Of a DNA stretch of 64,000 nt, positions 1 to 64,000 are shown piece after piece. The notes beneath the pieces are model-generated. The model searched no databases and was not told the DNA's origin. It saw only the letters and a list, made by a program, of their open reading frames with translations. The stretch covers positions 23,818-87,817 of the forward strand of contig JBFLWW010000002.1 of the NCBI GenBank assembly GCA_040757475.1. Direction: 5' to 3'. The translations under genes were made by a program, and so were the position numbers. This DNA comes from Nitrospirota bacterium. Its GTDB lineage: Bacteria > Nitrospirota > Thermodesulfovibrionia > Thermodesulfovibrionales > SM23-35. The number at the start of each line of letters is the position of its first letter. Positions within the stretch are counted from its first letter, which is position 1.

Positions 1-24
1 TATAAACCCAAATGTTGCAGAAAG

Positions 25-807
25 ATGAGGGCACGGGTGCTGAGGATATTTCTAATAATCGCCTTTTTATCTATCTCTGCAAGTGCCTACTCCTTTATAT
101 CAGATGCTGAGATTGCAGCTTTTCAGAGGGAACTTGAAGGAAGGCCTGTTGGTGAACGAATTGCCTTCTGGGCAGAGAAGTTTATTGGCACTCCTTACGA
201 CCCTGACTCGCTCGGAGAATATGTGACTAAAAATGTGATTGTTGCTGACGAGCAGGTTGACTGCATGTATCTGAGCTTCAGAACGCTTGAGCTCAGCCTC
301 AGCAGAACCCCTTCTGAGGCTGTGCTGATTGCACTGGATAAACGCTTTATTGATAAAGGCAGGGTCGTAGATGGCAGGGTAATTAATTATGAGAACAGGT
401 TTCAATATGGCGAGGACATGCTCGATAGCGGAAAGTGGGGGAGGGAGATTACAGCACAGATAGGGGTATCTATAGTAGAGATAAAGGGTTCAAGGGGAAG
501 AGAAAAGATAAAGATTATTTCTAAAGAGACTATGCAGACCCTGCTGGATACCGTGATGTCTCCTCCTTTTAAGTGTGCACCCTACCTCCAGAGTGGTGAT
601 TTTATCTTTTTCATCAAAAGCCCTGACAAAAGGCTTGCTGGAGAAATAGTCGGGCATATAGGGATAGTTAAAAAAGAGGGAGATATTTTTTATCTGATCC
701 ATGCCAGCGGACTTAAGAACAGAGAAGGGGTAGTTAAAAAAGTTTTACTTTCTGATTATATAAAATCAATGCCTTTCATAGGGGTAAGGGTAAGCAGGTT
801 CGATTAG
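25..807 (+). CDS. Secreted DUF1460-like (NlpC/P60-fold, amidase-like) protein
   Basis: 260-aa ORF with an N-terminal signal peptide (MRARVLRIFLIIAFLSISASA). Motifs FIGTPYDPDSLGE, VDCMYL and GHIGIV..LIHAS match my recollection of DUF1460. No search was possible. Confidence 0.4.
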   Translation: MRARVLRIFLIIAFLSISASAYSFISDAEIAAFQRELEGRPVGERIAFWAEKFIGTPYDPDSLGEYVTKNVIVADEQVDCMYLSFRTLELSLSRTPSEAVLIALDKRFIDKGRVVDGRVINYENRFQYGEDMLDSGKWGREITAQIGVSIVEIKGSRGREKIKIISKETMQTLLDTVMSPPFKCAPYLQSGDFIFFIKSPDKRLAGEIVGHIGIVKKEGDIFYLIHASGLKNREGVVKKVLLSDYIKSMPFIGVRVSRFD

Positions 808-816
808 GCTCGCCCT

Positions 817-912
817 CTATTTATTCCGCCTCTGGAATTTTGTCTTCTTTCTCAGTTTTTTATGTTTATGCTTGCTCATCTTTTTCTTACGCCATTTTAC
901 AACACTTCCCAC
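817..912 (-). CDS. 31-aa highly basic peptide, bS22 / AURKAIP1-COX24-like (below the ORF-track cutoff)
   Basis: GTG at 912 lies 7 nt after GGAGGTGA. It translates MGSVVKWRKKKMSKHKHKKLRKKTKFQRRNK, with the stop at 817-819. It resembles actinobacterial bS22 as I remember it ([33 protein letters not shown]). Confidence 0.55.
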   Translation of the reverse strand: MGSVVKWRKKKMSKHKHKKLRKKTKFQRRNK

Positions 913-943
913 ATACTCACCTCCTTCTTTAAATGCCTCACCC

Positions 944-3900
944 TTAATCCGCTCGGCTCAAATCCCAAATGAAACTTTCAAGTAGATCCTTCTCTAAAGG
1001 GTCTCCATTGAAAGACAAGGTTAAAACTGGCAAGCCAGTATGCTGAGAGATAAGACTTAGCTGGGTTTCAGCAATTCTGGTCGGCATACACTCAAATGGA
1101 CCCACTATCACCGCTCCAGCAATCTCTCTTTTTTGCCAGAGCAACAAGGGCAAACCAATGGTCAGGGCCGCCTCACCAAGGGGTCTGAGTCTTCGGAGAT
1201 AGGGTTTAGCAGTCTTAAGAATCTCTTCAATTTTATGGTCCTCCGGCCAATCCAGTGACTTAGCAAATATCTTGTATAGCCTCTTTTCGATCATCCTCTG
1301 GAGGAACCAAGTTAAATAGACTTTCCGACGCCTGGTTTTGACAAGGGTCAATCTTTTTAAGCGTTGCCAAGTAGTATAATTTATCCATTCTCTAAAGGGA
1401 GCAAGCTTCACCTTAACATTCAGATCTTCCAATTCTCTAATTATATTATTATTAGAGAAATCGTCCAATCTGACATAAATCTCGCCTGTTAAGAGAACCT
1501 TCGGCTTTCCCTGTTTTGTCCTGTCTCTGGCAATCTTTTGGAAATCAGAAGCTGCTTGAAACGCCAAGGATTTCATTCCCCACAAATCATCCAAGCCAGA
1601 CCAATCGTTGGGGGTCTTTGAGATCATCTCTTCGGATTTTTTTAGATAATGATCAAAAACCTCCTGAGTTGAGCCAGAAATTTCCTCTTCTGGTCGAAGA
1701 TCAAATAGGGCATCCTTAAGGAGATCGGTAAAAACAACGGCTGACCAAAATTTGGCCATTATTGCCCCACCAGCTTCTTCCCCAAGTCGGTAACCAGTTT
1801 CTGAAGTCGGGGAGAGAACCTTGATTCTTTCAGCCAGCCCTAATTTTTCCAGAATTATTTTGGTCAATAATTGGTATTGACCAAATCGGCAAGGCCCCCC
1901 TGCTCGTGGCATAAAATAGTAAAAATCCTCTTGGTGAATTTTTGAATACTTAAGAAGAGAACCTAAAGTCACAATCATTGGTAGGCATTCTTTACCCGAA
2001 GTGTAAAGCCGTCCTATTTTCAAGCATTCCTCATCAGCCATTGGCAGAACCTCGCTATCGACTCCCAGAGCTCGGATACAGGCAGGAGCAATTCTTGTTC
2101 CTTCCCCCATCCAGGGAAACAGAATCTTGCTTTTGGTCCCTTTGACCTCAGTCAGCGAATCGCCTCTAATTTCAAAATGGTTGATATCAAAAAGTTGCTC
2201 TCTTTGCGGCTGCTGATAATTTCTGATGCCATATAAAAATGCCTCCACCCGGGTTTTAAAACCAGCCTGGCCAGTATAGGCATCGGTCTCTAAAACCGCA
2301 TAGGGCTTACCCTGGCTTAGATACTGGAAGAAATGAATCAGAAAACTGTCAGGCCCGCAGGAATAAACCGAAAGCCAAAGGGGATAGATCCCCGGTTGTT
2401 TTCTTATCTCATATGCTACTTTTAATAGTCTATGGCCATAGCCCCAGTAGATATCTCCGAGGACCGGACTTTGGCCAGCCAGAGGGTAACAATCAGCAGG
2501 CAAGGCTATCGCTCCCTTTTCCTGAATAGTCTCGGGAATACCAGCAGCCAATAAAGAGGAATGGACGATATAGGGATGTCCTAGAACGACAACTACTGGT
2601 AACAGGTGTTCTTTAGCAAACCTTATGCTTTCTTCTCCAATCCTGGCAAGATGTTCTTCAAACTCTCTCTGGGCCTTTACTGCCTTTTTAAAGGCAGAAA
2701 GGCTCTTGAGGGGGGAACTGCCGAGCCGAAGACCCAATTTTAAAAATTCCCACCGAGTCTTTTCATATCCCTCCTTAAAATTCAAGAGGGGTTGAAGGAC
2801 TCGAGTAGAGATTTTTGGAGAAAAGAGATCTGGCATTGCCTGAGATAGGGAGCAGACATAACACCGTTTTTCCTCTCGACCGGTAATTTCAATAACCTTG
2901 GGCAGGAAGACAAAATCTTTATCTTCAAGAAATTTTGCTTCGCCGGCCAGAAGCTGAAGGGGTGCACAAAATGCTGACTGGCAGAGTTTTGCTCCTTGTT
3001 CAAGGGATTGCAAACCGGCCGCTTCTGCCCTTTCAACTTTAAACCCTAGCTCTTGGAAAAAGGTAATAACCAGAGGTAAAATTTCTTCTGTTTCCAGACC
3101 GCGAGGAATACCGATAGTCTTGCCCTGCTGGATAGTAAACATCCTACGGGGCTTGGCTGATTTCTTAGAATCAACGATTAATCTCAAAATCAGCCTTTCT
3201 CTTTCCAGGAAGGGCCGTGGAGCCTGGGCTAAAATTGGACTCTTGCCAGTTTTCTCATATTTATCACAAGCCCCGCCCCAGAAAAACTTTCTCTCTTCCT
3301 TAACAGTTCTTACCGTTATCATTTGGATGGAACAGAGATTGCCTTCAAGACAGCCTTCTCTGGAGCGGCAACGAAATTCTTTTTTCTCTAAGACATAACT
3401 CTCCAGAAATCTCCTCAGATCTAAAGGAGGTTTATAAACCAGATCTTCACCAAATTCCTTTTTAGTTAGTATCGCAATCCCCAGAGCTCCCATACTGCCC
3501 GGCGATGGAGGGACAATAATTCTCCTGCCTGTTACCTTAGCCAGGGCACAAGCAAGAGATAGGTTTTCGGCCGGTTTGCCCTGAAGGAATATCTTTTGAC
3601 CATAATCCCTGAGGCCTTTTACCCGATTATTATAATTAAGAATAATCGAGTAATAGAGTCCAGCGGTAATCTCCTCCAGGGTCGCTCCTTTTCTTTTAAC
3701 ATCATCAATCTGTTCGGAAATAAAGACGGCGCAGTATTGTCCAAGCTCAACTAAACGGGGAGATTCCAAGGCCATCTGACCAAGCTGCCTTACATCGTTA
3801 ATACCCAGAAGTTGAAGTTGTTCGGCCAGAAAAGAACCGGTCCCAGCTGAACAAACAGTGTTCATACAAGAATCAATTACCCGGCCAGCTTCTAAACGGA

Positions 3901-5140
3901 TAAATTTGGCATCCTGCCCTCCGATGTCTACCACTGTATCAACCTCGTTATCATAATAGAAGGCACCTTGAGCATGGGCGGCAATTTCATTAAGAACGAA
4001 GATCTGCTCCTGGTTTCCCTCAGGCAGGGAACTCTTTAAGAGATTGCCTACAATCTCCCGACCGGAACCAGTACAGCCAATTGCCTTAATCACTCTTAAA
4101 TATCTGGCCGGAATCTGCTGGACCAGATCTTTTGCAGCCTGAACTGGTTGGCCTTTGGTCTCTGTGTAGGCCTCAAAAACCGGCCCCTTATGGCTGAGGA
4201 TAACCAGCTTTGAACCTGTCGACCCAATATCTAAACCCATGATTAGACTCTCCAACGAATCTTCTTTAAATTCGGGAGGTCTAATTTTATTCACCAGGTT
4301 CAGGTAATTCTTAAGGCCGGGCAGGTATACGAGAGGTGAGACCTGAGCTTTGTTTTGGGGCAAAGAAAAATCTTTGTCTTTTGACATCCTTGCCCCAACT
4401 AAGGCTGCACCTAGGGCCTCAAAATACAAGGCCTGAGGCGGCGCTTCCACCCTGACTCTTGGAGAAAGACCCTCAAAGATTCCTTGAATGGTTCTGATAA
4501 TTCGCTTGGAGGCTGAAAGCCCTCCGATGACTATGACCTGAGGAGATATCTCGGTTTTCAAAGCCAAAGCCACAGCATTTTTAGCCGAAGAATCCAGCAA
4601 CCCGGCGACTACTTCTTTAATCTTATGACCCTGATTTAAAAGATGGGTAAAGTCGGTCTTCATCGTTACCCCACAACGCGAGGTAATTTCCAAACCTTTG
4701 ACTCCTTCCGCTTTTTGATCAGCCTTAGGGAGATCTAAACCAACCCTGGCAAAAATCTGATCTAAGAAGCTACCTACCCCAGCAGCACAGCGAGGATTTC
4801 GTCTAAATTCGCTCGCCCCGGAGGTTTTAACCTTAAGTACGGAAAAACCTCCACCGCCTAATTTAACAACTGATATATCCTGGTCAGGGTAGAGAAATCG
4901 CGTTGCTTCTTCTTGTGCCACTTTTTCAACGACCTGAGGAAAATCCAGGATCTGACGCAGGCGACCGGTGACGATTATCAGGTCTTTTCCTGTGATCTGC
5001 CATTCGGTTTTAAGTCTCTGCCAGATTTTTTCGAATTCCTGCTGATGGACTTGCCAGAAAGTCTCTTTAATCCGTTGACCGTTATCCAACCAAACTGCCT
5101 TAAAACTTACTTTACCTATATCGACCCCGATTACCCTCAT
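944..5140 (-). CDS. Giant acyl-CoA dehydratase activase-type fusion protein (2x BadF/BadG/BcrA/BcrD-type ATPase plus 2x DUF2229/dehydratase-like modules)
   Basis: 1398-aa ORF. It has two ASKHA-fold ATPase starts (MRVIGVDIGK..., LIMGLDIGSTGSKLV...). The size and architecture are typical of proteins annotated as 'CoA-substrate-specific enzyme activase'. Confidence 0.7.
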   Translation of the reverse strand: MRVIGVDIGKVSFKAVWLDNGQRIKETFWQVHQQEFEKIWQRLKTEWQITGKDLIIVTGRLRQILDFPQVVEKVAQEEATRFLYPDQDISVVKLGGGGFSVLKVKTSGASEFRRNPRCAAGVGSFLDQIFARVGLDLPKADQKAEGVKGLEITSRCGVTMKTDFTHLLNQGHKIKEVVAGLLDSSAKNAVALALKTEISPQVIVIGGLSASKRIIRTIQGIFEGLSPRVRVEAPPQALYFEALGAALVGARMSKDKDFSLPQNKAQVSPLVYLPGLKNYLNLVNKIRPPEFKEDSLESLIMGLDIGSTGSKLVILSHKGPVFEAYTETKGQPVQAAKDLVQQIPARYLRVIKAIGCTGSGREIVGNLLKSSLPEGNQEQIFVLNEIAAHAQGAFYYDNEVDTVVDIGGQDAKFIRLEAGRVIDSCMNTVCSAGTGSFLAEQLQLLGINDVRQLGQMALESPRLVELGQYCAVFISEQIDDVKRKGATLEEITAGLYYSIILNYNNRVKGLRDYGQKIFLQGKPAENLSLACALAKVTGRRIIVPPSPGSMGALGIAILTKKEFGEDLVYKPPLDLRRFLESYVLEKKEFRCRSREGCLEGNLCSIQMITVRTVKEERKFFWGGACDKYEKTGKSPILAQAPRPFLERERLILRLIVDSKKSAKPRRMFTIQQGKTIGIPRGLETEEILPLVITFFQELGFKVERAEAAGLQSLEQGAKLCQSAFCAPLQLLAGEAKFLEDKDFVFLPKVIEITGREEKRCYVCSLSQAMPDLFSPKISTRVLQPLLNFKEGYEKTRWEFLKLGLRLGSSPLKSLSAFKKAVKAQREFEEHLARIGEESIRFAKEHLLPVVVVLGHPYIVHSSLLAAGIPETIQEKGAIALPADCYPLAGQSPVLGDIYWGYGHRLLKVAYEIRKQPGIYPLWLSVYSCGPDSFLIHFFQYLSQGKPYAVLETDAYTGQAGFKTRVEAFLYGIRNYQQPQREQLFDINHFEIRGDSLTEVKGTKSKILFPWMGEGTRIAPACIRALGVDSEVLPMADEECLKIGRLYTSGKECLPMIVTLGSLLKYSKIHQEDFYYFMPRAGGPCRFGQYQLLTKIILEKLGLAERIKVLSPTSETGYRLGEEAGGAIMAKFWSAVVFTDLLKDALFDLRPEEEISGSTQEVFDHYLKKSEEMISKTPNDWSGLDDLWGMKSLAFQAASDFQKIARDRTKQGKPKVLLTGEIYVRLDDFSNNNIIRELEDLNVKVKLAPFREWINYTTWQRLKRLTLVKTRRRKVYLTWFLQRMIEKRLYKIFAKSLDWPEDHKIEEILKTAKPYLRRLRPLGEAALTIGLPLLLWQKREIAGAVIVGPFECMPTRIAETQLSLISQHTGLPVLTLSFNGDPLEKDLLESFIWDLSRAD

Positions 5141-5151
5141 CCTTATTAAAA

Positions 5152-5250
5152 TTAAGCAAGTCCGGTGCAGCTGTAGAGCCTGTTTCTCTTTTCATCAAAG
5201 ACAACAAGCTTTACGCTGACAGACCCTGCATCAAGCCCGATGAATTTCAT
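5152..5250 (-). pseudogene. 32-codon N-terminal remnant of a second BadF/BcrA-type activase ATPase
   Basis: It translates MKFIGLDAGSVSVKLVVFDEKRNRLYSCTGLA*. This is a canonical phosphate-1 start of the same ATPase family as the adjacent gene, cut off after 32 aa. Confidence 0.5.
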
Positions 5251-5387
5251 AATAGAGCCCAACAGAATATTTTAGACATTATACCATCAAATAGATGTGA
5301 TTATGAGAAATTAGTTGAAACTTGAGAGTTAGGGTTCAACTGACTATTATAAATGGCGGGGCGAGAAGTTTAGGAACTTCCGGACTG

Positions 5388-5789
5388 CTAAGGAATTTTA
5401 GTAAATCCATATTGCGTAAAGTGTACATCAAAAGAAAATGCAGTTCTAATCTTTAATCGTTCCATCAGAGCAAAACTTGTGCAGTCAGTGAAGGAAAATT
5501 CCTTATCGTCGTATTTCTCAAGAATTTTCCAACCTCTATCCCAGTCACTTTTTGTAATAGGCTCGATTTTGAGAAAAGAGATTGAGTTTAAAATATTTCC
5601 GAACCTTACCGTAGCTTTGGCACCTACAGTCTGTGAAAGAAGGTTATAGGTTTCAACCAGAATCAAGTCAGATGTGATTAGCTCCTCTTTTTTTAGAATA
5701 AGACCTGTATATTGTTTGCTTGCTTCTTCTGCATACTGGTCGTTTTTGTCAGCAATTGCAACCCATGCACCCGTATCAACAAATATCAT
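5388..5789 (-). CDS. vapC: PIN-domain toxin (VapC-like)
   Basis: 133 aa. The N-terminus [17 protein letters not shown] carries the PIN acidic residue and there is a C-terminal FTDCTSF motif. It overlaps the upstream antitoxin ORF by 4 nt. Confidence 0.75.
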
Positions 5790-6028
5790 CGTTTTATTTT
5801 CTTTAACAGTTGGCGTCTTTTTCCATAAAGATATTCATCATGCCTTAGTGCAGTATCTTTGAAACTGCTTCCCCCTATTCCTATGATGCTCAGAGCTTTC
5901 TTAGTCGCATCATCCATCTCGGCTTTTCTCAAGATGGTTAGTTCAACTTTCTCGTGTTCGCCCAGACGTACCTTTTTAATTGGCTTAAAAACCCCGTTTT
6001 CATATATAGCCTCTACGGTTTTTGGCAC
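5786..6028 (-). CDS. Antitoxin (DUF104/AF2212-like N-terminus) paired with VapC
   Basis: 80 aa. [16 protein letters not shown]...VELTI is the DUF104-type antitoxin motif. GGAGG lies upstream of the GTG start. It is translationally coupled to the PIN gene. Confidence 0.6.
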
Positions 6029-6102
6029 CTGTATTCCGCCTCCTTTCTTAAAAATTAGTTTATTTTATCATAAATACCTGCTGTGAGTTATACAGAAAAA
6101 AT

Positions 6103-6423
6103 CTATCTGACAACAGCCCTGAGAACCTTCAGTCCAAGGCGAAGTTTGTCGGGGTCAGCTTCTTTGAGCAGTACATTTATGTTTTCCTTAAGTTCCTTGG
6201 GGCTTTTTGCCTGATGTGCAAACTCAAAGAAGTCTTTTAGTTCAACGTTTAATGCCACAGCGATTCTTTCTAATACATCAAGAGAAGGATAGCTTCTACC
6301 GACTTCTATCCTGCTTAGATGTTTAGAGTCAATATCTACCATTTCAGAAAGTTGGTCTTGCGTTAGTCCTCTTGTTTTCCGTAATTCCTTTATCCTTGCC
6401 CCGAGCAATTCTTTGGTTCTCAT
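6103..6423 (-). CDS. XRE-family helix-turn-helix transcriptional regulator
   Basis: 106 aa. LGARIKELRKTRGLTQDQLSEMVDIDSKHLSRIEVGRSYPSLDVLERIAVAL is a classic HTH_3/Cro-C1 motif. Confidence 0.8.
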   Translation of the reverse strand: MRTKELLGARIKELRKTRGLTQDQLSEMVDIDSKHLSRIEVGRSYPSLDVLERIAVALNVELKDFFEFAHQAKSPKELKENINVLLKEADPDKLRLGLKVLRAVVR

Positions 6424-6495
6424 AAAACCTCCCTAATTATACAAATCATCAACTTTTCAGAGAGGCTTTAGAACAACATAAAATGACGAATAATA

Positions 6496-6526
6496 TTGAC
6501 ATTTTCTACATTTAATGTAGTATAAT
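6496..6526 (+). promoter_or_regulatory. Sigma70-like promoter with an embedded operator palindrome
   Basis: TTGACA (6496-6501), a 19-nt spacer, then TATAAT (6521-6526). The spacer holds the perfect palindrome CTACATT-T-AATGTAG (6506-6520). The site lies in the divergent region next to the XRE gene. Confidence 0.45.
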
Positions 6527-6645
6527 CTGCTTTAAAGATGGGGTTTATTTAGATTATTCGACTTTTAAAAGGGGGTGAGATATCCAAGAAAGTTAAGAAA
6601 TGGGATTAAAAAAATATCGATATTGAAAAAGGCTCACCTGTAGGT

Positions 6646-7599
6646 TTGATCTTTGTTGGGGCAACCAACAATTATCTGGGATACCTCACTTTAGGAAGTG
6701 GCATAGACTCATTACCCCTCACTAAGCTTAGTTCTGGTGTTAACACTATTGATTTACAAACCCTCTCTTCTTCTGGCTTAATTGTGGAGCCTTCTCACAA
6801 TCCTATAGGCCCTGAGTTACTACCGTTAACTCCTGAGGAGCAAACTGCTATAGCTCAAAGTGATGACTTCTTTGCCTCTATTATAAAAAATCCTGATGTG
6901 GACGGTAATGGAACATTAGATTTCCTCGAAGGAAAGTTTTTCAATCTCCAGATTCTCTATTACATAACTGGGGGCAATTTCGCAGGCAATCTTATTCCAA
7001 CAGTCACCACGCCTGCATATATTACCGGTTATAAATTTGCCTTTGGTGCTAAAGATACCGATCGTCCTGATGCCGTATATTTTACAGGCCCCACAGGTTC
7101 TGGACTCTCAAGCTCTCTATCTGAACAGCCTAATGTGTATACTGATAGCACCACATACTTTTCGCCCTATGTAACTAACCCAGTGATTCCACCAGCAGGA
7201 CAATATACTGTATCTTACAAAACCAGTACATTAGCATTTAGCATTTCTGACCAGTCGTCTGCGCCATCTAACGTTGTAATGGCTGTGCCAACTGTAACCT
7301 TGAACGGGGATGGAACTATTCAGAAGATTAGTTGGGTTTATAAGCTTGGAAGCGGAGCTTCAGCAACATTGGATCCTCAAGCTGTTATTAGCGATATTGA
7401 ATTACAGATAGAGGGGAGTGGAACACCGTGCAGTAATTATCCACAGCAAGGAAGAATATATAATTCTGGAAGTCTTTCTGCAACCACAACAGAACATGTG
7501 CTCACTTGTCAGAATCTGAGCTGGTTAAATGTCATTCGGATAGGTATGGCATACAATGATGTCTATGGTAATCACAATGTTGTTACTTATAGCAGATAA
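6646..7599 (+). CDS. Hypothetical protein (no signal peptide; possible Ca-binding DVDGNGTLD loop)
   Basis: 317-aa ORF opening with TTG. No convincing RBS or N-terminal targeting signal. It may be 5'-truncated. Confidence 0.4.
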   Translation: MIFVGATNNYLGYLTLGSGIDSLPLTKLSSGVNTIDLQTLSSSGLIVEPSHNPIGPELLPLTPEEQTAIAQSDDFFASIIKNPDVDGNGTLDFLEGKFFNLQILYYITGGNFAGNLIPTVTTPAYITGYKFAFGAKDTDRPDAVYFTGPTGSGLSSSLSEQPNVYTDSTTYFSPYVTNPVIPPAGQYTVSYKTSTLAFSISDQSSAPSNVVMAVPTVTLNGDGTIQKISWVYKLGSGASATLDPQAVISDIELQIEGSGTPCSNYPQQGRIYNSGSLSATTTEHVLTCQNLSWLNVIRIGMAYNDVYGNHNVVTYSR

Positions 7600-7632
7600 C
7601 AAAACGGTGGAGTCAATGCGTGAATAGGTTAT

Positions 7633-7678
7633 GGTCAGGTCTTGTTTCTTGCAAAAAAGCAAAATGCAAGACCTGACC
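7633..7678. terminator. Hairpin (12-bp stem) after the orphan ORF
   Basis: GGTCAGGTCTTG (7633-7644) pairs with CAAGACCTGACC (7667-7678). There is no clear U-tract. Confidence 0.35.
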
Positions 7679-7741
7679 CCTCGTTGCAGTTAACTTTTGG
7701 ATTTTGACATCTTTTATCCCTTATTGCTATTCTTTCATAAA

Positions 7742-8629
7742 ATGAGAATGTATAAGGTGAATTTCAGCCTGAGAGAGCCGAAGGTGATATTCCTGATTAA
7801 TACATGTATGGGGATACTTCTGATTTTTGCAATTCTCTTTTTTGTCAGAGACATTATTTCAATCTCAATAAGCCATGATAGAAAAACTCCGATGCATGCG
7901 GAGAAATTCAGTCCTACAAGGACAAGTGCCGTGTCCCTGCAGGATTATGCACCTATACTTAAAAATAACCCTTTTGGTTTTCCCGGAGGCGAATTGAAAC
8001 CCATTATTGTCTCATCAGGAGAGGCATCAATCTCAAGGACAGATATATCCCTTATAGGAACTGTTTCAGGGCCAGAAAGTCTGAGCTATGCAATCTTTGC
8101 TGATAAGACAGGCTTTCAGGATGTTTTCAGGGTAGGTAATCCTGTTTTTGGTCTCGGAACCCTAAAAAAGGTTGAAAAGGATAGGGTATTTATAAGTAGC
8201 AGTGGCAGGGATATAGAGATTCCAATAGCAGAGATAACAACAATAAGAGAGATTAAAAGACCACCTACAGGTGAGACAGCTTCTGCTGGTTTTGCGCGGA
8301 AGACGGGTGAGGGAGTCTATACAGTTGACCAGAGAAGGGTTCAACAGGCAATAGAAAACCCCAACCAGATTATGACTGATGCCAGGCTCCTACCAAATAT
8401 TGTTGAAGGCAAACAGGAGGGATTTGTATTAAGGGAGGTGAGGCCTAATGGAATATATCAGAGCCTCGGTCTTCAGAATGGTGATGTCCTTTTAAGGATA
8501 AATGAGTATAATATCTCTAATCCTGAAGCTGCACTTCAGGCATTCACAGCACTTAAGGGGATGGACAGGGTTCAACTTGATATTGTAAGAGTCGGGGCAA
8601 AGATGACTATGACATATCAAATAAGGTAG
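7742..8629 (+). CDS. gspC: Type II secretion system protein C (N-terminal TM, HR region, C-terminal PDZ)
   Basis: The TM segment is VIFLINTCMGILLIFAILFFV. The C-terminal PDZ-like block is GFVLREVRPNGIYQSLGLQNGDVLLRINEYNIS. The start is uncertain (TTG 7697 or ATG 7742). Confidence 0.7.
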   Translation: MRMYKVNFSLREPKVIFLINTCMGILLIFAILFFVRDIISISISHDRKTPMHAEKFSPTRTSAVSLQDYAPILKNNPFGFPGGELKPIIVSSGEASISRTDISLIGTVSGPESLSYAIFADKTGFQDVFRVGNPVFGLGTLKKVEKDRVFISSSGRDIEIPIAEITTIREIKRPPTGETASAGFARKTGEGVYTVDQRRVQQAIENPNQIMTDARLLPNIVEGKQEGFVLREVRPNGIYQSLGLQNGDVLLRINEYNISNPEAALQAFTALKGMDRVQLDIVRVGAKMTMTYQIR

Positions 8630-8753
8630 AAGGGAAAAGGCGGGTATTTTTACCTTGACATGTAGTAGAATATTACCATGAAATTTCATCAAGAAAGCAA
8701 TAAAGAAAAATTCTTCTTGTAAAAAATAAATCTAAGAGGAAGGAGGTGTGAGC

Positions 8754-8873
8754 ATGAAGAGGATGATTCTGACGATAATTATAATTATAATGACCACCTT
8801 TGCAGTAGTTTCATTGAGTGGCTGCGGTGATGGTGGTGGTGCAGGCTCAGGGGTATCTGGGAGTGGAACCTAA
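8754..8873 (+). CDS. Tiny lipoprotein (39 aa; mature part is 16 Gly/Ser-rich residues)
   Basis: AGGAGG precedes the ATG. It translates MKRMILTIIIIIMTTFAVVSLSGC-GDGGGAGSGVSGSGT* and has an LSGC lipobox. It is not in the ORF track. Confidence 0.5.
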   Translation: MKRMILTIIIIIMTTFAVVSLSGCGDGGGAGSGVSGSGT

Positions 8874-8906
8874 ACTTAAAGACAGTAACGAGTGAAAGGA
8901 GGAAAA

Positions 8907-10649
8907 ATGAGAAAAATATTTTATTTTATAGCCATTAGTTTTTTGGGGCTTGTCCTGTTTGTCTCAAATGGCTATGCCCTAACAGCAGGCACTACATACA
9001 CTGTTGAGGTAGATGCCATTGGTTCAAATGGGGTAGTTGTTGACCTTGCAGGGCTTTCAACCACTGCCACAGCAGATGCGAATGGTAAGATTTCATTCGC
9101 CATAACAGGCGTTCCCGACAGGACTGCATATAATTTCCTTGTTATCACCATCAAAAACTCTGACGGCTCAGTTGCAAGGCGTTCCATTGCACCAACGCCA
9201 ACAGCAGGCGGAACAACCACCCTCGGTGTTTCACCTGTTACAGAGGACCAGACAGAGGCTTTCCTTTCTGCAATGCAAACTGCCGGCAGTGATAATCCAA
9301 TACTGGTTGCACTCGGGATGGTAATACTCCGCACAGCAGCCCTTACTCCTACAGAGCTTGGATATGTTGCTACTGGAGGAAGGGCCGCTGCAGCTGGATT
9401 TGAAAATGAACTTACTAATTTAGGTGTTACTGCATCCCAGCTTTCAACATTTAAAAGCGGGATTGTGGACAGGCTCGGCCAGTTTACAGCCTTATATAAG
9501 GATGCAGTTGACTCTACAACTACTATAGCAGCAGCAGAAAATAGGGGAAAGGCAGCAGGACTTTTATTACAAATCCTTATCAGTTCTGCTACGGATGCAG
9601 GCTTCCCTGAAGACTATGTAGAGCTTGCCCTGATGGCTGCAGGGGATGCTGTAGATAATGACCCATCATGGAATAACCTGCCGCTTGAATTTGGAAATGC
9701 AGTTGATGCTGAGATGAGCAGTGCATTCCTAAAGATAAGGGCAGAGAAGGCACTGAAGAAATATACAGAGGCACTTACACTTCTTGGTGCATCAACATCA
9801 CAGGTAAGCAAGTTTACCACAGCGGCGAATAACCTCTTTACAGCAATGGAGAATGCCTTTAAAAAATTTGAACAACTCTTTGCAGATGAAAGTACTATGC
9901 CTGCACCTGCGGAGATAAATGCTGTACAGACCGCTATAGATACTGCGATGCAAACCGCCTTCGATCAGTTCATAACTGATTCTGCATCTACAGGTACTGA
10001 AATAGACACTATGGCAACTGCTATGAAGAACGGATTCTGCGGCGGGGATGATGTATGTAAAGCTATGATTGACACTATGAGAGGGACAAGCGAAAATGAC
10101 AGCATGTTCACATTCAGAAAACAGGATGGGACTGCTGTTTATTGGCCCATAATGATGGCTGTTCCTATGACCTGGATATCAAATATTGTTGCTGCAGGTG
10201 GAAGCCTTACCTATACAAGGGATAACCTTCCTGTGCCTGCTATGTTAGACTGGCTTGACAGCAATGATAATCCCACAGATGCAGATGGTATAAACAACAC
10301 AAGGCATGACTGGGGGGATGTTGGTCCTGCTGGGCCTAACAATGATGCTGGTAATGAAGCTGGTGCCAATAATGTGGCTGGAGACGATGAAGCAATCCCA
10401 GCATCCCTGGCAGCCCTTTTTGGCCTAAGAGAAGATATAATGATAATAGAGTTCACAAAGTATTCTGATTTTAATGCTATAGGAGGACAGCCAACAGCGG
10501 ACCAGATGAAGACAATAATGAATAATTTCACTACAAGATTAGTAGGAAGGGAAACAGCTATTGGAGGGACAACTGACGGCACAACCGCTATCAGCACAGC
10601 GCAGAAAAAGGCGCTTATAACAACCGCACTCTCACCTGATTTTGATTAA
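8907..10649 (+). CDS. Secreted Ala/Thr/Gly-rich protein of unknown function (candidate T2SS-associated)
   Basis: AAAGGAGG precedes the ATG. The signal peptide is MRKIFYFIAISFLGLVLFVSNGYA. I recognise no family. Confidence 0.55.
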   Translation: MRKIFYFIAISFLGLVLFVSNGYALTAGTTYTVEVDAIGSNGVVVDLAGLSTTATADANGKISFAITGVPDRTAYNFLVITIKNSDGSVARRSIAPTPTAGGTTTLGVSPVTEDQTEAFLSAMQTAGSDNPILVALGMVILRTAALTPTELGYVATGGRAAAAGFENELTNLGVTASQLSTFKSGIVDRLGQFTALYKDAVDSTTTIAAAENRGKAAGLLLQILISSATDAGFPEDYVELALMAAGDAVDNDPSWNNLPLEFGNAVDAEMSSAFLKIRAEKALKKYTEALTLLGASTSQVSKFTTAANNLFTAMENAFKKFEQLFADESTMPAPAEINAVQTAIDTAMQTAFDQFITDSASTGTEIDTMATAMKNGFCGGDDVCKAMIDTMRGTSENDSMFTFRKQDGTAVYWPIMMAVPMTWISNIVAAGGSLTYTRDNLPVPAMLDWLDSNDNPTDADGINNTRHDWGDVGPAGPNNDAGNEAGANNVAGDDEAIPASLAALFGLREDIMIIEFTKYSDFNAIGGQPTADQMKTIMNNFTTRLVGRETAIGGTTDGTTAISTAQKKALITTALSPDFD

Positions 10650-10657
10650 GGCATATA

Positions 10658-10685
10658 TAGGGGGCGGGATTTATCCCACCCCCTA
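10658..10685 (+). terminator. GC-rich hairpin terminator
   Basis: TAGGGGGCGGGA-TTTA-TCCCACCCCCTA, a 12-bp stem with one mismatch, lies 9 nt after the stop codon. Confidence 0.55.
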
Positions 10686-10734
10686 TACTACATCATTCTT
10701 ATTACAACTCCTGTATATGCTACTATGATATTAT

Positions 10735-11382
10735 ATGTATGTGAATATCAAAATCTCATTTTTCTATTCCTTTTTCATTCATTTTATTGCTGTTTCACTT
10801 TTTATTTCAGTCTCCAGACCTGACGCAGAGATACCAATTAAATATGTGGATTACTGGGTTGTAGATATTGTTGCAGTTGGGAATGCAAAATCACATGAAT
10901 CATCAGGAGAAACTTCCCAAGAGGTTCAAATGTTAGATGTCGTGCCTCCTTCTTCTGACCCTTCACAGGAGGCAAAGAATATCCTTAAAACAATGGGTGA
11001 TGAGACACAGGTTCAGCGTTGGCAATACCGCTTTATGATGAATATAAATGACCAGATGACTGGCATTAAGATGAGGTATTTCTATAAAAATGTAAGAAAC
11101 TCTGTGGAAGGACTTCTTTATGCTACAATTCCAGAGAAAATAATTGAGGCACTCAATGGAAAATCGGCATCTGTGGAAATTAGCTACTACGAGGATGGAA
11201 GGATTGAAAATGTATCTGTCTCCTCTGATTCGGATAATGAATTTGCAGATATCCTCAAACATAAGATTCAGTGGGACTCTGTGCCCTCACCTGCAAGGTA
11301 TGCCCTCCTCAATAAGGGCATGAAACTCAGAATTTATGTTAACAGCAGAGGAAAGGTTAATGTAGATTTAGAGCTTCTGTAA
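10735..11382 (+). CDS. TonB-like membrane protein (N-terminal anchor, TonB-C-like C-terminal domain)
   Basis: The N-terminus SFFYSFFIHFIAVSLFI is TonB-like. The C-terminus ASVEISYYEDGRIENVSVSSDSDNEFADILKHKIQWDSVPSP fits the TonB_C pattern. Confidence 0.4.
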   Translation: MYVNIKISFFYSFFIHFIAVSLFISVSRPDAEIPIKYVDYWVVDIVAVGNAKSHESSGETSQEVQMLDVVPPSSDPSQEAKNILKTMGDETQVQRWQYRFMMNINDQMTGIKMRYFYKNVRNSVEGLLYATIPEKIIEALNGKSASVEISYYEDGRIENVSVSSDSDNEFADILKHKIQWDSVPSPARYALLNKGMKLRIYVNSRGKVNVDLELL

Positions 11383-11406
11383 AGGTATAAAATTGTCTGT
11401 CAAATC

Positions 11407-11435
11407 TTGACCTGATGTAGTATTCTTACTATACT
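11407..11435 (+). promoter_or_regulatory. Sigma70-like promoter directly upstream of gspD
   Basis: TTGACC, a 17-nt spacer, then TATACT. The -10 ends 1 nt before ATG 11437 and 7 nt before ATG 11443, so the transcript may be leaderless from the second ATG. Confidence 0.4.
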
Positions 11436-11436
11436 T

Positions 11437-13638
11437 ATGACTATGAAAGCGTTTAAAAAGCGTGTTATCTATTATCTGTTATCTGTTATTTTAATTTCAC
11501 TGTTCACTGTTCACTGTTCACTGTTCACTGTTTATGCTGAGACAAAAAAGGCTGATGAGAAGGTTACATTCAATTTCGTGGATGTTGACCTCGCCACTAT
11601 AACAAAATTTATAAGTGATATTACAGGGAAGAATTTTATCTTTGATGAGAGGGTGAAAGGCAAGATAACAATAATAGCCCCTTCTAAATTAAGTGTTGAC
11701 GATGCATACAATCTTTTCACATCCGTGCTTGAGCTTAAAGGCTTCACAGTTGTCCCATCAGGTGTTGACGCATATAAGATTATCCCTGCTATAGAGGCAA
11801 AACAGCGTGGGATACAGCTTGGTGCTGAGAGAGTGCCTGTTAATGAAAGCTACATAGCAAGACTTCTACCTTTAAAACATATATCCTCGGATGATGCCCT
11901 GAGATTTCTCCAACCCCTTATCTCAAAGGATGGTCATATATCCACATTCGGCCCTGGCAACCTTCTCCTTGTTGTTGACTCTGGACTGAATATTGAAAAG
12001 ATTCTTTCAATTATTGAGGCTATAGACCAGCCGTCAGCAAGAGAAGAACCTGAAATTGTCTTTCTCAAACATTCAAGCGCAGATGCCGTTGCAAAGATTC
12101 TCAATGAGGGTTTTGGAAAGGAAAGGACAAGGGCTGTTCCAGGCCAGCCACCACATATTGAGGAAGGCAGGGCAGTGGCTGACCAGAGGCTCAATGCTAT
12201 TGTCCTCTTTGGAGACAAAGGTGTCAGGGAATTCATGAAGGGACTGATAGCCCTGTTAGATGTGCCTTCGCCTGAGGCCCAGGGAAGGATAAATGTCTAT
12301 TTCCTTGAAAATGCTGATGCAACCGAGCTTGCAAAGGTCCTTGAGGGTATGCTGAAGGGTGCACAACCTGCAAGACAGGTCGCCCCTCCTGCACCGGGTG
12401 CTCCGCCAGTCACTCCCTTTGAGGCAGTTGGCGGCATAACCATAACACCTGATAAGGCCACAAATTCCTTTGTGATAGTTGCCTCACCAGCAGACTATCA
12501 GAACCTCTCACAGATTATAAAACAGCTTGATAAAAGGAGAAGACAGGTATTTGTTGAGGCAATGATTGTTGAGGCATCAATTGATAAGCTGAGGGAGTTG
12601 GGTGCAAAATGGAGAGCAACAGGAAGACATGAGGGAGAGCCTATAGTAATAGGCGGTTTCGGAACCATGAACCAGTCAGCACTTCAGTCTGTGATTTATG
12701 GGCTGACAGGTCTTACAGCTGGAGGAATGGGAAATTTCCTTGATATAAAGCTTACCACGCTTGATCCAACTACTGGTAAAGTTACAGAAGGCACTGTCAC
12801 AGTGCCTGGTTTTGCAGCCATCTTTAGCCTCAGTGAGTTTAAGGATGCTGTAAATGTCCTTTCAACCCCCCAGATTCTCACATCTGATAACAAAGAGGCA
12901 GAGATTGTGGTCGGTGAGAATGTTCCATTCATATCAAAAAGGGAAGCTGACCCTGCAAGAACCCTGTCTATGTTCACCACTATTGAAAGAAAGGATGTCG
13001 GAATCACGCTTAAAATAACCCCACAGATAACTGAAGGAGACTATGTCAAGCTTGATATATATCAGGAGATATCAGCGCTGGTATCTCCACCTGCTGGGCT
13101 TGAAGAGGCCATTCTTACAGGCGTGGGACCTACTACAACAAAACGCTCAACAAAGACATCGGTTGTGGTAAAGGACAGGCAGACTGTTGTTATCGGAGGC
13201 CTCATGCAGGAAAGGGATGCGGAGAACCTGACAAAGGTTCCGCTTCTTGGAGATATACCACTTCTTGGATGGCTTTTCAAATATAAGAGTGTCTCAAAGA
13301 AAAAGACAAACCTGCTTGTATTTCTTACACCTCATGTTGTTAAAAAGGCAGAAAATCTTGCGCAGATTACAAGAGATAAAGAGAAGGAGTTTGCAAGGGT
13401 GGAAAAGCAGTATAAAGAAGGAGAGCTTTTAATAAAGTTCAAAGAAGGGGTTTCAGAGGAGAGAGCACTATCAATAATCTCTGAAAAGGGTGCATCAGTT
13501 ATAACATTTATCGAGAACATTAAGGTCTATCATATAAAACTCAGAAAGAGGCAGGATGTAGAAGATGCCCTGAAGGAATTTTCTGAGATGCCAGAGATTC
13601 AATATGCAGAGCCGAATTATGTAATTAAAATAAAGTGA
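11437..13638 (+). CDS. gspD: Type II secretion secretin GspD with an extra C-terminal subtilase-propeptide (I9)-like domain
   Basis: 733 aa with N0-N3 domains and a secretin core (VPLLGDIPLLGWLFKYKS). The C-terminal 72 aa are not typical of secretins. The signal peptide is encoded by a heptamer array. Confidence 0.85.
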   Translation: MTMKAFKKRVIYYLLSVILISLFTVHCSLFTVYAETKKADEKVTFNFVDVDLATITKFISDITGKNFIFDERVKGKITIIAPSKLSVDDAYNLFTSVLELKGFTVVPSGVDAYKIIPAIEAKQRGIQLGAERVPVNESYIARLLPLKHISSDDALRFLQPLISKDGHISTFGPGNLLLVVDSGLNIEKILSIIEAIDQPSAREEPEIVFLKHSSADAVAKILNEGFGKERTRAVPGQPPHIEEGRAVADQRLNAIVLFGDKGVREFMKGLIALLDVPSPEAQGRINVYFLENADATELAKVLEGMLKGAQPARQVAPPAPGAPPVTPFEAVGGITITPDKATNSFVIVASPADYQNLSQIIKQLDKRRRQVFVEAMIVEASIDKLRELGAKWRATGRHEGEPIVIGGFGTMNQSALQSVIYGLTGLTAGGMGNFLDIKLTTLDPTTGKVTEGTVTVPGFAAIFSLSEFKDAVNVLSTPQILTSDNKEAEIVVGENVPFISKREADPARTLSMFTTIERKDVGITLKITPQITEGDYVKLDIYQEISALVSPPAGLEEAILTGVGPTTTKRSTKTSVVVKDRQTVVIGGLMQERDAENLTKVPLLGDIPLLGWLFKYKSVSKKKTNLLVFLTPHVVKKAENLAQITRDKEKEFARVEKQYKEGELLIKFKEGVSEERALSIISEKGASVITFIENIKVYHIKLRKRQDVEDALKEFSEMPEIQYAEPNYVIKIK
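11464..11533 (+). repeat. Heptamer lattice, 10 units (4x GTTATCT-type, 1 transitional unit, 5x ACTGTTC), encoding the gspD signal peptide
   Basis: Read directly from the sequence. It is in register over 70 nt and translates VIYYLLSVILISLFTVHCSLFTV. Confidence 0.9.
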
Positions 13639-15176
13639 AGAATGCAGAAGCCATGAAAACCATCAACAGCATAAAAGACGATGATGTAGAGCCTTCACTT
13701 GTTAAAGAAGTTCCACTCTCTTTTGCAAAAGGCAATCTGATAATGCCTCTTAGAAGGGAAGATGGAGCCCTTCTGGCTGCTGTTGCAGATGAAAAGGGAA
13801 TCCTTGCTTTATTTGAACTGTCTAAACGCTTTGGCCTTAAACCATTACCTCTGAATGCACAATCAGGAGTGGTTATTGATGCTATTAACAGGTTCTATGG
13901 CCAGCTCGGCTCTGCAGAGGAGGTGATGGATAATATAACAGGCGAAGACCTTTCATCTGTTGCCACAGAGTTTGAAAGACCAAAGGACCTTCTTGAGCTT
14001 ACAGAAGAGGCTCCAATAATCAGGCTCTTTAATGCCCTCCTTCAGCAGGCGGTCAAAGAGAGGGCTTCTGATATACATATAGAGCCTTATGAGAAGGAAC
14101 TCGATGTGAGGATTAGGGTAGATGGGATTTTACACAGGGTTTTAAGTCCACCAAAGATAATTCAGGATGCATTGATAAGCAGGGTAAAGATTATGGCAAA
14201 CCTTGATATAGCCGAGAAGAGACTACCTCAGGATGGAAGGATAAGACTTCTTATTGGTGGAAGGGATATAGATGTAAGAGTCTCTATAATCCCAACATCT
14301 TATGGTGAGAGGGCAGTGTTGAGGCTACTTGACAGGAGACAGGGACTTATAGGGCTATGGGAGGTAGGTCTTAACAAGGAGGATGAGAAGCGACTCGAAG
14401 GACTCCTTCAGAGAACAAACGGGATACTGCTTGTTACAGGTCCCACAGGTAGTGGCAAGACAACCACACTCTATGCTGCACTGAACAGGATTCATACAGA
14501 AGAAAAAAATATCATAACTGTTGAAGACCCTGTGGAATACCAGCTTAAAGGTATCGGTCAGATACAGGTTAATCCAAAAATAGGTTTAACCTTTGCGTCA
14601 GGGTTGAGGTCAATCTTAAGGCAGGACCCTGATGTGATAATGGTTGGCGAGATTAGAGACATCGAGACAGCCGAGATAGCAATCCAGGCATCTCTCACAG
14701 GCCATCTCGTCTTGAGCACACTTCATACAAACGACGCCTCATCAGCCATTACAAGGCTTTTAGATATGGGAGTTGAGCCATTTCTTGTGGCATCATCCCT
14801 TGTAGGTGTCCTTGCACAGAGGCTTGTGAGGATTATATGTCCCAATTGTAAAGAATCATACGAACCCTCAGATGCTGAGAAATCATATTTTCTTGACTCG
14901 TCACTTGTCATTCTATACAGAGGCAGGGGCTGTGAGAGATGCAAAGGTAAGGGCTATATTGGAAGGACAGGGATATTTGAACTCCTAATCATAGACAACG
15001 AAATACGCCCTATGATTACAGATAGAGTAGATGCACAGAGTATAAAGAACTTCGCTATATCAAAGGGGGTTAAGAGTCTGAGGATGGACGGGATTAGTAA
15101 AGCCTGTGCTGGCATTACTACATTAGAGGAAGTGCTGAGGGTTACTCAGAAGGATTATGCCAATTTTTTCGTATAG
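13635..15176 (+). CDS. gspE: Type II secretion ATPase GspE
   Basis: Walker A GPTGSGKTT, Asp/His boxes, and a tetracysteine motif CPNC...CERC. Confidence 0.9.
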   Translation: MKNAEAMKTINSIKDDDVEPSLVKEVPLSFAKGNLIMPLRREDGALLAAVADEKGILALFELSKRFGLKPLPLNAQSGVVIDAINRFYGQLGSAEEVMDNITGEDLSSVATEFERPKDLLELTEEAPIIRLFNALLQQAVKERASDIHIEPYEKELDVRIRVDGILHRVLSPPKIIQDALISRVKIMANLDIAEKRLPQDGRIRLLIGGRDIDVRVSIIPTSYGERAVLRLLDRRQGLIGLWEVGLNKEDEKRLEGLLQRTNGILLVTGPTGSGKTTTLYAALNRIHTEEKNIITVEDPVEYQLKGIGQIQVNPKIGLTFASGLRSILRQDPDVIMVGEIRDIETAEIAIQASLTGHLVLSTLHTNDASSAITRLLDMGVEPFLVASSLVGVLAQRLVRIICPNCKESYEPSDAEKSYFLDSSLVILYRGRGCERCKGKGYIGRTGIFELLIIDNEIRPMITDRVDAQSIKNFAISKGVKSLRMDGISKACAGITTLEEVLRVTQKDYANFFV

Positions 15177-16332
15177 AGGTTACAGGATAGATGGCAGTGA
15201 GGCGACAGGCACCCTTGAGGCTGATGGCCTGAATGATGCTGCCTCAAAGGTCAGGAACCTCGGTCTTTTCCCGAAAGAAATCAGAGAATATATTCACAGA
15301 GAAAAGACAGGTTTTTTCCACAAACCTGATACTGCACTTCTTCCTGCAATAACAAGGCAGCTATCGTTGCTTCTTTCCTCAGGGGTACCTCTGATGGAGG
15401 CACTCAGGGCACTTTCTGAAGAGAACAGGGGATTCTGGAAAAGGCGTCTTATTAGTGTAAGAGAACAAGTTGCTAGTGGTACAAGTTTTTCTCGTGCATT
15501 GGAAGAACATAAAAAAATCTTCCCTGAATTCTATATAAATATGGTGGCTGCTGGAGAACATAGCGGGACATTAGATAAGGTCCTTGTGAGGCTTGCCGAC
15601 TTTCTTGAAAAACAGAATGCCATCAGAGCAAAGATAAAGGTATCCATGATGTATCCCATGTTTATGATATGTGTGGGGTTTATTGTGATGTCGTTTCTTT
15701 TTATCTTTGTAATACCAAAAATAGTAAAGATATTTGAAGATACTAAAAGTGCCCTGCCGTTAATAACAATTATTCTTATAAACATAAGCAACTTTTTTCG
15801 TTATTACTGGTGGATACCTCTAATAGCAGTTATTTCAGGAGTTCTTGGTATAAGGAAATTACTGAGAGAACATAGGCTCTTAGTTGATAAAACAATATTG
15901 AGATTGCCAGGTAGCCTTCTACAGGCTTTATATCTTGCCCGATTTTCCCGGAGCCTGAGTTTCCTTTTAGAAGGTGGATTGCCTATGCTTAAGGCCCTTG
16001 AACTTTCAGCAAAATCTACAGGCAACAGAGCACTTGAACTCAAGGTCTTGGCAGCAGGGGAAAAGGTGGCTGAGGGAGGAAGACTTTCTGCATCATTAGA
16101 GGGATTCCCGCCTGTCATGCTCCAGCTCATCTCCGTAGGTGAACGAAGCGGAACCTTGATAGAGGTTTTAAATAAGGCAGCAGACTCTTACGAAGAAGAG
16201 TTCCATAGAAGGGTTCAGAGGGCCCTCTCCTTGCTCGAACCTTCTATGATTTTATTAATGGGTATTGTGGTAGGCTTTATTGTGCTTGCAGTCCTGCTCC
16301 CGATGTTCCAGTTAAACCAGCTGGTGAGGTAA
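15157..16332 (+). CDS. gspF: Type II secretion inner-membrane platform protein GspF
   Basis: 391 aa with duplicated GspF domains. The N-terminus MPIFSYRGYRIDGSEATG is typical. Confidence 0.85.
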   Translation: MPIFSYRGYRIDGSEATGTLEADGLNDAASKVRNLGLFPKEIREYIHREKTGFFHKPDTALLPAITRQLSLLLSSGVPLMEALRALSEENRGFWKRRLISVREQVASGTSFSRALEEHKKIFPEFYINMVAAGEHSGTLDKVLVRLADFLEKQNAIRAKIKVSMMYPMFMICVGFIVMSFLFIFVIPKIVKIFEDTKSALPLITIILINISNFFRYYWWIPLIAVISGVLGIRKLLREHRLLVDKTILRLPGSLLQALYLARFSRSLSFLLEGGLPMLKALELSAKSTGNRALELKVLAAGEKVAEGGRLSASLEGFPPVMLQLISVGERSGTLIEVLNKAADSYEEEFHRRVQRALSLLEPSMILLMGIVVGFIVLAVLLPMFQLNQLVR

Positions 16333-16334
16333 AA

Positions 16335-16769
16335 ATGAGAAAATATGAGAAAGGCTTTACACTTATCGAAATAATAGTTGTAGTTTTCATACTAAGCCTC
16401 CTCGCTGCTATTGTTGCCCCAAGGATTATAGGCAGGACAGAGGATGCCCGCATTGCAGAAGCGAAGGTACAGATAAGAAATTTTGAGACAGCTATAAAAC
16501 TTTTCAAGATGGACAATGGTTTCTATCCTGACACCCAGCAGGGGCTTGCTGCCCTCATTGAAAAACCAACCATCGGCAGAATCCCGAACAACTATAGAGA
16601 AGGGGGCTATCTCGAACAGAGAAAGATACCTATGGATCCGTGGGGCAATCCGTATATTTATGTCGCTCCTGGCCTCCATGGAGATTTTGATATCCTGAGT
16701 CTGGGTGCTGATGGAAAGGAAGGCGGGGAAGGGAAAGATGCAGACATTAAGAACTGGGAGTTACAGTAA
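16335..16769 (+). CDS. gspG: Major pseudopilin GspG
   Basis: The prepilin leader is MRKYEKG/FTLIEIIVV. It also carries the GspG signature DPWGNPY. Confidence 0.9.
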   Translation: MRKYEKGFTLIEIIVVVFILSLLAAIVAPRIIGRTEDARIAEAKVQIRNFETAIKLFKMDNGFYPDTQQGLAALIEKPTIGRIPNNYREGGYLEQRKIPMDPWGNPYIYVAPGLHGDFDILSLGADGKEGGEGKDADIKNWELQ

Positions 16770-17205
16770 AGCGGGATTCACGCTCCTTGAGCTGATAATT
16801 GTTATATTTATACTCTCACTTGTAATGGCTGTGGTCTTTCCATCTTTTTATGGAATTGTAGATGGAAGGCTTAAATCAGAGTCAGGTAAGATTGCGTCTT
16901 TATTAAGGTATCTGAATGATAGCGCAATCTCCAGAAAAGAAACATTTATACTTAAGATTAACCTTGATAGTAATACCTTCTTATGGGAAGGTCCTGATGG
17001 TAAAAGGTCAGAAAGTTTCAATGGTCTTTTAGATATTTTTACAACCTCAACAGGAAGTGTCTCAAGGGGTGAGGTGATACTTTCTTTCGGTCCCCTCGGC
17101 ATTCAGGAGAATCTCAGAATCCACCTGAGGGATAAAGATAAGGAAATGGCGGTTACGCTTAACCCGATGAGTGGAAGGGTAAAAATAATTCAAAGTTCAA
17201 AATGA
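16738..17205 (+). CDS. gspH: Minor pseudopilin GspH
   Basis: The leader is MQTLRTGSYSKAG/FTLLELIIV. It overlaps the gspG 3' end. Its C-terminal IQSSK* and its stop codon lie inside a repeat element. Confidence 0.6.
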   Translation: MQTLRTGSYSKAGFTLLELIIVIFILSLVMAVVFPSFYGIVDGRLKSESGKIASLLRYLNDSAISRKETFILKINLDSNTFLWEGPDGKRSESFNGLLDIFTTSTGSVSRGEVILSFGPLGIQENLRIHLRDKDKEMAVTLNPMSGRVKIIQSSK

Positions 17206-17265
17206 AAAATTCAAAATTAAGGAATTCCAAAATTTTTAATTTTAAATTTTTAATTTTAAATTCCC
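17189..17265 (+). repeat. 77-nt AT-rich inverted heptamer element (11 units, core TTAAGGAATTCC), copy 1
   Basis: TTCAAAG TTCAAAA TGAAAAA TTCAAAA TTAAGGA ATTCCAA AATTTTT AATTTTA AATTTTT AATTTTA AATTCCC. It spans the gspH stop and gspI start. Confidence 0.9.
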
Positions 17266-17609
17266 GCCCACATCAGGTGAGCGGGTTCGCCCTCCTCGAG
17301 GTTATGATTGCAGTTGGCATTGTTGGGGCCCTCCTTGTTACCCTCATATATACATTGAATTATAATCTTGGCATTGCTGAAAGACACGAGACTATTACTG
17401 TTGCAGCTATACTTGCAAGAGATAAAATTTCCGAGATAGAGAAAATGCCTGTTGATTCCAGAGGAGAATTCCCTGAACCTTATTCTGATTATCAATATGA
17501 GACCACAGTCAAAGAATCCGTATATCCTAACATATCAGAAATATCAGTTGTTGTTAGAAAAGGGAAAGAAGAGGTTAAACTCAGCGAATTAATTCAAAGT
17601 GCAAAATGA
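17202..17609 (+). CDS. gspI: Minor pseudopilin GspI (repeat-encoded long leader)
   Basis: ATGA overlap with the gspH stop. The cleavage motif is QVSG/FALLEVMIAVGIV. The first ~22 codons lie in the 77-nt repeat element. Confidence 0.6.
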   Translation: MKNSKLRNSKIFNFKFLILNSRPHQVSGFALLEVMIAVGIVGALLVTLIYTLNYNLGIAERHETITVAAILARDKISEIEKMPVDSRGEFPEPYSDYQYETTVKESVYPNISEISVVVRKGKEEVKLSELIQSAK

Positions 17610-17669
17610 AAAATGCAAAATTAAGGAATTTCAGAATTTTTAATTTTGAATTTTCAATTTTAAATTTCC
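17593..17669 (+). repeat. 77-nt AT-rich inverted heptamer element, copy 2 (about 88% identical to copy 1)
   Basis: TTCAAAG TGCAAAA TGAAAAA TGCAAAA TTAAGGA ATTTCAG AATTTTT AATTTTG AATTTTC AATTTTA AATTTCC. It spans the gspI stop and gspJ start. Confidence 0.9.
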
Positions 17670-18244
17670 GCCTGCCTAAGGCGGGGGGCTTCACCCTCAT
17701 CGAGTTATTGCTCGCATTTGCAATATTATCCGTAATACTTGCAACACTGTATAGCACGTTTTTCCTTTCGCATAAGGCACTGGATGGGATTGACAGCTCA
17801 TTGTTGAAACTCCAAGAATGTCGTGCAACTCTTGATGTCATGAGAAGGGAAGTAGACTCCATTCATTCCCTTTTAAAGGTTGATGACAGGGACATATATG
17901 GCAGGCAGACATCAAGACTTGTCTTTACCGCCTTTTCGTCTTTAAGACCGGGTCTTTCCATGATATCTTATTTTATTGAAGAAAAAGATGGTAAGTTAAT
18001 ACTCCTTAAAGAAATAAATTCTGCCTATATGTCTGATAATAAGGCTGAAAGTGTAGAGATAATAGAAGATGTTGAGGCTTTTATGGTAGAAGTTAAATAT
18101 AATGATAAATGGGTTAAAACATGGGATAGTTTTATAACCCATAGTATTCCTCAAGAGATCAGGATTACATTAACAACAAAGCTAAAAAATAAGACAGTTT
18201 CATTATTTGAAACTGTCAGGCCAAAAATTGGAAGGAGTATATGA
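17606..18244 (+). CDS. gspJ: Minor pseudopilin GspJ (repeat-encoded long leader)
   Basis: ATGA overlap with the gspI stop. The cleavage motif is KAGG/FTLIELLLAFAIL. The first ~22 codons lie in the 77-nt repeat element. Confidence 0.6.
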   Translation: MKNAKLRNFRIFNFEFSILNFRLPKAGGFTLIELLLAFAILSVILATLYSTFFLSHKALDGIDSSLLKLQECRATLDVMRREVDSIHSLLKVDDRDIYGRQTSRLVFTAFSSLRPGLSMISYFIEEKDGKLILLKEINSAYMSDNKAESVEIIEDVEAFMVEVKYNDKWVKTWDSFITHSIPQEIRITLTTKLKNKTVSLFETVRPKIGRSI

Positions 18245-19128
18245 GAGATAATAGAGGGATGGCCCTCGTATTGGTGCTTATGGTGCTTGTCATTATTACT
18301 GCCATGATTATAGAGTTTTCGTATGGTGTTTATACAGGTACAGGTGCACTTTATAACTGGCAGAGCTCTCAAAGACTCTCACTGATGGCAAAATCTGGAA
18401 TTCAAGTATCTCTCGAGAGTATCTCTGATATGAATGCTTCATATCCCTACACATACCCAGGTGTTATAGAGATGCCTGTTAGCCATACGCCCCTGCAGGA
18501 AGATTCTGATGGAACAATTCATGTAAGGATAGAGGATGAGAATTCAAAATTCAATATCAATTCTATTGTATACCCCAACGGCACATTAAATGAAAATGCA
18601 TTTAATTCTTTTAAGAGGCTTCTCTCATATCTTGCTGTGGATTCTGAGGTTGCCAACAGGGTTGCGGACTGGATAGATAAAGACAGCGAGCCGCGCCTTA
18701 TTTATTCTGAAGACAATGCTAAAAATGCGGCTCTCGATAGCCTTGATGAGCTGCTTTTAATAAATGGGGTAGACAGGCATACCTATGATAAGATCTCACC
18801 CTATCTGACTGTGTATGGCAATGGGCTTATAAATATTAACAGCGCAGAAATTCCTGTTCTTGTATGTCTTTCTGATACTATTACAGAGGAGCTTGCAGAG
18901 AGGATAATTCGCTACAGAGATATTATACCTTTTGAGGATACAAGCAAGATTGTAAAGGTTGCTGGCCTTGAGACTGTGGGACAATCCCTTATTGGACGAA
19001 TAACTGTTAAGGGTACAAGTTTTCGTATTATATCAACTGCGGAAGCAGGGGGTGTAAAAAGGATTGTAGACAGCGTTCTTGAAATATCAGGTGGCACTCC
19101 AACTGTCAAATACTGGAAGGAGATATGA
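18241..19128 (+). CDS. gspK: Minor pseudopilin GspK
   Basis: 295 aa. The N-terminus is RG-MALVLVLMVLVIITA. Position and size fit GspK. Confidence 0.65.
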   Translation: MRDNRGMALVLVLMVLVIITAMIIEFSYGVYTGTGALYNWQSSQRLSLMAKSGIQVSLESISDMNASYPYTYPGVIEMPVSHTPLQEDSDGTIHVRIEDENSKFNINSIVYPNGTLNENAFNSFKRLLSYLAVDSEVANRVADWIDKDSEPRLIYSEDNAKNAALDSLDELLLINGVDRHTYDKISPYLTVYGNGLININSAEIPVLVCLSDTITEELAERIIRYRDIIPFEDTSKIVKVAGLETVGQSLIGRITVKGTSFRIISTAEAGGVKRIVDSVLEISGGTPTVKYWKEI

Positions 19129-20210
19129 TGGGGAAGATAGCCTTTTTTGATATGAAGGGAGAAGAAATTACTCTCTATATGTTTGAAAAGAAGGCAGGCA
19201 ACTATGAATTGAAACTAACAACTACCTTTCCGGTCAGGGGATACAGTCCTATTATTATAATAAAAGATTTGCCTGAAGGTATAGAGGAGTCATATCTGAG
19301 TTTACCGTTAAGTTATCTAAATTTCAGGACTGTAGAACTTCCATTTTCTGACAGAAGAAGGATAAGAGAGGTTCTTCCATTCGAGCTAAATAATTTAATC
19401 CTGAATGGCTCTGGTAGTGTGGTTTTTGATAATATTACATTAGGGAATATTAATGGAAAATATAAGGTCCTTGCTGTATACATCGAGAAAATTATCCTCA
19501 GGGAGATTCTGGGAAGGTTCAAGGCATTCAATATATACCCAAAGGTTATAACATCAATAGAGCTTAAACCGCTTGTTGATAACTTCGATATAGAGCATCT
19601 TCTTAATCCAGTAGAGTTGGATAACAAAAAACGAATAGATATAGCTATAAGTGAGATCAAAGGTCACATTATTAACCTGAGGAGAGATGAATTTTCCTAT
19701 ACAAAAGATACCGAAAAAATAAAGAAGTCACTCAGATTGAGTGCAATACTTGCTGCCTTATTGATATTAGTGTTTGCTTCTGACCTGAGTTTAAGAATTT
19801 TCTCAATAAAGAGAGAAGCATCTAATATTAGAGAAGAGATCAGGAAGACATATTCAAGTATGTTTCCACATGAAAGGTCTACAGAGGCGTATGGCCCTGC
19901 GGCTTTAATATATCAGCTCAAATCACATATTAAAGAATTAAAGACTAAGGAAGAGTCTCTCACAGGTGTTTCTCCACTGCGGCTTTTGCTTGATCTGTCT
20001 CGTGTCAGCAGACCAGATATAGCATTTGCTGAGATAACAATAGATAGGGAGCGGGTAATACTGAGAGGTGAGGCTTCATCTCTAAGTGATGTCCAGCAGA
20101 TAAAGGGCAGGCTCGCAGAGTTCCTCACTGATGTCGATATCTCTGACACAAAATCCTCTTTACAGGGCCGGACAGTGTTTACTATTACAGCGAAGGAGAA
20201 GAGGTCTTGA
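19125..20210 (+). CDS. gspL: GspL-like assembly protein
   Basis: 361 aa with a cytoplasmic N-domain, a central TM (LSAILAALLILVFASDL) and a periplasmic C-domain. It is coupled to its neighbours. Confidence 0.55.
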   Translation: MMGKIAFFDMKGEEITLYMFEKKAGNYELKLTTTFPVRGYSPIIIIKDLPEGIEESYLSLPLSYLNFRTVELPFSDRRRIREVLPFELNNLILNGSGSVVFDNITLGNINGKYKVLAVYIEKIILREILGRFKAFNIYPKVITSIELKPLVDNFDIEHLLNPVELDNKKRIDIAISEIKGHIINLRRDEFSYTKDTEKIKKSLRLSAILAALLILVFASDLSLRIFSIKREASNIREEIRKTYSSMFPHERSTEAYGPAALIYQLKSHIKELKTKEESLTGVSPLRLLLDLSRVSRPDIAFAEITIDRERVILRGEASSLSDVQQIKGRLAEFLTDVDISDTKSSLQGRTVFTITAKEKRS

Positions 20211-20710
20211 GAGTAGGGCGATTGTTTTCACGTAATTCGCTGCTGATATGTGGAATCGGAGTGCTTATTGTGCTCGGCATTTTATTGGTTAATGTCCTTT
20301 TATCTGCAAAAACCGAACTCGCACAACTAAGAGTTCAACAGAAAGAGATGTCTTTGCTCAAAGATGAATTTGCGTCGCTCAAAAACAGGGTGGATTCTCT
20401 AAAAGGCAGAAGGTCTCTTACCAAGGTAGGAGGTATTGTTCAGGCGACTGATGAGGTTTTTGCGACTTCAGGCTTGAAAGATAAGATTAAATCTCTAAAG
20501 CCTGTTGGCAGGAGAGAGATAAAGGATGCCCTGGAGGAAGAGGCCGAAGTTCATATAGAAAAGGTAAACATGAATGAGATGATAAACATCTTTTATAAGA
20601 TTGAAAATGCACCTATGATTCTGTCTATAAAAAAGGCAACAATCAAGACATCATTTGAGAACCCTGAGTTACTGAATATCACAATGACCCTCGCATTCGT
20701 TAAAATCTAA
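20207..20710 (+). CDS. gspM: GspM-like protein
   Basis: 167 aa with a single N-terminal TM. It follows gspL. The assignment rests mainly on position. Confidence 0.45.
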   Translation: MRVGRLFSRNSLLICGIGVLIVLGILLVNVLLSAKTELAQLRVQQKEMSLLKDEFASLKNRVDSLKGRRSLTKVGGIVQATDEVFATSGLKDKIKSLKPVGRREIKDALEEEAEVHIEKVNMNEMINIFYKIENAPMILSIKKATIKTSFENPELLNITMTLAFVKI

Positions 20711-20712
20711 GA

Positions 20713-20768
20713 TTCAAAGTGAAAAATAGAAGATTAAAGATTTTCCTTATTTTTACATTTTCGATTTT
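20713..20768 (+). repeat. Degenerate copy of the AT-rich element at the gspM/gspN junction
   Basis: TTCAAAG TGAAAAA TAGAAGA TTAAAGA TTTTCCT TATTTTT ACATTTT CGATTTT. Confidence 0.7.
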
Positions 20769-21516
20769 GGGTTTTATATTTCTTTTCTGGTTAATAGTAA
20801 TCCCGGAGAGTTTAATTACAGATATGATCGAGAGCTCTATCAAAGGTGAAAATGTTCGGATAGGGATTGAGGGTTTCAAAAAAGGTTTATTCTATAATTT
20901 CAGGATTGGGAAAATTTTATTGAATAGCTCTAACGACACGCTGGTGTCTATTGAAGATATTTCTGGTCGTATTAACCTCCTGTTTTTTTTCATAATGAGA
21001 CTAAACATCTCTTTCCATGGAAATATAGGTAACGGTGTAATTCTGGGTAATATAAATCTGTCCGGGAATAAAAATCACATCAGTCTGAACATCAACTCTG
21101 TGAATATAGACAATGTCCCTCTTCTAAGAGTCATAGGTATCGAGGGGAAGGGTGTCCTGTCAGGAGAGTTCAGGTTAAAAAATAGTCAGGGTGACCTTAA
21201 ATTTTTCATAAGGGATGTACAACTAAAAGATACATCTTTTTCTGGTTTCCCAATTCCATTCAGTTTTTTTAATAGCATAAAAGGTGGTATGGTTATAAAA
21301 GGTGACCTGATTGAAGTTAATTCTATTTCATTTGAAGGTAAAGATATTTACGCGAGGGCTAAGGGAAGTGTACAAGGAAATAATCTGGACATAAAATTAG
21401 AATTGATGCCAGAAGCCTCTTTTACCGGTGAATCATACATTTTTACTCTTCTAAGCAATTACAAGATATCTCCTAAATATTATGTAATCCCTATAAAGAC
21501 GCGTATCAGCATATAA
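20719..21516 (+). CDS. gspN: GspN-like protein
   Basis: 265 aa with an N-terminal anchor, last gene of the cluster. The start codon and anchor lie within a degenerate repeat element. Confidence 0.4.
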   Translation: MKNRRLKIFLIFTFSILGFIFLFWLIVIPESLITDMIESSIKGENVRIGIEGFKKGLFYNFRIGKILLNSSNDTLVSIEDISGRINLLFFFIMRLNISFHGNIGNGVILGNINLSGNKNHISLNINSVNIDNVPLLRVIGIEGKGVLSGEFRLKNSQGDLKFFIRDVQLKDTSFSGFPIPFSFFNSIKGGMVIKGDLIEVNSISFEGKDIYARAKGSVQGNNLDIKLELMPEASFTGESYIFTLLSNYKISPKYYVIPIKTRISI

Positions 21517-21637
21517 TCTTAAATTCCAAATAACCAGACATCAATAACCAGATAAGTTCCATCATATCAATATATAGTAGTCTCTCTGTAATCTGGCACC
21601 CCAAATATAGGAACTGTTATTTCTTATTAATTTTTTC

Positions 21638-21666
21638 TTGACAACAGGTTTCTTCTCATCTATATT
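21638..21666 (+). promoter_or_regulatory. dcw (Pmra-like) promoter
   Basis: TTGACA (21638-43), a 17-nt spacer, then TATATT (21661-66). Confidence 0.6.
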
Positions 21667-21667
21667 G

Positions 21668-21692
21668 GTGGTAAAAAGTGGTAGAAAGTGGA
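21668..21692 (+). promoter_or_regulatory. Putative MraZ operator: three GTGG[TA] boxes at 10-bp spacing
   Basis: GTGGTaaaaaGTGGTagaaaGTGGA lies immediately downstream of the -10. This matches the known MraZ-box architecture of direct GTGGG-like repeats with a 10-bp period. Confidence 0.55.
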
Positions 21693-21699
21693 GGGAAGA

Positions 21700-22152
21700 G
21701 TGCCAGCTTTCTCCGGGAAATACTACTACACTGTTGACCCAAAGGGCAGAATTATTATTCCTGCTCTTTTCAGAGAAATCATTTCGACCAATTATAGCCC
21801 AAAGCTATACATTGCTAATGCCCTTTTTGATCGCTGTCTCTACGTATATCCCTTAGAAGAGTGGAATAGACTTCAGGAGCAGGTGCGGACAAAGCCAAGA
21901 TCAGACGAGGCGATTAGGTTCTTTATGAGAAGGGTTATTGCCTCTGCTGTTGAGGTGGAGATGGATAAACAGGGTAGGATTCTGATACCAGTAGCCCACA
22001 GGGAAGATGCAAACATAAATAGTGATGTTGTTATAGTCGGTCAGATAGAAAGGATTGAGCTCTGGGACAGAAATGAATGGGATGCTATGTTTGACCCTAC
22101 AAGGATAGATAAGAAGTCTGTTGAAGAAAGACTTGCGGGTTACGGTCTTTAA
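21700..22152 (+). CDS. mraZ: Transcriptional regulator MraZ
   Basis: Contains YYYTVDPKGRIIIP and a second DKQGRILIP motif. GTG 21700 lies 5 nt after GGAGG. The track start at 21688 is an alternative. Confidence 0.85.
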   Translation: MPAFSGKYYYTVDPKGRIIIPALFREIISTNYSPKLYIANALFDRCLYVYPLEEWNRLQEQVRTKPRSDEAIRFFMRRVIASAVEVEMDKQGRILIPVAHREDANINSDVVIVGQIERIELWDRNEWDAMFDPTRIDKKSVEERLAGYGL

Positions 22153-23028
22153 ATGAAAAAAATGCATCTCCCGGTTCTTCTCAGGGAGGTGATTGAGGCG
22201 CTCAGCCCGAGGTCAGGTGGAATATATATTGATGCAACAATTGGTCTCGGGGGACATTCAGAGGAGATATTAAGGTTGATTGGTCATGGGGGGAAGCTTA
22301 TCGGTATTGACAGGGATGAAGAGGCCCTGAAAATAGTGAGGAAAAGACTTTCAGATAGGAGGGTCATACTGAAGAGTGGAAATTTTTCAGAAATGGAGAG
22401 ATTGCTACATCCACATGGAATCTCTGATGTTGACGGCATCTTGTTTGATCTTGGTGTCTCGATGTTGCAGCTAAAGAATCCAGAAAGGGGATTTAGTTTT
22501 ATTTCTGATGAACATCTGGATATGAGGATGGATAGAAGGCAGGAAGTATCTGCATGGGATGTCGTGAACAGATATTCAGAAAAAGAGCTTGAGCGTATTC
22601 TAAAAGAATTTGGCGAAGAGCGCCTCGCAAGAAGGATAGTAAAGGCAATAGCCAGCTACAGAAGTAAAAAGACGATTGATACCTGTTCTGAACTATCAAA
22701 GATTGTGGAGGGTGTATACGGCAGGAGAGGAAAACTTCATCCAGCAACAAAGACATTCCAGGCATTAAGAATAGAGGTGAATAGGGAGCTTGATGAGCTC
22801 AGGGCAGGGCTCGATTCTTCGTTGAGACTTCTAAAAAGAGGCGGAAGGTTATGCGTTATCTCCTACCACTCACTCGAAGACAGGATAGTGAAAAATTTTA
22901 TAAGAGATAGCGTAAGACAGGGATTTCTCATGGTCATTACAAAGAAGCCTGTCACGCCTATCCCTGAAGAACTTATGGTAAATCCCTCTTCAAGGAGTGC
23001 AAAACTCAGGGCGGCGGAGAGGATATGA
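22153..23028 (+). CDS. rsmH: 16S rRNA (cytosine1402-N4)-methyltransferase RsmH
   Basis: Contains HLPVLLREV and DATIGLGGHS, in the expected dcw position. Confidence 0.9.
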   Translation: MKKMHLPVLLREVIEALSPRSGGIYIDATIGLGGHSEEILRLIGHGGKLIGIDRDEEALKIVRKRLSDRRVILKSGNFSEMERLLHPHGISDVDGILFDLGVSMLQLKNPERGFSFISDEHLDMRMDRRQEVSAWDVVNRYSEKELERILKEFGEERLARRIVKAIASYRSKKTIDTCSELSKIVEGVYGRRGKLHPATKTFQALRIEVNRELDELRAGLDSSLRLLKRGGRLCVISYHSLEDRIVKNFIRDSVRQGFLMVITKKPVTPIPEELMVNPSSRSAKLRAAERI

Positions 23029-23351
23029 TACGCACAGGCAGCAATAAAAATATGTTATCATTTATTGTAAAGTTTTTGTGTGTAGCCCTCCTGCTTTTTG
23101 GTGTGTTCGGTCTTGTATGGCTCAGGTCCAGCATTATAAATTTAGAGTACAATCTCGGTGACCTTGAAAAAAAGAGGATGGAGCATCTTAAAGAGAGGAC
23201 GCTGCTACTTGCTGAAAGGGCAAGTCTTTTGTCTCCGCTCCACCTTACCCATGGCTTTGTCTTTCCTGACAGAGTCAGGGTGATACATGTGAAGAAGCAG
23301 AGAGGACCTGCACCGTACAAGGTTGCTCTTCAGCGCAAGGGAAATGAATAA
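23025..23351 (+). CDS. ftsL: FtsL-like cell division protein
   Basis: 108 aa with a single TM followed by a coiled-coil-like region. It sits between rsmH and ftsI. Confidence 0.55.
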   Translation: MIRTGSNKNMLSFIVKFLCVALLLFGVFGLVWLRSSIINLEYNLGDLEKKRMEHLKERTLLLAERASLLSPLHLTHGFVFPDRVRVIHVKKQRGPAPYKVALQRKGNE

Positions 23352-25044
23352 AAAAAGGGCAATTATTCTGAATACTGTAATTATTTTCAGTTTCTTTGCG
23401 GTATCTTTGCGTCTGACAGACCTGATGATACTAAACCACAAGCGCCTATCTGAGAGGGCAAGAGCACAACATATAAAGGTTGAAGACATCCAGGTGAGAA
23501 GGGGAACTATATCTGACCGGAGAGAAAGAGAAATGGCGGTAAACCTTGAGCTTGAGTCGCTTTACTGTGACCCTGAAAGCCTTATTATTGATGATGTTGA
23601 TGTAAAGAAACTTTCAATGACTATCGGCAGGAAGGCAGAAGTGATTCTATCTAAGATACCCCCGGAGGGAAGGTTTGCATGGATCGAAAGGAAGCTCGAC
23701 TCTGATGTTGCTGGTAAGGTAAGGAGGCTTGATATCAAGGGTCTGGGTTTTCTGCCAGAGGCAAAAAGATTTTATCCAAAAGGAAAGCTTGCCGCTCATA
23801 TCCTCGGTTTTGTTGGTGTGGACAACCAGGCACTTGAAGGAATCGAACTTGAATATGACGAATATCTAAAGACAACCGGGGGGAAAATATTATTCTCAAG
23901 GGATGCAAGTGGCAAAGTTCTATCATCTGGAGTGGATATAAAGGCAAAAGGGAATAATATCGTGCTTACAATAGATGAAGGGCTTCAGTATCTTGTCGAA
24001 AGCGAACTTGAAAAGGCGATGTTGAAATGGAGGTCTTCTGCAGCATCGGCTATCATGATAGACCCATTTACAGGAGAGATACTGGCCCTTGCCAATATAC
24101 CTGCATACGACCCGAACAGTCCCATGAGGGTAAGCGGTTTTGAAAGGAGAAACAGGGCTATTACTGATTGCTATGAACCAGGTTCTGCATTCAAAATAAT
24201 TGTCGGGACCGCTGCACTTGAGGAGAAGATAGTTGACCTCAACACAAAATTTGATTGTAGCAGAGGAGGCGTTGAGGTTGGTGGTAAAGTAATACACGAT
24301 GCCCACAGACATGGTGTACTTACATTCAAGGAGGTTATTCAGAAATCCTCCAATGTTGGTTCTGTCATGATTGGTATGAAACTCGGGAAGGAAAGGGTTT
24401 ATAAATATGCGAAGCTTTTCGGGTTTGGTGAAAAGACAGAGATAGACTTACCAGGTGAGGTTTCAGGATGGATATATCCGCCAGAAAAATGGTCAGGTAC
24501 CTCTATTGGTGCTATATCAATCGGCCAGGAGGTTGCTGTAACACCACTCCAGATACTCAGGGCATATTCCGCAATTGCGAATGGAGGTTTTCTTGTCAGG
24601 CCACATGTTGTCTCTGAGATAAGGTCACCTGAAGGTCAGGTGCTTGTTTCCTTCAGGGGGTATGAAAAGAAGCGTGCAATTTCCACAGAGACAGCCGAGA
24701 CATTCAAAGATATACTGAAGACTGTTGTTGAAGAAGGCGGGACAGGGTGTAGTGCTTCAGTTGAGGGTAATCAGGTAGCAGGCAAGACAGGGACAGCGCA
24801 GGTTATAGACCCAAAGACAGGGAGATATTCAAAAGAAAAATATGTGAGTTCGTTTGTAGGATTTGTGCCGGCTGACAATCCTAAGATGGCTCTTATTATC
24901 GTCATTTATGAGCCTAAAGGCCAGATTTACGGAGGTGTTGTAGCCGCACCTGTTTTCAAGGAAATAGCGAATCAGGCATTGTCATATCTTAATGTGCCGA
25001 GGGAAGACACCCCTAACAAAAATTTTATGCTGGTATCAAGATGA
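23344..25044 (+). CDS. ftsI: Peptidoglycan D,D-transpeptidase FtsI (PBP3)
   Basis: Contains SxxK (SAFK), SxN (SSN) and KTG (GKTGTA). ATG 23344 overlaps the ftsL stop. Confidence 0.85.
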   Translation: MNKKRAIILNTVIIFSFFAVSLRLTDLMILNHKRLSERARAQHIKVEDIQVRRGTISDRREREMAVNLELESLYCDPESLIIDDVDVKKLSMTIGRKAEVILSKIPPEGRFAWIERKLDSDVAGKVRRLDIKGLGFLPEAKRFYPKGKLAAHILGFVGVDNQALEGIELEYDEYLKTTGGKILFSRDASGKVLSSGVDIKAKGNNIVLTIDEGLQYLVESELEKAMLKWRSSAASAIMIDPFTGEILALANIPAYDPNSPMRVSGFERRNRAITDCYEPGSAFKIIVGTAALEEKIVDLNTKFDCSRGGVEVGGKVIHDAHRHGVLTFKEVIQKSSNVGSVMIGMKLGKERVYKYAKLFGFGEKTEIDLPGEVSGWIYPPEKWSGTSIGAISIGQEVAVTPLQILRAYSAIANGGFLVRPHVVSEIRSPEGQVLVSFRGYEKKRAISTETAETFKDILKTVVEEGGTGCSASVEGNQVAGKTGTAQVIDPKTGRYSKEKYVSSFVGFVPADNPKMALIIVIYEPKGQIYGGVVAAPVFKEIANQALSYLNVPREDTPNKNFMLVSR

Positions 25045-26705
25045 AACTTAGAGAACTTCTTCACGGTTGTGATTATATTGACTCCTCACTTGTCACTTGT
25101 CACTTGTCACTCGATACGGACATCTCAGGTGTAGCTTATGATTCGAGAAAGGTGAAAGAAGGTTACCTGTTTGTGGCGATAAAAGGTGAGAAGCACGATG
25201 GCCATGATTTCATCGGTGATGCAATTAAGCGAGGAGCAGTGGCAATAGTGCATGAAAAAACAGTAACGAGTTACGAGTTACGAGTTACGAGTAAAGAAAA
25301 AGACTTGTCACTTGTCACTCGTCACTTGTCACTTATTCAGGTCAAAAACAGCAGAAAGGCACTTGCCTGTATCGCAAATAATTTTTACGGGAGGCCCTCT
25401 GAGAGGCTCACAGTTATAGGTATAACCGGTACAAACGGGAAGACAACGACAACATATCTCCTTAAATCTATACTCGAATCGTGGGGAAAAGAAATCGGTC
25501 TTATTGGAACAATACAATACATGATAAAGGACAAAAGTTACTCTGCATTATATACAACACCCGAGGCATTAGAGTTCCATGGACTTTTAAGAGATATGCT
25601 CTTATCAGGGTGCACGCATATCATATCAGAGGTCTCATCACACGCCCTTGCTCAGAGCAGAGTGGATGGGACTGTTTTTAAGACTGTAGCGTTTACAAAT
25701 CTCACAAGGGAACATCTGGACTTCCATAAAACTTTGGAGGATTACTTCAGGGCAAAGGAGAGACTGTTTAGAGAGCTTCTCGATAAGGATGGGACCTCTG
25801 TAATAAATCTCGATGACCTATATGGAAAAAGACTGATCTCTTCACTCAGCAGCGGGGTCCCCAGAAAGTCGCAAGACTTTCTGGGGCGTATATTAACATA
25901 CGGCCTTGAGACAGGAGCAGACATTATGGCGAGGGATATCAATAGTTCATTCAAAGGGTTGAGGTTCAAAATAGCATTCCGTGGCAGGAATTATAATATC
26001 TCATCTGCTCTGATGGGTCTACCAAATGTATACAATATTATGTCTGCAGCTGGGGCATCAATCTCGATAGGAGTTCCATGGGATATAATTCTTGAGGGTA
26101 TAAAAAATTTAGGCACTGTTACAGGCAGATTCGAAAAGGTTAATCTTGATCAGAATTTTCTGTGTATCGTTGATTATGCCCATACAGAGGATGCCCTCGA
26201 GAGGCTGATATATACAGCGAGGGAACTTATAAATAAGCCTTTAGTCAATAGTCATCAGTCATTAGTGAAAGACAGTAACAAGTTACGAGTTACGAGTAAC
26301 AAGTATGAAGATAAGAACTTGTCACTTGTTACTTGTCACTCGTCACCCCGTATTATTACTGTCTTTGGGTGTGGAGGAGATAGAGATCGCAGTAAGAGAC
26401 CGGGGATGGGTACAGTAGCAACAAGGCTTAGCGATTTTGTGATTATCACCTCTGACAATCCGAGGTCTGAAGACCCGAACAAAATAATTAGAGAGATTGA
26501 AGCAGGAGCTATAAGGAGAAACTATATAATCGAACCTGACAGAGCAGAGGCAATCAAAAGAGCTATTATGCTGGCAGGCGAGGGAGATATTGTCCTTGTT
26601 GCAGGCAAGGGACATGAGGATTATCAGGAAATTAAAGGTGTAAGGTATAGATTTAATGACAGGGAAATATTAGAAAAGGCGATCAAACAAAGAATAAAGT
26701 CGTAA
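25041..26705 (+). CDS. murE: UDP-MurNAc-tripeptide synthetase MurE, carrying three in-frame repeat insertions
   Basis: Contains DSRKV, GITGTNGKTTT, DYAHTEDAL and GCGGDRD. The ORF is 554 aa versus roughly 490-500 aa typical. Confidence 0.9.
   Translation: MKLRELLHGCDYIDSSLVTCHLSLDTDISGVAYDSRKVKEGYLFVAIKGEKHDGHDFIGDAIKRGAVAIVHEKTVTSYELRVTSKEKDLSLVTRHLSLIQVKNSRKALACIANNFYGRPSERLTVIGITGTNGKTTTTYLLKSILESWGKEIGLIGTIQYMIKDKSYSALYTTPEALEFHGLLRDMLLSGCTHIISEVSSHALAQSRVDGTVFKTVAFTNLTREHLDFHKTLEDYFRAKERLFRELLDKDGTSVINLDDLYGKRLISSLSSGVPRKSQDFLGRILTYGLETGADIMARDINSSFKGLRFKIAFRGRNYNISSALMGLPNVYNIMSAAGASISIGVPWDIILEGIKNLGTVTGRFEKVNLDQNFLCIVDYAHTEDALERLIYTARELINKPLVNSHQSLVKDSNKLRVTSNKYEDKNLSLVTCHSSPRIITVFGCGGDRDRSKRPGMGTVATRLSDFVIITSDNPRSEDPNKIIREIEAGAIRRNYIIEPDRAEAIKRAIMLAGEGDIVLVAGKGHEDYQEIKGVRYRFNDREILEKAIKQRIKS
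25080..25114 (+). repeat. Heptamer array (GACTCCT, 3x CACTTGT, CACTCGA) in the murE N-terminus
   Basis: Read directly from the sequence. It translates DSSLVTCHLSLD. Confidence 0.9.
25262..25338 (+). repeat. Composite inverted heptamer element (5x AGTTACG-type, spacer unit, 5x CTTGTCA-type) in murE
   Basis: 11 units on one lattice. It translates VTSYELRVTSKEKDLSLVTRHLSL. Confidence 0.9.
26241..26345 (+). repeat. Composite element of 15 heptamers = 35 codons in murE
   Basis: 4x TAGTCA-type, 5x AGT[TA]AC[AG]-type, a spacer, then 4x CTTGT[CT]A-type units. It translates LVNSHQSLVKDSNKLRVTSNKYEDKNLSLVTCHSS. Confidence 0.9.
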
Positions 26706-26714
26706 TATCTATTA

Positions 26715-27512
26715 TTGGACATAGTGATGGTTATAGAATTAGAAGGGCTAAAGGTCTTCTATGATTTTGCTGGTGAAGGATATACCGTTATCTTGATGCA
26801 TGGGTGGGGAGGAGAAGCAGCAAGTTTCAAGCCAGTTTTTGACTATCTGTCAAAAAGCTATAAGGTATACGCTTTCGATTTTCCAGGATTCGGTAAGAGT
26901 GAACTTCCTATAGAGCCATGGGGAACTGAAAACTATGGGAAATTTGTTACAAAATTCTTTAATGCAATGAATATAAAAAAGGCAAATATAATAGCCCATT
27001 CTTTTGGAGGAAGGGTAGCTATATGGCTGGCTGCGAATTTTCCAGAGACGGTGAATAAACTGGTACTTGTTGACAGTGCTGGTATTAAGCCAAAGAGGAC
27101 ATTAAAGTACCATATTAAAGTGGCAGTTGCAAAGGCTAGCAAGAGAATTTTATCCCGCTCTATCTTTGGCAAATATGGTGAACGCTTACTTAATGGTTTA
27201 TATCGTTTAATTGGCTCTAAAGATTATCAACAGCAAATTGGTATTATGAGGGCTACTCTTGTTAAGGTTGTCAATGAAGACCTAAGATGGCTCTTGTCAA
27301 AGATTATAGCACCTACATTACTTATATGGGGAGAAGATGATAAAGATGTGCCCTTATCTTATGCAAGGATAATGGAAAAAGAGATAAGGGATGCTGGTCT
27401 GGTTGTTCTTAAAGGTGCAGGCCATTTTTCATACCTGGATAGATTTTCAGATTTCTGTTTAATTGTTTCAAAATTTTTTGGTGATATAAAAGGTGTTAAG
27501 AATTATGGCTGA
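26715..27512 (+). CDS. Alpha/beta-fold hydrolase inserted in the dcw cluster
   Basis: Contains HGWGG, the nucleophile elbow AHSFGG, an acid residue in GEDDKDVP and a His in GAGHFS. The start is uncertain (TTG 26715 or ATG 26727). Confidence 0.75.
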   Translation: MDIVMVIELEGLKVFYDFAGEGYTVILMHGWGGEAASFKPVFDYLSKSYKVYAFDFPGFGKSELPIEPWGTENYGKFVTKFFNAMNIKKANIIAHSFGGRVAIWLAANFPETVNKLVLVDSAGIKPKRTLKYHIKVAVAKASKRILSRSIFGKYGERLLNGLYRLIGSKDYQQQIGIMRATLVKVVNEDLRWLLSKIIAPTLLIWGEDDKDVPLSYARIMEKEIRDAGLVVLKGAGHFSYLDRFSDFCLIVSKFFGDIKGVKNYG

Positions 27513-28992
27513 TATTCTATTACCTATAATCGGTGTCATTACTATTGGAGCACTGCTGTTAATTACCATTTTAAGGCTTATTATGTTTCTACACATGCTT
27601 CAACTTGAAGGATATAGGAGTAAAAGATTTATAAAGTGGCTTATCAATAATCCTAATAAAATGTTGGCAGTTAGGACTATTAAAGAACCTAAAAAAAAGT
27701 TAGTTTTCACTGCAAGGGCTACAAGGCTTTTTATCTTGATGCTGATGTTGTTAAGCTCTGTGATATACAATCTCTCAAGGCTTTCTCTAATTATCTTTAT
27801 ATCAGGGATATTCTTAACTAGTTTCTTTGCTCCGTTTTTACTTATATTGTCTAATATCCTGATTTATCCCTTGGAGACAGTAATCAACAATCTATATCTT
27901 AGATCAGCAAAGAAAAAGATCAAAAAGCTGAAGCCTAAGGTAATTGCAATTACGGGGAGTTATGGGAAAACAAGCACAAAAGACTTTCTGGCACATATTC
28001 TCTCAACAAAATATAAGGTTTTGAAAGTCCCGGGGAGTTTCAACACCCCGATGGGTATTTGCAAGATAATAAGGGGTGAGTTAAGACCAGAGCATGAGAT
28101 ATTTATTGTTGAAATGGGAGCGAGAGAGAAGGGTGATATAAAAGAGTTGTGCGAACTACTTAAACCAGAGGTCGGTACAATTACGGCCATAGGTCCACAG
28201 CATCTCGAAATGTTTAAAACCATCGAGAACATAATAGATACAAAGTATGAACTAGTAGAATCATTGCCTGCTAATGGGATAGCAGTATTTAATAATGACG
28301 ATGAAAATTGCAGGCACCTCGCTAATAGGACATATGATAAAAAGGTTCTACGTTATGGAATTAATAAAAATAACAAGAAACTACATCTTATGGCAATGGA
28401 TATTTCTACGAGTAATCAGGGAATTTATTTCTTAGCACAGAATAGTAGGGGAGACGCCGTGCCTTTTCATTGCAAACTTCTGGGTAAGCATAGTGTTTAT
28501 AATATATTAGCAGCAGCTACAGTTGCTTTAGAATTTGGAATGTCCCTCAATGAAATTGCAGAAGCTATAAAGATATTAGAACCTACACCTCATAGGTTAC
28601 AGTTGATTCGCGGGGCAGGAGGGGTAACTGTAATAGATGATGCCTTTAATGCAAATCCAGTAGGTGCAAAGATGGCATTGGAAGTGCTGGGTGAGTTTAA
28701 AGGTGGAAGAAAGGTCTTAGTGACCCCAGGGCTTGTAGAGCTTGGTGAGAGGGAGTATGAGGAGAATAAACAGATAGGAATTACAGCAGCTAAGATATGT
28801 GATTTTGTATTTTTGATTGGGCCTAAGAGGACAAAGCCTATTTTTGAGGGCTTGAAAGAAGCTGGGTTCCCCGAGACAAATATATTTGTCGAAAAAAGTC
28901 TAAATGCTGTAACTGGGAAATTTAAGAGTATATTAAAGGCTGGCGATGTCGTCTTGTTTGAGAACGACCTGCCGGATACATACAATGAGTAA
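27493..28992 (+). CDS. murF: MurF-like Mur ligase with an N-terminal multi-TM extension replacing the usual N-domain
   Basis: About 140 N-terminal residues form hydrophobic helices plus an LQLEGY motif. These are followed by ITGSYGKTSTKD (P-loop), EMGAR and DDAFNANP. Confidence 0.7.
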   Translation: MLRIMADILLPIIGVITIGALLLITILRLIMFLHMLQLEGYRSKRFIKWLINNPNKMLAVRTIKEPKKKLVFTARATRLFILMLMLLSSVIYNLSRLSLIIFISGIFLTSFFAPFLLILSNILIYPLETVINNLYLRSAKKKIKKLKPKVIAITGSYGKTSTKDFLAHILSTKYKVLKVPGSFNTPMGICKIIRGELRPEHEIFIVEMGAREKGDIKELCELLKPEVGTITAIGPQHLEMFKTIENIIDTKYELVESLPANGIAVFNNDDENCRHLANRTYDKKVLRYGINKNNKKLHLMAMDISTSNQGIYFLAQNSRGDAVPFHCKLLGKHSVYNILAAATVALEFGMSLNEIAEAIKILEPTPHRLQLIRGAGGVTVIDDAFNANPVGAKMALEVLGEFKGGRKVLVTPGLVELGEREYEENKQIGITAAKICDFVFLIGPKRTKPIFEGLKEAGFPETNIFVEKSLNAVTGKFKSILKAGDVVLFENDLPDTYNE

Positions 28993-30181
28993 ATTAAAAA
29001 TAGGCGTTATATTTGGTTCCCGTTCCGTTGAACATGAGGTTTCAATCATTACTGCTCATCAGGTTATGCAGGCTATTGATAAGGATAAGTATGAAATTGT
29101 GCCAATTTACATTACAAAAGGGGGATATTGGGTTACTGGCAAAAAACTATTTAATCTTGAAAACTTTAAAGATTTGCCATCATTAATTTCTGATTTAAAG
29201 AAAGTTTATATTGCACCTGACCCCTCTGTTAAATCATTGGTCATGACATCTAAAAGGTGGTTTAAAGGGGCGTCGTTAAAAATAGATGTAGCCTTTCCCC
29301 TCGTTCATGGGACATGTGGTGAAGATGGCACATTACAGGGGCTTCTGGAGTTAGCCAACATACCTTATGTTGGTGCAGGTGTCCTTGGCTCGGCTCTTGG
29401 AATGGATAAAATTGCTATGAAAGCAGTTTTTAAAGAAAACCATTTGCCTGTAGCGAACTATGTCTGGTTTTTAAGGAATGAATGGGAAGATAAGCAAGAA
29501 AAAATAATTGCTAAAATAGAGACAAATCTTAAATACCCTCTTTTTGTAAAACCTGCAAATCTGGGTTCAAGCATAGGCATTTCAAAGGCTAAAAACAGAG
29601 AAGATTTGATGTACTCCGTGGAAGTTGCCAGCCATTATGACAGACGTTTGATAGTAGAGGAGTCGTTAGAGGATGCTATAGAAATAAATTGTTCTGTACT
29701 TGGCAACGAAGACCTAATTCCATCGGTGTGCGAACAACCTGTTTCATGGGAAGAATTCTTAAATTATGATGAAAAATATTTGAGGGGCGGTAAGACCTCA
29801 GGTTTGAAAGGTGCGGATCGCCGAATACCTGCTCCAATTTCTCAAGAGCTTACAGAAAAGATTCAGAAATTAGCTATTGATACATTCAGGGCTGTTGATT
29901 GTCGTGGTATTGCCAGAGTAGATTTTCTTGTTAATACAGAGAAGAGCAAGATATTTATAAACGAAATAAACACCATACCCGGTTCTATCTCTTTTTATTT
30001 ATGGGAGGCTACTGGCATCAAATTCTCAGAACTGGTTGATAGGCTTGTTGATTTAGCTATAGATGCATATAAAGAAAAAAGTAAGACAACTTATTCCTAT
30101 GATTCAAAATTACTGAAACACATTAGTAGCCCTTCCCCAAAGTTAGGTATTAGGGGTATGAAAAAGGTTCTGGAGGCGTAA
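28985..30181 (+). CDS. ddl: D-alanine--D-alanine ligase (long form, 398 aa)
   Basis: Starts MSKLKIGVIFGSRSVEHEVS. Contains HGTCGEDGTLQGLLE, an ATP-grasp fold and NEINTIPG. The ATG overlaps the murF stop. Confidence 0.85.
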   Translation: MSKLKIGVIFGSRSVEHEVSIITAHQVMQAIDKDKYEIVPIYITKGGYWVTGKKLFNLENFKDLPSLISDLKKVYIAPDPSVKSLVMTSKRWFKGASLKIDVAFPLVHGTCGEDGTLQGLLELANIPYVGAGVLGSALGMDKIAMKAVFKENHLPVANYVWFLRNEWEDKQEKIIAKIETNLKYPLFVKPANLGSSIGISKAKNREDLMYSVEVASHYDRRLIVEESLEDAIEINCSVLGNEDLIPSVCEQPVSWEEFLNYDEKYLRGGKTSGLKGADRRIPAPISQELTEKIQKLAIDTFRAVDCRGIARVDFLVNTEKSKIFINEINTIPGSISFYLWEATGIKFSELVDRLVDLAIDAYKEKSKTTYSYDSKLLKHISSPSPKLGIRGMKKVLEA

Positions 30182-30182
30182 C

Positions 30183-31265
30183 ATGCTATATAGCCTTCTT
30201 TACAGCATGCATGACTTGTTTTCACCCCTGAATGTGTTCAGGTATATCACATTCAGAACGTCGCTCGCTGTGTTTACAGCGCTGATGCTTGCATTGATAT
30301 TAGGTCCATCAATTATAGGCAGGCTCAAACAGTTAAATGTAACACAGCAGATAAGAGACGATGGTCCACAGATACATATGGGCAAAGCAGGCACTCCTAC
30401 AATGGGGGGGATCCTGATTATAATCTCTATCCTTCTATCTATCTTGCTATGGGGTGACCTGAGGAATATGTATATATGGGTTATGATTATTTCCCTCGCA
30501 GGGTTTGGTGGTATTGGTCTACTTGATGACTATTTGAAGATTGTAAAGAAAAACTCGAAAGGTCTGCGTGCATGTTATAAGTTTGGTGCACAGATAGCAC
30601 TTGCACTTTTAATTGGTATCTTTCTTTACATGAACCCTAAGGACCCTTACAGCGATGTTCTCAGCGTACCATTCTTCAAAAAATGGCTTTTTGATCTTGG
30701 GTGGTTTTATATACCGTTCTCGATTATTGTGATTGTGGGCTCATCAAATGCAGTTAATCTGACAGATGGTATTGATGGCCTTGCCATAGGGCTTGTGGGT
30801 ATAGCGGTCATGGCAAATGGGGTACTGGTTTATATATCAGGGCATAAGGGGCTTGCCCAGTACCTGCAGGTTCTCTATCTGCCAGGCACTGGAGAGCTTA
30901 CAGTTTTCTGTGGCGCTATGTTAGGTGCTTCTTTAGGTTTTCTCTGGTATAACTCATATCCTGCAGAGGTATTCATGGGAGATGTTGGTTCACTTGGACT
31001 TGGTGGTTCGCTCGGTGCGCTTGCAGTAATTACAAAGCACGAGATTGTTCTTGCAGTTGTAGGTGGGATATTTGTAATAGAGACCCTTTCTGTTGTCTTT
31101 CAGGTGGCATCATTCAGGCTGACCGGCAAGAGGATATTCAAAATGGCACCTATCCACCACCACTTTGAGTTAAAGGGATGGCCAGAATCAAAAGTTATTG
31201 TAAGGTTCTGGATAGTTGGAATTATACTGGCTCTGTTGAGCTTAGCAACATTAAAGGTGAGGTGA
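30183..31265 (+). CDS. mraY: Phospho-N-acetylmuramoyl-pentapeptide transferase MraY
   Basis: Contains GTPTMGG, NAVNLTDGIDGLA and HHHFE. Confidence 0.9.
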   Translation: MLYSLLYSMHDLFSPLNVFRYITFRTSLAVFTALMLALILGPSIIGRLKQLNVTQQIRDDGPQIHMGKAGTPTMGGILIIISILLSILLWGDLRNMYIWVMIISLAGFGGIGLLDDYLKIVKKNSKGLRACYKFGAQIALALLIGIFLYMNPKDPYSDVLSVPFFKKWLFDLGWFYIPFSIIVIVGSSNAVNLTDGIDGLAIGLVGIAVMANGVLVYISGHKGLAQYLQVLYLPGTGELTVFCGAMLGASLGFLWYNSYPAEVFMGDVGSLGLGGSLGALAVITKHEIVLAVVGGIFVIETLSVVFQVASFRLTGKRIFKMAPIHHHFELKGWPESKVIVRFWIVGIILALLSLATLKVR

Positions 31266-31267
31266 TT

Positions 31268-32281
31268 ATGAGAAAGTCATTAGTCATTAGTCATCAGTCA
31301 TCAGTCATAATAAGGAAAAGATTATTATTTATTGTAGTCTTTTTACTTCTCACTTCTCACTTTTCACTTTCAACTTTGTTTGCTGATGAGATCCATTCCC
31401 GTGCCGCCCTTGTTATGGATGCGTCAACAGGAAAGGTGCTTTATGCAAAAAATCTAAACCTTAAGCTTCCTCCTGCGAGTACAGCAAAGCTGATGACTGC
31501 TATTGTGGCAATTGAAAAGGCAGACCTCAATGATGTTATTACGATAAGCAAAAGAGCAGTCAGTGTTGCTCCAACAAAGGCTGGATTTAAGGCAGGAGAA
31601 AAGGTGACAATTGAGACGCTTCTTTATGCAGCGCTTCTCAGGTCTGCAAATGATGCTGCTACAGCCCTTGCAGAAGCTGTAGCTGGTTCAGAAGCTAAGT
31701 TTGTCCAGCTTATGAATAGAAAGGCGATTGCTATTGGAGCAAAGGATACAAAATTCATAAACCCACATGGACTTCCTGGCCCTGACCAGTATATTACAGC
31801 CCATGACCTTTCAAAGATAATGAGACATGCGCTCAAATATCCCAGACTAAAAGAGATCATCGGGACTCGTGTTGCAGAGGTCTCAATAAAAAGGGGGAAG
31901 TCCATATCTCTTGAAAACACAAACAGACTTTTGTGGGTTGACGAATACCTTGTGGGTGGTAAGACAGGATATACCCGTAAAGCAAGGCATTGTTTTGCAT
32001 GTGCCTGTAAACGCAAAAAGAATACAGTTGTAGTTGCCCTCCTCGGCAGTCCAAGCAGGGAAAACCTATGGAAAGAAGCAGAATTACTGATTGATAAGGG
32101 ATTCCAGATAATGGCAAATAAAGAAGAACCTGTCATCTATTTTACAAAGGCAGATTATGATGCACTTAATGTGAAGAAGGCATCCTATAAGAAAAGTTCA
32201 AAGTTCAAAAGTTCAAAGTTAAAGGCTTCATCACTTAAGTATAGGGTTGCAAAGAAAGGTGAGGATGGGAATAAAGGATAA
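31268..32281 (+). CDS. dacA: D-alanyl-D-alanine carboxypeptidase (S11, PBP5/6-like) with repeat-encoded signal peptide and tail
   Basis: Contains SxxK (ASTAK), SxN (SAND) and KTG (GKTGYT). ATG 31268 follows AAGGTGAGGTGA. Confidence 0.8.
   Translation: MRKSLVISHQSSVIIRKRLLFIVVFLLLTSHFSLSTLFADEIHSRAALVMDASTGKVLYAKNLNLKLPPASTAKLMTAIVAIEKADLNDVITISKRAVSVAPTKAGFKAGEKVTIETLLYAALLRSANDAATALAEAVAGSEAKFVQLMNRKAIAIGAKDTKFINPHGLPGPDQYITAHDLSKIMRHALKYPRLKEIIGTRVAEVSIKRGKSISLENTNRLLWVDEYLVGGKTGYTRKARHCFACACKRKKNTVVVALLGSPSRENLWKEAELLIDKGFQIMANKEEPVIYFTKADYDALNVKKASYKKSSKFKSSKLKASSLKYRVAKKGEDGNKG
31274..31308 (+). repeat. Heptamer array (3x AGTCATT, 2x AGTCATC register) at the dacA N-terminus
   Basis: aagtcat tagtcat tagtcat cagtcat cagtcat, which translates KSLVISHQSSVI. 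Confidence 0.9.
31340..31374 (+). repeat. Heptamer array (TTCTCAC/TTTTCAC) forming the dacA signal-peptide h-region
   Basis: tttttac ttctcac ttctcac ttttcac tttcaac, which translates FLLLTSHFSLST. Confidence 0.9.
32193..32221 (+). repeat. AAAGTTC array in the dacA C-terminal tail
   Basis: aaagttc aaagttc aaaagttc aaagtta, which translates SSKFKSSKLK. Confidence 0.85.
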
Positions 32282-33674
32282 AAAAGTAACCGTAGTAGGC
32301 CTTGCCAGGAGCGGCGTAGGCGCAGCAAACCTTTTATCAGAACTCGGAGCTGATGTAACAGTAACAGACAAAAAAACAGAATATGAATTAAAGGATTTTG
32401 TAAAAAAGCTTAATCCTTCTATAAAACGTGCATTAGGAGGACACCCGGAAGATATATTCACATCAGCTGATATGATAGTCGTCAGCCCTGGTGTTCAGCT
32501 TGACACTCCACCCATTACTAATGCAAAAGCAAAAGACATCCTAATAATTGGCGAGCTTGAACTTGCATATCAGATAATAAGTTCAAAGTTCAAAATTCAA
32601 AGTTCAAAGTTTCCAAAATTTTTAGCAGTAACAGGTACAAATGGGAAGTCTACTACTACAACATTACTCGATCTTATGCTAAAGAAATGTGGGTTCGAGA
32701 CCCTTTTAGGAGGGAATATAGGGAATGCCCTGACCTCGTCACTTCTCACTTCTCACTTCTCACCTGATTACATTGTTGCTGAGGTATCGAGCTTTCAGCT
32801 TGAGTCAATAAAGGATTTCAGGCCAAAGGGTGCTGCTATCCTTAACATTACTCCTGATCACCTTGACCGATACTACTCACTCGAAGAATACAGAGATGCA
32901 AAGGCAAAGATATTTGAAAACCAGCAGGAGGACGATTTTCTGGTAATTAATGCAGATGACCCTGAAACAATGAAAGTTCAAAGTTCAAAGTTCAAAGTTC
33001 AAAGTGAAAAACCAAAAGTCTTTTACTTTAGCCGTAAGAAAGAGGTCAAGGGTATTTATTTCAAAGATGGACGAATCTATTGTAATTTCCCTGACTCCTC
33101 ACTCCTCACTCCTCACTTCCCACTTATAAAGGCTGATGAGATAAAGATAAAGGGTGTCCATAACCTGGAGAATGCCATGGCTGCTTCGGCCATGGCTCTC
33201 CTTGCAGACTGCCCCCTAAAGGCAGTGATAGATTCCTTGAGAGAATTTCCTGGTCTTGAGCACAGGCTTGAATTTGTCAGGGAGATAAATGGCATCCGAT
33301 ACATCAATGATTCAAAAGGGACTAATGTAGGTGCAGTCATCAAGTCACTTGAAAGCTTTACGAAGCCGATTGTTTTAATCGCGGGTGGAAGAGATAAGGC
33401 AGGAGATTTTTCGTTATTGGGACATTTAGTGAGAGAAAGGGTGAAGGCAATTATATTAATTGGTGAGGCAAGTGAAAAGATAAAAAAAGCCCTCGGTGAC
33501 CTTACAGAGACAGTGATGGCAAAAGACTTAAGAGATGCTGTAATAATATCACATAACAAGGCAGTGAATGGCGATGTAGTCCTGCTTTCGCCGGCATGTG
33601 CAAGTTTTGACATGTTTATGGACTTCGAGGACAGAGGAAGACAGTTTAAAGATATTGTATGGAGTTTGAAATGA
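32265..33674 (+). CDS. murD: UDP-MurNAc-L-Ala--D-Glu ligase MurD with four in-frame repeat arrays
   Basis: Contains VVGLARSG, VTGTNGKSTT, EVSSFQLE and DSKGTN. The start is probably ATG 32265, overlapping the dacA end. Confidence 0.9.
   Translation: MGIKDKKVTVVGLARSGVGAANLLSELGADVTVTDKKTEYELKDFVKKLNPSIKRALGGHPEDIFTSADMIVVSPGVQLDTPPITNAKAKDILIIGELELAYQIISSKFKIQSSKFPKFLAVTGTNGKSTTTTLLDLMLKKCGFETLLGGNIGNALTSSLLTSHFSPDYIVAEVSSFQLESIKDFRPKGAAILNITPDHLDRYYSLEEYRDAKAKIFENQQEDDFLVINADDPETMKVQSSKFKVQSEKPKVFYFSRKKEVKGIYFKDGRIYCNFPDSSLLTPHFPLIKADEIKIKGVHNLENAMAASAMALLADCPLKAVIDSLREFPGLEHRLEFVREINGIRYINDSKGTNVGAVIKSLESFTKPIVLIAGGRDKAGDFSLLGHLVRERVKAIILIGEASEKIKKALGDLTETVMAKDLRDAVIISHNKAVNGDVVLLSPACASFDMFMDFEDRGRQFKDIVWSLK
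32581..32611 (+). repeat. GTTCAAA array in murD (before the P-loop)
   Basis: gttcaaa gttcaaa attcaaa gttcaaa, which translates SSKFKIQSSKF. Confidence 0.9.
32739..32766 (+). repeat. TCACTTC array in murD (after GNIGNAL)
   Basis: 3x tcacttc plus tcacctg, which translates SLLTSHFSP. Confidence 0.9.
32973..33007 (+). repeat. AAAGTTC array in murD
   Basis: 4x aaagttc plus aaagtga, which translates KVQSSKFKVQSE. Confidence 0.9.
33093..33125 (+). repeat. CACTCCT array in murD
   Basis: gactcct cactcct cactcct cacttcc cactt, which translates DSSLLTPHFPL. Confidence 0.9.
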
Positions 33675-34864
33675 AATATGATAAGTGGATGCTTTTTGTC
33701 ACAATTCTCCTTATAGGTTTTGGTGCACTTATGATATACAGCTCCACATCTGTTATCACACCTGTGCTTGCAAAGAAAAATGTCACAGAATTTTATTATT
33801 TCAAAAGGCATATGTTTACGATGCTTATCGGTTTTGGGATTATGTTTTTTGCCTACAGGCTAAAACTTTCTACAATTAAGAAGATGGCCGTGCCCCTCCT
33901 GATTTTTTCTTTTGTATTACTAATATTAGTTTTTGTGCCTGGCATAGGTGTCTCTGCCAATAATGCAAGGAGGTGGATAAGACTCTGGCCCTCTACATTC
34001 CAGCCATCAGAGCTTGTTAAGCTCTCCATGGTCATATTTCTTGCAAAGTATATGTCAATGTTAGAGTATAGAACAGACAGCCTTGTCTCTTTTATAAAAC
34101 CTGTTCTTGTAATGGCGGTATTTCAGGTGGTTTTTCTCAAACAGCCTGATTTTGGGTCTGTGATAAGCCTTATGCTTCTGACATTTATAATGTTATTTCT
34201 TTCAGGCATAAGGCTCAGATATCTTGCATATCTGTCAGTGCTTGCCCTGCCTATAATATACAAACTTATCATGGAGCCTTACCGCCTCAAAAGGGTTATG
34301 GCATTTCTCGATCCGTGGAAAGACCCTCAGGGAAGCGGATTCCAGCTTGTACAATCTTTTATAGCCCTCGGCAGCGGAGGGCTAACAGGCGTTGGACTTG
34401 GAAAGTCCAGACAGAAATTAGCCTTCCTACCCGAATCCCATACGGATTTCATATTCTCTCTAATCGGGGAGGAACTCGGCTTTATAGGTGTGCTGGTCGT
34501 TATAACGCTTTTCTTGTTCTTGTTTATCAAGGGGATATCCATTGCAAACAGGTCAAGGGACAAGTTTGTCTATTATCTTGCATTCGGACTTTCACTGATG
34601 ATCTCTTTGCAGGCGCTAATTAATTTTGCAGTTGCAACAGGCATGGTACCAACAAAAGGTTTGCCACTGCCGTTTATTAGCTATGGGGGTTCATCTCTCT
34701 TTGTGAATATGGCTGCTATAGGGATACTGCTTAATATATCGAAGGGAGAGGAGAACAGAAAGATTGCAGATATAGACCCAAAAATGATTGTGAGGAGGAA
34801 GGCCCGATTAAAAATTCAAAATGCAAAATTCAAAAATCAAAATTACGGAATTCCTTTATTTTGA
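33659..34864 (+). CDS. ftsW: Peptidoglycan glycosyltransferase FtsW (SEDS) with repeat-encoded C-terminal tail
   Basis: SEDS motifs are present (RWIRLWPSTFQPSE, LPESHTDFIF, PLPFISYGGSS). Confidence 0.9.
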   Translation: MEFEMKYDKWMLFVTILLIGFGALMIYSSTSVITPVLAKKNVTEFYYFKRHMFTMLIGFGIMFFAYRLKLSTIKKMAVPLLIFSFVLLILVFVPGIGVSANNARRWIRLWPSTFQPSELVKLSMVIFLAKYMSMLEYRTDSLVSFIKPVLVMAVFQVVFLKQPDFGSVISLMLLTFIMLFLSGIRLRYLAYLSVLALPIIYKLIMEPYRLKRVMAFLDPWKDPQGSGFQLVQSFIALGSGGLTGVGLGKSRQKLAFLPESHTDFIFSLIGEELGFIGVLVVITLFLFLFIKGISIANRSRDKFVYYLAFGLSLMISLQALINFAVATGMVPTKGLPLPFISYGGSSLFVNMAAIGILLNISKGEENRKIADIDPKMIVRRKARLKIQNAKFKNQNYGIPLF

Positions 34865-34888
34865 ATTTTTAATTTTAAATTTTAAATT
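34808..34888 (+). repeat. AT-rich inverted heptamer element (core TTACGGAATTCC) at the ftsW 3' end
   Basis: About 12 units in register. The ftsW stop (34862-64) lies inside the element. The left arm translates RLKIQNAKFKNQNYGIPLF*. Confidence 0.9.
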
Positions 34889-34894
34889 GAAAGT

Positions 34895-36025
34895 ATGAGG
34901 GTAATAATAGCAGGAGGAGGTACAGGTGGACATCTTTTCCCAGGCTTGGCAATAGCTGAGGAGTTTAAGAGAAGGGATGAAAAAACAGAGGTTATATTTG
35001 TCGGGACAGAGCACGGTATAGAGGCGAAGGTAATCCCGAGAGAAGGATACCCGATAAGACTTTTAAGGGCAGAGGGCATCGTGGGCGTATCTGTAATCAA
35101 AAAGGTAAGGGCGGCCGTCAAGATGTTCCTTTCTGTGATTGATTCCTACAGGATCCTCAGGGCAGTGAAGCCTGCTATAGTTATAGGGGTCGGAGGATAT
35201 GCATCAGGGGTATTTGTATTTACTGCATATCTCATGTCAATACCAACAATGATACACGAGCAAAATTCTGTTCCCGGCCTTGCAAATAGAATCCTCGGAA
35301 AATTCGTGAGGGCAATATGCACAACATATCAGGAGAGTCTCTCATTCTTTCCAAGGGCCAGGAGTTTTCTTACAGGAAACCCTGTAAGGATGCAAATACT
35401 AAAGGGCAGCAGGGATTCTGCATACAGACTCTTCTACCTCGACAGTGATCTATTTACAGTATTTATCTTCGGAGGGAGTTTGGGTGCATCGAGTATAAAC
35501 AGGGCTATGGTAGATGCCCTCAATTATCTATATGACCTGAGAGACAAGATCCAATTTCTCCACCAGACAGGAGAAAAAGATTACGAAAATATTCGTGAGG
35601 TATACCGAAGGCTGGGGTTTAAAGGGATGGTCGCTTCGTTTATATATCAGATGGCTGAGGCATATGCAGTTGCAGATATAGTTATTTCAAGGGCGGGTGC
35701 AACAGCCCTGTCAGAACTGACTGCTATCGGAAAGCCTGCAATATTAATCCCTTATCCATATGCAGCAGGACAACATCAGGAATTGAATGCAGGTAAGCTC
35801 GTTGAGATGGGTGCAGCTAAGATGATACTTGACAGTGAGCTTAGAGGCGAATCTCTTGCCAGTTATATAAGAGAATTGTATATGAATAAGGCACTGAGAG
35901 AGGAGATGCAGAAACAGAGCCGCTCGCTTGGAAGGCCTGAGGCATGCAGTAAGGTGGTTGATATAGCAATGAGCTTCATAAGACAGTCAATAGTCAGTAG
36001 TCATCAGCCAAAAGGAGAGGGATAG
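34895..36025 (+). CDS. murG: UDP-GlcNAc--lipid I transferase MurG
   Basis: Contains GGTGGHLFPGLA and QHQELNA. Confidence 0.9.
   Translation: MRVIIAGGGTGGHLFPGLAIAEEFKRRDEKTEVIFVGTEHGIEAKVIPREGYPIRLLRAEGIVGVSVIKKVRAAVKMFLSVIDSYRILRAVKPAIVIGVGGYASGVFVFTAYLMSIPTMIHEQNSVPGLANRILGKFVRAICTTYQESLSFFPRARSFLTGNPVRMQILKGSRDSAYRLFYLDSDLFTVFIFGGSLGASSINRAMVDALNYLYDLRDKIQFLHQTGEKDYENIREVYRRLGFKGMVASFIYQMAEAYAVADIVISRAGATALSELTAIGKPAILIPYPYAAGQHQELNAGKLVEMGAAKMILDSELRGESLASYIRELYMNKALREEMQKQSRSLGRPEACSKVVDIAMSFIRQSIVSSHQPKGEG
35984..36011 (+). repeat. AGTCA-type heptamer array forming the murG C-terminal tail
   Basis: cagtcaa tagtcag tagtcat cagccaa, which translates QSIVSSHQP. Confidence 0.8.
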
Positions 36026-37437
36026 TGTTTGAGAGATACAGAGTAATACATTTTGTTGGAGTAGGTGGCATAGGGATGTCAGGTATTGCAGAACTCCTTC
36101 ACAACCTCGGCTATGAGGTTACAGGCTCAGATTTAAGGGATTCAGAGACAACAAGGAGATTGAGAGAATTAGGCATGAAAGTCTATATAGGCCATAAGGC
36201 AGAGAATATAGACAATGCCCATGTGGTGGTTGTATCCTCAGCAGTCCTGGGTAATAATCCTGAAGTGCTTGAGGCAGAGAGAAGATCTATACCTGTAATT
36301 CCGCGTGCAGAAATGCTCGCAGAGCTGGCAAGACTGAAATACGGGATACTTATTGCAGGTGCACATGGCAAGACGACTACAACCTCATTAATATCCACTA
36401 TCCTTGCACATGGAGGCTTTGACCCTACAGTTGTTATTGGTGGAAAACTTAAGGGATTAGGTAGTAATGCAAGGCTTGGTGAGGGAAAATTTCTTGTTGC
36501 AGAGGCTGATGAGAGTGACGGTTCATTCCTGAAACTCTCTCCAACTATTGCGGTTGTCACAAATATAGACAGGGAACACATGGATTTCTTCAAGACAATG
36601 GATTCATTGAAAGAGGCATTTCTATCCTTTATGAATAAGGTCCCATTTTATGGTGTATCAATAGTGTGCATTGAGAACGAACATCTCCGTGAACTTTTAC
36701 CATCTATCCACAGGAGATACATCACTTATGGACTCTCTCAAGATGCGGAGCTTTGTGCAACAAATATAAAAAGGGGCTTTATGTCAATGAGTTTTGATGT
36801 GTTGCATAAAGGAGAAAACATTGGGAATTTTACTATCCCTGTCATAGGGATACATGATGTCCTTAATAGTCTTGCGAGTATCGGGACAGCATTAGAACTC
36901 CAGATGGATGTATCGAAGATAAAGGATGCATTGAAGGGTTTCAGCGGTATACAGAGGAGGTTTGAGTTCAAAGGGGAAGCTGGAGGCATAAGGGTATTCG
37001 ATGATTACGGTCACCACCCCACAGAGGTAGAGGCAACCTTGAAGGCAGGGAAGGAAGGACTCTTAAATACTCAGAAGTCAAAAGTCGAGGGTCGAGAGTC
37101 AGGAAGATTATTTGTCATTTTCCAGCCTCATAGGTATACGAGGACAAGAGACCTGATGCAGGAGTTTTCTCTTTCATTTAAGGATGCAGATTCTCTCGTC
37201 CTTCTGGATATTTATTCTGCAGGAGAGAAACCTATAGAAGGCGTAAGCTCAGCAACATTGTGTGAAAGTATTAAAAAAGCAGGTCATAAAAGTGTTGTGT
37301 ATATGAAAGATAGGAAAGATGCGATAGGACATATTATCTCAAATATACGTGGGGGCGATGTACTGCTTACGCTTGGTGCTGGAGATATATGGAAAGTGGG
37401 GGAAGAGATACTCAATAAGTTAAAAATGAAGGGTTAA
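36025..37437 (+). CDS. murC: UDP-N-acetylmuramate--L-alanine ligase MurC
   Basis: Contains HFVGVGGIGMSG, GAHGKTTTTS and FQPHRYTRT. Confidence 0.9.
   Translation: MFERYRVIHFVGVGGIGMSGIAELLHNLGYEVTGSDLRDSETTRRLRELGMKVYIGHKAENIDNAHVVVVSSAVLGNNPEVLEAERRSIPVIPRAEMLAELARLKYGILIAGAHGKTTTTSLISTILAHGGFDPTVVIGGKLKGLGSNARLGEGKFLVAEADESDGSFLKLSPTIAVVTNIDREHMDFFKTMDSLKEAFLSFMNKVPFYGVSIVCIENEHLRELLPSIHRRYITYGLSQDAELCATNIKRGFMSMSFDVLHKGENIGNFTIPVIGIHDVLNSLASIGTALELQMDVSKIKDALKGFSGIQRRFEFKGEAGGIRVFDDYGHHPTEVEATLKAGKEGLLNTQKSKVEGRESGRLFVIFQPHRYTRTRDLMQEFSLSFKDADSLVLLDIYSAGEKPIEGVSSATLCESIKKAGHKSVVYMKDRKDAIGHIISNIRGGDVLLTLGAGDIWKVGEEILNKLKMKG
37073..37100 (+). repeat. Degenerate period-7 array (NNNNGTC x4) inside murC
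   Basis: agaagtc aaaagtc gagggtc gagagtc, which translates QKSKVEGRES. Confidence 0.65.
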
Positions 37438-37461
37438 AAGTGAAAAGTGAAAAGTTAAAAG
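37434..37461 (+). repeat. TGAAAAG array (reverse orientation of TCACTTT) at the murC/murB junction
   Basis: ttaaaag tgaaaag tgaaaag ttaaaag. It contains the murB GTG start and translates VKSEKLKE. Confidence 0.85.
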
Positions 37462-38366
37462 AAATATTTTCTAAGTGCTCCTTTGAAGGCGAGGTTAAAA
37501 TTATGGAGCTGATGAAGAATCATACCTCGTTAAGGATTGGAGGCCCTGCTGATGTCTTTACTATACCTCAGAACATGGCATCAATCAGGGATGTGATAGG
37601 CATTTTAAAAGAAAGGCATATACCATTTTCCCCTCTCGGCGGAGGAACAAATATCCTGGTGAAAGATGGAGGCATAGAAGGGGTTGTTATATCATTCAGG
37701 TCTTTTAAACGGATTGAGGCTATAAGAGAAGAGGACAAGTATGTGGATTTATCTGTCGAGGCAGGAACACCACTTCAGGGGCTTGTGAACTTTTCAAAAT
37801 GGAATGGTTATTCAGGGATTGAAGGCCTTGCAGGTATACCTGGCTCTGTTGGTGGAGCAGTATGTGGGAATGCAGGTTCTTTCGGATATGAGATAAAAGA
37901 TGTGCTTGTATCTGTTGCAATAATGGATGCTGAAGGGAAACTTAATATACGTAGGGTAGAGGACCTCGGATTCGGGTACAGGAAGTCTAATATTTCCCAG
38001 AATGAGATGATTATGAGTGCAAACATCAGGCTGCGAAAGGGTAAGAAGGAGGAGGTGTTGGCTACGATAGAAGATTTCTTGAAAGAGAGGCGTAAGAGGC
38101 AGCCAATTTTAGAACCATCTGCTGGATGTGTATTTAAAAACCCTGACGGTTTATCTGCAGGTAGGTTGATAGATGAAGCAGGCTGCAAAGGTATGAGGAT
38201 TGGTGATGTTGAGGTGAGCAACCTTCATGCAAATTTTTTCATAAATAAAGGGAAGGCAAAGGCATCAGATTTCATTAGGCTGATGGAGGAGGTTGCTTAC
38301 AGGGTCAAGGAGAAATTTGGGATTGTGCTTGAGCATGAGATAAGGATAATAGGAAGAGATGCGTAG
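37440..38366 (+). CDS. murB: UDP-N-acetylenolpyruvoylglucosamine reductase MurB
   Basis: Contains HTSLRIGGPADVF, GGGTNILV and SAGCVFKNP. Confidence 0.9.
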   Translation: MKSEKLKEIFSKCSFEGEVKIMELMKNHTSLRIGGPADVFTIPQNMASIRDVIGILKERHIPFSPLGGGTNILVKDGGIEGVVISFRSFKRIEAIREEDKYVDLSVEAGTPLQGLVNFSKWNGYSGIEGLAGIPGSVGGAVCGNAGSFGYEIKDVLVSVAIMDAEGKLNIRRVEDLGFGYRKSNISQNEMIMSANIRLRKGKKEEVLATIEDFLKERRKRQPILEPSAGCVFKNPDGLSAGRLIDEAGCKGMRIGDVEVSNLHANFFINKGKAKASDFIRLMEEVAYRVKEKFGIVLEHEIRIIGRDA

Positions 38367-39063
38367 GGTCGTTATTTTTCTAATTATCTCTGCACTTGTA
38401 ATAAGCGTATCTGTTTATATTTCAGGCACAATAAAATCAGTATTCCCAATTAAACATTTTATATTTAGTGGGAACAAACATCTAACAGATGATGAACTCA
38501 AGATACTCGCGGGTCTTTACGGAGGTGAAGGACTGATTACGATTTCAAGCAAAGAGGTAAGTCAAAGGTTGCTCAAATCCCCATGGATAAGATCTGTGAG
38601 CCTGAGAAAAGAATTTCCTGAGACACTATCAGTAGTGATAGAGGAGGCGGTGCCACTTGCGCTTCTTGACATGAATGGCCATCTCTTCCTGATAGACGAC
38701 AATGGCAAACTTCTTGAAGAGCTTAAGGATGGGTCTGTGCCTTTTATCCCGATAATTACAGGGAATCCGTTTAAAGAAAGGGAGGCTTTTTCTGAGGCAC
38801 TCAATCTTGTAAACGTGATGAAGTCTAAAGGGCTTTCATCAGGGAAAGACCACATTGAGGTAATTGCACAGAGGCCGCAGGAACTCGCAGTAAACATTGA
38901 TGGAATTATTGTGAAGATAGGAACTGGTGGATATCAGGAAAAACTTGAAAGGCTGATTGAGCTGGAGGATGAGATAAAGAGGAGGAATATCGCTGTTGAT
39001 TACATAGATCTAAGATTTACAAACAAGGTGATATTGAAACCGATAAAAGAGGTTGTTAAGTGA
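38359..39063 (+). CDS. ftsQ: Cell division protein FtsQ (TM + POTRA)
   Basis: N-terminal TM, then the POTRA-like block IKHFIFSGNKHLTDDEL, in the expected dcw position. Confidence 0.75.
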   Translation: MRRVVIFLIISALVISVSVYISGTIKSVFPIKHFIFSGNKHLTDDELKILAGLYGGEGLITISSKEVSQRLLKSPWIRSVSLRKEFPETLSVVIEEAVPLALLDMNGHLFLIDDNGKLLEELKDGSVPFIPIITGNPFKEREAFSEALNLVNVMKSKGLSSGKDHIEVIAQRPQELAVNIDGIIVKIGTGGYQEKLERLIELEDEIKRRNIAVDYIDLRFTNKVILKPIKEVVK

Positions 39064-40265
39064 ACAGTGGAAGTATAGTCGTTGGCCTTGATGTTGGAAC
39101 TACAAAGATATGCGCTGTTGTTGGAGAAGTGACCGAGGACAGTATAGATATACTTGCAGTCGGCACATCCCCATCAATAGGCCTGAGGAAGGGCATGGTC
39201 ATAAGTATAGAATCCACTGCGGAGTCCATAAAGAAAGCAGTGCAAGAGGCTGAATCACGCGTAGGGGTTGAAATAAGGGCTGTATATGTTGGCATTACAG
39301 GTGGACACATTAAAGTGTTTAAAAGTTACGGTGCTGTAGGCATAAAAGGTAAAGAGGTCACACCTCTGGATATTGAGCGTGTAATAGATTCAGCAAAGGC
39401 TGTGTATGTGCCCCTCGACAGGGAAGTTCTCCATATAATCCCAACAGAATTTATACTGGACGGACAGGACGGAATCAAGAACCCTGTTGGAATGATAGGG
39501 AGAAGGCTTGAGGCAAAGGTTCATATAATCACAGGTGCAGTGACATCTGTTCATAACCTTCTTAAATGCTGCGAAAAGGCAGGTCTTGAAGTCATTGACA
39601 TAGTCTTCGAACCCCTCGCATCAGCAGAGGCAACTCTAACGCATAATGAGAAAGAACTCGGAGTTGCACTTATAGATATGGGGGGCGGTACTACAGATAT
39701 AGTCCTGTATAAAGATGGATGGCTACGGCACACATCAATCCTTACGATTGGAGGGAATCATTTAACAAATGATGTGGCAGTTGGCCTCAGGATTCCTGTG
39801 TCCGAGGCTGAGAGGATTAAAAAGAGCTTTGGCTTTGCTACAGCAAGTATGGTAGGTGATTCCGAAGAGATAGATATATCTCAGGGAGGACAGTTGAGAA
39901 GGATACCGCGCAGATATTTATCAGAGATTATACAGCCGAGGTGTGAGGAACTATTAGAATTAATAAAAGGAGAATTGAATGCCTGCTCAGGATACGATAT
40001 CGCAGCATCTGGTGTTGTACTTACAGGAGGCGCCTCTCTGCTTAATGGCCTTGACAGAATGACTGAGACAATACTTGGCCTTCCTGTCAGGATGGGGATT
40101 CCTGAAAACGGAGGGGCCAATATAAACAGTCCAATATACGCAACAGGTGTGGGTCTTGTACTTTATGGCTTAGAGACAGAATATAGGTCCTATATGACCT
40201 ATGGGGATAATTTTACAGGGATATTTGGAAGGATGAAAGGTTGGGTAATGGAAATATTTAGATAA
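39060..40265 (+). CDS. ftsA: Cell division protein FtsA
   Basis: Actin-like motifs VGLDVGTTKICAVVGE and DMGGGTTD. Confidence 0.9.
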   Translation: MNSGSIVVGLDVGTTKICAVVGEVTEDSIDILAVGTSPSIGLRKGMVISIESTAESIKKAVQEAESRVGVEIRAVYVGITGGHIKVFKSYGAVGIKGKEVTPLDIERVIDSAKAVYVPLDREVLHIIPTEFILDGQDGIKNPVGMIGRRLEAKVHIITGAVTSVHNLLKCCEKAGLEVIDIVFEPLASAEATLTHNEKELGVALIDMGGGTTDIVLYKDGWLRHTSILTIGGNHLTNDVAVGLRIPVSEAERIKKSFGFATASMVGDSEEIDISQGGQLRRIPRRYLSEIIQPRCEELLELIKGELNACSGYDIAASGVVLTGGASLLNGLDRMTETILGLPVRMGIPENGGANINSPIYATGVGLVLYGLETEYRSYMTYGDNFTGIFGRMKGWVMEIFR

Positions 40266-40279
40266 AGGAGGTATTTATT

Positions 40280-41437
40280 ATGTTCGAGATTGAAGAGGTA
40301 AAAGGACAGACAGCAAAAATAAGAGTTATAGGTGTAGGAGGTGGGGGGGGGAATGCGGTCAATAACATGATAGCATCTAACCTCCAGGGAGTTGATTTTA
40401 TAGCTGTTAATACAGACATGCAGGTTCTCGAAACCTCTCTTGCGCCTACTAAGGTACAAATAGGTGCCACCCTTACAAAAGGGTTAGGGGCAGGCTCAAA
40501 CCCTGAGATCGGAAGAACTGCAGCCCTTGAAGACAGAGCAGCAATCATTGAATGCCTTGAGGGCTCTGATATGGTTTTCATAACTGCTGGTATGGGTGGA
40601 GGTACAGGTACAGGTGCAGCACCTGTAATTGCAGGTATCGCAAGAGAACTTGGGGCCCTTACAGTTGCAGTTATCACAAAGCCATTTTTCTATGAAGGGA
40701 AAAAGAGGTCAATTAATGCAGAGGAGGGCATTAAGGAACTGAAGAAATATATTGACACCCTTATCGTCATCCCGAATGATAGAATCAGCCTTGTTGTTGA
40801 AAAGGGGACCCCTATGCTCAAATCCTTTGCTGTGGCTAATAATGTCCTGAGACAGGCAGTACAGGGGATATCTGACATCATCCTGATCCCGGGCCTGATC
40901 AATGTTGACTTCGCAGACATTAAGACAATTATGGAGAATATGGGACGTGCTCTCATGGGCTCCGGATCAGGCAAAGGAGAAGGAGGAGCACTCGAGGCAG
41001 CCAGAAAGGCTATATCAAATCCCCTTCTCGAGGATTCCTCAATTGAAGGGGCAAAAGGTATCCTCATCAATATTACAGGTGGCCTTGAACTCTCATTGAG
41101 CGATGTGGAGAATGCGACCTCTCTTATCCATGATTCCGCACACGAGGATGTAAATATAATATTCGGTGCAGTGATAAACCCTGATATAACTGATGAGGTA
41201 AGCGTTACTGTGATTGCAACAGGCTTTGATGAACATAAAGAGAAGGTAGAACTACCACGGATAAAGAAGTGGACACCTTTCAGGGAGCCGGCAAGCTTTA
41301 AAGGAGCGGACAGGGTTCTTGCAAAAACTCTGAGAACAGATTATGAAATAGATGTAATGTCAACAGACCTTATGCCATATGAAGACCCTATTGATATACC
41401 AACGTTTTTGAGGAAGTCACACCAAAGAGAAATTTAA
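40280..41437 (+). CDS. ftsZ: Cell division GTPase FtsZ
   Basis: Contains GVGGGGGNAVNNM and GMGGGTGTGAAPVIA. AAAGGAGG lies upstream. Confidence 0.95.
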   Translation: MFEIEEVKGQTAKIRVIGVGGGGGNAVNNMIASNLQGVDFIAVNTDMQVLETSLAPTKVQIGATLTKGLGAGSNPEIGRTAALEDRAAIIECLEGSDMVFITAGMGGGTGTGAAPVIAGIARELGALTVAVITKPFFYEGKKRSINAEEGIKELKKYIDTLIVIPNDRISLVVEKGTPMLKSFAVANNVLRQAVQGISDIILIPGLINVDFADIKTIMENMGRALMGSGSGKGEGGALEAARKAISNPLLEDSSIEGAKGILINITGGLELSLSDVENATSLIHDSAHEDVNIIFGAVINPDITDEVSVTVIATGFDEHKEKVELPRIKKWTPFREPASFKGADRVLAKTLRTDYEIDVMSTDLMPYEDPIDIPTFLRKSHQREI

Positions 41438-41488
41438 TCATAAGGGAATGCTAACACCATTATTGGGGTTTTAAGCTTCCCTCCACCG

Positions 41489-41509
41489 GGGGCTTCCAAA
41501 GGAAGCCCC
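41489..41509. terminator. Bidirectional hairpin between ftsZ and the 5S rRNA
   Basis: GGGGCTTCC-AAA-GGAAGCCCC, a 9-bp GC-rich stem. Confidence 0.5.
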
Positions 41510-41538
41510 TCCCCCCTTCTGTTATCTATTAATCTTAA

Positions 41539-41657
<119 letters not shown>

Positions 41658-41685
41658 TTTTTTATAGAAATAACATCAGAATATT

Positions 41686-41736
41686 AAAAATTGCAAATTG
41701 AAAATTTTAAATTTCAAATTTAAAATCTAAAAATTC
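41686..41736. repeat. AAATTNN heptamer array between 5S rRNA and tRNA-Ala
   Basis: aaattgc aaattga aaatttt aaatttc aaattta aaatcta aaaattc. Confidence 0.8.
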
Positions 41737-41812
41737 TGGTGGAGGTGAACGGGATCGAACCGATGACCTCCTGCTTGCAAAGCAGGCGCTCTCCCATCTG
41801 AGCTACACCCCC
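41737..41812 (-). tRNA. tRNA-Ala (anticodon UGC), CCA encoded
   Basis: Reads GGGGGTGTAGCTCAGATGGGAGAGCGCCTGCTTTGCAAGCAGGAGGTCATCGGTTCGATCCCGTTCACCTCCACCA. The G3:U70 Ala identity pair is present. Confidence 0.95.
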
Positions 41813-41849
41813 ACTCAAAAATTTGCAAAGCAAATTTTTGAGTTTAAAA

Positions 41850-41926
<77 letters not shown>

Positions 41927-41957
41927 CAGAAAAGTAGGTTTTCAAAGAACACTTAAC

Positions 41958-41987
41958 AATATAACTAATATTATTCAACTTTGTCAA
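41958..41987 (-). promoter_or_regulatory. Sigma70-like promoter for the tRNA-Ile/tRNA-Ala/5S unit
   Basis: On the minus strand: TTGACA (41987-41982), an 18-nt spacer, then TATATT (41963-41958). It lies about 30 nt upstream of tRNA-Ile. Confidence 0.5.
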
Positions 41988-42059
41988 ACACTCGAATTGC
42001 CTCATCAAAAATAAATCTACACGAAATAAATCGGTTTGTTGCCTCAATATTTGTCGAAC

Positions 42060-42848
42060 CTATCGTCGAAAGTTCCAATGAGGTGAAAGATACTTTTTAG
42101 CCTCAAGCTCCTGTGCAAAAGATACCTCCTCCTGAGAAGGAGATGAAGGTGTAAACCTTATATCAAAGGCTTCTTCAAAAGAAATCCTGATAGCATTTTT
42201 TAGTTCATCAGGGTTTAAATTAGGTAATACCTCTTTTAATCCAGTAATTGCCTCTCTTATCCCATGAGTGGACTCGAGTTTGAATATCTTAATCATCTCA
42301 TCCTTATCGAGGATATATGGGATGGACCCCTGCTGAAGCAGGCCATCAGGCCAGCGTTTCTGTGCAGAGCCTATAACCTTCTTATTGTTTATAGTAATCT
42401 CTCCGTATGATGTGGATTGAAAACACAAAGGACTTTTGGAGTAACGAGTTTTTCTGAGCAATTTTAACTCTGGCGAGAGACCAATTTTTGATAGTGCAAG
42501 ACTCAGGGCAGTGCTAATCTTTTTATAGCTGTCGAGTAATCCCTTTGAGAATAGCCCCCATGTTGTTTTCACAGAAAAACTGTATGTGATATCATGGCTA
42601 TGCAGAATTGCACGGCCTCCAGTAAGCCTTCTGACAATTGGAATCTGTTTCTCAATGCAGTAATCAATGTCAATATCACTGATCTTCTGAAAGCATCCGA
42701 GGCTCACTGATAGTATATTCCATCCATAGAGCCTCAATGTTGGAGGTACATTATCCTTTCTGACAGCAGTTGTAATCGCCTCATCCAGAGCCATATTGCA
42801 GGCTGCGCTGCGTGACCCAGTATCAATAAAACGCCAGACATCAGTCAT
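42060..42848 (-). CDS. Lipoate-protein ligase / octanoyltransferase family protein (BPL/LPL catalytic domain only)
   Basis: 262 aa. Contains RRLTGGRAILH and the catalytic Lys block KKVIGSAQKR. Confidence 0.75.
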   Translation of the reverse strand: MTDVWRFIDTGSRSAACNMALDEAITTAVRKDNVPPTLRLYGWNILSVSLGCFQKISDIDIDYCIEKQIPIVRRLTGGRAILHSHDITYSFSVKTTWGLFSKGLLDSYKKISTALSLALSKIGLSPELKLLRKTRYSKSPLCFQSTSYGEITINNKKVIGSAQKRWPDGLLQQGSIPYILDKDEMIKIFKLESTHGIREAITGLKEVLPNLNPDELKNAIRISFEEAFDIRFTPSSPSQEEVSFAQELEAKKYLSPHWNFRR

Positions 42849-42918
42849 GAAAAACTATAAACTACATGTCCACAAGATGTAAACCCCCTGATATTGTCAA
42901 GGAAATTTTCTATGTGGT

Positions 42919-43569
42919 ATGCTTATTCGTATGCCTTTTACAGTTTGGTTTTTTTCACTTCTCACTTTTCACTTTTCACTTTTTGCTGTCTCTTTTGCTG
43001 CCTCATCCGTTGAGGAGGACATCGCAAGAATCCAGAAGGCTTATGATAGCATTAAAGACATTAAGGGAAGTTTTGTACAAAAGAGCCATATAAAGGACCT
43101 GAAGCGAACAGATACTTATAAAGGAGAATTCTTTATAAAGAGGCCACAGAAGATGAGGTGGGAATATAAAGGCGATAAAGCTCAGGAGGTAATCATCAAC
43201 AACAAGGATATCATAATATACCAGAAGGAAGAAAGGCAGGCGTTTAGAGGTAAATTTGATAGAGATACATATGGTCAGGCACCCATAGCCCTCCTCAGCG
43301 GATTCAGAGACATACAGAAGGAGTTTGTTGTATCAAAGAAAAATAGCACTCTTCTGCTTAAACCAATAAGGCCGATGGGAAATATCCTGTCTATTAAGAT
43401 AGAGCTTTCTGATAATAAATTCCCTATCAACTCATTTACCATAAACGACACGCACTCAAATTTGATAAAGATTATGCTGAAGGGCGTGAAGATAAATACA
43501 GGCTTGAAGGATTCTATTTTCGAGATTTCATTACCAGAAGACACGAAAATAGTGGATGAATTTCTTTAG
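42919..43569 (+). CDS. lolA: LolA-like periplasmic lipoprotein carrier
   Basis: Signal peptide, then IKGSFVQKSHIKDLKRTDTYKGEFFIKRPQKMRWEY, a LolA-type pattern. The signal-peptide h-region is a heptamer array. Confidence 0.6.
   Translation: MLIRMPFTVWFFSLLTFHFSLFAVSFAASSVEEDIARIQKAYDSIKDIKGSFVQKSHIKDLKRTDTYKGEFFIKRPQKMRWEYKGDKAQEVIINNKDIIIYQKEERQAFRGKFDRDTYGQAPIALLSGFRDIQKEFVVSKKNSTLLLKPIRPMGNILSIKIELSDNKFPINSFTINDTHSNLIKIMLKGVKINTGLKDSIFEISLPEDTKIVDEFL
42951..42985 (+). repeat. C(T)TTTCA heptamer array forming the LolA-like signal-peptide h-region
   Basis: tttttca cttctca cttttca cttttca ctttttg, which translates FFSLLTFHFSLF. Confidence 0.9.
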
Positions 43570-43595
43570 GAAATTGTTGGAATTATAGAATTTAC

Positions 43596-43624
43596 TTGAA
43601 TTTTTTAAATAAATTTTATATAGT
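43596..43624 (+). promoter_or_regulatory. Sigma70-like promoter of the sensor-kinase operon
   Basis: TTGAAT, a 17-nt spacer, then TATAGT. Confidence 0.5.
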
Positions 43625-43653
43625 TTAAAATAAAGGCAGATAACCAATGATAA

Positions 43654-45123
43654 GTGTTGATAAAGACAGCATTGAATAAGAAAAGCTTGGCCTATTCCCT
43701 TTCTGCCGGGCTTCTGACAGGGCTCTTTATTGTCCTTGTTCTTACCCTGACCAGATTCCTTTCTGACTTTGCCGGCATTTCATCTTTTAAAATCTCTATC
43801 ATTTCTGCACTCATCATTGCCCTTTTATTTAGCCCCCTCAAAAACAGGATTCAGACCCTTGTAGATAAAGTATTTTACAAGACAACATACGATTATTACG
43901 CCACCATACAGAAAGTAAGCCATAAGCTTGCTGCAACAATTGATGTAAAGAACATATATAGCTTTATTGCTGATACTGTTTTCACAACACTGAAGCCAAA
44001 AAGTGCTTATCTGTTATCAGCCGATGTTAAAGGCTATAAGGTAGTACATTTCAGGTTACCAAAAGATAGACTACCTGATGAAGGCACAGTCCAATACCAT
44101 ATATTAGATAAAAACTCTGAACTGGTTAAATTTCTAAAAAACAGGAATGATATTATCATTATTAAGGAAGAGCTACCGGGTATTGTAAACCAGGATAGAG
44201 CAGATATTATTGCAGAAGAACTAAGCCCTTTTAAAGGCGAAGTTGTAGTACCGATATTTATAGATAGCAGATTAGCCCTTTTATTAATCCTCGGAGAAAA
44301 ATTATCAGGCGACATTTTCTCTGACGAAGACATCAACCTGCTCAACACCATAGCGAATCAGTCTGCCATTGCTATAAAGAATGCCGCCCTTTATGAAGAG
44401 AAAATCCATTCAGAAAGGCTTGCGTCAACAGGCATGATGGCAGCCACCCTTGCCCATGAAATTAAAAATCCCCTTGCCTCAATAAAGGTATTCACCCAGC
44501 TCATCCCTGAGAAATATTACGACAAAGAGTTCAGAGAGACATTCTCAAAAATTGTTTCGGGTGAAATCCAGAGGATAGATAAGCTTGTTACCGAACTGCT
44601 GGATTTTTCCAAGCAACCTCCGATAGCGATAAGCAATATTACTGCCTCAAACCTGCTTGACGATACACTGGAGTTGTTCAAGGGGCAGTTTGAAGAAAAT
44701 AGCATAAAGATAATCAAAGATTACAGAGACAATTGCGATATAGCTGGAGACCCACAGAGGCTGAAGCAGGCATTAATCAACATAATAATAAACAGCTACC
44801 AGGCCATGAACTATGGAGGAGTATTAAATGTTACAATAGCCCACGAAGGTGATTATGTTAATATATCTGTCAATGATAATGGTGTCGGCATACCAGAGGA
44901 TGATCTTGAGAGGATATTTGACCCGTTCTTTACAACAAAACAGAGGGGAGCTGGTCTTGGCCTTGCCATAAGTAAAAAGATAGTGGAAGACCATGGAGGA
45001 AAAATAATGGTAACAAGCAGGAGGTCTGAGGGTACAACATTTGTCCTGTCTTTGCCCTCATTTAAGGAGATAAACTCTGGAGTGATTGATGGAGCTTATA
45101 GCGCTTCTGAGCGACAGAGATGA
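43654..45123 (+). CDS. Membrane sensor histidine kinase (TM - GAF - HisKA - HATPase_c)
   Basis: The H-box is LAHEIKNPLASI. The N, G1 and G2 boxes are intact (NSYQAM, DNGVGI, GAGLGLAI). Confidence 0.85.
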   Translation: MLIKTALNKKSLAYSLSAGLLTGLFIVLVLTLTRFLSDFAGISSFKISIISALIIALLFSPLKNRIQTLVDKVFYKTTYDYYATIQKVSHKLAATIDVKNIYSFIADTVFTTLKPKSAYLLSADVKGYKVVHFRLPKDRLPDEGTVQYHILDKNSELVKFLKNRNDIIIIKEELPGIVNQDRADIIAEELSPFKGEVVVPIFIDSRLALLLILGEKLSGDIFSDEDINLLNTIANQSAIAIKNAALYEEKIHSERLASTGMMAATLAHEIKNPLASIKVFTQLIPEKYYDKEFRETFSKIVSGEIQRIDKLVTELLDFSKQPPIAISNITASNLLDDTLELFKGQFEENSIKIIKDYRDNCDIAGDPQRLKQALINIIINSYQAMNYGGVLNVTIAHEGDYVNISVNDNGVGIPEDDLERIFDPFFTTKQRGAGLGLAISKKIVEDHGGKIMVTSRRSEGTTFVLSLPSFKEINSGVIDGAYSASERQR

Positions 45124-47050
45124 AATAATCGCCGGGGTAAAAAGGAGTCTCAGAGGTTATGCCGTATACCCGCTGAGGTCACGAGGAGAGCTCGAGGACT
45201 TACTCATAAATATGCCCATAAACCTCCTGATAGTGGATACTCTTTCCTTCAGACCTTCGCAGGCAGAAGAAATCATTCAATATTTTGACCGCGATGCAGT
45301 TATATTGATTACACATGAAAATTTCAATAAGGAAAGATTATCATGGATTTCGAATATAGTTAATATCAAATCAATCCCCGAAGAACTCTTAGGGGTTGTT
45401 GAGAGAATGATAGAAAAAAAGAGGTATCAAGATAAAATAGACATACTAAGCACTATCAGTCGTAAGCATCCTGCCGGACCATCATTCCATGATGTCACTG
45501 AAATAATAGAATCCCCTGGTGGGAGGCTCCTGCACGAGCAGGTACTGATAAATTTTGCAAAGACCCTTACAGCAAGCTTTGACATAAAAAAGCTTTTTAT
45601 ACATTTCATGGACTCTGTCATGGAAATCACACGTGTCAGTAAGATGTCCATTATACTTAAGGAAAAGAATGTTTTCACTATTAGGGCATACCGGGGAATA
45701 GACCCTTATATTGCAGAAAACATAAGGCTAACCAACGATAGTGCCTTAATCAAATGGCTTGCGAGACACGGCAGGATAATGCACAAATCCCTTAGCATTG
45801 ATGATAAATTACAAATGGATATCCTCAGGGAGATGGAGCTACTACAGTGCGTAATCTCCTTTCCCATAATATACAAAGGCAAACTTATAGGGATTTTCAA
45901 CATTAACAATAAAATTACAGGCGAACCATTCAATAAGGGTGAGCTTGAGGTTATTTATATGCTTTGTAATTACCTTGCTACAGCAGTAAAGGACATTGAC
46001 CTTTACCATCAGATACAGTACCAGAAGGAATTCACAAAAAATATCCTCTCCAACATGCAGAGCGGAGTCATCACGATAAACAGGGATAAGCACATCAGCC
46101 TATTCAACCAGAGGGCATCTGAGATTTTAAATATAAATCCTGCGGAGATGATAGGGAGTGACCTGAGAAAACTTCCGTCACCACTGTGTGACATACTCTA
46201 CGAAACTATGACTGAAGGCACCTCTTACAAACGGCATGAAATAGTAATACAACCCAGCAAACTTCCCCTTGGTATAAACAGCTACAGGCTCACAGATGAA
46301 GACAAAAATCCAATCGGTGCGGCCATTGTATTCGCAGACCTTTCTGACCTGAAAAGGCTTGAGGAAGAGAGGAGGAAGGCAGAAAGACTTGAGGCCATCA
46401 ACATCCTCACAGGTAAAATAGCACACGAAATAAAAAACCCCCTTACCGCAATACAGACATTTGCGCAGCTTTTCAATGAAAGGTATGGCGATGAAGAATT
46501 CAAAAACTTTTTTACTACAAGCATTATGCGGTCAATACATCAGATTGACAACCTTGTTGATAAATTAGTTATCTTCTCAAGCCCTCTGGACTACAGATTC
46601 GAGAAGATAGATATTAATGAAATAATTGATGATGCTATAACCCAGGCATGGAAAGATATACCACCGGGGGTAAGCTTGGGGAGGTTGATTAAAGAAAACA
46701 TCAAGAGGTCAGTATTTGTGTCAGCAGACAGAAGGCTTTTGACCAAGGCACTTTATTACCTTATACTTACAGGTGCTGAGAGATCACCAAAAGACGAGTC
46801 TGTCTTAATAGGTGTAAGGTCACCTGAAGATAAAAATTCAGGTATTGAAATATCAATAAGGTTTTCTGGCATGGCATTTACTGACGAAGAGAAAAACCGC
46901 ATATCAAGGCCATTGCTCGATATGGATACCTTCGGTATAGAACTCAATGTGCCTATCAGCCAAAAGATTATAGAAGAGCATGGCGGCAATATTCAGATCA
47001 GGAGTGGAGATGAAGGTAATACCTTTGTTATCACCCTTCCTATTCATTGA
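45089..47050 (+). CDS. Cytoplasmic histidine-kinase-like protein (pseudo-receiver - GAF - PAS - HisKA - degenerate HATPase)
   Basis: The H-box IAHEIKNPLTAI is present. The ATP-lid G1/G2 motifs are not recognisable (RFSGMAFTDEE in place of DxGxG). It overlaps the upstream kinase by about 35 nt. Confidence 0.7.
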   Translation: MELIALLSDRDEIIAGVKRSLRGYAVYPLRSRGELEDLLINMPINLLIVDTLSFRPSQAEEIIQYFDRDAVILITHENFNKERLSWISNIVNIKSIPEELLGVVERMIEKKRYQDKIDILSTISRKHPAGPSFHDVTEIIESPGGRLLHEQVLINFAKTLTASFDIKKLFIHFMDSVMEITRVSKMSIILKEKNVFTIRAYRGIDPYIAENIRLTNDSALIKWLARHGRIMHKSLSIDDKLQMDILREMELLQCVISFPIIYKGKLIGIFNINNKITGEPFNKGELEVIYMLCNYLATAVKDIDLYHQIQYQKEFTKNILSNMQSGVITINRDKHISLFNQRASEILNINPAEMIGSDLRKLPSPLCDILYETMTEGTSYKRHEIVIQPSKLPLGINSYRLTDEDKNPIGAAIVFADLSDLKRLEEERRKAERLEAINILTGKIAHEIKNPLTAIQTFAQLFNERYGDEEFKNFFTTSIMRSIHQIDNLVDKLVIFSSPLDYRFEKIDINEIIDDAITQAWKDIPPGVSLGRLIKENIKRSVFVSADRRLLTKALYYLILTGAERSPKDESVLIGVRSPEDKNSGIEISIRFSGMAFTDEEKNRISRPLLDMDTFGIELNVPISQKIIEEHGGNIQIRSGDEGNTFVITLPIH

Positions 47051-47086
47051 ACCAACAGGCATTTCGTATAGAAAGGAAAAGCACGG

Positions 47087-48109
47087 ATGAATAATGAAGG
47101 AAAGATTCTTATCGTAGACGATGAACTCGGGCCGAGAGAAGCCATAAGGATGATACTGAAGGACAGGTATGATGTGACAACTGCATCAGGGGCAAGAGAA
47201 GGGTTCAGCCATCTAGCAAAAAACAGATTCGACCTGATAGTCCTCGATATCAAGATGCCGGACATGGATGGCATTACTGCTTTAAAAGAGATAAAAAGGA
47301 TGTATCCTGATACCGAGGTCATCATGATAACAGCCTATGCCAGTATCGAAACAGCAAGGAGTGCTATTCGTTTCGGCGCCCTTGATTATCTGATAAAACC
47401 CTTCGATAAGGACGATGTGATAAATGTGATCGAACGCGGACTGCTAAAAAGACGCAATCTGAAAAAATCTATATCAGAGTATGAGAATCTATTACATACT
47501 AAAAAATATCTTGAAGACCAAATAGAAACTGCCAGACAGAATTTTATAATATGTTATGAAGGGACCATAAAGGCTTTGATACGTGCAATAGATGCTAAAG
47601 ACCACTACACCTTTGACCACTCTGAACATGTAGCAAAACTATCCTCAGCAATAGCAGATGAACTCGGATTTTCAAAAATTATGAGAGATAAACTCGAACA
47701 GGCAGCCATCATACACGACATAGGGAAGATAGGGGTAAACGAGCAGATATTAAGAAAAGAAGGGTTACTCACTACAAGTGAATTTGCTGAGATAAAGAAA
47801 CACCCTGAGATTGGCGTCAGGATTGTCAATGCAGTCCCTTTCCTTGAAGATACAGTCCAGGTAATCCTCTACCACCACGAGAGATTTGACGGCACAGGAT
47901 TTCCTGAAGGACTTAAAAGAAATGAGATACCATTGCAGGTGAGGATTGTTACAATCGCAGATGCTATAGACGCTATGATGCATGACAGACCGTACAGAAA
48001 GGCCCTCTCTCATAGCCAGCTCATTGACGAGCTCAAGAAAGGTGCTGGCATCCAGTTTGACCCTGAGATTGTAAGCCTGATAACAGACAAAAAAATTAAC
48101 CTGTTTTAA
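47087..48109 (+). CDS. Response regulator with HD-GYP phosphodiesterase domain (RpfG-like)
   Basis: The REC domain has ILIVDDE and DLIVLDIKMPDMDG. The HD-GYP domain has HDIGKIGV and HHERFDGTGFP. Confidence 0.85.
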   Translation: MNNEGKILIVDDELGPREAIRMILKDRYDVTTASGAREGFSHLAKNRFDLIVLDIKMPDMDGITALKEIKRMYPDTEVIMITAYASIETARSAIRFGALDYLIKPFDKDDVINVIERGLLKRRNLKKSISEYENLLHTKKYLEDQIETARQNFIICYEGTIKALIRAIDAKDHYTFDHSEHVAKLSSAIADELGFSKIMRDKLEQAAIIHDIGKIGVNEQILRKEGLLTTSEFAEIKKHPEIGVRIVNAVPFLEDTVQVILYHHERFDGTGFPEGLKRNEIPLQVRIVTIADAIDAMMHDRPYRKALSHSQLIDELKKGAGIQFDPEIVSLITDKKINLF

Positions 48110-48122
48110 CACAAGCAATACG

Positions 48123-49214
48123 GTGATGTTAATCCTTGGAATAGATACCTCCTGTGATGATACATGTGCGTCAGTCGTCGAAGACGGGGTCAGAATAATC
48201 TCCAATATCGTCTCGACCCAGACAGAGATACATAAGAAATACGGTGGCATTGTGCCTGAGCTTGCATCAAGAAGACACATAGAGATGATATGGCCTGTTG
48301 TTGATGAGGCAGTGAAAGGCGCAGGGATTGAACCTGAAGACCTGTCTGCTATAGCAGTATGCCATGGTCCAGGACTGATAGGTTCCCTCCTCATAGGCTG
48401 TTCCTTTGCAAAGGCGATATGCTATTCAAAAAATGTCCCTCTTGTTACTGTAAACCACCTTGAGGGTCATATATTCTCTTGTTTTTTAAGGGAAGGGGGT
48501 TTCATGGAGGAAACTCCGTTTCCCCCATGCACTCCTGAATTTCCATTCCTATCCCTCATCGTCTCAGGAGGCCACACATGCCTCTACAGGGTTGATGGCT
48601 TTGGTAGATATAGAGAACTCGGCAGAACACGGGATGATGCTGCAGGTGAGGCATATGACAAGGTCTCAAAACTCCTTGGTCTCGGATACCCTGGCGGCCC
48701 TGTTATAGATAAACTCGCACAGGATGGAAACCCTGATGCAGCAGATTTCCCGAGGCCGTATCTGCCTGAATCCTTTGATTTCAGCTTCAGCGGACTTAAA
48801 ACCGCAGTGCTGAATTTCGTAAAAACAACAGTCATTAGTCAACAGTCATTAGTCAGTAGTCAAAAAACCAGTGACCAATGTCCAATGACCAATGACCAAT
48901 CCCACTTGTCACTGGCGGATATTGCTGCATCATTTCAGGCATCTGTAGTAGATGTACTTGTAAAGAAAACAGAATGGGCAGTAAAAAAAGAACGGATAAA
49001 AAGGGTTGCCCTCTCAGGTGGAGTCTCTGCAAACAGTGAATTGAGAAAAGGGATGAAGGGAATGGGTGATGCGATAGGAGTGGAGATATTTATACCTCCT
49101 GTATCATTGTGCACAGATAATGCTGCCATGATTGCTGGAGCTGGATATCATCATTTCAATGCCGGCAATATTGCAGGGCTTGATCTCAATCCACAGGCGT
49201 ATCTGCCGCTATAA
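48123..49214 (+). CDS. tsaD: tRNA N6-adenosine threonylcarbamoyltransferase TsaD with an 84-nt in-frame repeat insertion
   Basis: Contains ILGIDTSCDDT, HLEGH, SGGHT and FSFSGLKT. The ORF is 363 aa versus about 335-340 aa typical. Confidence 0.9.
   Translation: MMLILGIDTSCDDTCASVVEDGVRIISNIVSTQTEIHKKYGGIVPELASRRHIEMIWPVVDEAVKGAGIEPEDLSAIAVCHGPGLIGSLLIGCSFAKAICYSKNVPLVTVNHLEGHIFSCFLREGGFMEETPFPPCTPEFPFLSLIVSGGHTCLYRVDGFGRYRELGRTRDDAAGEAYDKVSKLLGLGYPGGPVIDKLAQDGNPDAADFPRPYLPESFDFSFSGLKTAVLNFVKTTVISQQSLVSSQKTSDQCPMTNDQSHLSLADIAASFQASVVDVLVKKTEWAVKKERIKRVALSGGVSANSELRKGMKGMGDAIGVEIFIPPVSLCTDNAAMIAGAGYHHFNAGNIAGLDLNPQAYLPL
48827..48910 (+). repeat. 12-unit (84 nt = 28 codons) composite inverted heptamer element inside tsaD
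   Basis: aacagtc attagtc aacagtc attagtc agtagtc aaaaaac cagtgac caatgtc caatgac caatgac caatccc acttgtc. Confidence 0.9.
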
Positions 49215-49216
49215 AT

Positions 49217-49244
49217 AGTTTCTTGAGTTACAAACCAAGAAACT
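49217..49244 (+). terminator. Hairpin after tsaD
   Basis: AGTTTCTTG (49217-25) pairs with CAAGAAACT (49236-44) around a 10-nt loop. There is no U-tract. Confidence 0.3.
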
Positions 49245-49271
49245 CAATGAACTCAACAAACTCAATAAACT
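49241..49271 (+). repeat. 9-nt tandem repeat (AACTCAATG / AACTCAACA / AACTCAATA / AACT)
   Basis: Read directly from the sequence. It lies just upstream of a TTGTAA-18-TATAAT promoter (49271-49300) for thiD. Confidence 0.6.
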
Positions 49272-49308
49272 TGTAAATCCCTTTCCTGCAAGGGTATAAT
49301 GCCTTAAG

Positions 49309-50073
49309 ATGAAAATTGCTCTATCAATAGCCGGTTCTGACCCAACAGGGGGTGCTGGACTACAGGCAGATTTAAAAGTCTTCAGAGCCTTTGAGGTACA
49401 CGGGCTTTCTGTGGTATCTGCCATTACTGCACAAAATACAGAAGGTGTAGATTCCATCTTGCCTGTTGACAAAAATTTCTTTGAAAAACAGCTTGATATA
49501 CTTCTATCCGATATCAGGCCGGATGCAATAAAAATAGGGATGCTCTATAGCAGGTGGGCTGTTGAACTTGTTGCTAAGATGTTAAATAGTTATTCATTGA
49601 GCAACCTTGTTATTGACCCTGTTGGTGTCTCATCATCAGGCACAAGCCTTGTTGACAATGAAACCTTAGATGCGATAAGGGAAAGACTCTTCCCTTATTC
49701 GAGGGTTATAACACCAAATATCTATGAAGCATCAGTGCTTACCTGTATTAACATAGAAGATAAGGATGATATGGGGAAAGCCGCCAGGGTCTTGAAAGAT
49801 ATGGGGCCTGAGGTTGTTGTCATTACAGGAGAACATCTGGATAGAGTTGTTTTAGACCTTTATTACAACGGGGACTTTCGCCATCTCGAGAGTGAAAAAA
49901 TAGAGGGCGAATATCATGGGACAGGCTGTGTATTTTCTGCAGCCATCACTGCATTGCTCGCCCTCGGCAATAATAGCCCTCTCGAATCTGTCAGAAGGGC
50001 AAAGGAATTCATGAATAATGCAATAAAGAAGGCTTACCATCCCGGCAGAGGGATGGGATTACTCTATATATAA
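49309..50073 (+). CDS. thiD: Hydroxymethylpyrimidine/phosphomethylpyrimidine kinase ThiD
   Basis: Contains IAGSDPTGGAGLQADLKVF and GTGCVFSAAI. Confidence 0.9.
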   Translation: MKIALSIAGSDPTGGAGLQADLKVFRAFEVHGLSVVSAITAQNTEGVDSILPVDKNFFEKQLDILLSDIRPDAIKIGMLYSRWAVELVAKMLNSYSLSNLVIDPVGVSSSGTSLVDNETLDAIRERLFPYSRVITPNIYEASVLTCINIEDKDDMGKAARVLKDMGPEVVVITGEHLDRVVLDLYYNGDFRHLESEKIEGEYHGTGCVFSAAITALLALGNNSPLESVRRAKEFMNNAIKKAYHPGRGMGLLYI

Positions 50074-50082
50074 TAAGGTAAC

Positions 50083-51426
50083 ATGCCGAAGGTAAAGACC
50101 TTTTATCAATGCCAGTCCTGTGGCTATACAAGCCCTAAGTGGCTCGGTAAGTGCCCTGACTGTGGGACATGGAATAGCCTTGTTGAAGAAAGGAAAGAGG
50201 CGGTTAGGAGTCTCGGCAAATCCGAACCAATATCCCTGAGTTCAATCACAGGTGAATACAAACAGAGAACATCCACAGGGATAAAAGAGCTCGACAGGGT
50301 TTTAGGAGGTGGGGTCGTCGCTGGTTCTGTTGTTCTCGTTGGAGGTGACCCTGGCATAGGAAAGTCCACACTGCTAATACAGGCAATCTCAGGCCTTTCA
50401 AAAAAATGCGGAAAGGTTCTTTATGTATCAGGTGAAGAATCTCCCGAGCAGATAAAGCTCAGGGCAGATAGACTCTCGATTAATTCATCCGAGATAATCC
50501 TGCTTTCAGAGACTTCACTCGAAGGCATTGTTGATACTGCCTCAAAAATCTCTCCAAAGGTAATGGTCGTGGATTCTATCCAGACTGTCTATACACAGGA
50601 ACTCGTCTCTGCCCCGGGCTCTGTAGGCCAGGTAAGGGACTGTGCAACAAAATTAATGCTCTTTGCAAAAAGGTCAGAAGTCCCTGTGTTCCTGGTCGGC
50701 CATGTCACAAAGGAGGGGGCAATCGCTGGTCCACGTGTACTTGAACATATTGTTGACACAGTCCTTTATTTCGAAGGCGACAGGGGATATTCATATCGAA
50801 TACTTCGGACCGTAAAAAACCGCTTCGGCTCAACAAACGAGATAGGGGTCTTTGAGATGTCTGATTCCGGTCTTCGAGAAGTGGAAAACCCGTCAGAGTT
50901 ATTCATTTCAGAAAGACCATTGAATGTTTCAGGTTCAATAGTTGTTGCCAGCCTTGAAGGCACAAGACCTATTATGGTGGAGATGCAGGCACTTGTCTCA
51001 CCGACTAACTTCGGTATACCTCGTAGAACAACCATAGGTGTTGACTTTAACAGGGTAAACCTCCTCGTTGCTGTGCTTGAAAAAAGGGCAGGATTCCACT
51101 TAGGAGGTATGGATATATTTGTAAATGTTGTTGGTGGACTCAGGATAATCGAGCCTGCTGTTGACCTCGGTATTGCTACAACAATAGCCTCATCTCTCAG
51201 AGAAGTATCTGCAGACCCCAGAACCTTTGTCTTTGGCGAGATTGGCCTTTCAGGGGAGATCAGGGCAGTTACTCAGGCAGAACAAAGACTGAAGGAGGCA
51301 TCAAAGGTAGGGTTTAAGCAGGCTGTTATACCTCTGGCTAACCTTGAAAAAATAAAAAACAATTTCGGATTAAAAATAACAGGAGTAAAAGATATTGAAG
51401 ACGGTCTCACAGCTCTCCTCCATTAA
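50083..51426 (+). CDS. radA: DNA repair protein RadA
   Basis: Zinc finger CQSCGYTSPKWLGKCPDCGTWNS, Walker A GDPGIGKST, the KNRFG motif and a Lon-like C-terminal domain. Confidence 0.9.
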   Translation: MPKVKTFYQCQSCGYTSPKWLGKCPDCGTWNSLVEERKEAVRSLGKSEPISLSSITGEYKQRTSTGIKELDRVLGGGVVAGSVVLVGGDPGIGKSTLLIQAISGLSKKCGKVLYVSGEESPEQIKLRADRLSINSSEIILLSETSLEGIVDTASKISPKVMVVDSIQTVYTQELVSAPGSVGQVRDCATKLMLFAKRSEVPVFLVGHVTKEGAIAGPRVLEHIVDTVLYFEGDRGYSYRILRTVKNRFGSTNEIGVFEMSDSGLREVENPSELFISERPLNVSGSIVVASLEGTRPIMVEMQALVSPTNFGIPRRTTIGVDFNRVNLLVAVLEKRAGFHLGGMDIFVNVVGGLRIIEPAVDLGIATTIASSLREVSADPRTFVFGEIGLSGEIRAVTQAEQRLKEASKVGFKQAVIPLANLEKIKNNFGLKITGVKDIEDGLTALLH

Positions 51427-51434
51427 AACTAAAT

Positions 51435-51525
51435 TAGAAATGAGAAATGGGAAATGGGAAGTAGGAAATGGGCGGTTAAGATTTTACTTCTTACTTCTCA
51501 CTTCTTACTTCTTACTTCTCACTTT
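51435..51525 (+). repeat. 13-unit composite inverted heptamer element (GGAAATG-type arm / TTACTTC-type arm) downstream of radA
   Basis: tagaaat gagaaat gggaaat gggaagt aggaaat gggcggt taagatt ttacttc ttacttc tcacttc ttacttc ttacttc tcacttt. Confidence 0.9.
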
Positions 51526-52099
51526 ATTCTCCTGTGCAGCACCACGGGTGGAGATACCCGTATATGAAGGAGTTGATGTAAAGGATGTCCTTTCTTCGAA
51601 AAACCGTATTTCAGCCATAGAGACCACATTTTCCATCATCTTTGAAAAAAATGATACTGAGATAAGAGGAGATGCAACACTGAATATCTCCCGTAATGGA
51701 AACCTGAGCCTGCGTGTCTATTCCCTTGGATTTCTTGCACTTGAACTCACATCTGATAATGGCATTATAAAAAGCAATCCGAGTCTTGACAGGAACAAAA
51801 ACGCAATCCTTACATCCGGCCTGAAAGACTGCCTTTTCTGGTGGGATATAAAAGACTTTGAGATTGATGAAAGAGATGATACCTACATCCTTAAAAATCT
51901 TTCGAGAAAGATATGGATAGACAGAAAAACAATGCTTCCCCGGAAACAGATAATCTCCCTTGAAGATGGCAGAGAATTAAAGGTGTATTATGAAGGTTCT
52001 GAGAAGGAAGGTGATATCTGGTATCCTGCAAAAATGAGGATAGAACTCTCTAAATATTCTGTGACATTGAGGATTAAGGGTATATCATTCACTATTTAA
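51440..52099 (+). CDS. Outer-membrane lipoprotein, LolB/DUF4292-like (putative); signal peptide wholly repeat-encoded
   Basis: Starts MRNGKWEVGNGRLRFYFLLLTSYFLLLTLFSC with an LFSC lipobox. The family call is weak. Confidence 0.45.
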   Translation: MRNGKWEVGNGRLRFYFLLLTSYFLLLTLFSCAAPRVEIPVYEGVDVKDVLSSKNRISAIETTFSIIFEKNDTEIRGDATLNISRNGNLSLRVYSLGFLALELTSDNGIIKSNPSLDRNKNAILTSGLKDCLFWWDIKDFEIDERDDTYILKNLSRKIWIDRKTMLPRKQIISLEDGRELKVYYEGSEKEGDIWYPAKMRIELSKYSVTLRIKGISFTI

Positions 52100-52903
52100 A
52101 CCGAGGTCTACTGCTACAGTCTTTATTATCGAACCGTTTATAACCTCTGTTTTAAACAGATAACCCTCAAGTAGTGCATTATCACAGATAGTGTTTATCA
52201 GCCTCGGCACACCTTTTGAGTAGTTGTAAATAAGCATTATAGCCTCATCCGAGAATATATCTCTATTGCATCCCGCAATTCTAAGTCTGTGTTTTATGTA
52301 ATCCCTTGTATTATCCTCAGAGAATGACTTCAGTTTTACTCTAACAGCCACCCTCTGTTTAAGAGGTTCATCTAAAGAGAGGACATCTTCAAGCTCTGTC
52401 AGGCCAAAAAATACAAAATTTATCATCTTTCCTTCAGAGATCTCCATATTCAGAAGCCCCCTGAATTCCTCCATAAGCTCCCTCGAGCTCAGCATCTGGA
52501 CCTCATCAATAAGCACAACTGCTGTTTTCCCATGTTCATTTATCTCGTGTAGCCTTTTATACATCTGACTGAGAAGTTCAATCTTATTTTCCTTCAGGTC
52601 CTTTACACCAAGCTGTATCGCAAATTTTCTGAGCAGCCACTCTGCGCTGACAGACGAGTGAATTACTACAAGGAGTGCTGCCTCATATATTTCCTCATTC
52701 AACTCCTCAAGGAGCCTCCTTGCAAGTGTCGTCTTTCCGGTCCCTGCATCCCCTATAACAACAGCAAGGCCTTTTTTGGTATCTATGGCATATCTCAACC
52801 TTATAAGGGCCTCTGAGTGCTGGATACTGTTATAATAAAACCTGCTGTTAACCACATTCGAGAATGGGTGTTCTTTAAGGTTATAGTATTCTAAATAGTC
52901 CAT
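52085..52903 (-). CDS. ExeA/GspA/MshM-like AAA ATPase
   Basis: Starts YYNLKEHPFSNV. Walker A is GDAGTGKTT and Walker B is VVLIDEVQ. 272 aa. Confidence 0.75.
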   Translation of the reverse strand: MDYLEYYNLKEHPFSNVVNSRFYYNSIQHSEALIRLRYAIDTKKGLAVVIGDAGTGKTTLARRLLEELNEEIYEAALLVVIHSSVSAEWLLRKFAIQLGVKDLKENKIELLSQMYKRLHEINEHGKTAVVLIDEVQMLSSRELMEEFRGLLNMEISEGKMINFVFFGLTELEDVLSLDEPLKQRVAVRVKLKSFSEDNTRDYIKHRLRIAGCNRDIFSDEAIMLIYNYSKGVPRLINTICDNALLEGYLFKTEVINGSIIKTVAVDLGLNSE

Positions 52904-52909
52904 ATCTTC

Positions 52910-54814
52910 TTATAGATAGGAGATCCTCTCCTTCTTGCCTTTTACCTTTTCCTGCTGTGGCACCTTTATCACTGCCCTAATCTTATTTATTTTATCAGAT
53001 ACAGCTCTGAATCCTCTATTCCACTCATATATCTCGGTGTATGAATCAAGTGCCTCCTTAAGGTTTCCGTTCCTCTCATAGGCTTCAGCAAGATTATATC
53101 TCATTGCCCAGTAAAACTCATCCTTCTTTTCCATGTTCTTAATGGCATTGTTCAGGGCGTCGATAGCAAGGGAATAAAGACCCTTTTCCATATAACAGAT
53201 GCCGAGCATACTGGATGCCCGTATAAACATGTCTGGGTCAGTCAGCGATAGCTGGAATTCCCTTATTGCATCATCTATAAGCCCTGTTTCCTTGTATGCC
53301 ATACCGAGATTGTAATGTGTCTTATCAGCGAGCCTCGGGTCCTCAGGATATATCTCAAAGGCCTCTTTAATTATATGCTCACTTTTTTCAACATCACCTA
53401 TCCTCCTGTAGAGCTCATACAGGATAAGGCATTCTGTTACCGCCATCTCTTTATCAGCTATATTCACATAAAGAGACTTAAGTTTTAAGTGGACATCAAT
53501 GTTTTCAGGGTCTTTCAGCCTGAGGTCATCAAGAATAACCCTTGCCTTTTCATAAAGACCATAGCTAAGAAATATCTCTGCCTCTTCAAGTATCTCATTA
53601 AATGTTTTTTCGCCTGTTATCGAAATACGCTCCACACCGCTCTCTTTTTCGAGTTCATTCACTCTGGCACTGAGGGAATCATCAAATCTTATCTGCAGGG
53701 CATCCTTATAACAGTTGAGGGCCTCCTTTTGCATGCCCTTTGCTACGAGCACATCACCGAGGGCAACCAGTTCGTTATATGCCTGGATGTTTTCACCGAG
53801 CTGTCTATAAAGAGACGCCAGTCTCTTGCATGTCTCCACTGGGTCTATATCTTTGAAGGATGTCAGGAGTTTTATAGCATCATCGTATTTTCCGCCAAGT
53901 ATCATTTCATCAAGCACAGGGAGATACTCTGCCCATGCCTTTTCTCTCTCACCTTCCCTGATATAGATTTCTCCGAGAAATCTCTTCACATTGATATTAG
54001 ATGGTTCTATCTCAGTGACCTTTCTGAGACATTCCTTTGCCTTATCAAACCTCCCGTCCACCATATAAATCTCAGTACACCTCAGAAGTATGTCTGCATC
54101 ATGGGGTAAAAGTGTAGCAGCATCTTCCATATGTTTAGTAGCTCGTTTGATATCACCGGCCTTCTCGTATAAATAACTGAGACCCATGAGTGCCTCTTTG
54201 TTTAAAGGATGGACATCAAGGACTTTTCTGAAATATCCCTCTGCCTTTCCTATATCACCCTTTTCATCATAAAGCCATGCAACATTAAGATATTCCTTTA
54301 CTGCCTCTGATTTCAGGCCTTCATCTATAAATATCTCCGCTACCTTTTCTTTAAGAGGTATATCGGTTGGAGAAAGGTTAAGTATTCTATTATATACGTC
54401 AAGGAGTTTTTCCTTCCTGTCCTCCGCTGACAGACCATTAACCACTGCCAAATAATACTTTATGGCATCTTTATAATACTTAATAGCATCTGTTGTGATA
54501 CCCTTTTCCACGCTGAGTTCTCCCAGTGCAAAGAGGGCATCAGCATCCGAGGGATTTATATTCAGTATCTTTTTATAAAGTGCAACAGACTTCAGGGAAA
54601 AACCCTCTTCCCTGAAGTATTTTGCAGCCCTGTGAAAAGAATCTACCGCATTCTTCCTGTCACCCCTTTTAAGATAGAGGTCGCCGACGGTATTATAGAC
54701 ATTACCATCAGGGGACTCATTTATAAGTTTTTCCCACTCTGCAATAGCCTTATCTACCTGACCCCTCGCAAGATACTTCTGGGCCTCTTTTATTATGGCT
54801 GCTTTATCTGGCAT
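52910..54814 (-). CDS. Multi-TPR repeat protein (MshN-like partner of the ExeA-like ATPase)
   Basis: About 635 aa of TPR units. It lies 6 nt upstream of the ATPase gene on the same strand. The start is probably MPDKAAII at 54814. Confidence 0.65.
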   Translation of the reverse strand: MPDKAAIIKEAQKYLARGQVDKAIAEWEKLINESPDGNVYNTVGDLYLKRGDRKNAVDSFHRAAKYFREEGFSLKSVALYKKILNINPSDADALFALGELSVEKGITTDAIKYYKDAIKYYLAVVNGLSAEDRKEKLLDVYNRILNLSPTDIPLKEKVAEIFIDEGLKSEAVKEYLNVAWLYDEKGDIGKAEGYFRKVLDVHPLNKEALMGLSYLYEKAGDIKRATKHMEDAATLLPHDADILLRCTEIYMVDGRFDKAKECLRKVTEIEPSNINVKRFLGEIYIREGEREKAWAEYLPVLDEMILGGKYDDAIKLLTSFKDIDPVETCKRLASLYRQLGENIQAYNELVALGDVLVAKGMQKEALNCYKDALQIRFDDSLSARVNELEKESGVERISITGEKTFNEILEEAEIFLSYGLYEKARVILDDLRLKDPENIDVHLKLKSLYVNIADKEMAVTECLILYELYRRIGDVEKSEHIIKEAFEIYPEDPRLADKTHYNLGMAYKETGLIDDAIREFQLSLTDPDMFIRASSMLGICYMEKGLYSLAIDALNNAIKNMEKKDEFYWAMRYNLAEAYERNGNLKEALDSYTEIYEWNRGFRAVSDKINKIRAVIKVPQQEKVKGKKERISYL

Positions 54815-54877
54815 CTGTATATTATTGAAAGGTATCACAATCAGCAACAAGTGTCAATAATCAGCTCTTAACTATTC

Positions 54878-54907
54878 TTGACTTCTAAATAATCTCTCGG
54901 ATAAGAT
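54878..54907 (+). promoter_or_regulatory. Sigma70-like promoter upstream of rpiB
   Basis: TTGACT, an 18-nt spacer, then TAAGAT. Confidence 0.4.
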
Positions 54908-54925
54908 ACTAAAATTGAGGTTAAA

Positions 54926-55384
54926 ATGACGATTGCGATTGGTTGTGACCACGCAGGGATTGAACTTAAAAATGAAGTTATCTCCCTCCTCGGTAGTCTT
55001 GGAGTTGAGTGTATTGATTATGGCACAAATGTCTCTGAATCAGTAGATTATCCTGATTTTGGTGAAAAGGTTTCTGAGGCAGTCTCTTCGGGGAAAATAG
55101 ATAGAGGGATACTCATCTGCGGCACAGGGATAGGCATGTCTATAGTCGCCAATAAATTTCCCCGTATAAGGGCATCCCTGTGCAATGACCTTTTCACTGC
55201 AAAAATGAGCAGATTGCACAATGATGCCAATATCCTCGTCCTCGGTGGAAGGATAGTAGGAAAAGACCTTGCAAAAGAGATTGTAAGGATATGGATCAGC
55301 ACTCCCTTTGAAGGGGAAAGACATTGCATAAGGCTTAAAAAGATATTACAGATAGAGGAACGTTTAACTAAACATGGATCTTGA
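54926..55384 (+). CDS. rpiB: Ribose-5-phosphate isomerase B
   Basis: Contains [13 protein letters not shown] and [17 protein letters not shown]. Confidence 0.9.
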
Positions 55385-56612
55385 AAATCTCAAACGCTCC
55401 GACCCACAGGTTTTTGAGGCAATACAGAAGGAAATAGAAAGGGAAAGGGGTAAGATAGTACTCATCGCCTCTGAGAATTATGCAAGCATTTCTGTACTTG
55501 AAACACAGGGCTCGGTCTTTACAAACAAATACGCAGAGGGCTATCCCGGGAAAAGGTATTATGGAGGATGTGAATATGCTGATATTGTCGAAAACCTTGC
55601 AATAGAAAGGGCAAAGGAGCTATTCGGTGCAGAGCATGTGAATGTCCAGCCTCATTCAGGTACCCAGGCTAATATGGCAGTTTATTTTTCTGTTCTTAAA
55701 CCAGGAGACACGATATTGGGCATGGATCTGAGTCATGGTGGACACCTCTCCCACGGTGCACCTGTAAATTTCTCAGGCATATTTTACAGAACTCTCCCTT
55801 ATGGTGTTAACAGGGAAAGCGGCTACATAGACTATGATGACATAAGACGCCTTGCTCTGGAGAATAAACCAAAGATGATTCTCGTAGGTGCGAGCGCATA
55901 CTCAAGGATCCTTGATTTCAAGGCCTTCTCCGAGATAGCAAAGGAGGTTGGTGCATACCTGATGGCAGATATCGCTCATATTGCAGGCCTCATTGCAGCA
56001 GGTTTACACCCCTCTCCTGTGCCATATGCAGATTTTGTTACCACAACAACACACAAGACCTTCAGAGGGCCAAGAGGCGGCATGATAATGTGCAAAGCAG
56101 AATATGCAAAGGCAGTGGATAGAATGATATTCCCAGGGATACAGGGGGGGCCACTTGTGCATGTCATTGCCGCAAAGGCAGTTGCCCTGAAAGAGGCATT
56201 GAGCCAGGAATTTAAAGACTATCAGGCCACGGTTGTTAAGAACGCAAAAAAACTTGCAGAAGAGTTAATAAAAAAGGGCTTCAAGATTATATCCGGCGGC
56301 ACAGACACACATCTGATGCTTGTCGACCTGACCAATAAAGACATTACAGGAAAGGAAGCTGAAGAGTCTCTCGACATGGCAGGTATAACCGTAAACAAGA
56401 ATGTAATCCCGTATGATGAAAGGCCACCCACAATAACAAGTGGTATCCGACTTGGCACACCCTGCGTTACAACAAGGGGTATGGGTGAGGTAGAGATGAC
56501 AGAAATAGCAGAGATACTCTCGTTAGTAATACAAAATAAAGATAATACCGAGACAATTAGGGCTCTCTTAGAAAGGGTAAAAATTCTTTGTGATAAGTTC
56601 CCTATATACTAA
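55374..56612 (+). CDS. glyA: Serine hydroxymethyltransferase
   Basis: Contains [16 protein letters not shown] and [13 protein letters not shown]. Confidence 0.95.
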
Positions 56613-56622
56613 ATATACTAAA

Positions 56623-56709
56623 TGCAAAATTCAAAAAGCAAAATTCAAAAATCCAATTCAAGATTTAAAATTTCCTTAATTTTGCATTTTTCATTTTTAA
56701 TTTAAAATT
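56623..56709. repeat. AT-rich inverted heptamer element in the glyA-nrdR spacer
   Basis: Positions 56673-56696 are the exact reverse complement of 17604-17627 (24 nt). Confidence 0.9.
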
Positions 56710-56713
56710 TACT

Positions 56714-57169
56714 ATGAAGTGTCCTTTCTGTGGAAATATAGAAGATAAGGTCATTGACTCGAGGACGAGTAAAGAGGGCGATGCAATACGCCGTAGGCGT
56801 GAGTGTCTGAAATGCAGGAAGCGATTTACATCTTACGAACGCGTAGACGATGTTATGCCGATGGTAGTCAAAAAGGATGGAAGACGTGAACCATTTGATA
56901 CAACTAAAATTCTGAATGGCCTGAAAAAGGCGTGTGAGAAAAGGCCGATAGGTGTCGGTACACTTGAAGGTATCGTGGACTCAATCGAGAAAAAGCTAAT
57001 CGGTCTCGGTGTGAAGGAGATTCCAAGCACATGGATTGGTGAAGAGGTGATGTCTGCACTTAGAGAACTTGATAAGGTTGCGTATGTGCGGTTTGCATCT
57101 GTTTATAGACAGTTCAAGGATATAAATGAACTGATGAATGAAGTAAAGACCCTGTTTGAGCATAAATAG
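56714..57169 (+). CDS. nrdR: Transcriptional repressor NrdR
   Basis: Starts MKCPFCGNIEDKVIDSR, with a CxxC...CxxC zinc ribbon and an ATP-cone. Confidence 0.9.
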   Translation: MKCPFCGNIEDKVIDSRTSKEGDAIRRRRECLKCRKRFTSYERVDDVMPMVVKKDGRREPFDTTKILNGLKKACEKRPIGVGTLEGIVDSIEKKLIGLGVKEIPSTWIGEEVMSALRELDKVAYVRFASVYRQFKDINELMNEVKTLFEHK

Positions 57170-57175
57170 ACACTT

Positions 57176-57249
57176 TGGGGAGTCGTTCAGTGGTAGGACG
57201 GCAGACTCTGGATCTGCTTACAGGGGTTCGAATCCTCTCTCCCCAGCCA
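57176..57249 (+). tRNA. tRNA-Gln (anticodon CUG), CCA encoded
   Basis: Reads TGGGGAGTCGTTCAGTGGTAGGACGGCAGACTCTGGATCTGCTTACAGGGGTTCGAATCCTCTCTCCCCAGCCA. The cloverleaf folds by hand. Confidence 0.9.
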
Positions 57250-57252
57250 GTC

Positions 57253-57328
57253 GGTCCTATCGTCTAGAGGCCAAGGACATAGCCCTCTCAAGGCTAAAAC
57301 ACGGGTTCGAATCCCGTTGGGACCGCCA
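57253..57328 (+). tRNA. tRNA-Glu (anticodon CUC), CCA encoded
   Basis: Reads GGTCCTATCGTCTAGAGGCCAAGGACATAGCCCTCTCAAGGCTAAAACACGGGTTCGAATCCCGTTGGGACCGCCA. Confidence 0.9.
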
Positions 57329-57334
57329 GATAAA

Positions 57335-57982
57335 TCAAGGTAGATATCGCTCCAATGGATTACATATCCTGCATGGACGATAACCTTCATCTAATGCCTC
57401 ATCAATAGATTTAAAGACCGCTTTATTTCTATTGGCTATCCGTTCAGCATGGGGGCATTCTATACGATGAAATTTTTTGATCCTACCTTCACTCTCTCTT
57501 TTAGAGGCAATATATTCTTTACTCGGATTCTTTAGTGGCAGTGCCCATATTCCAAGTTTATTCTTCCTTGCCTCATTCTCATATTGAAATAAAAGGGCAT
57601 CTTTAGACCTATTTGGGCCGAAGGGACTGTATAATGCAAAGCCCCTCCTTACAAGTTCTCCGTTGATAAAGGTTTCACCAACATACACATACGCAAGCAG
57701 CCTGTTATCATGTTTTACCTGTTTATCATATTCGAGCCTTACAGTCTTCCCTTCTACAAGTCTCCGGTTAGCCTCTGTCGCCTCTTTATAGAATGCCTCT
57801 GCTCCCCTCTTAGAATATCTGGTCTCGGGTGCATCAATTCCGATATACCTGACAAGTTCTCCACTCTTGAGCTCTATAGTATCACCGTCAATAATCTTCT
57901 TGACAACTCCCTGAGATGGGTAATCCTCCCCATAAAGAACAACAGGTATCAAAAGAAATACTAATATTATCAGCCTTTTCAT
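57335..57982 (-). CDS. Secreted thermonuclease (SNase)-family nuclease with a C-terminal Ada-type Cys-rich tail
   Basis: Signal peptide, then DGDTIELKSGELVRYIGIDAPE (SNase). The C-terminus is HRIECPHAERI...YRPCRICNP. Confidence 0.7.
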   Translation of the reverse strand: MKRLIILVFLLIPVVLYGEDYPSQGVVKKIIDGDTIELKSGELVRYIGIDAPETRYSKRGAEAFYKEATEANRRLVEGKTVRLEYDKQVKHDNRLLAYVYVGETFINGELVRRGFALYSPFGPNRSKDALLFQYENEARKNKLGIWALPLKNPSKEYIASKRESEGRIKKFHRIECPHAERIANRNKAVFKSIDEALDEGYRPCRICNPLERYLP

Positions 57983-58067
57983 GATCCCTCCTTAATAAGC
58001 TATCAGATTTCTAAGAATACATCAAATTATTTTGACTGTTAAGAGATGAACAATTATAATTACACCG

Positions 58068-58667
58068 ATGAAAGACATCATAAAAGCAATCCCCAATACC
58101 TTTATACCACTCTTTGTTGCGATTGATGTGTTTGTTGTTCTACCCATCTTTATCTCCCTGACTGAGGAGATGTCAAAGTCAAAGAGACAGACAGTCATCA
58201 GAGAGTCAATACTCACAGCCCTGATTGTAAGCCTTTTATTTATAGCACTTGGAGAGGCAATATTTAAGATATTAGGGATTACCACAGATGATTTCAAGAT
58301 TGCCGGGGGGCTTGTCCTCCTCATCATTGCAATCCTCGACCTTATAAAGCATGGGGAGGAACGGAGAAAACCTATGGGTAAGATGGGTGTGGTGCCTATC
58401 GGAGTTCCTTTAATCGTAGGACCCGCAGTGCTCACAACTATCCTGGTACTCGTAGACCATTACGGTATCATTCCAACAATCATTTCCCTCATGCTGAATC
58501 TATTTATCGTCTGGGCCTCATTCATCAATGCCCAGCGGATTATAAATCTATTTGGAAAAGGTGGAATCGCTGCAATCTCAAAGGTTATGGCACTCCTCCT
58601 CGCATCAATCGCAATAATGATGATACGTATTGGCATTGAGAACATCCTTCGGCGCTATATAAGTTGA
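58068..58667 (+). CDS. marC: MarC-family (UPF0056) integral membrane protein
   Basis: 199 aa with 6 predicted TM helices. The N-terminus FIPLFVAIDVFVVLPIF is typical of the family. Confidence 0.75.
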   Translation: MKDIIKAIPNTFIPLFVAIDVFVVLPIFISLTEEMSKSKRQTVIRESILTALIVSLLFIALGEAIFKILGITTDDFKIAGGLVLLIIAILDLIKHGEERRKPMGKMGVVPIGVPLIVGPAVLTTILVLVDHYGIIPTIISLMLNLFIVWASFINAQRIINLFGKGGIAAISKVMALLLASIAIMMIRIGIENILRRYIS

Positions 58668-58700
58668 TACACTCGCTGACAAGAGATTATAGAGCTTTAG

Positions 58701-59633
58701 TTACACTGTTATCCCATCTATCCTCGTAAGCCCGGCATCTATCGCCATCCTTATTGCTTCTCTGTATTCTTTCTCGGTAATCCTTCTGTTTATAGGAGGA
58801 TTATCGAATGCCTTAAAGCATGGATGGTATTGGTCCATAATATTGATATAGGTATTCTTAGAGATCTCCTCAGCAATGAATCTAACAACACCTGCAGTAC
58901 CTGCAATCCCCTCCGGGAGCACAAGATGCCTCACGAGAAGTCCTCTCAGGGCAATCCCCCTCTCATCAAGGATAAGGTCGCCAACCTGCCTGTGCATCTC
59001 CTTTATAGCAGCCATTGCAACCTCAGGATAATCTCTGGCATCTGAGTATCTGGAAGCCATCTCAGGGTCTGAGTATTTAAAATCAGGCATGTATATATCA
59101 ACAACACCCTCAAGAAGCTCTATAGAATGAAGGGATTCATATCCACCGCAGTTATAAACAACAGGGATGTTCAGTCCCCTCTCTGAAGCAATCTGTATAG
59201 CCCTAAGTATCATCGGCATCTGATGTGTTGGTGTAACAAGGTTTATGTTGTGACATCCTCCACGCTGTAATGCAAGCATAATCTCTGCAAGTTTTTCAAA
59301 AGATATCTCACTGCCCTCTCTGAGATGGCTTATCGAGTAGTTCTGACAGAAGATACAGCCGAGGTTACAGCTACCGAAGAAGATGGTGCCAGAACCAAAC
59401 CTTCCAACGAGTGGCCTCTCCTCACCAAAATGGGGCCCCCAGCTCGATATGAATGGCTTATCTCCGGTCTCACAGAAGCCTCTCTCCCCTGAAGTCCTGT
59501 CAACACCACAACTCCTCGGACATAATGTGCAGCTTTTGAGTATCTCCTCTGCCTCCCTGACCTTACCAGAAAATACCCCGGGAGGTAGAAGGAGATAAGA
59601 TGGAGTAAATTTATCTTGTAAGCCTTTCAGCAA
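58701..59633 (-). CDS. Radical SAM protein (PflX/pyruvate formate-lyase-activase-like)
   Basis: Contains the CNLGCIFCQN CxxxCxxC motif and an upstream CTLCPRSCGVDR cluster. Confidence 0.75.
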   Translation of the reverse strand: MLKGLQDKFTPSYLLLPPGVFSGKVREAEEILKSCTLCPRSCGVDRTSGERGFCETGDKPFISSWGPHFGEERPLVGRFGSGTIFFGSCNLGCIFCQNYSISHLREGSEISFEKLAEIMLALQRGGCHNINLVTPTHQMPMILRAIQIASERGLNIPVVYNCGGYESLHSIELLEGVVDIYMPDFKYSDPEMASRYSDARDYPEVAMAAIKEMHRQVGDLILDERGIALRGLLVRHLVLPEGIAGTAGVVRFIAEEISKNTYINIMDQYHPCFKAFDNPPINRRITEKEYREAIRMAIDAGLTRIDGITV

Positions 59634-59661
59634 TTTCCTTTGGAATCACCTACCCGTCCGT

Positions 59662-59690
59662 TTGACTTAACTCAGGTTTAACATTATAGT
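59662..59690 (+). promoter_or_regulatory. Sigma70-like promoter about 170 nt upstream of lysS
   Basis: TTGACT, a 17-nt spacer, then TATAGT. Confidence 0.5.
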
Positions 59691-59753
59691 ATAATTTAAA
59701 AATTTTGGTTTTTTCGTATAAAAGTTGAAAAGTATATTTATTATAAAAGCAGT

Positions 59754-59831
59754 CTGGATTCCTGCTTCCGCAGGAATGACACTTCGAAAATTGCCCTTCC
59801 TTATGTCATTCCCGTGAAAACGGGAATCCAG
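59754..59831. repeat. Inverted pair of 28-nt 'GGAATCCAG / GTCATTCC' palindromic repeat units
   Basis: CTGGATTCCTGCTTCCGCAGGAATGACA (59754-81) and TGTCATTCCCGTGAAAACGGGAATCCAG (59804-31). This is the same family as the widespread repeat that yields spurious 'LDSRFRGND / IPAFAGMT' ORFs. Confidence 0.7.
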
Positions 59832-59862
59832 AGTTAACAAACTTTAAAAGAGGTATTTTCAG

Positions 59863-61344
59863 TTGAAAGAAATTAGAGAAATCAGTGAGCTGATAGCACA
59901 GCGAATCAAAAAACTTGAGGAATTACGGCAGTCAGGAATTGAACCATTCAGTAGCTCGTTTTATGCAGAAAACCATGCATCAGAACTCCTGAATAAATTC
60001 GAAACTACAACAAGAGAAACCCTCGAAGCCAATCCTGCTTTATGCTCCTTAGCAGGTAGGATTATTTCTATGAGGGACTTTGGCAAGGCTGCCTTTGCCC
60101 ATATCCGGGATGCTACAGGGAAGATACAGGTCTATTTCAAAAAAAATATCCTTGGCGAAAAACAGGGTATCGTTAAGAAGCTCGACATTGGTGATATAAT
60201 CGGCCTGAAAGGCAGACTATTCAGAACTAAAACTAATGAACTCACTGTTGAGGTTAATGATTTTGTTTTCCTGACAAAATCTCTGAGACCCCTTCCTGAG
60301 AAGTGGCATGGCCTTAAGGATACAGAGACGAGATACAGACAGAGGTATGTTGACCTGATCGTAAACCCTGAAGTCAGAGAGACTTTTGCAAAAAGGAGTG
60401 TGATAATTAAGGCAGTCAGAGACTTCCTCGAGTCAAAAGGTTTCATTGAGGTCGAGACACCTATGATGCAGCAAATCCCTGGAGGGGCAACTGCAAAGCC
60501 ATTTAAGACCCGCCATAGCGCCCTCGGTATAGACTTATATCTCAGGATTGCTCCAGAGCTTTATCTAAAAAGGCTCCTTGTTGGTGGCTACGAACGGGTA
60601 TACGAGCTCAACAGGAATTTCAGAAATGAGGGTATATCAACAAAACACAACCCTGAATTCTCAATGCTCGAATTTTATATAGCATACAGGGACTATCACT
60701 TCCTTATGTCATTTACCGAGGAACTAATCACCTATGTTGCAGACACAATCATCGGGACATTAAAAATACCGTATGGAGATACAATTATAGACCTTACCCC
60801 TCCCTGGCCGAGAATTCCAATGCTCAATGCATTAATGCAGAAGGGGGTGCCACCAGAGATATTTAATGATAGAGAAAAGGCAAAAGCATGGGCAGAGGAA
60901 AATAATATAGAAATAAAAGAAGGTGCACCTCTTGGAAAGGTCCTTGATGAGATTTTTAAAAAAATAGTAGAACCAGAACTCGTACAGCCAACCTTTATAA
61001 TAGACTACCCTGTTGAACTTTCACCTCTTGCTAAGAAGAAACCAGACAATCCGGCGCTTGCCGAGAGATTTGAACTCTTCATTACATCCAGGGAGATTGC
61101 TAATGCATTCTCCGAACTCAATGACCCTATGGAACAGAGACAGAGGTTCCTCGCACAGTTAGAGGCAAAGGCAGAAGGTGATGAAGAGGCAGGCTGGATG
61201 GATGAGGATTTTATCAGGGCACTCGAATATGGTATGCCTCCTGCAGCAGGGGAAGGCATCGGGATAGATAGGCTTGTGATGCTACTGACCAATTCACAAT
61301 CAATAAGGGATGTTATACTATTCCCACAGCTTAAACCAGAGTAG
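59863..61344 (+). CDS. lysS: Lysine--tRNA ligase (class II)
   Basis: OB-fold N-domain plus class II motifs (FRNEGIS, GIGIDRLVMLL). TTG start. Confidence 0.9.
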   Translation: MKEIREISELIAQRIKKLEELRQSGIEPFSSSFYAENHASELLNKFETTTRETLEANPALCSLAGRIISMRDFGKAAFAHIRDATGKIQVYFKKNILGEKQGIVKKLDIGDIIGLKGRLFRTKTNELTVEVNDFVFLTKSLRPLPEKWHGLKDTETRYRQRYVDLIVNPEVRETFAKRSVIIKAVRDFLESKGFIEVETPMMQQIPGGATAKPFKTRHSALGIDLYLRIAPELYLKRLLVGGYERVYELNRNFRNEGISTKHNPEFSMLEFYIAYRDYHFLMSFTEELITYVADTIIGTLKIPYGDTIIDLTPPWPRIPMLNALMQKGVPPEIFNDREKAKAWAEENNIEIKEGAPLGKVLDEIFKKIVEPELVQPTFIIDYPVELSPLAKKKPDNPALAERFELFITSREIANAFSELNDPMEQRQRFLAQLEAKAEGDEEAGWMDEDFIRALEYGMPPAAGEGIGIDRLVMLLTNSQSIRDVILFPQLKPE

Positions 61345-61357
61345 TAATGAAACATCA

Positions 61358-61484
61358 ATTCAAAATGCAAAATGCAAAATTAAAAATTTCAGAGCAAAAT
61401 TCAAAATTAACCACAATCTTAACTATGCATGTTCTTTTAATTTTGAATTTAAATTTTGCATTTTTAATTTTAAATTTTAAATTT
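61358..61484. repeat. Largest AT-rich inverted heptamer element (127 nt) in the lysS-lolC spacer
   Basis: The left arm is caaaatg/caaaatt units (61358-61409). The loop is 61410-61435. The right arm is aattttg/aatttta units (61436-61484). Confidence 0.85.
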
Positions 61485-61489
61485 GTTAG

Positions 61490-62719
61490 ATGAACCTCCC
61501 ATATCATTTATTCATAGCTCTCAGGTACCTTAAAGCCAAGAAAAGACATAGAGGCATTTCTGTGAACACAATTATTTCCACAGGAGGTGTTGCAGTTGGT
61601 GTCATGGCACTCCTCGTTGTCCTGTCTGTAATGAGCGGATTCCATGAAGATCTTCAGAAAAAGATACTCGGAGTAAGGGCACATGTGATCATACTCACAC
61701 ATAAAGGCATGATGTCTGGATATAAAGATGTAATCGAAAAAATAAAGGAGGAAGAGAATATCATATCATCTGCCCCATTTGTCCATGGTCAGGTGATGGC
61801 ATCATTCGGCAGAAGGGCTCATGGCGTCTTTCTGAGAGGCATAATGCCTGAAATGGAGATAAAGACAACAGAGATATTAAGATACATCAAGGAAGGCAAT
61901 CTCGAAGACCTTACGACAAAAGATGGAATCCCTGGTATTATACTCGGAAGGGAGCTCACAAATATCCTCGGTGTATTTAAAGGAGATATCATTAATATTG
62001 TATCACCTGCTGGAGAGATAGGCCCACTCGGAATGCTTCCGAAGGTCAAACAGTTCAGGGTTGCTGCAATATTTGAGGTCGGAATGTTTGAATATGATTC
62101 GAACCTCGTCCTGACAGACATTAGGCCCGCTCAGGAATTCTTCGGCATAAAGGAAGATATAACAGGCATTGAACTCAGGCTTAATGATATATATAAGGCA
62201 CCTATTGTCAGGGAGAGAATACAGAAAAAACTGGAGTTTCCTTTCTATGCAATAGACTGGATGCAGATGAATAAGAACCTGTTTTCAGCCCTGAAATTAG
62301 AGAAATTCGCCATGTTCATAATACTAATCCTCATAATCCTCGTGGCATCATTTAATATAGTAAGCACACTTATAATGAATGTGATAGAAAAAAGCAGAGA
62401 GATAGCAATCTTAAAGGCAATGGGTGCAACAAACAAAGGCATCATGGCCATCTTCATGCTTCAGGGTTTATTCATCGGGCTCTTTGGTACGATTATAGGA
62501 GTGAGCGGTGGATATTTACTGAGTTATATTTTAAACACATATCAAGTTATCAAACTGCCTCCTGATATTTACTATCTGAGCCATCTTCCTGTAAAGATGA
62601 AGCTATTTGACTTCATAACAGTATCCCTTTCTGCAATCATGATAAGTTTTCTTGCGACTATTTACCCTGCATGGCAGGCAGCAAGGATCAATCCCGTAGA
62701 GCCATTGAGATATGAGTAA
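61490..62719 (+). CDS. lolC: Lipoprotein-releasing ABC transporter permease LolC/E
   Basis: 409 aa with a MacB-like periplasmic domain and an FtsX-type C-terminal 4-TM bundle. Confidence 0.8.
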   Translation: MNLPYHLFIALRYLKAKKRHRGISVNTIISTGGVAVGVMALLVVLSVMSGFHEDLQKKILGVRAHVIILTHKGMMSGYKDVIEKIKEEENIISSAPFVHGQVMASFGRRAHGVFLRGIMPEMEIKTTEILRYIKEGNLEDLTTKDGIPGIILGRELTNILGVFKGDIINIVSPAGEIGPLGMLPKVKQFRVAAIFEVGMFEYDSNLVLTDIRPAQEFFGIKEDITGIELRLNDIYKAPIVRERIQKKLEFPFYAIDWMQMNKNLFSALKLEKFAMFIILILIILVASFNIVSTLIMNVIEKSREIAILKAMGATNKGIMAIFMLQGLFIGLFGTIIGVSGGYLLSYILNTYQVIKLPPDIYYLSHLPVKMKLFDFITVSLSAIMISFLATIYPAWQAARINPVEPLRYE

Positions 62720-62724
62720 GAAAG

Positions 62725-63021
62725 ATGTTTAAGCTCATAAAAAGAGTTATATGTCTTCTGCTAATTATTGGAGTTCTCTTCATTACCCTTTCATTATGGC
62801 AGGGCGGAAAGCCTTTCAGGTGGGTCGGCAAAAAATCAGAAAAGGCAGGAGAAGTTATTAAAGAGAAAAGTGAAGCAATAAGCAAAGAGGCAGACAGAAT
62901 AAAAGAAAAGACAGAACAGATTAAGGATGCAACAAAAAAGGTGACTAAAGGCATTGAGAAAACAGGTGAAAAGATAAAAGGTATCAGAGGGAAAAAGGAT
63001 GAAAATGAAGCAAAGAAGTGA
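62725..63021 (+). CDS. Small membrane-anchored Lys/Glu-rich protein
   Basis: 98 aa. An N-terminal TM (VICLLLIIGVLFITLSL) is followed by about 65 residues of K/E-rich low-complexity helix. It is coupled to lolC and lolD. Confidence 0.5.
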   Translation: MFKLIKRVICLLLIIGVLFITLSLWQGGKPFRWVGKKSEKAGEVIKEKSEAISKEADRIKEKTEQIKDATKKVTKGIEKTGEKIKGIRGKKDENEAKK

Positions 63022-63734
63022 AAGGGGCAAAGGTGATTGAGATAAAGGATTTAAAAAAATCCTTTATTACAGATGCTGGTGAGCTTCAGGTACTGAAGGG
63101 CATTGATCTTTCAATAAAGGAAGGAGAAATAGTTGGGATAGTCGGTGCATCAGGTGTAGGGAAAAGTACGCTTCTGCATATCTTAGGTGCACTGGATAGG
63201 CCGACCTTCGGCAAGGTCTTCTATAATAGCACTGATATTTTCTCCCTTGATGAAGATTCACTCGCCTCCTTCAGAAACAATACTATCGGCTTTGTCTTTC
63301 AATTCCATCATCTACTCCCTGAATTTACAGCCATTGAGAATGTTATGATGCCAGGACTTATCAATGTAAGTTCAAAAGTTCAAAAGTTCAAAAGTTCAAA
63401 GTATAAAGAAATCCTTGAAAGGGCAGGAAGACTTCTCGATGAGCTGGGTTTATCCGAAAGAAAAAGACACAGGCCAGGAGAACTATCCGGAGGTGAACAG
63501 CAGAGGGTTGCGGTTGCAAGGGCACTTGTCCTTGAACCAAAGGTTGTCCTTGCAGACGAGCCCACAGGTAATCTTGACACAGCAACAGGTGAGGAATTAT
63601 TTAACCTCCTTATCAACCTTAATAAAGAAAAAAGGATTACATTCGTCATTGTCACACATAATGAGACCCTTTCAAATCACTGCCACAGGGTTCTCAAAAT
63701 GGTGGATGGGAGAATAGTTGCAGGTTTGGGGTAA
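63018..63734 (+). CDS. lolD: Lipoprotein-releasing ABC transporter ATP-binding protein LolD with an in-frame repeat insertion
   Basis: Walker A GASGVGKST, signature LSGGEQQRVAVARAL, Walker B VLADEPTGNLD. Confidence 0.9.
   Translation: MKGAKVIEIKDLKKSFITDAGELQVLKGIDLSIKEGEIVGIVGASGVGKSTLLHILGALDRPTFGKVFYNSTDIFSLDEDSLASFRNNTIGFVFQFHHLLPEFTAIENVMMPGLINVSSKVQKFKSSKYKEILERAGRLLDELGLSERKRHRPGELSGGEQQRVAVARALVLEPKVVLADEPTGNLDTATGEELFNLLINLNKEKRITFVIVTHNETLSNHCHRVLKMVDGRIVAGLG
63371..63401 (+). repeat. TTCAAAAG octamer array (3x 8 nt plus one 7-nt unit) inside lolD
   Basis: ttcaaaag ttcaaaag ttcaaaag ttcaaag, which translates SSKVQKFKSSK. Confidence 0.9.
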
Positions 63735-63776
63735 ATTTGACTAAATTGGCCGGGTGTTTTATAGTCTACAAATAAT

Positions 63777-64000
63777 ATGGTACAGGGTATGACAGGCTTT
63801 GGCAGTGCAGAAAAGAATGGCTTCAGGGTTGAAATCCGTTCTCTGAACCACAGGTTTATTGACATAGCGATAAAGATACCCCCTTATCTGAACTACCATG
63901 ACATACCTTTAAGAAACATCCTTAAAGAGAGATTTCATAGAGGTAGGTTTGATGTCTCTGTCTTGATAACCGGTCATGAGCCAACACAGCTAAGTATAAA
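63777..64000 (+). CDS. yicC: YicC-family protein (5' part, runs off the window)
   Basis: Starts MVQGMTGFGSAEKNGFRVEIRSLNHRFIDIAIKIP, a typical YicC N-terminus. Confidence 0.75.
   Translation, partial: MVQGMTGFGSAEKNGFRVEIRSLNHRFIDIAIKIPPYLNYHDIPLRNILKERFHRGRFDVSVLITGHEPTQLSI

Follow-up and report, generated by a model that had tools for sequence, protein, structure and literature searches.

Short tandemly repeated repetitive (STRR) heptanucleotide sequences of filamentous cyanobacteria were reportedly described by Mazel et al. in 1990, and Elhai et al. are said to have described in 2008 small dispersed repeats (SDRs) of 21-27 nt in Nostoc punctiforme that are mobile and occur with hairpins and tandem heptameric repeats (Genome Res 18:1484, as cited in PMC3116915). 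STRR sequences often form inverted arrays able to fold into hairpins (PMC2670836) and were described as intergenic in filamentous cyanobacteria (PMC2670836; PMC4692102). Heptamer simple sequence repeats (SSRs) in Nostoc and Xanthomonas show an intergenic excess and a deficit in coding regions (PMC4692102). For prokaryotes in general, long SSRs with an excess of heptanucleotides were reported (Mrazek et al. 2007, as related in PMC4679880 and PMC4692102). The direct repeats TAACTGA were found in marine Beggiatoaceae and in some Cyanobacteria and Bacteroidetes; they consist of a single unit, are mostly intergenic and located upstream of start codons, and a role in translational regulation was proposed (PMC4679880). 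Finally, Rickettsia palindromic elements (RPEs) are palindromic, in-frame insertions in protein-coding genes that are ~100-150 bp long and have family consensus sequences (reviewed in PMC10969869).

The period-7 arrays that are found in murD and elsewhere in the 64-kb stretch of DNA analysed here (the window) are rated as akin to these known heptanucleotide repeats (STRR-like), but as intragenic and from another phylum. They share with STRR sequences the 7-bp units, the short tandem arrays and the many unit types dispersed over the genome. Inverted arrays form hairpins at murE (z=-4.7) and tsaD (z=-3.0), while for the two MurD pairs folding yielded z=-0.61 (32570-32775) and z=+0.36 (32960-33135). 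The window units CAACAGT, TGACCAA and AGTCATT presumably match or complement STRR units; a literature search on STRR unit sequences returned unrelated primer lists only, and one for heptamer repeats in Nitrospirae or Thermodesulfovibrionia had no match. Unlike STRR sequences, ~88% of the arrays counted over 513 kb of clade DNA (163 of 185) lie inside ORFs of at least 450 nt, in frame and also in essential cell-wall genes, and the host belongs to the Nitrospirota and not to the Cyanobacteria. As for long SSRs, for which slippage was proposed as driver, there is a genome-specific enrichment of period 7 over other periods; here, however, ORFs are filled with repeats whose period is not divisible by three, which entails stop-free units and phase-specific variants with a 21-nt super-period. 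TAACTGA repeats are likewise heptamer direct repeats with a distribution shaped by stops in one orientation, the reverse being translatable, whereas the arrays reported here comprise many unit types, are intragenic and form hairpin arms of purine-rich (R) and pyrimidine-rich (Y) units. As in RPEs, repeated palindromic DNA is found in frame in housekeeping genes that are unrelated to each other, at positions that the protein fold tolerates, but the arrays and hairpins reported here measure 25-75 nt, consist of tandem heptamers, show no family consensus apart from the unit core and have a much faster turnover. SDRs are resembled by 21-30-nt GC palindromes that sit inside heptamer arrays in relatives, in contrast to the window, which has no such palindromes and where the MurD arrays are plain heptamer arrays. 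Known from cyanobacteria since 1990 and as a general excess since 2007, heptanucleotide repeats have been treated as intergenic curiosities; here, the same kind of repeat is found mainly inside genes of another phylum, including those of essential enzymes of peptidoglycan synthesis.

Period-7 arrays in murD and in related genomes

The product of murD has Pfam matches to MurD-like_N, Mur_ligase_M and Mur_ligase_C, it matches PDB MurD sequences with E=4e-75 and its predicted model agrees with MurD structures at TM 0.70-0.79. The protein is identical to the MurD of an NCBI entry 'MAG: Nitrospirota bacterium'. Tandem Repeats Finder (TRF) called all four of the separate in-frame arrays of two unit types that had been claimed for MurD in the original prediction, and the peptides quoted there match (Table 1). 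Along murD the arrays follow each other as AAGTTCA, TCACTTC, AAAGTTC and CCTCACT, all in the murD frame, with 122 nt between arrays 1 and 2 and 78 nt between arrays 3 and 4. The order R, Y, R, Y is not itself improbable, as with four arrays it has a chance of ~6% from the type frequencies. Site 1 is located after the N-terminal domain and ahead of the P-loop strand, and site 2 follows GGNIGNAL; the first pair encloses FLAVTGTNGKST...GGNIGNAL, as had been stated.

Table 1. Positions in the window of murD, its four arrays and further array loci (R, purine-rich; Y, pyrimidine-rich)
Feature	Positions	Strand	Description
murE hairpin module 1	25261-25336	+	(AGTTACG)n, 10-nt loop, (ACTTGTC)n; reference compact in-frame hairpin
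murE hairpin module 2	26274-26346	+	Second copy of module 1
Carboxypeptidase N-terminal region pair	31273-31377	+	R array AGTCATT and Y array ACTTCTC/ACTTTTC, 27 nt apart
AAAGTTC array, C-terminus of D-Ala-D-Ala carboxypeptidase gene	32192-32224	+	TRF; Pfam Peptidase_S11
murD	32265-33674	+	UDP-N-acetylmuramoylalanine--D-glutamate ligase; hosts all four period-7 arrays below
murD site 1, R-type	32579-32611	+	TRF: AAGTTCA, 4.7 copies, 92% matches; encodes SSKFKIQSSKF
murD site 2, Y-type	32739-32763 (TRF), to 32766	+	TCACTTC, 3.6 copies, 100% matches; encodes SLLTSHFSP
murD site 3, R-type	32973-33005 (TRF), to 33016	+	AAAGTTC, 4.7 copies, 100%, then AAAGTGAAAAA; encodes KVQSSKFKVQSEK
murD site 4, Y-type	33090-33117/33124 (TRF), to 33125	+	CCTCACT, 4.0 copies, 95% matches; encodes DSSLLTPHFPL
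tsaD in-frame hairpin	48826-48900	+	CAACAGT/AGTCATT units, then TGACCAA units; TRF, Pfam TsaD

The window contains 29 period-7 arrays compared to 0.15-0.35 expected from Markov-shuffled sequence, while periods 5, 6, 8 and 9 occur at about background level. The density is 0.9-7.9 arrays per 10 kb in the Nitrospirota relatives L001-L011 and L029, and 0-1.4, mostly 0, in ~50 loci of other phyla and in L012 and L013, of which the latter two have no arrays. The metagenome scan with ortholog alignment covered ~9 clade members among the 80 loci listed. Array densities are similar in the Thermodesulfovibrionales relatives, and the related loci and the MurD protein are labelled Nitrospirota, Thermodesulfovibrionia or Thermodesulfovibrionales. 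AGT or ACT is present in 62% of the units compared to 24% expected, and several of the statistics given here count orthologous sites more than once. A protein-database search with (SSKFKVQ)x6 returned mostly hypothetical ORFs of 45-75 aa over intergenic AAAGTTC/AAGGTTC arrays from assorted organisms; the TCACTTC-type peptide was present in 0 of the 25 inspected proteins, which is uninformative on arrays within genes.

Most commonly, the arrays make up a compact hairpin whose 5' arm is purine-rich (R, AGT-type) and whose 3' arm is pyrimidine-rich (Y, TCACT-type). Among adjacent arrays separated by 3-60 nt in clade DNA, the R array comes first in 22 pairs and the Y array in 3, and the R-then-Y polarity is alike on both strands, so that neither coding nor gene orientation can be its cause. 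In the fold of murE module 1 the helices are of 6 bp with one 1x1 mismatch per heptad, and stop triplets would arise if the mismatches of the arms were repaired. Both murE modules have ~75 nt each and share 86% identity including the loop, while their flanks are unrelated; L005 lacks the R arm of module 1 and carries different elements at the site of module 2. The array at the C-terminus of the carboxypeptidase, ~350 nt upstream of murD site 1, is not followed by a Y array and is also present in L005 (9873-9908). At the orthologous carboxypeptidase N-terminal site, six relatives have AAAGTT[ATC] arrays and, 25-38 nt further on, TCACTTT arrays. The same array peptides occur in unrelated proteins, namely the carboxypeptidase, MurE, LolA and an ABC ATPase.

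Stop codons and a probable kinship of the two unit types

An array of at least three heptamer units within an ORF is translated in all three phases, and exact complements are therefore barred wherever TGA or TAA would form. For 71 of the 85 stop-free coding units the reverse complement contains a stop, compared to 33% expected. The hairpins within ORFs have 44 1x1 mismatches, 20 of which are unrepairable on either arm without creating a stop triplet (3.7% expected), and 50 of the 88 possible single mismatch repairs would create a stop (19% background). At site 3 of MurD all eight genomes compared have the T by which an in-frame TGA is avoided. This three-frame reading rule is clean and testable, and it accounts for the choice of units, the 21-nt super-periods and the regular mismatches of the arms.

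The two MurD unit types had been judged by hand not to be reverse complements of each other, and this holds, the best registers giving 4/7 and 3/7 Watson-Crick matches. AAAGTTC probably represents AAAGTGA, the complement of the Y unit TCACTTT, with two changes, G to T removing TGA and A to C removing TAA, and TCACTTC and TCACTCC would be T-to-C variants of TCACTTT. The MurD units would thus belong to a single family as its R and Y forms, which are apparently kept from being complementary by the genetic code. An association of TTCAAAG-type arrays with TCAC-type arrays that follow them is present in the clade, as 9 of 21 AAAGTTN arrays have a TCACTYN array at most 260 nt downstream (2.6% background) and almost none has one upstream. 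It is due to compact R-loop-Y hairpins with spacings of 14-33 nt; R-to-Y spacings of 88-169 nt are confined to MurD. The recurrent pairing need not stay unexplained as was stated in the original prediction: the units are most likely stop-constrained derivatives of a complementary pair, and in MurD the arms neither fold together nor covary.

Turnover and orientation at the four sites

In the alignment of 28 MurD orthologs with lengths of 466-564 aa the same four sites are variable, and PDB MurDs are gapped at sites 1, 3 and 4. That all four arrays are loop insertions stands only in part: gaps or variable segments are found in other MurDs, but length is gained at sites 1 and 4 only. Site 1 exceeds that of PDB 3lk7 by 10 aa and that of the 91%-identical relative L005 by 30 nt; the nearest relative is without an array at this site, and the same unit recurs there in L002. 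At site 2 a variable segment (TEEI.K...) is replaced, and the window is shorter than every clade ortholog and has lost the conserved EEI.K, while L005 carries an R arm (CGTAAGG) and a Y arm (ACGCCTC) and is 53 nt longer. Site 3 belongs to an older, clade-wide insertion of 6 aa and has the same length as in seven relatives (gap-free alignment). All of its four leading units are AAAGTTC in the window, whereas the relatives mix AAAGTGA and AAAGTTA; site 3 was recently homogenised in place to AAAGTTC, also when set against a 91%-identical relative. Site 4 is ~9 aa longer than in 3lk7, and in L005 its array harbours a 30-nt GC-rich palindrome, which is present in two copies in L005. In relatives, GC palindromes of 21-30 nt lie within heptamer arrays, and a search of the window for these palindromes, allowing up to 3 mismatches, found none.

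The presence of these segments in orthologs had been named as a refuting outcome in the original prediction. The four positions are indeed occupied by arrays in orthologs, but with other units and lengths, i.e., conservation concerns the sites and not their sequences. Relative to the 91%-identical L005/L029, almost all large indels of the window are located at array sites, where the contents are swapped wholesale. The reading frame is kept in all orthologs, and the indels at array sites between close relatives are multiples of 3 (30, 53-minus-compensating changes, 30 and 36 nt). Units that differ by a Hamming distance of at most 1 are shared by 22% of the pairs of window arrays lying within 2 kb of each other, compared to 10.5% of the pairs farther apart, and unit sharing is higher within than between genomes (p=0.0045). 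The arrays constitute a major source of variation in length and sequence of conserved proteins such as MurD, which is of relevance when Nitrospirota MAGs are annotated, aligned or used for phylogenomics and structure prediction. A phase-variable contingency locus was rejected, as the host genes murD, murE and tsaD are essential and the frame is never lost among the orthologs.

The orientation of the arrays differs between the sites. Over 29 orthologs, R and Y arrays were counted 9 and 2 times at site 1, 7 and 11 times at site 2, 13 and 0 times at site 3, and 2 and 9 times at site 4. In the AlphaFold model the sites lie in helix and loop segments that are at the surface or of low confidence: site 1 forms a low-confidence extension of helix 97-112, site 2 is in the loop following helix 152-160, site 3 lies within helix 233-245 and site 4 is the loop 275-284 joining two strands. 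This suggests that R arrays, which encode K/S/Q/E/V peptides, are accommodated at the helix sites 1 and 3, and Y arrays, which encode S/L/T/H/F/P peptides, at the loop sites 2 and 4, a rule based on one model with pLDDT 53-85 at the sites and on four sites only. The protein would set which orientation persists at each site, resulting in the order R, Y, R, Y.

Origin of the arrays

With a probability of about 0.6 the MurD arrays represent heptanucleotide microsatellites that lie in frame and belong to a repeat system that extends over the clade of Thermodesulfovibrionales and is not specific to MurD, with the pair as such being functionless; the two MurD array pairs require no special function. 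Arrays would arise and turn over by replication slippage and by templated copying between nearby arrays or arms, and selection would purge frameshifts, stops and disruptive positions. Owing to selection against disruptive positions, arrays would persist only at four surface sites of MurD. One stop-free unit may have spread locally, reaching sites 1 and 3 from the dacC-like C-terminus, as a consequence of which the two MurD R units would be identical. Several observations count against this reading. Slippage alone fails to explain the enrichment of period 7 only, the excess of AGT/ACT and the near-constant R-then-Y order, and site 3 and site 4 are strongly complementary in two orthologs, L010 and L068. 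The 86%-identical 75-nt murE modules, as judged from their sequences, look more like the result of element copying than of slippage. The 5'-purine/3'-pyrimidine polarity is fixed and whole modules appear to be copied, both of which point to a specific molecular mechanism that is now searchable. It is a tentative possibility that an active, clade-specific generator of tiny hairpin modules with fixed polarity copies these in frame into essential genes and that the MurD arrays are its footprints. The generator would be either a mobile element of a new, very small kind or a process devoted to template switching, and stop avoidance would sculpt the arms. If true, selfish DNA would continuously rewrite the surface loops of housekeeping enzymes.

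That the MurD pairs are decayed long-range inverted repeats is unlikely. They would have been born complementary, e.g., by intrastrand template switching that placed an inverted copy of an R array into the next tolerant loop 80-170 nt downstream, and stop avoidance and unit homogenisation would later have erased the complementarity in the window. The case for this is made by site 3 of L010 (AGTCAAG/AGTCAGA), which pairs with its site 4 (TCTGACT) across ~125 nt (z=-3.8; 0 of 200 shuffles equal), by L067, in which sites 3 and 4 are paired in the minimum-energy structure (z=-1.9), and by L068 and L005, which rank 2-3 of 26 in self-complementarity of sites 3 and 4. Moreover, the R-then-Y order in MurD equals the polarity of compact hairpins, and site 3 of the window has only recently lost ancestral AAAGTGA units. 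However, covariation of the arms, analysed first for 11 and 16 genomes and, after nine loci were added, for 26, speaks against it: for sites 3-4 a duplex-energy permutation across the 26 orthologs found no pair-specific covariation (p=0.20), the own partner was never the best one, and control combinations of sites yield similar p values. For sites 1-2 the same permutation gave p=0.03 (p=0.11-0.12 for control site combinations) because L149 and L155 carry identical GC palindromes at both sites. Where complementarity is seen in a genome, it results from a preference of each genome for a single unit family, which is employed in both orientations. In self-complementarity the window ranks 16-17 of the 26 orthologs; the window and L002 (AAAGTTC/ACTYCTC at sites 1 and 2) rank 16 and 23, and the fold of L002, which shares the site 1 and site 2 units of the window, has z=+0.13. 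The segments between the arrays are native to MurD and occur in PDB MurDs as well. For the window, long-range RNA pairing between the MurD arrays was rejected, as the z-scores are near 0 and no pairing between the arrays occurs in the minimum-energy structures of both segments.

Also rather improbable is an origin of the MurD arrays from small mobile hairpin elements, i.e., R-loop-Y modules of ~75 nt that were inserted in frame at tolerant sites and of which in-frame deletions left the R half at sites 1 and 3 and the Y half at sites 2 and 4. Complete R+Y hairpins are indeed found at site 2 in L003, L005, L009, L002 and L071 and at site 1 in L071, L011 has a Y-then-R pair at site 1, and the two 86%-identical murE modules are absent from L005. 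The two 30-nt GC palindromes of L005, one of them inside the array of MurD site 4, are consistent with such elements, as is site 2 of the window, which is without the EEI.K segment of all orthologs as if an R arm had been deleted. On the other hand, no target-site duplications were seen at the boundaries of the 30-nt insertion of site 1 or at the other indels relative to L005, there is no terminal consensus, and the window ORFs that were scanned include no candidate transposase. The modules vary unit by unit between genomes and have no single consensus, also not at the same site, a longer consensus being shared only by the two murE modules. Furthermore, all 13 orthologs in which an array was detected at site 3 have R arrays only, and the length of this site is conserved. 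An origin from mobile elements overlaps with the microsatellite reading, from which it differs mainly in how the arrays originate.

A function of the arrays, either as mRNA or DNA structure pacing translation around the P-loop or as encoded heptad peptides, K-rich in helices and of S/L/T/H/F in loops, that modulate MurD, is very unlikely. The per-site preference in orientation is kept across 29 orthologs despite differing units, the site 3 peptide SEKLKVKSEK is conserved in the clade, and a 7-nt repeat read in three frames yields a 7-residue peptide repeat. Nevertheless, there is no stable or conserved structure, and at 91% identity the contents of sites 1, 2 and 4 are wholly different, with unrelated GC palindromes being able to substitute for them. 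Peptides that recur in the carboxypeptidase, MurE, LolA and the ABC ATPase, and a site 1 array that is missing in the nearest relative, argue in the same direction. A structured cis-regulatory RNA was rejected, as z is near 0, pair-specific covariation is absent and no Rfam family matches murD. A coiled-coil or heptad function of the 7-residue repeat was set aside because the arrays encode only ~1.5 heptads and are freely replaced between close relatives.

An assembly or binning artefact is hardly credible: although the source is a metagenome-assembled genome and assemblers can be confused by short repeats, the same four MurD sites carry arrays in ~29 independently assembled genomes or metagenome contigs from different studies, the reading frame is always preserved, and the arrays of 25-45 nt are shorter than sequencing reads.

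The four arrays of murD

The open reading frame that hosts the arrays encodes a genuine MurD. The protein matches solved MurD sequences (E=4e-75), its AlphaFold model gives TM values of 0.70-0.79 against MurD structures, and an identical protein is found at NCBI on a 104-kb contig of 'MAG: Nitrospirota bacterium'. Tandem Repeats Finder returned all four period-7 arrays at the predicted coordinates, 4/4 keeping the frame, with spacings of 122 nt in the first pair and 78 nt in the second. The paired units are complementary at 4/7 and 3/7 positions at best. The original prediction was correct as written both for the arrays and for the statement that the two unit types are not reverse complements. 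The arrays had further been taken as four loop insertions. Compared to solved MurDs, sites 1, 3 and 4 are indeed inserted (10, 6 and about 9 residues), whereas site 2 lies in a native variable segment; in the AlphaFold model only sites 2 and 4 are loops (residues 161-168 and 275-284), while site 1 and site 3 are helical, extending or forming helices 97-112 and 233-245.

In an alignment of 28 clade MurDs (466-564 aa) all length variation falls at the four positions. These are filled by other heptamer peptides, such as RSQKSEV, VTSYELQVTS and SLNSGLNSS, or by GC-rich palindromes (PPLLRGGFEGG, MTGTVPILPPLAGKSGTVP). As to whether orthologs already contain the segments, the positions are conserved as hot spots but the sequences differ. 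Despite the differing units, array orientation is biased per site among 29 orthologs, with purine-rich AGT-type arrays (R) and pyrimidine-rich TCACT-type arrays (Y) counted as R 9 and Y 2 at site 1, Y 11 and R 7 at site 2, where the R arrays are 5' arms of complete hairpins, R 13 and Y 0 at site 3, and Y 9 and R 2 at site 4. R arrays encode K/S/Q/E/V-rich and Y arrays S/L/T/H/F/P-rich peptides. Judged from one model and four sites, the protein may filter which orientation survives at which site, and thereby set the order R, Y, R, Y.

The DNA of the relative L005/L029 is 91% identical to the window over 20 kb, and nearly all large indels are at array sites. In L005 the 30-nt array of site 1 is missing, site 2 is longer by 53 nt and holds a complete hairpin with arms of CGTAAGG and ACGCCTC, and the Y array of site 4 is broken by a 30-nt palindrome, a second copy of which is found in the murE of L005. 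Site 3 is equal in length in both, reading AAAGTTG AAAGTGA AAAGTTG AAAGTGA AAAGTAA in L005 and, in the window, AAAGTTC four times over and then AAAGTGA. As the six or seven substitutions all lead towards one unit, they point to homogenisation by slippage turnover or conversion and not to independent mutation. The AAAGTTC unit is also present at site 1 and, 350 nt upstream and in common with L005, at the C-terminus of the carboxypeptidase, which explains the likeness of both MurD R arrays.

Relatives have in-frame, GC-rich mini-elements, palindromes of 21-30 nt (CCGGCCTCGCT..GCGAAGCGGGGC; CCCCCCTTTANTAAAGGGGGG), that lie within heptamer arrays or between them, MurD sites 1 and 4 included. The window has none. 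In their behaviour the mini-elements resemble very small mobile repeats.

Coordinates of the features (window positions unless a relative's locus is named)
Feature	Positions	Description
murE module	25261-25336	R-loop-Y
murE palindrome	25866-25905	CCCCAGAAAGTC-GCAA-GACTTTCTGGGG
murE module	26274-26346	R-loop-Y
alpha/beta hydrolase gene	26715-27512	dcw cluster, between murE and murF
ddl-like gene	28946-30181	dcw cluster, 411 aa, between murF and mraY
D-Ala-D-Ala carboxypeptidase C-terminal array	32192-32224	AAAGTTC
murD	32265-33674	MurD-like_N, Mur_ligase_M, Mur_ligase_C
MurD site 1	32579-32611	(AAGTTCA)x4.7
MurD site 2	32739-32766	(TCACTTC)x3.6
MurD site 3	32973-33016	(AAAGTTC)x4.7
MurD site 4	33090-33125	(CCTCACT)x4.0
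5S rRNA gene, then two tRNA genes	41538-41926	minus strand
tsaD hairpin	48826-48900	in frame
Period-9 array	49232-49271	(AAACTCAAT)x4.6, spacer after tsaD
Period-8 array	63368-63400	(AAGTTCAA)x4, in frame in ABC-transporter ATPase gene (63018-63734)
AT-rich array pairs	17187-17667; 34807-34892; 61356-61486	AATTCAA / AAATTTT types
GC-rich mini-elements	L005 3922-3946, 10863-10887; L001 6026-6046; L003 10363-10383; L067 3081-3101	in relatives

Pairing within MurD

There is no sign that the MurD pairs work as pairs. Both pair regions fold no better than shuffled sequences (z=-0.61 and +0.36) with the arrays unpaired with each other. L002, whose units at sites 1 and 2 are identical to these, likewise showed neither array pairing nor excess fold stability. 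The segments of sites 3 and 4 are strongly complementary in two orthologs (z=-3.8 in L010, and L068), and covariation was therefore tested in 26 orthologs by comparing duplex energies of own and cross-genome partners. No covariation was detected for sites 3 to 4 (p=0.20). The p=0.03 obtained for sites 1 to 2 stems from L149 and L155, whose sites 1 and 2 share GC palindromes. Controls that combined site 1 with 4 and site 3 with 2 gave p=0.11-0.12, and the window ranks 16-17 of 26 for self-complementarity. Units are shared more within than between genomes (p=0.0045), and the complementarity in some genomes is as expected if each genome prefers one unit family in both orientations.

Heptamer arrays and hairpins across the clade

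Heptamer arrays are not peculiar to MurD. The window holds 29 period-7 arrays, compared to 0.15-0.35 in Markov-shuffled sequence, and periods 5, 6, 8 and 9 are at background level. Hosts include GspD, pseudopilins, MurE (six arrays), the carboxypeptidase, MurD, FtsW, MurG, LolA, TsaD and an ABC ATPase. Comparison loci were MurD loci from one genome per species; metagenome contigs and nine more ortholog loci joined them later. There are 0.9-7.9 arrays per 10 kb in the Nitrospirota relatives L001-L011 and L029, against essentially none in L012 and L013, which are more distant, and in about fifty loci of other phyla. In the clade sample of 513 kb, 163 of the 185 arrays are within ORFs of at least 450 nt.

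The common form is a compact hairpin of two neighbouring arrays with a gap of 3-60 nt, R first (e.g., AGTTACG, AGTCATT, AAAGTTA, CGTAAGG) and Y second (e.g., TCACTTG, TCACTTC, TCACTTT, TCACGCC). RY order was counted 22 times and YR order 3 times, which reduces to roughly 10 and 2 independent sites (p about 0.04) because orthologous sites are counted repeatedly. An R-loop-Y pair reads R-loop-Y on the opposite strand too, so the polarity is strand-independent and gene orientation cannot explain it. Units contain AGT or ACT in 62% (24% expected) and TCA in 49% (14% expected). The first murE module folds into 6-bp helices with one 1x1 mismatch per heptad between them (z=-4.7), and the tsaD pair folds as a hairpin (z=-3.0) with units CAACAGT, AGTCATT and TGACCAA, which we take to be those of cyanobacterial STRR3 and the complement of STRR2. 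Both murE modules are 75 nt long and share 86% identity, also over the loop, with unrelated flanks; neither is present in L005, which suggests recent copying of one whole element within a single gene. At the place of the murE palindrome L005 has an (AAAACTC)n array.

Several further arrays were observed. The period-8 array is a variant of the AAAGTTC unit, and among the clear arrays of the window the period-9 array alone has a period divisible by three. The AT-rich pairs are placed at gene junctions or 3' ends (pseudopilin genes, the ftsW end, the intergenic region before 61490) and may be terminator-like hairpins. Period-7 arrays are absent from ~11.5 kb of minus-strand genes vs about 24 in ~48 kb of plus-strand genes, a contrast noted for 1-11000 and 52000-60000; near 6-8 kb the genes diverge in orientation and the GC skew switches sign, which may point to a replication origin or to an influence of the strand on the arrays. 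A protein search (P0121-P0240) showed (AAAGTTC/AAGGTTC)n arrays to be widespread in metagenomes of assorted organisms, annotated as 45-75-aa 'hypothetical proteins' with FKVQSSK/FKVQGSR repeats, which are probably spurious ORFs over intergenic arrays.

Stop codons and the proposed origin of the MurD pairing

As seven is not a multiple of three, an array of at least three units is translated in all three phases. Any circular phase that reads TAA, TAG or TGA therefore makes a unit lethal to an ORF, except where that phase is edited. For stop-free coding units, the reverse complement has a stop in 71/85 arrays vs 33% expected. Among 1x1 mismatches of predicted in-ORF hairpins, 20/44 are unrepairable on either arm without a stop triplet (3.7% expected), and 50/88 single repairs yield one (19% background). 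In murE, the R arm has AGTTACG in place of the perfectly pairing AGTGACG (TGA), and the Y arm CGTCACT in place of CGTAACT (TAA). At site 3 of relatives AAAGTGA and AAAGTTA alternate, with T placed precisely in the phase in which a G would create an in-frame TGA; this T does not vary among eight genomes.

Within the clade TCACTTT is a common Y unit, and its complement AAAGTGA holds TGA; in AAAGTTA the TGA is gone but TAA is present, and AAAGTTC has no stop in any phase. T-to-C changes in TCACTTT give TCACTTC and TCACTCC. Arrays of AAAGTT[ATC] are indeed hairpin partners of TCACTTT-type arrays, with which they are paired, 25-38 nt apart, at the carboxypeptidase N-terminus of six relatives. The association of TTCAAAG with TCAC-type arrays, originally raised as a question, exists in the clade: a TCACTYN array lies at most 260 nt downstream of 9/21 AAAGTTN arrays compared to a background of 2.6% (p about 1e-9, about 1e-3 after collapsing to independent sites), and the only AAAGTTN array with TCACTYN upstream has MurD site 2 itself there. 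The unit network and the alignment of site 3, as distinct from an observed mutational series, suggest that the MurD units derive from a complementary pair via stop avoidance, and it would then be because of the genetic code that they are not reverse complements.

The recurrent pairing, originally held to be unexplained, is in our account a by-product: a clade-wide R/Y heptamer-hairpin repeat system would supply the arrays, and constraints from stop codons, together with homogenisation acting locally at four MurD sites that tolerate arrays, would complete it. The observation is confirmed and its earlier interpretation partly supported. Period-7 exclusivity, R-then-Y polarity, the AGT/ACT/TCA core and the copying of the murE module lie beyond this account; they keep alive the reading that a dedicated generator of hairpin modules exists in these genomes, which we consider unlikely, at about one chance in four.

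The closest known kind to the arrays is the heptanucleotide repeat class. Cyanobacterial STRRs are intergenic, hairpin-forming 7-bp repeats of unknown function (PMC2670836), and a general excess of heptamers among long SSRs is summarised in two papers (PMC4679880; PMC4692102). The TAACTGA repeats of Beggiatoaceae are limited in placement by their own stop codons (PMC4679880), and the repeats of these systems are described as intergenic, with a depletion in coding regions wherever this was studied (PMC4692102). In contrast to these systems, the arrays described here are mainly intragenic and belong to another phylum. Rickettsia RPEs are likewise palindromic in-frame insertions, in housekeeping genes (PMC10969869), but are long elements with a consensus sequence. 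No description of such arrays in Nitrospirota was found in the literature searched, which is not proof of novelty.

Two further observations concern the window's gene content. No 23S gene adjoins the 5S rRNA gene in the window, and a 35-nt hairpin (CTCAAAAATTTGCAAAGCAAATTTTTGAG), absent in L029, lies between the two tRNAs. In relatives L147-L155 ddl follows murB, with neither the hydrolase nor the ddl-like gene that the dcw cluster of the window carries as insertions.

What the first reader, a model, noticed from the sequence alone, without database searches (positions are those of the whole stretch)
48827..48910. An 84-nt hairpin-like heptamer element sits inside tsaD, with units matching cyanobacterial STRR consensus units and a stop-avoiding substitution
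Twelve units sit on one lattice: 5 (A/T)NNAGTC units, one A-rich unit, 4-5 CAATGAC-type units, then ACTTGTC. The two arms are near complements (GTCATTA versus CAATGAC, one A-C mismatch per unit).

The sense strand contains CAACAGT and the complement of TTGGTCA. As I recall, these are two of the three classical STRR heptamers of Calothrix and Anabaena, although nothing else here looks cyanobacterial.

In the tsaD frame the run reads gac caa tGt cca atg acc aat gac caa tcc. The consensus unit would give caa tGA at the position where the unit is changed to GTCCAAT. The linker between FSFSGLKT and DIAASFQ is about 37 aa here, against about 15 aa in E. coli TsaD as I recall it.
Basis: partly seen in the sequence, partly recalled or inferred. 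Interest (0 to 1): 0.75.

Follow-up and report, generated by a model that had tools for sequence, protein, structure and literature searches.

The report
Translated heptamer-repeat hairpin inside tsaD
The tract is real: it is a hairpin-shaped block of 7-base repeats, read through as about 23 extra amino acids in a floppy surface loop of the essential tRNA-modification enzyme TsaD. It belongs to a wider population of such repeats that sit in frame in housekeeping genes of this groundwater Nitrospirota lineage.

Summary
**Observation: confirmed.**
- Window 48827-48910 holds twelve heptamers on one lattice: arm 1, an A-rich loop, arm 2, and the stub of a third array. All lie inside tsaD (48123..49214).
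- The host is a Thermodesulfovibrionia (Nitrospirota) MAG. Its window has 20 strict period-7 arrays against 0-1 for any other period.

**What it is.**
- The tract is an in-frame extra in a hypervariable linker: 38 aa here against 15 aa in basal relatives and solved TsaD structures. AlphaFold confidence there is low.
- Only one of its six reading frames is open.
- The "stop-avoiding" TGT unit is real in effect but is not a local repair. The same composite, read as ..NDQCPMTND.., sits in murE, queA, tsaE, prmC, a radical-SAM gene and NRPS genes of other organisms.
- The GACCAAT unit occurs very widely (metagenome contigs of GC 0.35-0.73; Nostoc, Rhizobium and Serratia plasmids), so it is not specific to cyanobacteria.

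**How it evolves.**
- One 21-nt (three-unit) step separates two close relatives.
- A 93-96% identical sister genome carries a completely different linker.
- Synonymous codon identity is 0.90-0.93 in the element against 0.50 in the rest of the gene.

**Verdict.** It is best read as tolerated, dispersed repeat DNA, analogous to Rickettsia palindromic elements. It is a new variant of a known kind. How it spreads is unresolved.

The parts
48123..49214 (+). tsaD coding sequence (363 aa from GTG; 362 aa from the ATG at 48126 in the public record)
   Evidence: ORF list; Pfam TsaD E = 9.6e-94; PDB TsaD homologs E = 2e-91; 100% identical public protein P0001.
48804..48917 (+). Hypervariable linker between FSFSGLKT and DIAASFQ. 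It is 38 codons here, against 15 in basal relatives.
   Evidence: Linker table for 80 species loci and 120 proteins. Query residues 236-260 have no counterpart in 8iey or 6n9a. AlphaFold pLDDT is below 50 at residues 249-258.
48827..48861 (+). Arm 1: five (A/T)NNAGTC heptamers (AACAGTC ATTAGTC AACAGTC ATTAGTC AGTAGTC). Translated as part of ..TVISQQSLVSSQ..
   Evidence: Lattice; TRF rows 48826-48863. The third unit, AACAGTC, avoids the in-frame TAG that ATTAGTC would give.
48862..48868 (+). A-rich loop unit AAAAAAC
   Evidence: Lattice; unpaired apex of the predicted hairpin. Retained even where the arms have turned over (L090).
48869..48903 (+). Arm 2: five CAATGAC-type heptamers (CAGTGAC CAATGTC CAATGAC CAATGAC CAATCCC). 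Translated as ..SDQCPMTNDQS.. The variant codons TGT (48879-48881) and TCC (48900-48902) replace in-frame TGA.
   Evidence: The consensus unit belongs to the TTGGTCA/GACCAAT class. The same block, in the same frame, occurs in other genes.
48903..48913 (+). Stub (CACTTGTCACT) of a third array, (TCACTYG)n. This array is 21-24 nt longer in relatives L082, L083, L087 and L088.
   Evidence: DNA of homologous linkers. The 21-nt difference between L085 and L087 lies in this array.
48503..48535 (+). Second in-frame insertion in tsaD: a 33-nt G5...C5 palindrome (GGGGGTTTCATGGAGGAAACTCCGTTTCCCCC with a GAAA apex), encoding ..GFMEETPFPPC..
   Evidence: Absent from the 93%-identical sister genome L001. 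Patchy among relatives. No counterpart in PDB homologs. pLDDT below 50 at residues 126-134.
25262..25334 (+). Related feature: heptamer hairpin (AGTTACG)x4 - loop - (ACTTGTC)x4, in frame in murE. It is a 13-aa insert in the N-terminal domain.
   Evidence: RNA fold -29.7 kcal/mol, z = -4.6. The site is hypervariable in relatives.
26241..26346 (+). Related feature: three-array element (AGTCANN)-(AGTTACG)-(ACTTGTC), in frame in murE. It is an insert of about 38 aa that splits Mur_ligase_C.
   Evidence: In other genomes the same site carries the tsaD-type element.
51431..51524 (+). Related feature: hairpin (AAATGRG)n - (TYACTTC)n, forming the N-terminal signal peptide of a LolA-like lipoprotein. 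Absent from the sister genome.
   Evidence: Fold -31.6 kcal/mol, z = -5.4.

Best explanation
The tract is a copy of a dispersed, hairpin-forming heptamer-repeat element. It has two imperfectly complementary arrays around an A-rich loop, plus the stub of a third array. It sits in, and is translated as part of, a permissive surface linker of TsaD.

**Shown.**
- It adds about 23 residues that solved homologs lack and that AlphaFold predicts with low confidence.
- It is open in only one of six reading frames, because variant units stand wherever a consensus unit would give an in-frame stop.
- The linker is a hotspot for such arrays across Thermodesulfovibrionia.
- The element changes by three-unit (21-nt) slippage, by turnover of arm units, by nested insertion of other palindromes, and by wholesale replacement.
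- The same composite, in the same frame, occurs in unrelated housekeeping genes of other genomes.

**Inferred.**
- It has no dedicated role in t6A synthesis. It is tolerated repeat DNA, filtered only by the need to keep the frame and avoid stops.
- Its unusually high nucleotide conservation between distant lineages, and its complete replacement in a sister genome, reflect recent short-tract exchange. This would be homologous recombination through the conserved flanks, or ectopic conversion between array-bearing sites, or both. It would not be slow vertical descent.

**Unresolved.** I cannot tell whether new copies arise by a transposition-like process or by repeated slippage and template switching.
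For: **Anatomy and frame.**

**A genome-wide population of arrays.**
- 20 strict period-7 arrays against 0-1 for other periods.
- In-frame arrays in murE and murD, and an 8-mer array in an ABC ATPase.
- Arrays forming signal peptides.

**A permissive loop.**
- The linker is 15 aa in basal relatives and up to 74 aa in others.
- PDB homologs lack residues 236-260.
- pLDDT is below 50 at residues 249-258.

**A hotspot.** In 80 species loci there are 12 strict arrays in 6.0 kb of linker, against 5 in 482 kb outside it.

**Homologous copies.** L082, L083, L085, L087 and L088 have the same number of arm-1 and arm-2 units and the same TGT and TCY variant codons.

**Modes of change.**
- Three-unit step: L085 and L087 are 96.8% identical in tsaD with one 21-nt gap.
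- Arm turnover with the loop retained: L090.
- Nested C6/G6 palindrome: L091.
- Replacement: sister genome L001 is collinear at 93-96% identity but has an unrelated linker, which is similar to that of the much more distant L036.

**Signature of exchange.**
- Synonymous codon identity is 0.90-0.93 in the linker, 0.60-0.71 in the 20 codons on either side, and 0.50 elsewhere.
- Nucleotide identity peaks at 0.93-0.97 in the core of the element.

**Dispersed family.** The same composite and frame occur in murE site 1 (L093), murE site 2 (L092, L168), queA (L116), a radical-SAM/DUF2344 gene (L184) and an NRPS A-domain (L124). The arm-2 block alone, in the same frame, also occurs in tsaE (L137), prmC (L185) and other NRPS genes (L094, L132, L195).
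Against: - No copy of the full composite was found elsewhere in this 64-kb window. The dispersed copies are all in other genomes, and the 24-nt core they share was fixed by my search pattern.
- Upstream of that core, identity to the tsaD copy is only 54-73% for the copies that have an AGTCANN arm, and 35-41% for NRPS L132 and L094.
- Selection for an open frame could produce the same CCAATGT placement convergently.
- No terminal repeats, target-site duplication or transposase were identified.
- The high synonymous conservation could instead reflect selection on a nucleic-acid function.
- Translation of the insert is inferred from the intact frame and has not been observed.
- The neighbour-joining tree used to judge patchiness is poorly resolved at 78-85% identity.
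Confidence: 0.62

Rival explanations
1. The hairpin is a functional nucleic-acid element kept by purifying selection. Examples would be an RNA structure on the sense or antisense transcript, or a DNA hairpin or protein-binding array. On this reading it merely has to coexist with the reading frame.
For: - Synonymous codon identity is 0.90-0.93 in the element against 0.50 in the rest of tsaD, and the core of the element is the best-conserved DNA in the gene.
- A hairpin is predicted in all six homologous copies, with 93% of cells paired.
- The antisense fold is -37.9 kcal/mol, z = -6.9.
- Heptamer repeats upstream of recF and recO affect expression in Nostoc.
Against: - There are no compensatory pairs, and the covariation score is not above the shuffles.
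- A 93-96% identical sister genome has replaced the element with an unrelated hairpin.
- L090 has lost arm complementarity.
- There is no Rfam hit and no terminator-like site; the one weak promoter-like match (9 of 12) is at 48906-48933, at the 3' edge.
- Which strand folds better is not consistent among the window's hairpins.
- Basal relatives lack the element altogether.
Confidence: 0.15
2. One reading: a purely local microsatellite. On this view the array arose and expanded in situ in tsaD by polymerase slippage, and was then repaired locally by a stop-avoiding point substitution. It would have no relation to copies elsewhere.
For: - A 21-nt step separates L085 and L087.
- Arm units turned over in L090 while the loop and flanks stayed in place.
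- Arrays are about 190-fold enriched in the linker, with 11 different unit classes there.
- Heptamer repeats are the commonest long simple repeats in prokaryotes, and this has been attributed to slippage (Mrazek et al. 2007, as cited).
Against: - Slippage alone does not make an inverted arm.
- The same composite, with TGT in the same unit and the same frame, is present in murE, queA, a radical-SAM gene and an NRPS gene.
- Unit numbers in arms 1 and 2 are identical across lineages whose tsaD is only about 75% identical.
- The linker of the sister genome is unrelated even in the LNFVK codons.
Confidence: 0.15
3. The element is a cyanobacterial STRR acquired by horizontal transfer from cyanobacteria.
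For: - The arm-2 unit belongs to the TTGGTCA class, and CAACAGT is present twice.
- GAC(C/T)AAT x8 lies upstream of recO in Nostoc 7120.
- Arm-2-like arrays are on Nostoc plasmids, and an arm-1-like array is on a Fischerella plasmid.
Against: - The host and all close relatives are Nitrospirota.
- The same unit forms arrays on Rhizobium, Serratia and Pantoea plasmids and in contigs of GC 0.35-0.73. One of those contigs places it next to a TTTAGGG telomere-type repeat.
- The best hits of the NRPS carrier L124 are not cyanobacterial.
- HIP1 is absent from most carrier contigs.
- With about 18 unit classes in the window and roughly 1,170 possible classes (4^7/7, halved for strand), one exact match to three named units is expected in roughly 5% of such windows. 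This is my own estimate.
Confidence: 0.04
4. The tract is a contingency (phase-variable) locus that switches or tunes TsaD through changes in repeat number.
For: - Copy number differs by three units between close relatives.
- Simple repeats drive phase variation in other bacteria (background).
Against: - Every version seen keeps the reading frame.
- Two MAGs and one independent assembly of this species have the same length.
- Arm unit numbers are stable across deep divergence.
- tsaD is a housekeeping gene with no obvious benefit from switching.
Confidence: 0.03

Closest known systems
Rickettsia palindromic elements (RPE; Ogata et al. 2000, 2002, as reviewed in PMC10969869)
   Same: - Short palindromic repeats inserted in frame into unrelated housekeeping genes.
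- Always read in one frame, giving a recognisable peptide.
- Located where the fold tolerates them.
- Patchy among related genomes.
   Different: - No sequence relationship, and a different phylum.
- The arms are themselves tandem heptamer arrays, so the element also changes by unit slippage.
- The element is about 85-110 nt, against about 150 bp for RPEs.
- Several unit families share the same hotspots.
- Multiple copies within one genome have not yet been shown for this exact composite.
Cyanobacterial STRR heptanucleotide repeats (Mazel et al. 1990) and the Nostoc 7120 heptamer repeats (bioRxiv 10.1101/2022.06.06.494920)
   Same: - Tandem heptamers.
- The unit GACCAAT/TTGGTCA is identical, and CAACAGT is present.
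- Many arrays lie next to start codons.
   Different: - The host is Nitrospirota.
- The arrays are paired as hairpins.
- Many lie inside coding sequence and are translated.
- The unit is not restricted to cyanobacteria.
TAACTGA repeats of marine Beggiatoaceae (MacGregor 2015, PMC4679880)
   Same: - Abundant heptamer direct repeats.
- Mostly intergenic and close to start codons.
- Ten sets lie inside ORFs, in the only orientation free of stops.
   Different: - One dominant unit there, against about 18 unit classes here.
- Inverted pairing is rare there (one case).
- The intragenic cases there are mostly in hypothetical proteins, not in conserved enzymes.
Geobacter metallireducens four-heptamer elements (GGACCGG; Aklujkar et al. 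2009, PMC2700814)
   Same: [quoted passage not shown]
   Different: - The unit is GC-rich.
- The number of units is fixed at four.
- They are not described as hairpin pairs or as sitting in hypervariable hotspots.
Long simple sequence repeats of period 7 (Mrazek, Guo & Shah 2007)
   Same: Period 7 is over-represented among long repeats, and slippage is the proposed cause. This fits the 21-nt step seen here.
   Different: That survey noted that intragenic repeats mostly have periods that are multiples of three. Here period-7 arrays are intragenic and are kept open by variant units.

Membership tests
Cyanobacterial STRR | Tandem repeats of a heptanucleotide | tested here: met
   Twelve units on one lattice; TRF period 7.
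Cyanobacterial STRR | The unit is one of CCCCAGT, TTGGTCA or CAACAGT (list from my own knowledge of Mazel et al. 1990; not retrievable here) | tested here: met
   The arm-2 consensus falls in the TTGGTCA class under rotation and complement. CAACAGT is present twice, but the arm-1 consensus is CAATAGT/AGTCANN. GAC(C/T)AAT x8 in Nostoc.
Cyanobacterial STRR | Resident in (heterocystous) cyanobacterial genomes | tested here: not met
   All close relatives of the window are Nitrospirota/Thermodesulfovibrionia MAGs. The unit also occurs in many other taxa.
Rickettsia palindromic elements (as a kind: in-frame coding palindromes) | Palindromic (hairpin-forming) sequence | tested here: met
   Fold z = -3.1 on the sense strand and -6.9 on the antisense strand. 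A hairpin is predicted in six homologs.
Rickettsia palindromic elements (as a kind: in-frame coding palindromes) | Inserted in frame in unrelated protein-coding genes, always in the same reading frame | tested here: met
   The peptide ..NDQC[PL]MTND.. occurs in tsaD, murE (two sites), queA, tsaE, prmC, a radical-SAM gene and NRPS genes. Only one of six frames is open.
Rickettsia palindromic elements (as a kind: in-frame coding palindromes) | Many copies of one family within a genome | tested here: inconclusive
   The window (64 kb) has four AGTCANN arrays (26241, 31275, 35985, 48827) but only one GACCAAT array. The whole genome was not available.
Rickettsia palindromic elements (as a kind: in-frame coding palindromes) | Sequence homology to RPE-1 to RPE-10 / Rickettsia host | not tested
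   No RPE sequence was compared. The host is a Nitrospirota MAG, so this is an analogue rather than a member.
MITE | Terminal inverted repeats, target-site duplication and a related autonomous IS | tested here: inconclusive
   The arms are inverted arrays, but no discrete ends or duplication could be defined from the filled and replaced sites. The ORFs I scanned include no transposase.
Phase-variable simple-sequence contingency locus | Repeat-number changes that shift the frame or switch expression within a population | tested here: not met
   The only length change seen keeps the frame (21 nt). Three assemblies of this species are identical in length. Read-level data were not available.
REP/BIME | Extragenic palindromes associated with a RAYT transposase | tested here: not met
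   The element is intragenic. No RAYT/Y1 transposase domain was found among the ORFs scanned.

The most novel reading that the evidence does not exclude
Thermodesulfovibrionia, and possibly other bacteria, host a family of mobile or actively exchanged hairpin elements that are built from tandem heptamers and are competent for translation. These elements colonise a small set of permissive hotspots in essential genes: the tsaD linker, two murE loops, murD, queA, tsaE, prmC, NRPS A-domains, and N-terminal signal peptides.

On this reading they behave as interchangeable cassettes that are swapped between lineages faster than the host genes diverge. That would be a system like the Rickettsia palindromic elements, outside Rickettsia, with its own spreading mechanism. 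That mechanism might target A-tracts or the loops of existing hairpins.
Probability: 0.35. Interest if true: 0.75.

Novelty: new variant of a known kind. Interest (0 to 1): 0.6.

Why it matters
**If the dispersed-family reading holds.** In-frame colonisation of essential genes by coding palindromes is so far best known from Rickettsia. This finding would show that it also occurs in free-living groundwater Nitrospirota, with elements built from the same kind of heptamer arrays long known, and never explained, in cyanobacteria.

**What it offers for further work.**
- Natural filled, empty and replaced sites: the window against the 93-96% identical L001, and L085 against L087. From these, the origin and turnover of heptamer repeats could be worked out.
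- A map of loops in TsaD, MurE and MurD that tolerate 10-40 extra residues.

**Practical warning.** Repeat-encoded segments inflate protein-length variation, create spurious low-complexity 'motifs' (NDQCPMTND, SELRTLNSE, PPLxKGGxGG), and even supply signal peptides. This affects annotation, orthology calling and MAG quality control.

Tried and rejected
- **First metagenome scan.** The pattern that included the loop (TCAAAAAAMCARTGACCAATGTCC) found nothing. The collection evidently lacks the JGI samples that hold L082-L088.
- **Covariation.** The test on six homologous copies gave no compensatory pairs, and the scores were not above the shuffles. The copies are too similar to test structure.
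- **Known signals.** Scans for RNA families, promoters and terminators found nothing at the element.
- **STRR unit sequences.** I could not confirm the classical units from the held literature.
- **Taxonomy of the NRPS carriers.** The best hits of L124 are 53-55% identical and come from Aminicenantes, Deferrimicrobium, Fulvivirga and Bacillus relatives. No cyanobacterial assignment is therefore possible.
- **Strand preference.** I looked for a consistent strand among the window's hairpins, on the idea that the A-C mismatches point to an antisense RNA. It is not consistent: murE1 folds better on the sense strand and tsaD on the antisense strand.
- **Plasmids.** The BLAST found only single arms, never the full composite.
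- **Transposase.** A Pfam pass over 54 window ORFs found no transposase or RAYT.
- **Assembly artefact.** Considered and rejected.
Full report
**1.

Window 48827-48910 reads, on a single 7-nt lattice, AACAGTC ATTAGTC AACAGTC ATTAGTC AGTAGTC / AAAAAAC / CAGTGAC CAATGTC CAATGAC CAATGAC CAATCCC / ACTTGTC. It lies inside an ORF at 48123..49214 whose product is TsaD (Pfam E = 9.6e-94; PDB TsaD homologs).

The two arms pair as an imperfect hairpin:
- 111 nt with flanks: -22.4 kcal/mol, z = -2.2.
- The element alone, sense strand: -19.6 kcal/mol, z = -3.1.
- The element alone, antisense strand: -37.9 kcal/mol, z = -6.9. Here the A-C mismatches become G-U pairs.

The tract is not a statistical accident. 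The window holds 20 strict period-7 arrays, against 0-1 for each of periods 4-6 and 8-12 (TRF).

It is not an assembly artefact either. An independent Logan assembly of run SRR29635772 is 99.95% identical over 2,089 nt and carries the identical element. A second MAG encodes a 99% identical protein with the same insert lengths.

**2. Host and setting**

The 80 closest tsaD loci among species-representative genomes are almost all annotated as Nitrospirota, mostly Thermodesulfovibrionia, and many come from groundwater.

The window carries:
- a type II secretion operon;
- a complete dcw cell-wall and division cluster;
- lolA, two histidine kinases and an HD-GYP response regulator;
- tsaD, thiD and radA;
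- glyA, nrdR and others.

Nothing in it is cyanobacterial, and none of the ORFs I scanned is a transposase.

**3. The tract is an extra in a hypervariable, permissive linker**

- Between the conserved motifs FSFSGLKT and DIAASFQ the window has 38 residues.
- Basal relatives (L070, L073, L076-L080) have 15. Across relatives the linker ranges from 15 to more than 70 residues, with no conserved sequence.
- Solved TsaD structures (8iey, 6n9a) align on both sides but have no counterpart for query residues 236-260.
- An AlphaFold model built on 60 homologs (mean pLDDT 80.6) places the insert between helices 223-245 and 264-290, with pLDDT below 50 at residues 249-258.

It is therefore not met.

**4. 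The linker is a hotspot for heptamer arrays across the clade**

- In the 80 species loci, 12 strict arrays fall in 6.0 kb of linker DNA and only 5 in the other 482 kb. That is roughly a 190-fold enrichment.
- Eleven different unit classes occur at this one site. Many are arranged as arm, loop, complementary arm. An example is L013: GATACAC x4 ... GTGCATC x4.
- Other linkers carry a C/G-run palindrome that translates as PPLxKGGxGG, sometimes nested inside a heptamer hairpin (L091, P0016, P0018).

**5. Stop avoidance is real, but it is a property of the element, not a local repair**

- Only the gene frame of the element is open; the other five frames contain stops.
- Idealised arms would give a stop every seventh codon: SH*SLVI for AGTCATT and PMTNDQ* for CCAATGA.
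- A perfect complement of arm 1 would give ND**LMT.
- In the window, the two in-frame TGA positions are TGT and TCC, while the three out-of-frame TGAs are kept.
- However, the same block CCAATGA-CCAATGT-CCAATGA-CCAATGA is read in the same frame (..NDQC[PL]MTND..) in other genes of other genomes:
  - Preceded by AGTCANN units and an A-rich loop (the full composite): murE site 1 (L093), murE site 2 (L092, L168, L190), queA (L116), a radical-SAM/DUF2344 protein (L184) and one NRPS gene (L124).
  - The block alone in frame, with no AGTCANN arm directly upstream: tsaE (L137), prmC (L185), and NRPS adenylation domains L094, L132 and L195, which like L124 carry it at the LTAEKF|...|Y(R/K/C)TGD loop.
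- GTCCAAT is also a frequent variant unit in long arrays that lie in no long open reading frame.

So the TGT unit either came with the element or was drawn from a standing pool of unit variants.

**6. How the element changes**

*(a) Slippage in steps of three units.* L085 and L087 are 96.8% identical across tsaD and differ by one 21-nt gap, (TCACTCG)x3, in the third array. The window keeps only a stub of that array, at 48903-48913.

*(b) Turnover of arm units.* L090 keeps the flanks and the TCAAAAAAC loop, but its arms are now AGCTCTC and ACTCATT.

*(c) Nested insertion.* Other palindromes have inserted inside the element (L091).

*(d) Wholesale replacement.* Sister genome L001 is collinear with window 47395-52259 at 93-96% identity. 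Only three places break the alignment, and all three are hairpin repeats:
- the tsaD linker, which is unrelated from just after the Ala-Val codons (GCAGTG) up to GATATTGC;
- a 33-nt G5...C5 palindrome at 48503-48535, present only in the window;
- the array pair at 51431-51524, present only in the window.

L001's linker resembles that of L036, a relative with only about 66% protein identity.

*(e) Stability elsewhere.* Against all this, arms 1 and 2 have the same number of units and the same variant codons in L082, L083, L085, L087 and L088. The tsaD genes of these loci are only about 75% identical to the window's at the nucleotide level.

**7. An unexpected conservation signal**

Window against L082, L083 and L088, measured as the fraction of identical codons among identical residues:

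| Region | Synonymous codon identity |
|---|---|
| Linker | 0.90-0.93 |
| 20 codons on either side | 0.60-0.71 |
| Rest of the gene | 0.50 |

Nucleotide identity peaks at 0.93-0.97 in the core of the element, higher than at any catalytic motif.

Combined with the replacement in L001, the simplest reading is recent short-tract exchange of linker cassettes between lineages. The alternative is purifying selection on the nucleic acid. The hairpin is predicted in all six copies, but the alignment shows no compensatory change. No Rfam family or terminator matches, and the only promoter-like match is a weak one at the 3' edge. I cannot exclude the alternative and give it 0.15.

**8. The wider population in the window**

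*Heptamer arrays in frame inside conserved enzymes:*
- murE: a 13-aa insert at 25262-25334, and an insert of about 38 aa at 26241-26346 that splits Mur_ligase_C.
- murD: inserts at 32579-32611 and at three further arrays.
- An 8-mer array lies inside an ABC ATPase domain.

*Arrays that provide N-terminal signal peptides:*
- GspD secretin (11463-11532).
- A PBP5-type carboxypeptidase (31275-31377).
- LolA (42952-42983).
- A LolA-like lipoprotein (51431-51524).

*Further points:*
- AT-rich hairpins sit between genes and at pseudopilin N-termini.
- The two murE sites are hypervariable in 120 relatives and draw on the same repertoire of inserts as the tsaD linker.
- A relative's dcw cluster (L092) has the same array density as the window, 0.28 per kb.

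**9. Relation to cyanobacterial STRR**

The arm-2 consensus is the rotation and complement class of TTGGTCA, and CAACAGT occurs twice. Nostoc 7120 has GAC(C/T)AAT x8 upstream of recO.

But the unit occurs very widely:
- The exact 24-nt core occurs in at least 120 metagenome contigs with GC from 0.35 to 0.73, often as (GACCAAT)n...(ATTGGTC)n hairpins. In one contig it lies beside a TTTAGGG telomere-type repeat.
- Arm-like arrays are found on Rhizobium, Serratia and Pantoea plasmids as well as on Nostoc and Fischerella ones.

Identity of the unit is therefore no evidence of cyanobacterial descent. The list of the three classical STRR units rests on my own knowledge of Mazel et al. 1990, which the held library could not supply.

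**10. Comparison with what is known**

- **Closest analogue in behaviour:** the Rickettsia palindromic elements, which are coding palindromes inserted in frame in many housekeeping genes.
- **Closest in sequence type:**
  - STRR.
  - The heptamer long simple repeats of Mrazek et al.
  - The Beggiatoaceae TAACTGA repeats, of which ten sets lie inside ORFs in the stop-free orientation.
  - The Geobacter GGACCGG x4 elements, 'found within genes'.
- **What I did not find described**:
  - hairpins whose arms are heptamer arrays;
  - their recurrent use of the same permissive hotspots in essential enzymes of Nitrospirota;
  - the cassette-like replacement;
  - the signal peptides built from arrays.

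I therefore rate it a new variant of a known kind.

**11. Verdict**

It is not a cyanobacterial oddity with a bespoke point repair. It is one visible copy of a lineage-wide population of translated heptamer hairpins.

| Question | Assessment |
|---|---|
| Tolerated dispersed repeat, with recent exchange | confidence 0.62 |
| How copies spread (transposition-like, ectopic conversion, or repeated slippage and template switching) | open |
| Interest | 0.6 |
| Strongest unexcluded reading: a mobile, interchangeable, translation-competent cassette family | probability 0.35, interest 0.75 if true |

Noticed in passing
window 48503-48535: A second in-frame insertion in tsaD: a 33-nt G5...C5 palindrome with an inner stem AUGGAG/CUCCGU and a GAAA apex, encoding GFMEETPFPPC. 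It is absent from the 93%-identical sister genome L001 and patchy among relatives (present in P0004, P0006, P0013, P0020, P0025, P0037). The reverse orientation of this kind of element gives the PPLxKGGxGG peptides seen in other linkers.
   Followed up: partly
window 25262-25334 and 26241-26346: Two heptamer hairpin elements in frame in murE, giving inserts of 13 aa and about 38 aa; the second splits the Mur_ligase_C domain. Both sites are hypervariable in 120 relatives (protein length 488-620 aa) and use the same insert repertoire as the tsaD linker.
   Followed up: partly
window 32579-32611, 32739-32763, 32973-33019, 33090-33125: Four separate heptamer arrays (AAGTTCA, TCACTTC, AAAGTTC, CCTCACT) inside murD. 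Three of them (32579, 32973, 33090) coincide with gaps of about 7-10 aa against solved MurD structures. These arrays are not paired as hairpins.
   Followed up: partly
window 11463-11532, 31275-31377, 42952-42983, 51431-51524: N-terminal signal peptides of GspD, a PBP5-type carboxypeptidase, LolA and a LolA-like lipoprotein are encoded largely by heptamer arrays. Where two arms are present (PBP5, LolA-like lipoprotein), the purine-rich arm gives the basic N-region and the TCACTTC-type arm gives the hydrophobic core. The 51431-51524 pair is missing from the sister genome, whose lipoprotein has a short ordinary signal peptide.
   Followed up: partly
window 17187-17262, 17603-17667, 34807-34888, 41683-41732, 56620-56703, 61357-61484: A second class of AT-rich heptamer hairpins (AAATTCA/AAATGCA ... 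TGCATTT/GAATTTT). They lie at gene junctions, at pseudopilin N-termini and on the C-terminal tail of FtsW. The unit TTTTGAA/TTCAAAA is the same as the repeat reported upstream of recF in Nostoc 7120.
   Followed up: no
window 63368-63400: A perfect 8-mer array (AAGTTCAA x4.1) inside the ABC_tran domain of an ABC ATPase (63018..63734). The domain spans 158 residues against a 137-position profile. It is the only strong period-8 array in the window.
   Followed up: no
window 49232-49271: A 9-mer array (AAACTCAAT x4.6) in the tsaD-thiD spacer. The sister genome L001 shares part of it but has 28 extra nucleotides just upstream. A sigma-70-like match (TTGTAA-18-TATAAT, 10 of 12) follows at 49271-49300.
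   Followed up: no
L137 1579-1602, L116 6638-6661, L185 951-974, L184 6657-6680, L094/L124/L132/L195: The same NDQCPMTND-encoding block is in frame in TsaE (the partner of TsaD), QueA, PrmC, a radical-SAM/DUF2344 protein, and four NRPS adenylation domains, always at the LTAEKF|...|Y(R/K/C)TGD loop. The hosts are unidentified, with GC 0.38-0.47.
   Followed up: partly
L095, L106, L126, L127, L136, L141-L143, L207, L211 and others (metagenome contigs, GC 0.60-0.73): In high-GC contigs the same heptamers form short hairpins, (GACCAAT)3-4, a spacer, then (ATTGGTC)2-4. They look like terminator-like or REP-like elements. The organisms and the function are unknown.
   Followed up: no
L098 7800-7954: A (CCAATGA/CCAATGT)n array directly abuts a TTTAGGG telomere-type repeat, so the contig is probably eukaryotic. 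Exact matches to this heptamer array can therefore come from unrelated satellites.
   Followed up: no
L085-L090 versus window 47087-48123: Synteny around tsaD differs. In relatives that carry the window-type linker, tsaD follows lolA (with lplA/lipB upstream). In the window it follows an HD-GYP response regulator, and lolA and lplA lie about 5 kb upstream (42060-43569).
   Followed up: no

Follow-up and report, generated by a model that had tools for sequence, protein, structure and literature searches.

A heptamer-repeat hairpin probably inserted into the signal peptide of a LolB-like lipoprotein encoded next to radA

The radA-lipoprotein gene junction

The 64-kb window (the whole stretch of DNA that was analysed) contains a radA gene whose 3' end overlaps the start of a lipoprotein gene, and a repeat element that lies, in frame, between that start and the lipobox (Table 1). 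An overlap of 32-35 nt is also found at the orthologous loci, whose RadA-type products carry the Pfam domains Zn_ribbon_LapB, AAA_25 and ChlI. The Shine-Dalgarno sequence is kept at the same position, as AGGAG or GGGG, in the orthologous loci L001, L002, L003, L124, L147, L152 and L153, and the TTG start is common to the element-free closest relative (L001, protein P0002) and to the element-bearing L124 (P0045); the codon preceding this TTG is ATA here and ATG in many relatives. The earlier note on this DNA overlooked that the reading frame is open upstream to the TTG at 51395 behind AGGAG. The NCBI annotation starts at the ATG at 51440, which gives a protein of 219 amino acids (P0001, 100% identical to the ATG form), and the 20 nt preceding this ATG include no Shine-Dalgarno sequence. 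Translation most likely still begins at the TTG, and the ATG may be used too, for instance by re-initiation after radA termination.

Table 1. Coordinates of the features discussed, in positions of the window
Feature	Start	End	Strand	Remarks
gspD arrays	11463	11532	+	(TGTTATC)x3.9, 11463-11489; (TTCACTG)x5.3, 11496-11532; h-region VIYYLLSVIL..FTVHCSLFTV
AT-rich heptamer hairpin, pseudopilin gene junction	17187	17262	+	forms leader MKNSKLRNSKIFNFKFLILN...
AT-rich heptamer hairpin, next pseudopilin junction	17603	17667	+	forms 27-aa leader of T2SS-J pseudopilin
DacA N-terminus	31275	31371	+	(AGTCATY)x4.9 encodes KSLVISHQSSVII; (TCACTTC/T)x4.6, 31339-31371, part of h-region LLLTSHFSL
LolA N-terminus	42952	42983	+	(TTTTCAC/TCACTTC)x4.6 encodes FFSLLTFHFSLF
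radA, 447 aa	50083	51426	+	ORF; stop TAA 51424-51426; last 32 nt dual-coding with lipoprotein gene
Shine-Dalgarno AGGAG	51381	51385	+	9 nt upstream of ancestral start
Ancestral start TTG	51395	51397	+	ORF 51395-52099; in frame with element and lipobox; overlaps radA 3' end
Segment without counterpart in L001	51408	51522	+	blastn breaks: window 51407/51523, L001 3989/4021
Left arm, purine-rich	51431	51472	+	GAAATGG/GAAATGA/GAAGTAG units; from Tandem Repeats Finder (TRF), inverted repeat I1 and translation; encodes KLEMRNGKWEVGNG
In-frame ATG	51440	51442	+	inside GAAATGA unit; 14 nt past radA stop; at 5' foot of hairpin
Loop/spacer	51473	51483	+	GCGGTTAAGAT; in the MFE structure, unpaired apex and short inner stem
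Right arm, pyrimidine-rich	51484	51524	+	(TTACTTC/TCACTTC)x5.9; TRF score 68-82; encodes present h-region YFLLLTSYFLLLT
Lipobox L-F-S-C	51524	51535	+	Cys codon 51533-51535; ancestral, outside element; matches PROSITE-like pattern
Mature LolB-like (LolA/LolB superfamily) domain and stop	51536	52099	+	AlphaFold2, Foldseek

As the earlier note had stated, the array follows directly on the radA stop, the element beginning 5 nt past it. Cut into heptamers from 51435, the sequence reads TAGAAAT GAGAAAT GGGAAAT GGGAAGT AGGAAAT GGGCGGT TAAGATT (units 1-7) and TTACTTC TTACTTC TCACTTC TTACTTC TTACTTC TCACTTT (units 8-13); the count of 13 given there is correct in this register, with the restriction that units 6 and 7 are loop/spacer and not repeats. 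That the units share one lattice was dropped as a meaningful property, since the second unit type could be cut in any phase. Tandem Repeats Finder detected period-7 arrays of the AAATGAG/GAAATGG type in the left arm (51431-51460 and 51437-51472), and in the right arm a TTACTTC array with 91% matches, or 100% if it is taken as two copies of a 21-mer. The arms are 73% complementary across 37 nt. Written out, GAAGTAG pairs with TTACTTC through six Watson-Crick pairs and one G-T, and GAAATGG pairs with TYACTTC with one A-C mismatch, both as previously described, plus one or two G-T pairs in the latter case; the translations MRNGKWEVGNGRLR and FYFLLLTSYFLLLTLF, running into S-C, were also accurate. 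The RNA of the element folds with an MFE of -33.4 kcal/mol (z = -4.4), a stability that none of 200 shuffles reached, into a hairpin with an A/U- and G-U-rich stem that begins at 51442, inside the ATG codon. A scan of 51200-51800 for intrinsic terminators (G+C-rich stem followed by a T-run) rendered no sites, and a search of Rfam 15 rendered no family at its gathering score, the best matches being eukaryotic miRNA-precursor hairpins that scored 28 bits or less where the cut-offs are 60-135.

In the protein, the residues from the left arm are polar with a net positive charge, and those from the right arm form the present h-region, FYFLLLTSYFLLLT. The left arm lengthens the n-region, and it offers the alternative in-frame ATG at 51440. 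The net charge of the n-region is +3 in the ATG form, which has two K/R among its first seven residues, and +5 in the TTG form; the uncharged run that follows comprises 17 amino acids with a mean Kyte-Doolittle value of 1.9, and an AlphaFold2 model predicts a helix at residues 12-31. The string T-L-F-S-C fits the PROSITE-type lipobox pattern, {DERK}(6)-[LIVMFWSTAG](2)-[LIVMFYSTAGCQ]-[AGS]-C. The F at position -2 is outside the [ASTVI] of the strict lipobox ([LVI][ASTVI][GAS]C), yet LFSC is the norm of the family, with LFSC or LLSC in almost every one of the 120 listed orthologs. The cysteine is residue 32 counted from the ATG and residue 47 counted from the TTG, so that the TTG, as the most likely start, would give a signal of 46 residues, MKTVSQLSSIKTKLEMRNGKWEVGNGRLR + FYFLLLTSYFLLLTLFS, before Cys47. 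The old PROSITE lipoprotein rule places the cysteine at residues 15-35, which holds for the ATG form and not for the TTG form; in L002 and L124, which have no alternative start, it is at position 41-42.

The mature protein was modelled with confidence (AlphaFold2 pLDDT 88.5), and the top five Foldseek matches in the PDB are all LolB structures (9rlg_L, 8cm1, 1iwm_A, 3wjv and 3wjt; E-values from 7e-9 to 9e-8, target TM-scores 0.59-0.64). At the sequence level, the sole Pfam match of the lipoprotein is LolA_like, with an E-value of 5.5e-4 and 20 bits, below the 30-bit cut-off; NCBIfam gave no match at E <= 1, and a sequence search of the PDB gave none. The protein is thus LolB-like by fold only, a candidate LolB-like receptor. 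Its mature domain is 60-90% identical to those of 120 orthologs, and the lipobox cysteine is invariant in the 46 orthologs of alignment A1, which points to a lipidation site conserved across the family, with processing itself predicted. This invariance, together with LolB as the best fold match, bears out the export of the family that had been presumed, and for the protein studied here simple signal-peptide rules and the orthologs likewise suggest export.

Allelic forms of the signal peptide

Among the 120 listed orthologs, about 110 carry an ordinary lipoprotein signal of 19-20 amino acids, MLKTVSRLFLLSTILFLFSC. The closest genome, L001, which shares 93-95% DNA identity with the window over 8.6 kb, belongs to this element-free type, with MKTVLRLFSLSIILFLLSC as its signal. 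A comparison with orthologs, proposed in the earlier note, therefore indicates that a non-repeat signal was replaced. The segment between the blastn breaks comprises 115 nt in the window and 31 nt in L001, a net gain of 84 nt that equals 12 heptamers or 28 codons.

Homologous elements occupy the same site, with all frames open, in independent NCBI, JGI and Logan assemblies. In L002 and L124, both arms are translated from the ancestral start and the internal ATG is absent. In L125, a 1-nt deletion in the left arm shifts the frame and disables the ancestral start; a new start is provided by the ATG of a GAAATG unit, overlapping the stop of the old frame (ATGA), and the signal up to the lipobox is almost wholly element-encoded. 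L003 and L147 retain the right arm only, and L003 folds at just -1 kcal/mol, the hairpin being kept in four alleles. Every allelic form has a net-positive n-region, an uncharged run of 16-19 amino acids and the lipobox pattern. Two proteins annotated from an internal Met, P0075 and P0092, had been considered as frameshifted "off" alleles and were rejected as such: the DNA contains intact signal peptides, and the short forms are gene-calling errors.

Comparison of sister pairs in which one member lacks the element (L152/L002 and L153/L125) locates the insert at the stop codon of radA, the empty site reading CTTAG|C and the filled one CTTAAGAATAAG..., with no clear target-site duplication. In a rough neighbour-joining tree the element-bearing alleles are spread over at least four clades, a scattering that could result from repeated insertion, from recombination, or from an early insertion that was lost many times since. 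The ancestral type of h-region in L148 contains TTACTT-like strings (TTTTTACTTAGT), and slippage at such strings could have built up the right arm on the spot.

Heptamer arrays in the window and beyond

The window contains 24 period-7 arrays, as compared with none or one for each of the periods 5, 6 and 8-12 and with none in shuffled sequences. Of 21 array clusters, 11 are located within 40 nt of a gene boundary (3.6 expected, P = 0.0002), and hairpins also follow glyA, lysS and ftsW. In-frame copies are present in MurE, MurD, TsaD, GspD, DacA, LolA and pseudopilin leaders, including open-frame hairpins within MurE (25250-25345 and 26230-26355) and TsaD (48815-48910), and most of the pure arrays within genes are stop-free in the sense orientation only. 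The T2SS-J pseudopilin has its N_methyl motif at residues 25-49. The proposal that gspD, dacA and lolA draw on the same h-region source holds insofar as arrays overlie their hydrophobic N-termini, while the units differ; the gspD arrays are direct and have no complementary arm, and array-free GspD signals exist in relatives. Array content differs between genomes that are 93% identical, and in the dacA gene of a sister genome (AAGTTWA)x5 replaces (AGTCATY)x5 on the same lattice. A preference for the RNA of the sense strand, considered on account of the asymmetry between G-U and A-C, was inconsistent across loci: for the TsaD hairpin, the antisense RNA folds at -36.5 kcal/mol and the sense RNA at -19.2 kcal/mol. 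No second copy of the left arm of the lipoprotein gene was found in the 64-kb window, and no transposase-like gene among the window proteins scanned against Pfam.

Outside the window, 21 hairpins of the form (GGGAAAT)n-loop-(TYAYTTC)n were found at unrelated metagenomic loci, none of them beside radA or a LolB-like lipoprotein gene, and 15 of these abut the stop of a long ORF. One of them, L129, has AAGAAATGGGAAATGGGAACTAA[G/A]AAA in common with L124, beyond the 12 nt forced by the search. Sequence similarity and position thus suggest that the element is a copy of a dispersed heptamer-hairpin family usually located at gene 3' ends; neither terminal inverted repeats nor a transposase nor a clear target-site duplication was found for it. 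The string (TYACTTC)x3 turned up in many phyla, in over 120 stretches altogether, and in the other phyla a crude ORF analysis placed it mostly in short ORFs or intergenic DNA, which gives no support for a general role in signal peptides outside the clade. A search with the 34-aa element peptide against 1.84 billion protein representatives, for which the query is too short and too biased to reveal further proteins whose N-termini derive from the element, rendered a single match, an unrelated repetitive protein of 2766 amino acids. A strict test for 7-residue periodicity in ortholog N-termini (at least 5 of 7 residues identical over 14 amino acids) was underpowered for arrays of about 10 amino acids, and a relaxed test for tripeptides at distance 7 was swamped by conserved, phylogenetically non-independent motifs (LFL..LFL; ITKFISDITKK); neither test counts as evidence here.

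Origin of the signal and related systems

We consider it likely that the 91-nt feature is a heptamer hairpin of the dispersed family inserted in an ordinary lipoprotein signal, and that its right arm is now the hydrophobic core. The hairpin would have landed, or been retained, directly past the radA stop. It would lie in frame inside the signal peptide because the gene starts 32 nt inside radA, so that the h-region is all that lies between the dual-coding part and the lipobox. Export would survive because a signal peptide needs just positive charge followed by 10-20 uncharged hydrophobic residues, and a purine arm followed by a pyrimidine arm would encode precisely that order; the precursor would then be handled by Sec, Lgt and LspA as usual. 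Since 7 is coprime to 3, an array of at least three units is read in all three frames, and only stop-free units would be expected to persist in genes. This may also account for the imperfect left arm, with its GAAATGG units and its A-C and G-T positions, since the exact complements of TCACTTC and TTACTTC, GAAGTGA and GAAGTAA, contain stops. The hairpin itself is probably a by-product of a genome-wide repeat process, combining slippage with some spread or conversion, and would not be required for export.

The earlier note had proposed that the element encodes the entire signal peptide. The h-region does derive from the right arm, but the lipobox LFSC is ancestral, and the ancestral TTG and its Shine-Dalgarno sequence are intact, conserved and in frame, which argues against the element supplying the whole signal. 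The proposal is only partly supported: the element was probably added to a signal that was already there and did not give rise to it, the n-region beginning at either the TTG or the ATG. A start at the ATG in the left arm, with both the n- and the h-region supplied by the element and the stretch from TTG to ATG being merely radA 3' sequence, is possible although doubtful: it agrees with the NCBI annotation, with a signal of conventional length, charge and K/R content, with termination and re-initiation from a radA stop 14 nt upstream, and with L125, which does start at a repeat-unit ATG once the ancestral frame is broken. However, this ATG has no Shine-Dalgarno sequence in the 20 nt before it, a stem of -33 kcal/mol begins just inside its codon, and the ancestral start is still in place. 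Moreover, the homologous element of L002 and L124 has no internal ATG, so that translation in these alleles must cross the left arm from the upstream start and a long read-through signal is viable. That the hairpin serves mainly as a functional structure in RNA or DNA at the 3' end of radA (an mRNA 3'-end stabiliser, an attenuator between radA and the lipoprotein gene, or a protein-binding site), with its translation tolerated as a side effect, is rather unlikely. The location of most family copies next to stops, both at the metagenomic loci and after glyA, lysS and ftsW, the position of the L002 and L125 inserts at the stop of radA, the strongly non-random fold and the retention of the hairpin in four alleles would fit such a role. 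On the other hand, no terminator-like site or Rfam family was matched, termination at this point would deprive the overlapping gene downstream of its transcript, most orthologs lack the hairpin, alleles such as L003 have the right arm only, and the strand preference is inconsistent, as seen for TsaD.

With still less probability, the heptamer hairpins could be an actively spreading or converting family that serves as a stock of prefabricated cassettes for signal peptides or leaders. The order of their arms is fixed, purine before pyrimidine, and is the same on both strands, which would make any stop-free in-frame copy a charged and then a hydrophobic segment, and the GAAATGG unit would also supply ATG codons; export signals would have been replaced in this way in the window, L002 and L124, and the start codon relocated in L125. 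If so, such hairpins might create new exported or membrane-anchored proteins, and an undescribed site-directed insertion or conversion would lie behind the exchange of one hairpin for an unrelated one at the same sites in genomes that are 93% identical. A contingency locus, in which gain or loss of one heptamer would shift the frame and switch the lipoprotein on or off as in Neisseria opa, is very improbable. In opa, too, a unit whose length is not a multiple of 3 lies within leader-peptide coding sequence (PMC3960869), array content does vary between 93%-identical genomes, and L125 is frameshifted in the left arm; however, the arrays are short (5-6 units), the frame to the lipobox is open in all the alleles seen, L125 lost 1 nt, with the number of units unchanged, and was rescued by a new start, and the apparently truncated P0075 and P0092 are miscalled starts. 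Moreover, the same arrays are present in MurE, MurD and TsaD, essential enzymes that could not be switched off without killing the cell. That the element is an artefact of assembly or annotation, or the decaying N-terminus of a pseudogene, is hardly credible: the source is a metagenome-assembled genome and repeats misassemble easily, but same-site elements with open frames appear in independent assemblies, and the mature domain is conserved and confidently folded.

If the feature is indeed a hairpin inserted in an existing signal, the locus provides an allelic series from wild populations in which a hairpin of simple repeats can take the place of a signal peptide's hydrophobic core, with lipobox and mature protein conserved, stretch the n-region to about 30 residues and even shift the start codon. 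Simple repeats could in this way remodel protein export signals. The series would amount to a natural experiment on the minimum of sequence information that a signal peptide requires, and it suggests a plausible path by which new export signals arise.

The element is akin to the in-frame palindromes of the RPE type in Rickettsia and to the repeat-encoded leader peptides of the opa type in Neisseria. In opa, the repeat encodes the hydrophobic core of the leader. It consists of CTCTT pentamers, the "coding repeats" of the leader-peptide region (PMC3960869), and is, as here, a pyrimidine-rich repeat with a non-multiple-of-3 unit in the leader-encoding 5' region of a gene for an exported outer-membrane protein. 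The opa arrays are long, lack a complementary arm, switch frame at about 1e-3 per generation and belong to a host-adapted pathogen, whereas here 5-6 heptamers form a paired inverted array, no switching is seen among alleles, and the same repeats are also found in intergenic DNA and cytoplasmic enzymes. Rickettsia palindromic elements (RPEs) are inserted in frame in protein-coding genes (reviewed in PMC10969869, where signal peptides have no occurrence). Likewise, small palindromes are here in frame, translated and tolerated in unrelated genes, housekeeping ones included (MurE, MurD, TsaD, DacA and the lipoprotein), the hairpin being in frame in MurE, TsaD and the lipoprotein gene. RPEs, of about 100-150 bp, have a conserved family consensus and a conserved peptide, in contrast to the variable heptamer arrays described here, whose unit varies by locus and turns over between close relatives. 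In the body of literature that was searched, we found nothing on heptamer repeats in Nitrospirota, nor on repeat-encoded signal peptides beyond opa.

REPs are associated with RAYT transposases, and STRR sequences are a further case of heptamer tandem repeats. Like REP/BIME palindromes, the hairpins are dispersed and lie just past stops, between co-directional or convergent genes, but REPs lack heptamer periodicity and are extragenic and untranslated; they have conserved GTAG/CGTC heads (PMC3733652). Heptamer tandem repeats are known from cyanobacteria, Beggiatoaceae and Bacteroidetes, TAACTGA repeats among them (PMC4679880), and the abundance of heptameric SSRs has been reported (PMC4692102). 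They resemble the present arrays in the abundance of period 7, in their siting at gene boundaries, in having one translatable orientation owing to stops, and in the presence of one unit in distant phyla, as for (TYACTTC)x3. They differ in being mostly intergenic direct repeats of one unit, and neither paired inverted arrays as hairpins nor in-frame use in signal peptides is described in those two papers. The arrays single out this Nitrospirota/Thermodesulfovibrionales lineage for period-7 hairpins in essential enzymes and for their quick turnover at fixed sites, and they explain annotation errors in metagenome-assembled genomes, namely miscalled starts, as in the NCBI and JGI models of this gene family, and missed signal peptides.

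The hairpin and its host gene

The window belongs to a metagenome-assembled genome of a Nitrospirota bacterium. The element has two arms, both delimited by Tandem Repeats Finder: one is a purine-rich array, the other consists of 5.9 copies of TTACTTC/TCACTTC. They show 73% complementarity across 37 nt, and the RNA is predicted to fold with -33.4 kcal/mol (z = -4.4), a stability reached by none of 200 shuffles. The translations, heptamer units and pairing rules proposed in the earlier note were correct on re-reading of the sequence. Period 7 stands apart in the window: it has 24 arrays, each of the periods 5, 6 and 8-12 has 0-1, and shuffles have none. Of the 21 array clusters, 11 are at most 40 nt away from the start or stop of a gene (expected 3.6, P = 0.0002).

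Coordinates of the features in the window
Feature	Position	Remark
AGGAG	51381-51385	Shine-Dalgarno
Lipoprotein ORF	51395-52099	from TTG
Break in alignment with L001	51407/51523	blastn
radA end	51426	
Purine-rich array	51431-51472	period 7
Internal ATG	51440	
Stem start	51442	just within the ATG codon
Pyrimidine-rich array	51484-51524	period 7
AT-rich hairpins, pseudopilin junctions	17187-17262; 17603-17667	(AATTCAA)n ... (AAATTTT)n
In-frame sites, MurE (3)	25086-25334; 26241-26346	
dacA array	31275-31308	(AGTCATY)x5
In-frame sites, MurD (4)	32579-33117	
AT-rich intergenic hairpins	34807-34888; 41683-41732; 56620-56703; 61357-61484	include those 3' of ftsW, glyA, lysS
5S rRNA	41538-41654	minus
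tRNA	41740-41812	minus
LolA	42919-43569	Pfam, E = 1e-26
TsaD insert	48500-48533	GGGGGTTTCATGGAGGAAACTCCGTTTCCCCC
TsaD hairpin	48826-48900	CAACAGT/CATTAGT ... ACCAATG
9/18-mer array	49232-49271	AAACTCAAT; between tsaD and thiD
LolC/E-like permease	61490-62719	FtsX + MacB_PCD
LolD-like ABC ATPase	63018-63734	
Octamer array	63368-63400	(AAGTTCAA)x4.1

The lipoprotein ORF is open upstream of the array, back to a TTG 9 nt 3' of the AGGAG, so that the gene begins 32 nt before radA ends. A search of 5.8 billion proteins rendered 401 homologues; the labels of homologues are Thermodesulfovibrionales or Nitrospirae. About 110 of the best 120 of these 401, whose mature parts are 60-90% identical, start with an ordinary lipoprotein signal, MLKTVSRLFLLSTILFLFSC followed by AAPRVE. 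In the closest genome, GCA_016212245.1 (locus L001; 93-95% identity across 8.6 kb), the gene has the same TTG after the same AGGAG, lacks repeats and encodes MKTVLRLFSLSIILFLLSC. The alignment with L001 breaks exactly around a segment of 115 nt in the window versus 31 nt in L001, a net gain of 84 nt, that is, 12 heptamers or 28 codons. The earlier note had raised the replacement of a non-repeat signal, and such signals are indeed present in most of the best 120 homologues and in L001. Relative to these genes, the element is an in-frame insertion or replacement within a pre-existing signal peptide, of which (L)KTVSQLSS, upstream of the element, is the n-region remnant and LFSC the ancestral lipobox. 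The right arm has taken the place of the h-region, and the left arm is an addition to the n-region. Thus, the earlier proposal that the entire signal peptide is encoded by the element stands for the h-region, but the TTG, the AGGAG and LFSC pre-exist it.

The AlphaFold2 model of the lipoprotein (pLDDT 88.5) finds its best structural matches in LolB (9rlg_L, 8cm1 and 1iwm_A; E ~1e-8), while no match was found among curated sequence families. The Cys is invariant in 46 of 46 aligned orthologs, and the predicted export and lipid anchoring of the protein have good support from homology. With its LolB-like fold, the protein is a candidate for the outer-membrane receptor in the Lol pathway of Nitrospirota. 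Genes for LolA, a LolC/E-like permease and a LolD-like ATPase are also found in the window.

Alleles of the site and the start codon

Five states of this site were found in the DNA of the window and its relatives: an ordinary signal (L001, L148, L152, L153); a two-arm element that lacks an internal ATG and is translated from the ancestral start (L002 with an ATG start, L124 with a TTG start), giving signals of 41-42 aa up to the Cys such as MLKAVSRLFSLKNKLELINGKWELKNLISYFSFLILSLLFSC; the ancestral TTG plus an in-frame ATG provided by a GAAATGA unit (window); a left arm with a 1-nt deletion that stops the ancestral frame at the TGA in GGGAAATGAAA (L125); and the right arm only (L003, TYATTTC units; L147, (TTACTTC)x5). 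In every form the n-region has a net positive charge, 16-19 aa in a row are uncharged and the lipobox matches a PROSITE-type pattern. In a rough neighbour-joining tree of the mature domains, at least four clades contain element-bearing alleles, each time beside element-free sisters, a scatter that would fit repeated gain, recombination or frequent loss. In the with/without sister pairs L152/L002 and L153/L125 the insert is located at the radA stop codon itself.

The TTG of the window, with its conserved Shine-Dalgarno sequence, is also the start in element-free L001 and element-bearing L124, and it is probably used, alone or together with the internal ATG. Translation could instead start at that ATG, which is the start annotated by NCBI (AB1348_01010, a hypothetical protein 100% identical to the ATG form), gives a signal of conventional length (Cys32, versus Cys47 from the TTG) and is only 14 nt away from the radA stop on its 3' side, which would allow re-initiation; however, it lacks a Shine-Dalgarno sequence and the stem begins within its codon. 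A precedent is found in L125, in which a repeat-unit ATG overlaps the old-frame stop (ATGA) and begins MKLKSLISYFSFLILLSLFSC. The start and signal that the earlier note ascribed to the element are therefore both supplied by it in L125, where the frame is broken, but the window keeps the ancestral TTG in frame. With either start, it is the right arm that encodes the h-region. What is left of the ancestral frame in L125 (190-300) is an upstream ORF of 21 codons, the TGA of which overlaps the new ATG, the classic arrangement of translational coupling.

Two gene models of JGI, P0075 and P0092 (L147, 516-640; L148, 1429-1500), begin at the internal Met of EMPVYEG, skipping intact signal peptides, and P0108, with an identical N-terminus, may be miscalled in the same way; start-codon miscalling in this family looks systematic.

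Placement, translation and possible function

Searching JGI metagenomes with the pattern GGGAAATGGGAA-N(4-34)-TYAYTTCTYAYTTC turned up 21 hairpins; none of them lies beside radA or this lipoprotein gene. In 15 of them the stop of a long ORF is only a few nt away from an end of the hairpin. Some are alike beyond the forced 12-mer; L129 and L124 both have AAGAAATGGGAAATGGGAACTAA[G/A]AAA after a TTAAGA..TAA containing the host stop codon. On the simplest reading, the element would be one copy of a family of hairpins dispersed over the 3' ends of genes. Since the radA 3' end falls inside the signal peptide of the next gene, a hairpin placed there would enter that signal, where the h-region is the sole stretch that is neither dual-coding nor lipobox.

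Seven is coprime to 3, so that a run of three heptamer units (21 nt) passes through every reading frame. TTACTTC units give LLLTSYF and TCACTTC units SLLTSHF, both hydrophobic and free of stops, whereas GAAATGG units give EMGNGKW, polar, stop-free and including an ATG. A stop codon would be read from either exact complement (GAAGTAA, GAAGTGA), which accounts for the imperfect arm complementarity noticed earlier, and most pure in-gene arrays of the window are stop-free in the sense orientation only. In every in-frame copy a polar segment therefore comes before a hydrophobic one, just as an n-region comes before an h-region. More than 120 stretches, spread over many phyla, contain (TYACTTC)x3; a by-hand estimate gives about 2 for chance alone. 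Because an exact (GAAGTRA)n partner lies upstream of 8 and downstream of 0 of 131 such arrays among the matches listed, purine arm first is a general polarity. The hosts among the matches listed (L004-L123) include Gemmatimonadota, Bacteroidota, Cyanobacteria (Calothrix, Pleurocapsa, Rivularia, Okeania), Acidobacteriota, Verrucomicrobiota, Planctomycetota and others.

No terminator-like site and no Rfam match were found at the element, the strand preference of hairpins differs from locus to locus, and the hairpin is absent from most orthologs. It is regarded as the tolerated outcome of a repeat process that acts throughout the genome. The hairpin might instead stabilise mRNA 3' ends or act in attenuation, a live though less likely alternative. 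A phase switch by heptamer number seems very improbable. The opa CTCTT leader repeats (PMC3960869) likewise give leader-peptide sequence from a unit whose length is not a multiple of 3. Rickettsia RPEs (PMC10969869) are palindromic repeats similarly tolerated in frame in many genes, and the units resemble the heptamers of cyanobacteria and Beggiatoaceae (PMC4679880), but the element is a member of none of these three. Our literature search brought up no account of signal-peptide sequence supplied by heptamer arrays in paired, inverted arrangement.

Turnover and other arrays of the window

Arrays also overlie the h-regions of GspD (VIYYLLSVIL..FTVHCSLFTV), DacA (LLLTSHFSL) and LolA (FFSLLTFHFSLF), in agreement with the earlier note; signals of relatives are both array-type (LVTCHLSL, SLFTFHF, FILHPSS) and ordinary, e.g. 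MRNLRTVFAGIALLLSVLIVSSAFPETKK. Signal peptides are permissive sites but not the only ones, since in-frame arrays or hairpins are also found in MurE, MurD and TsaD.

At the dacA N-terminus, the sister locus L151 (~6010-6045) has (AAGTTWA)x5, a TGA-free array that forms pairs with its (TCACTTT)n, whereas the window array, on the same lattice, is unpaired; all units have been replaced in concert, and only their A-G-T positions are conserved. The TsaD hairpin has an in-frame counterpart at the same position in L001 (1377-1465; genomes ~93% identical) with unrelated arms, GAAGTTA.. ... ..TTAACTTC (-40.8 kcal/mol), a case of fast turnover at a fixed site. At identical sites, 93%-identical genomes have rapidly swapped one hairpin for another. 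The other TsaD insert, a GC-ended 33-nt palindrome and non-heptamer hairpin encoding FMEETPFPPCT, is absent from L001. Over MurE and MurD every break in the alignment with L151 (91-96% identical) is a repeat site, at which L151 has other inserts (GC-rich palindromes, a (CGCCTCA)n hairpin) or none.

The AT-rich hairpins across two pseudopilin gene junctions make up most of two unusually long prepilin leaders, with 27 aa before G|FTLIE in the T2SS-J homologue. Hairpins of this AT-rich type also fill the intergenic gaps that follow ftsW, glyA and lysS, and one array lies between the 5S rRNA and tRNA genes. Two arrays depart from period 7, the octamer, in frame in the LolD-like ATPase, and the 9/18-mer.
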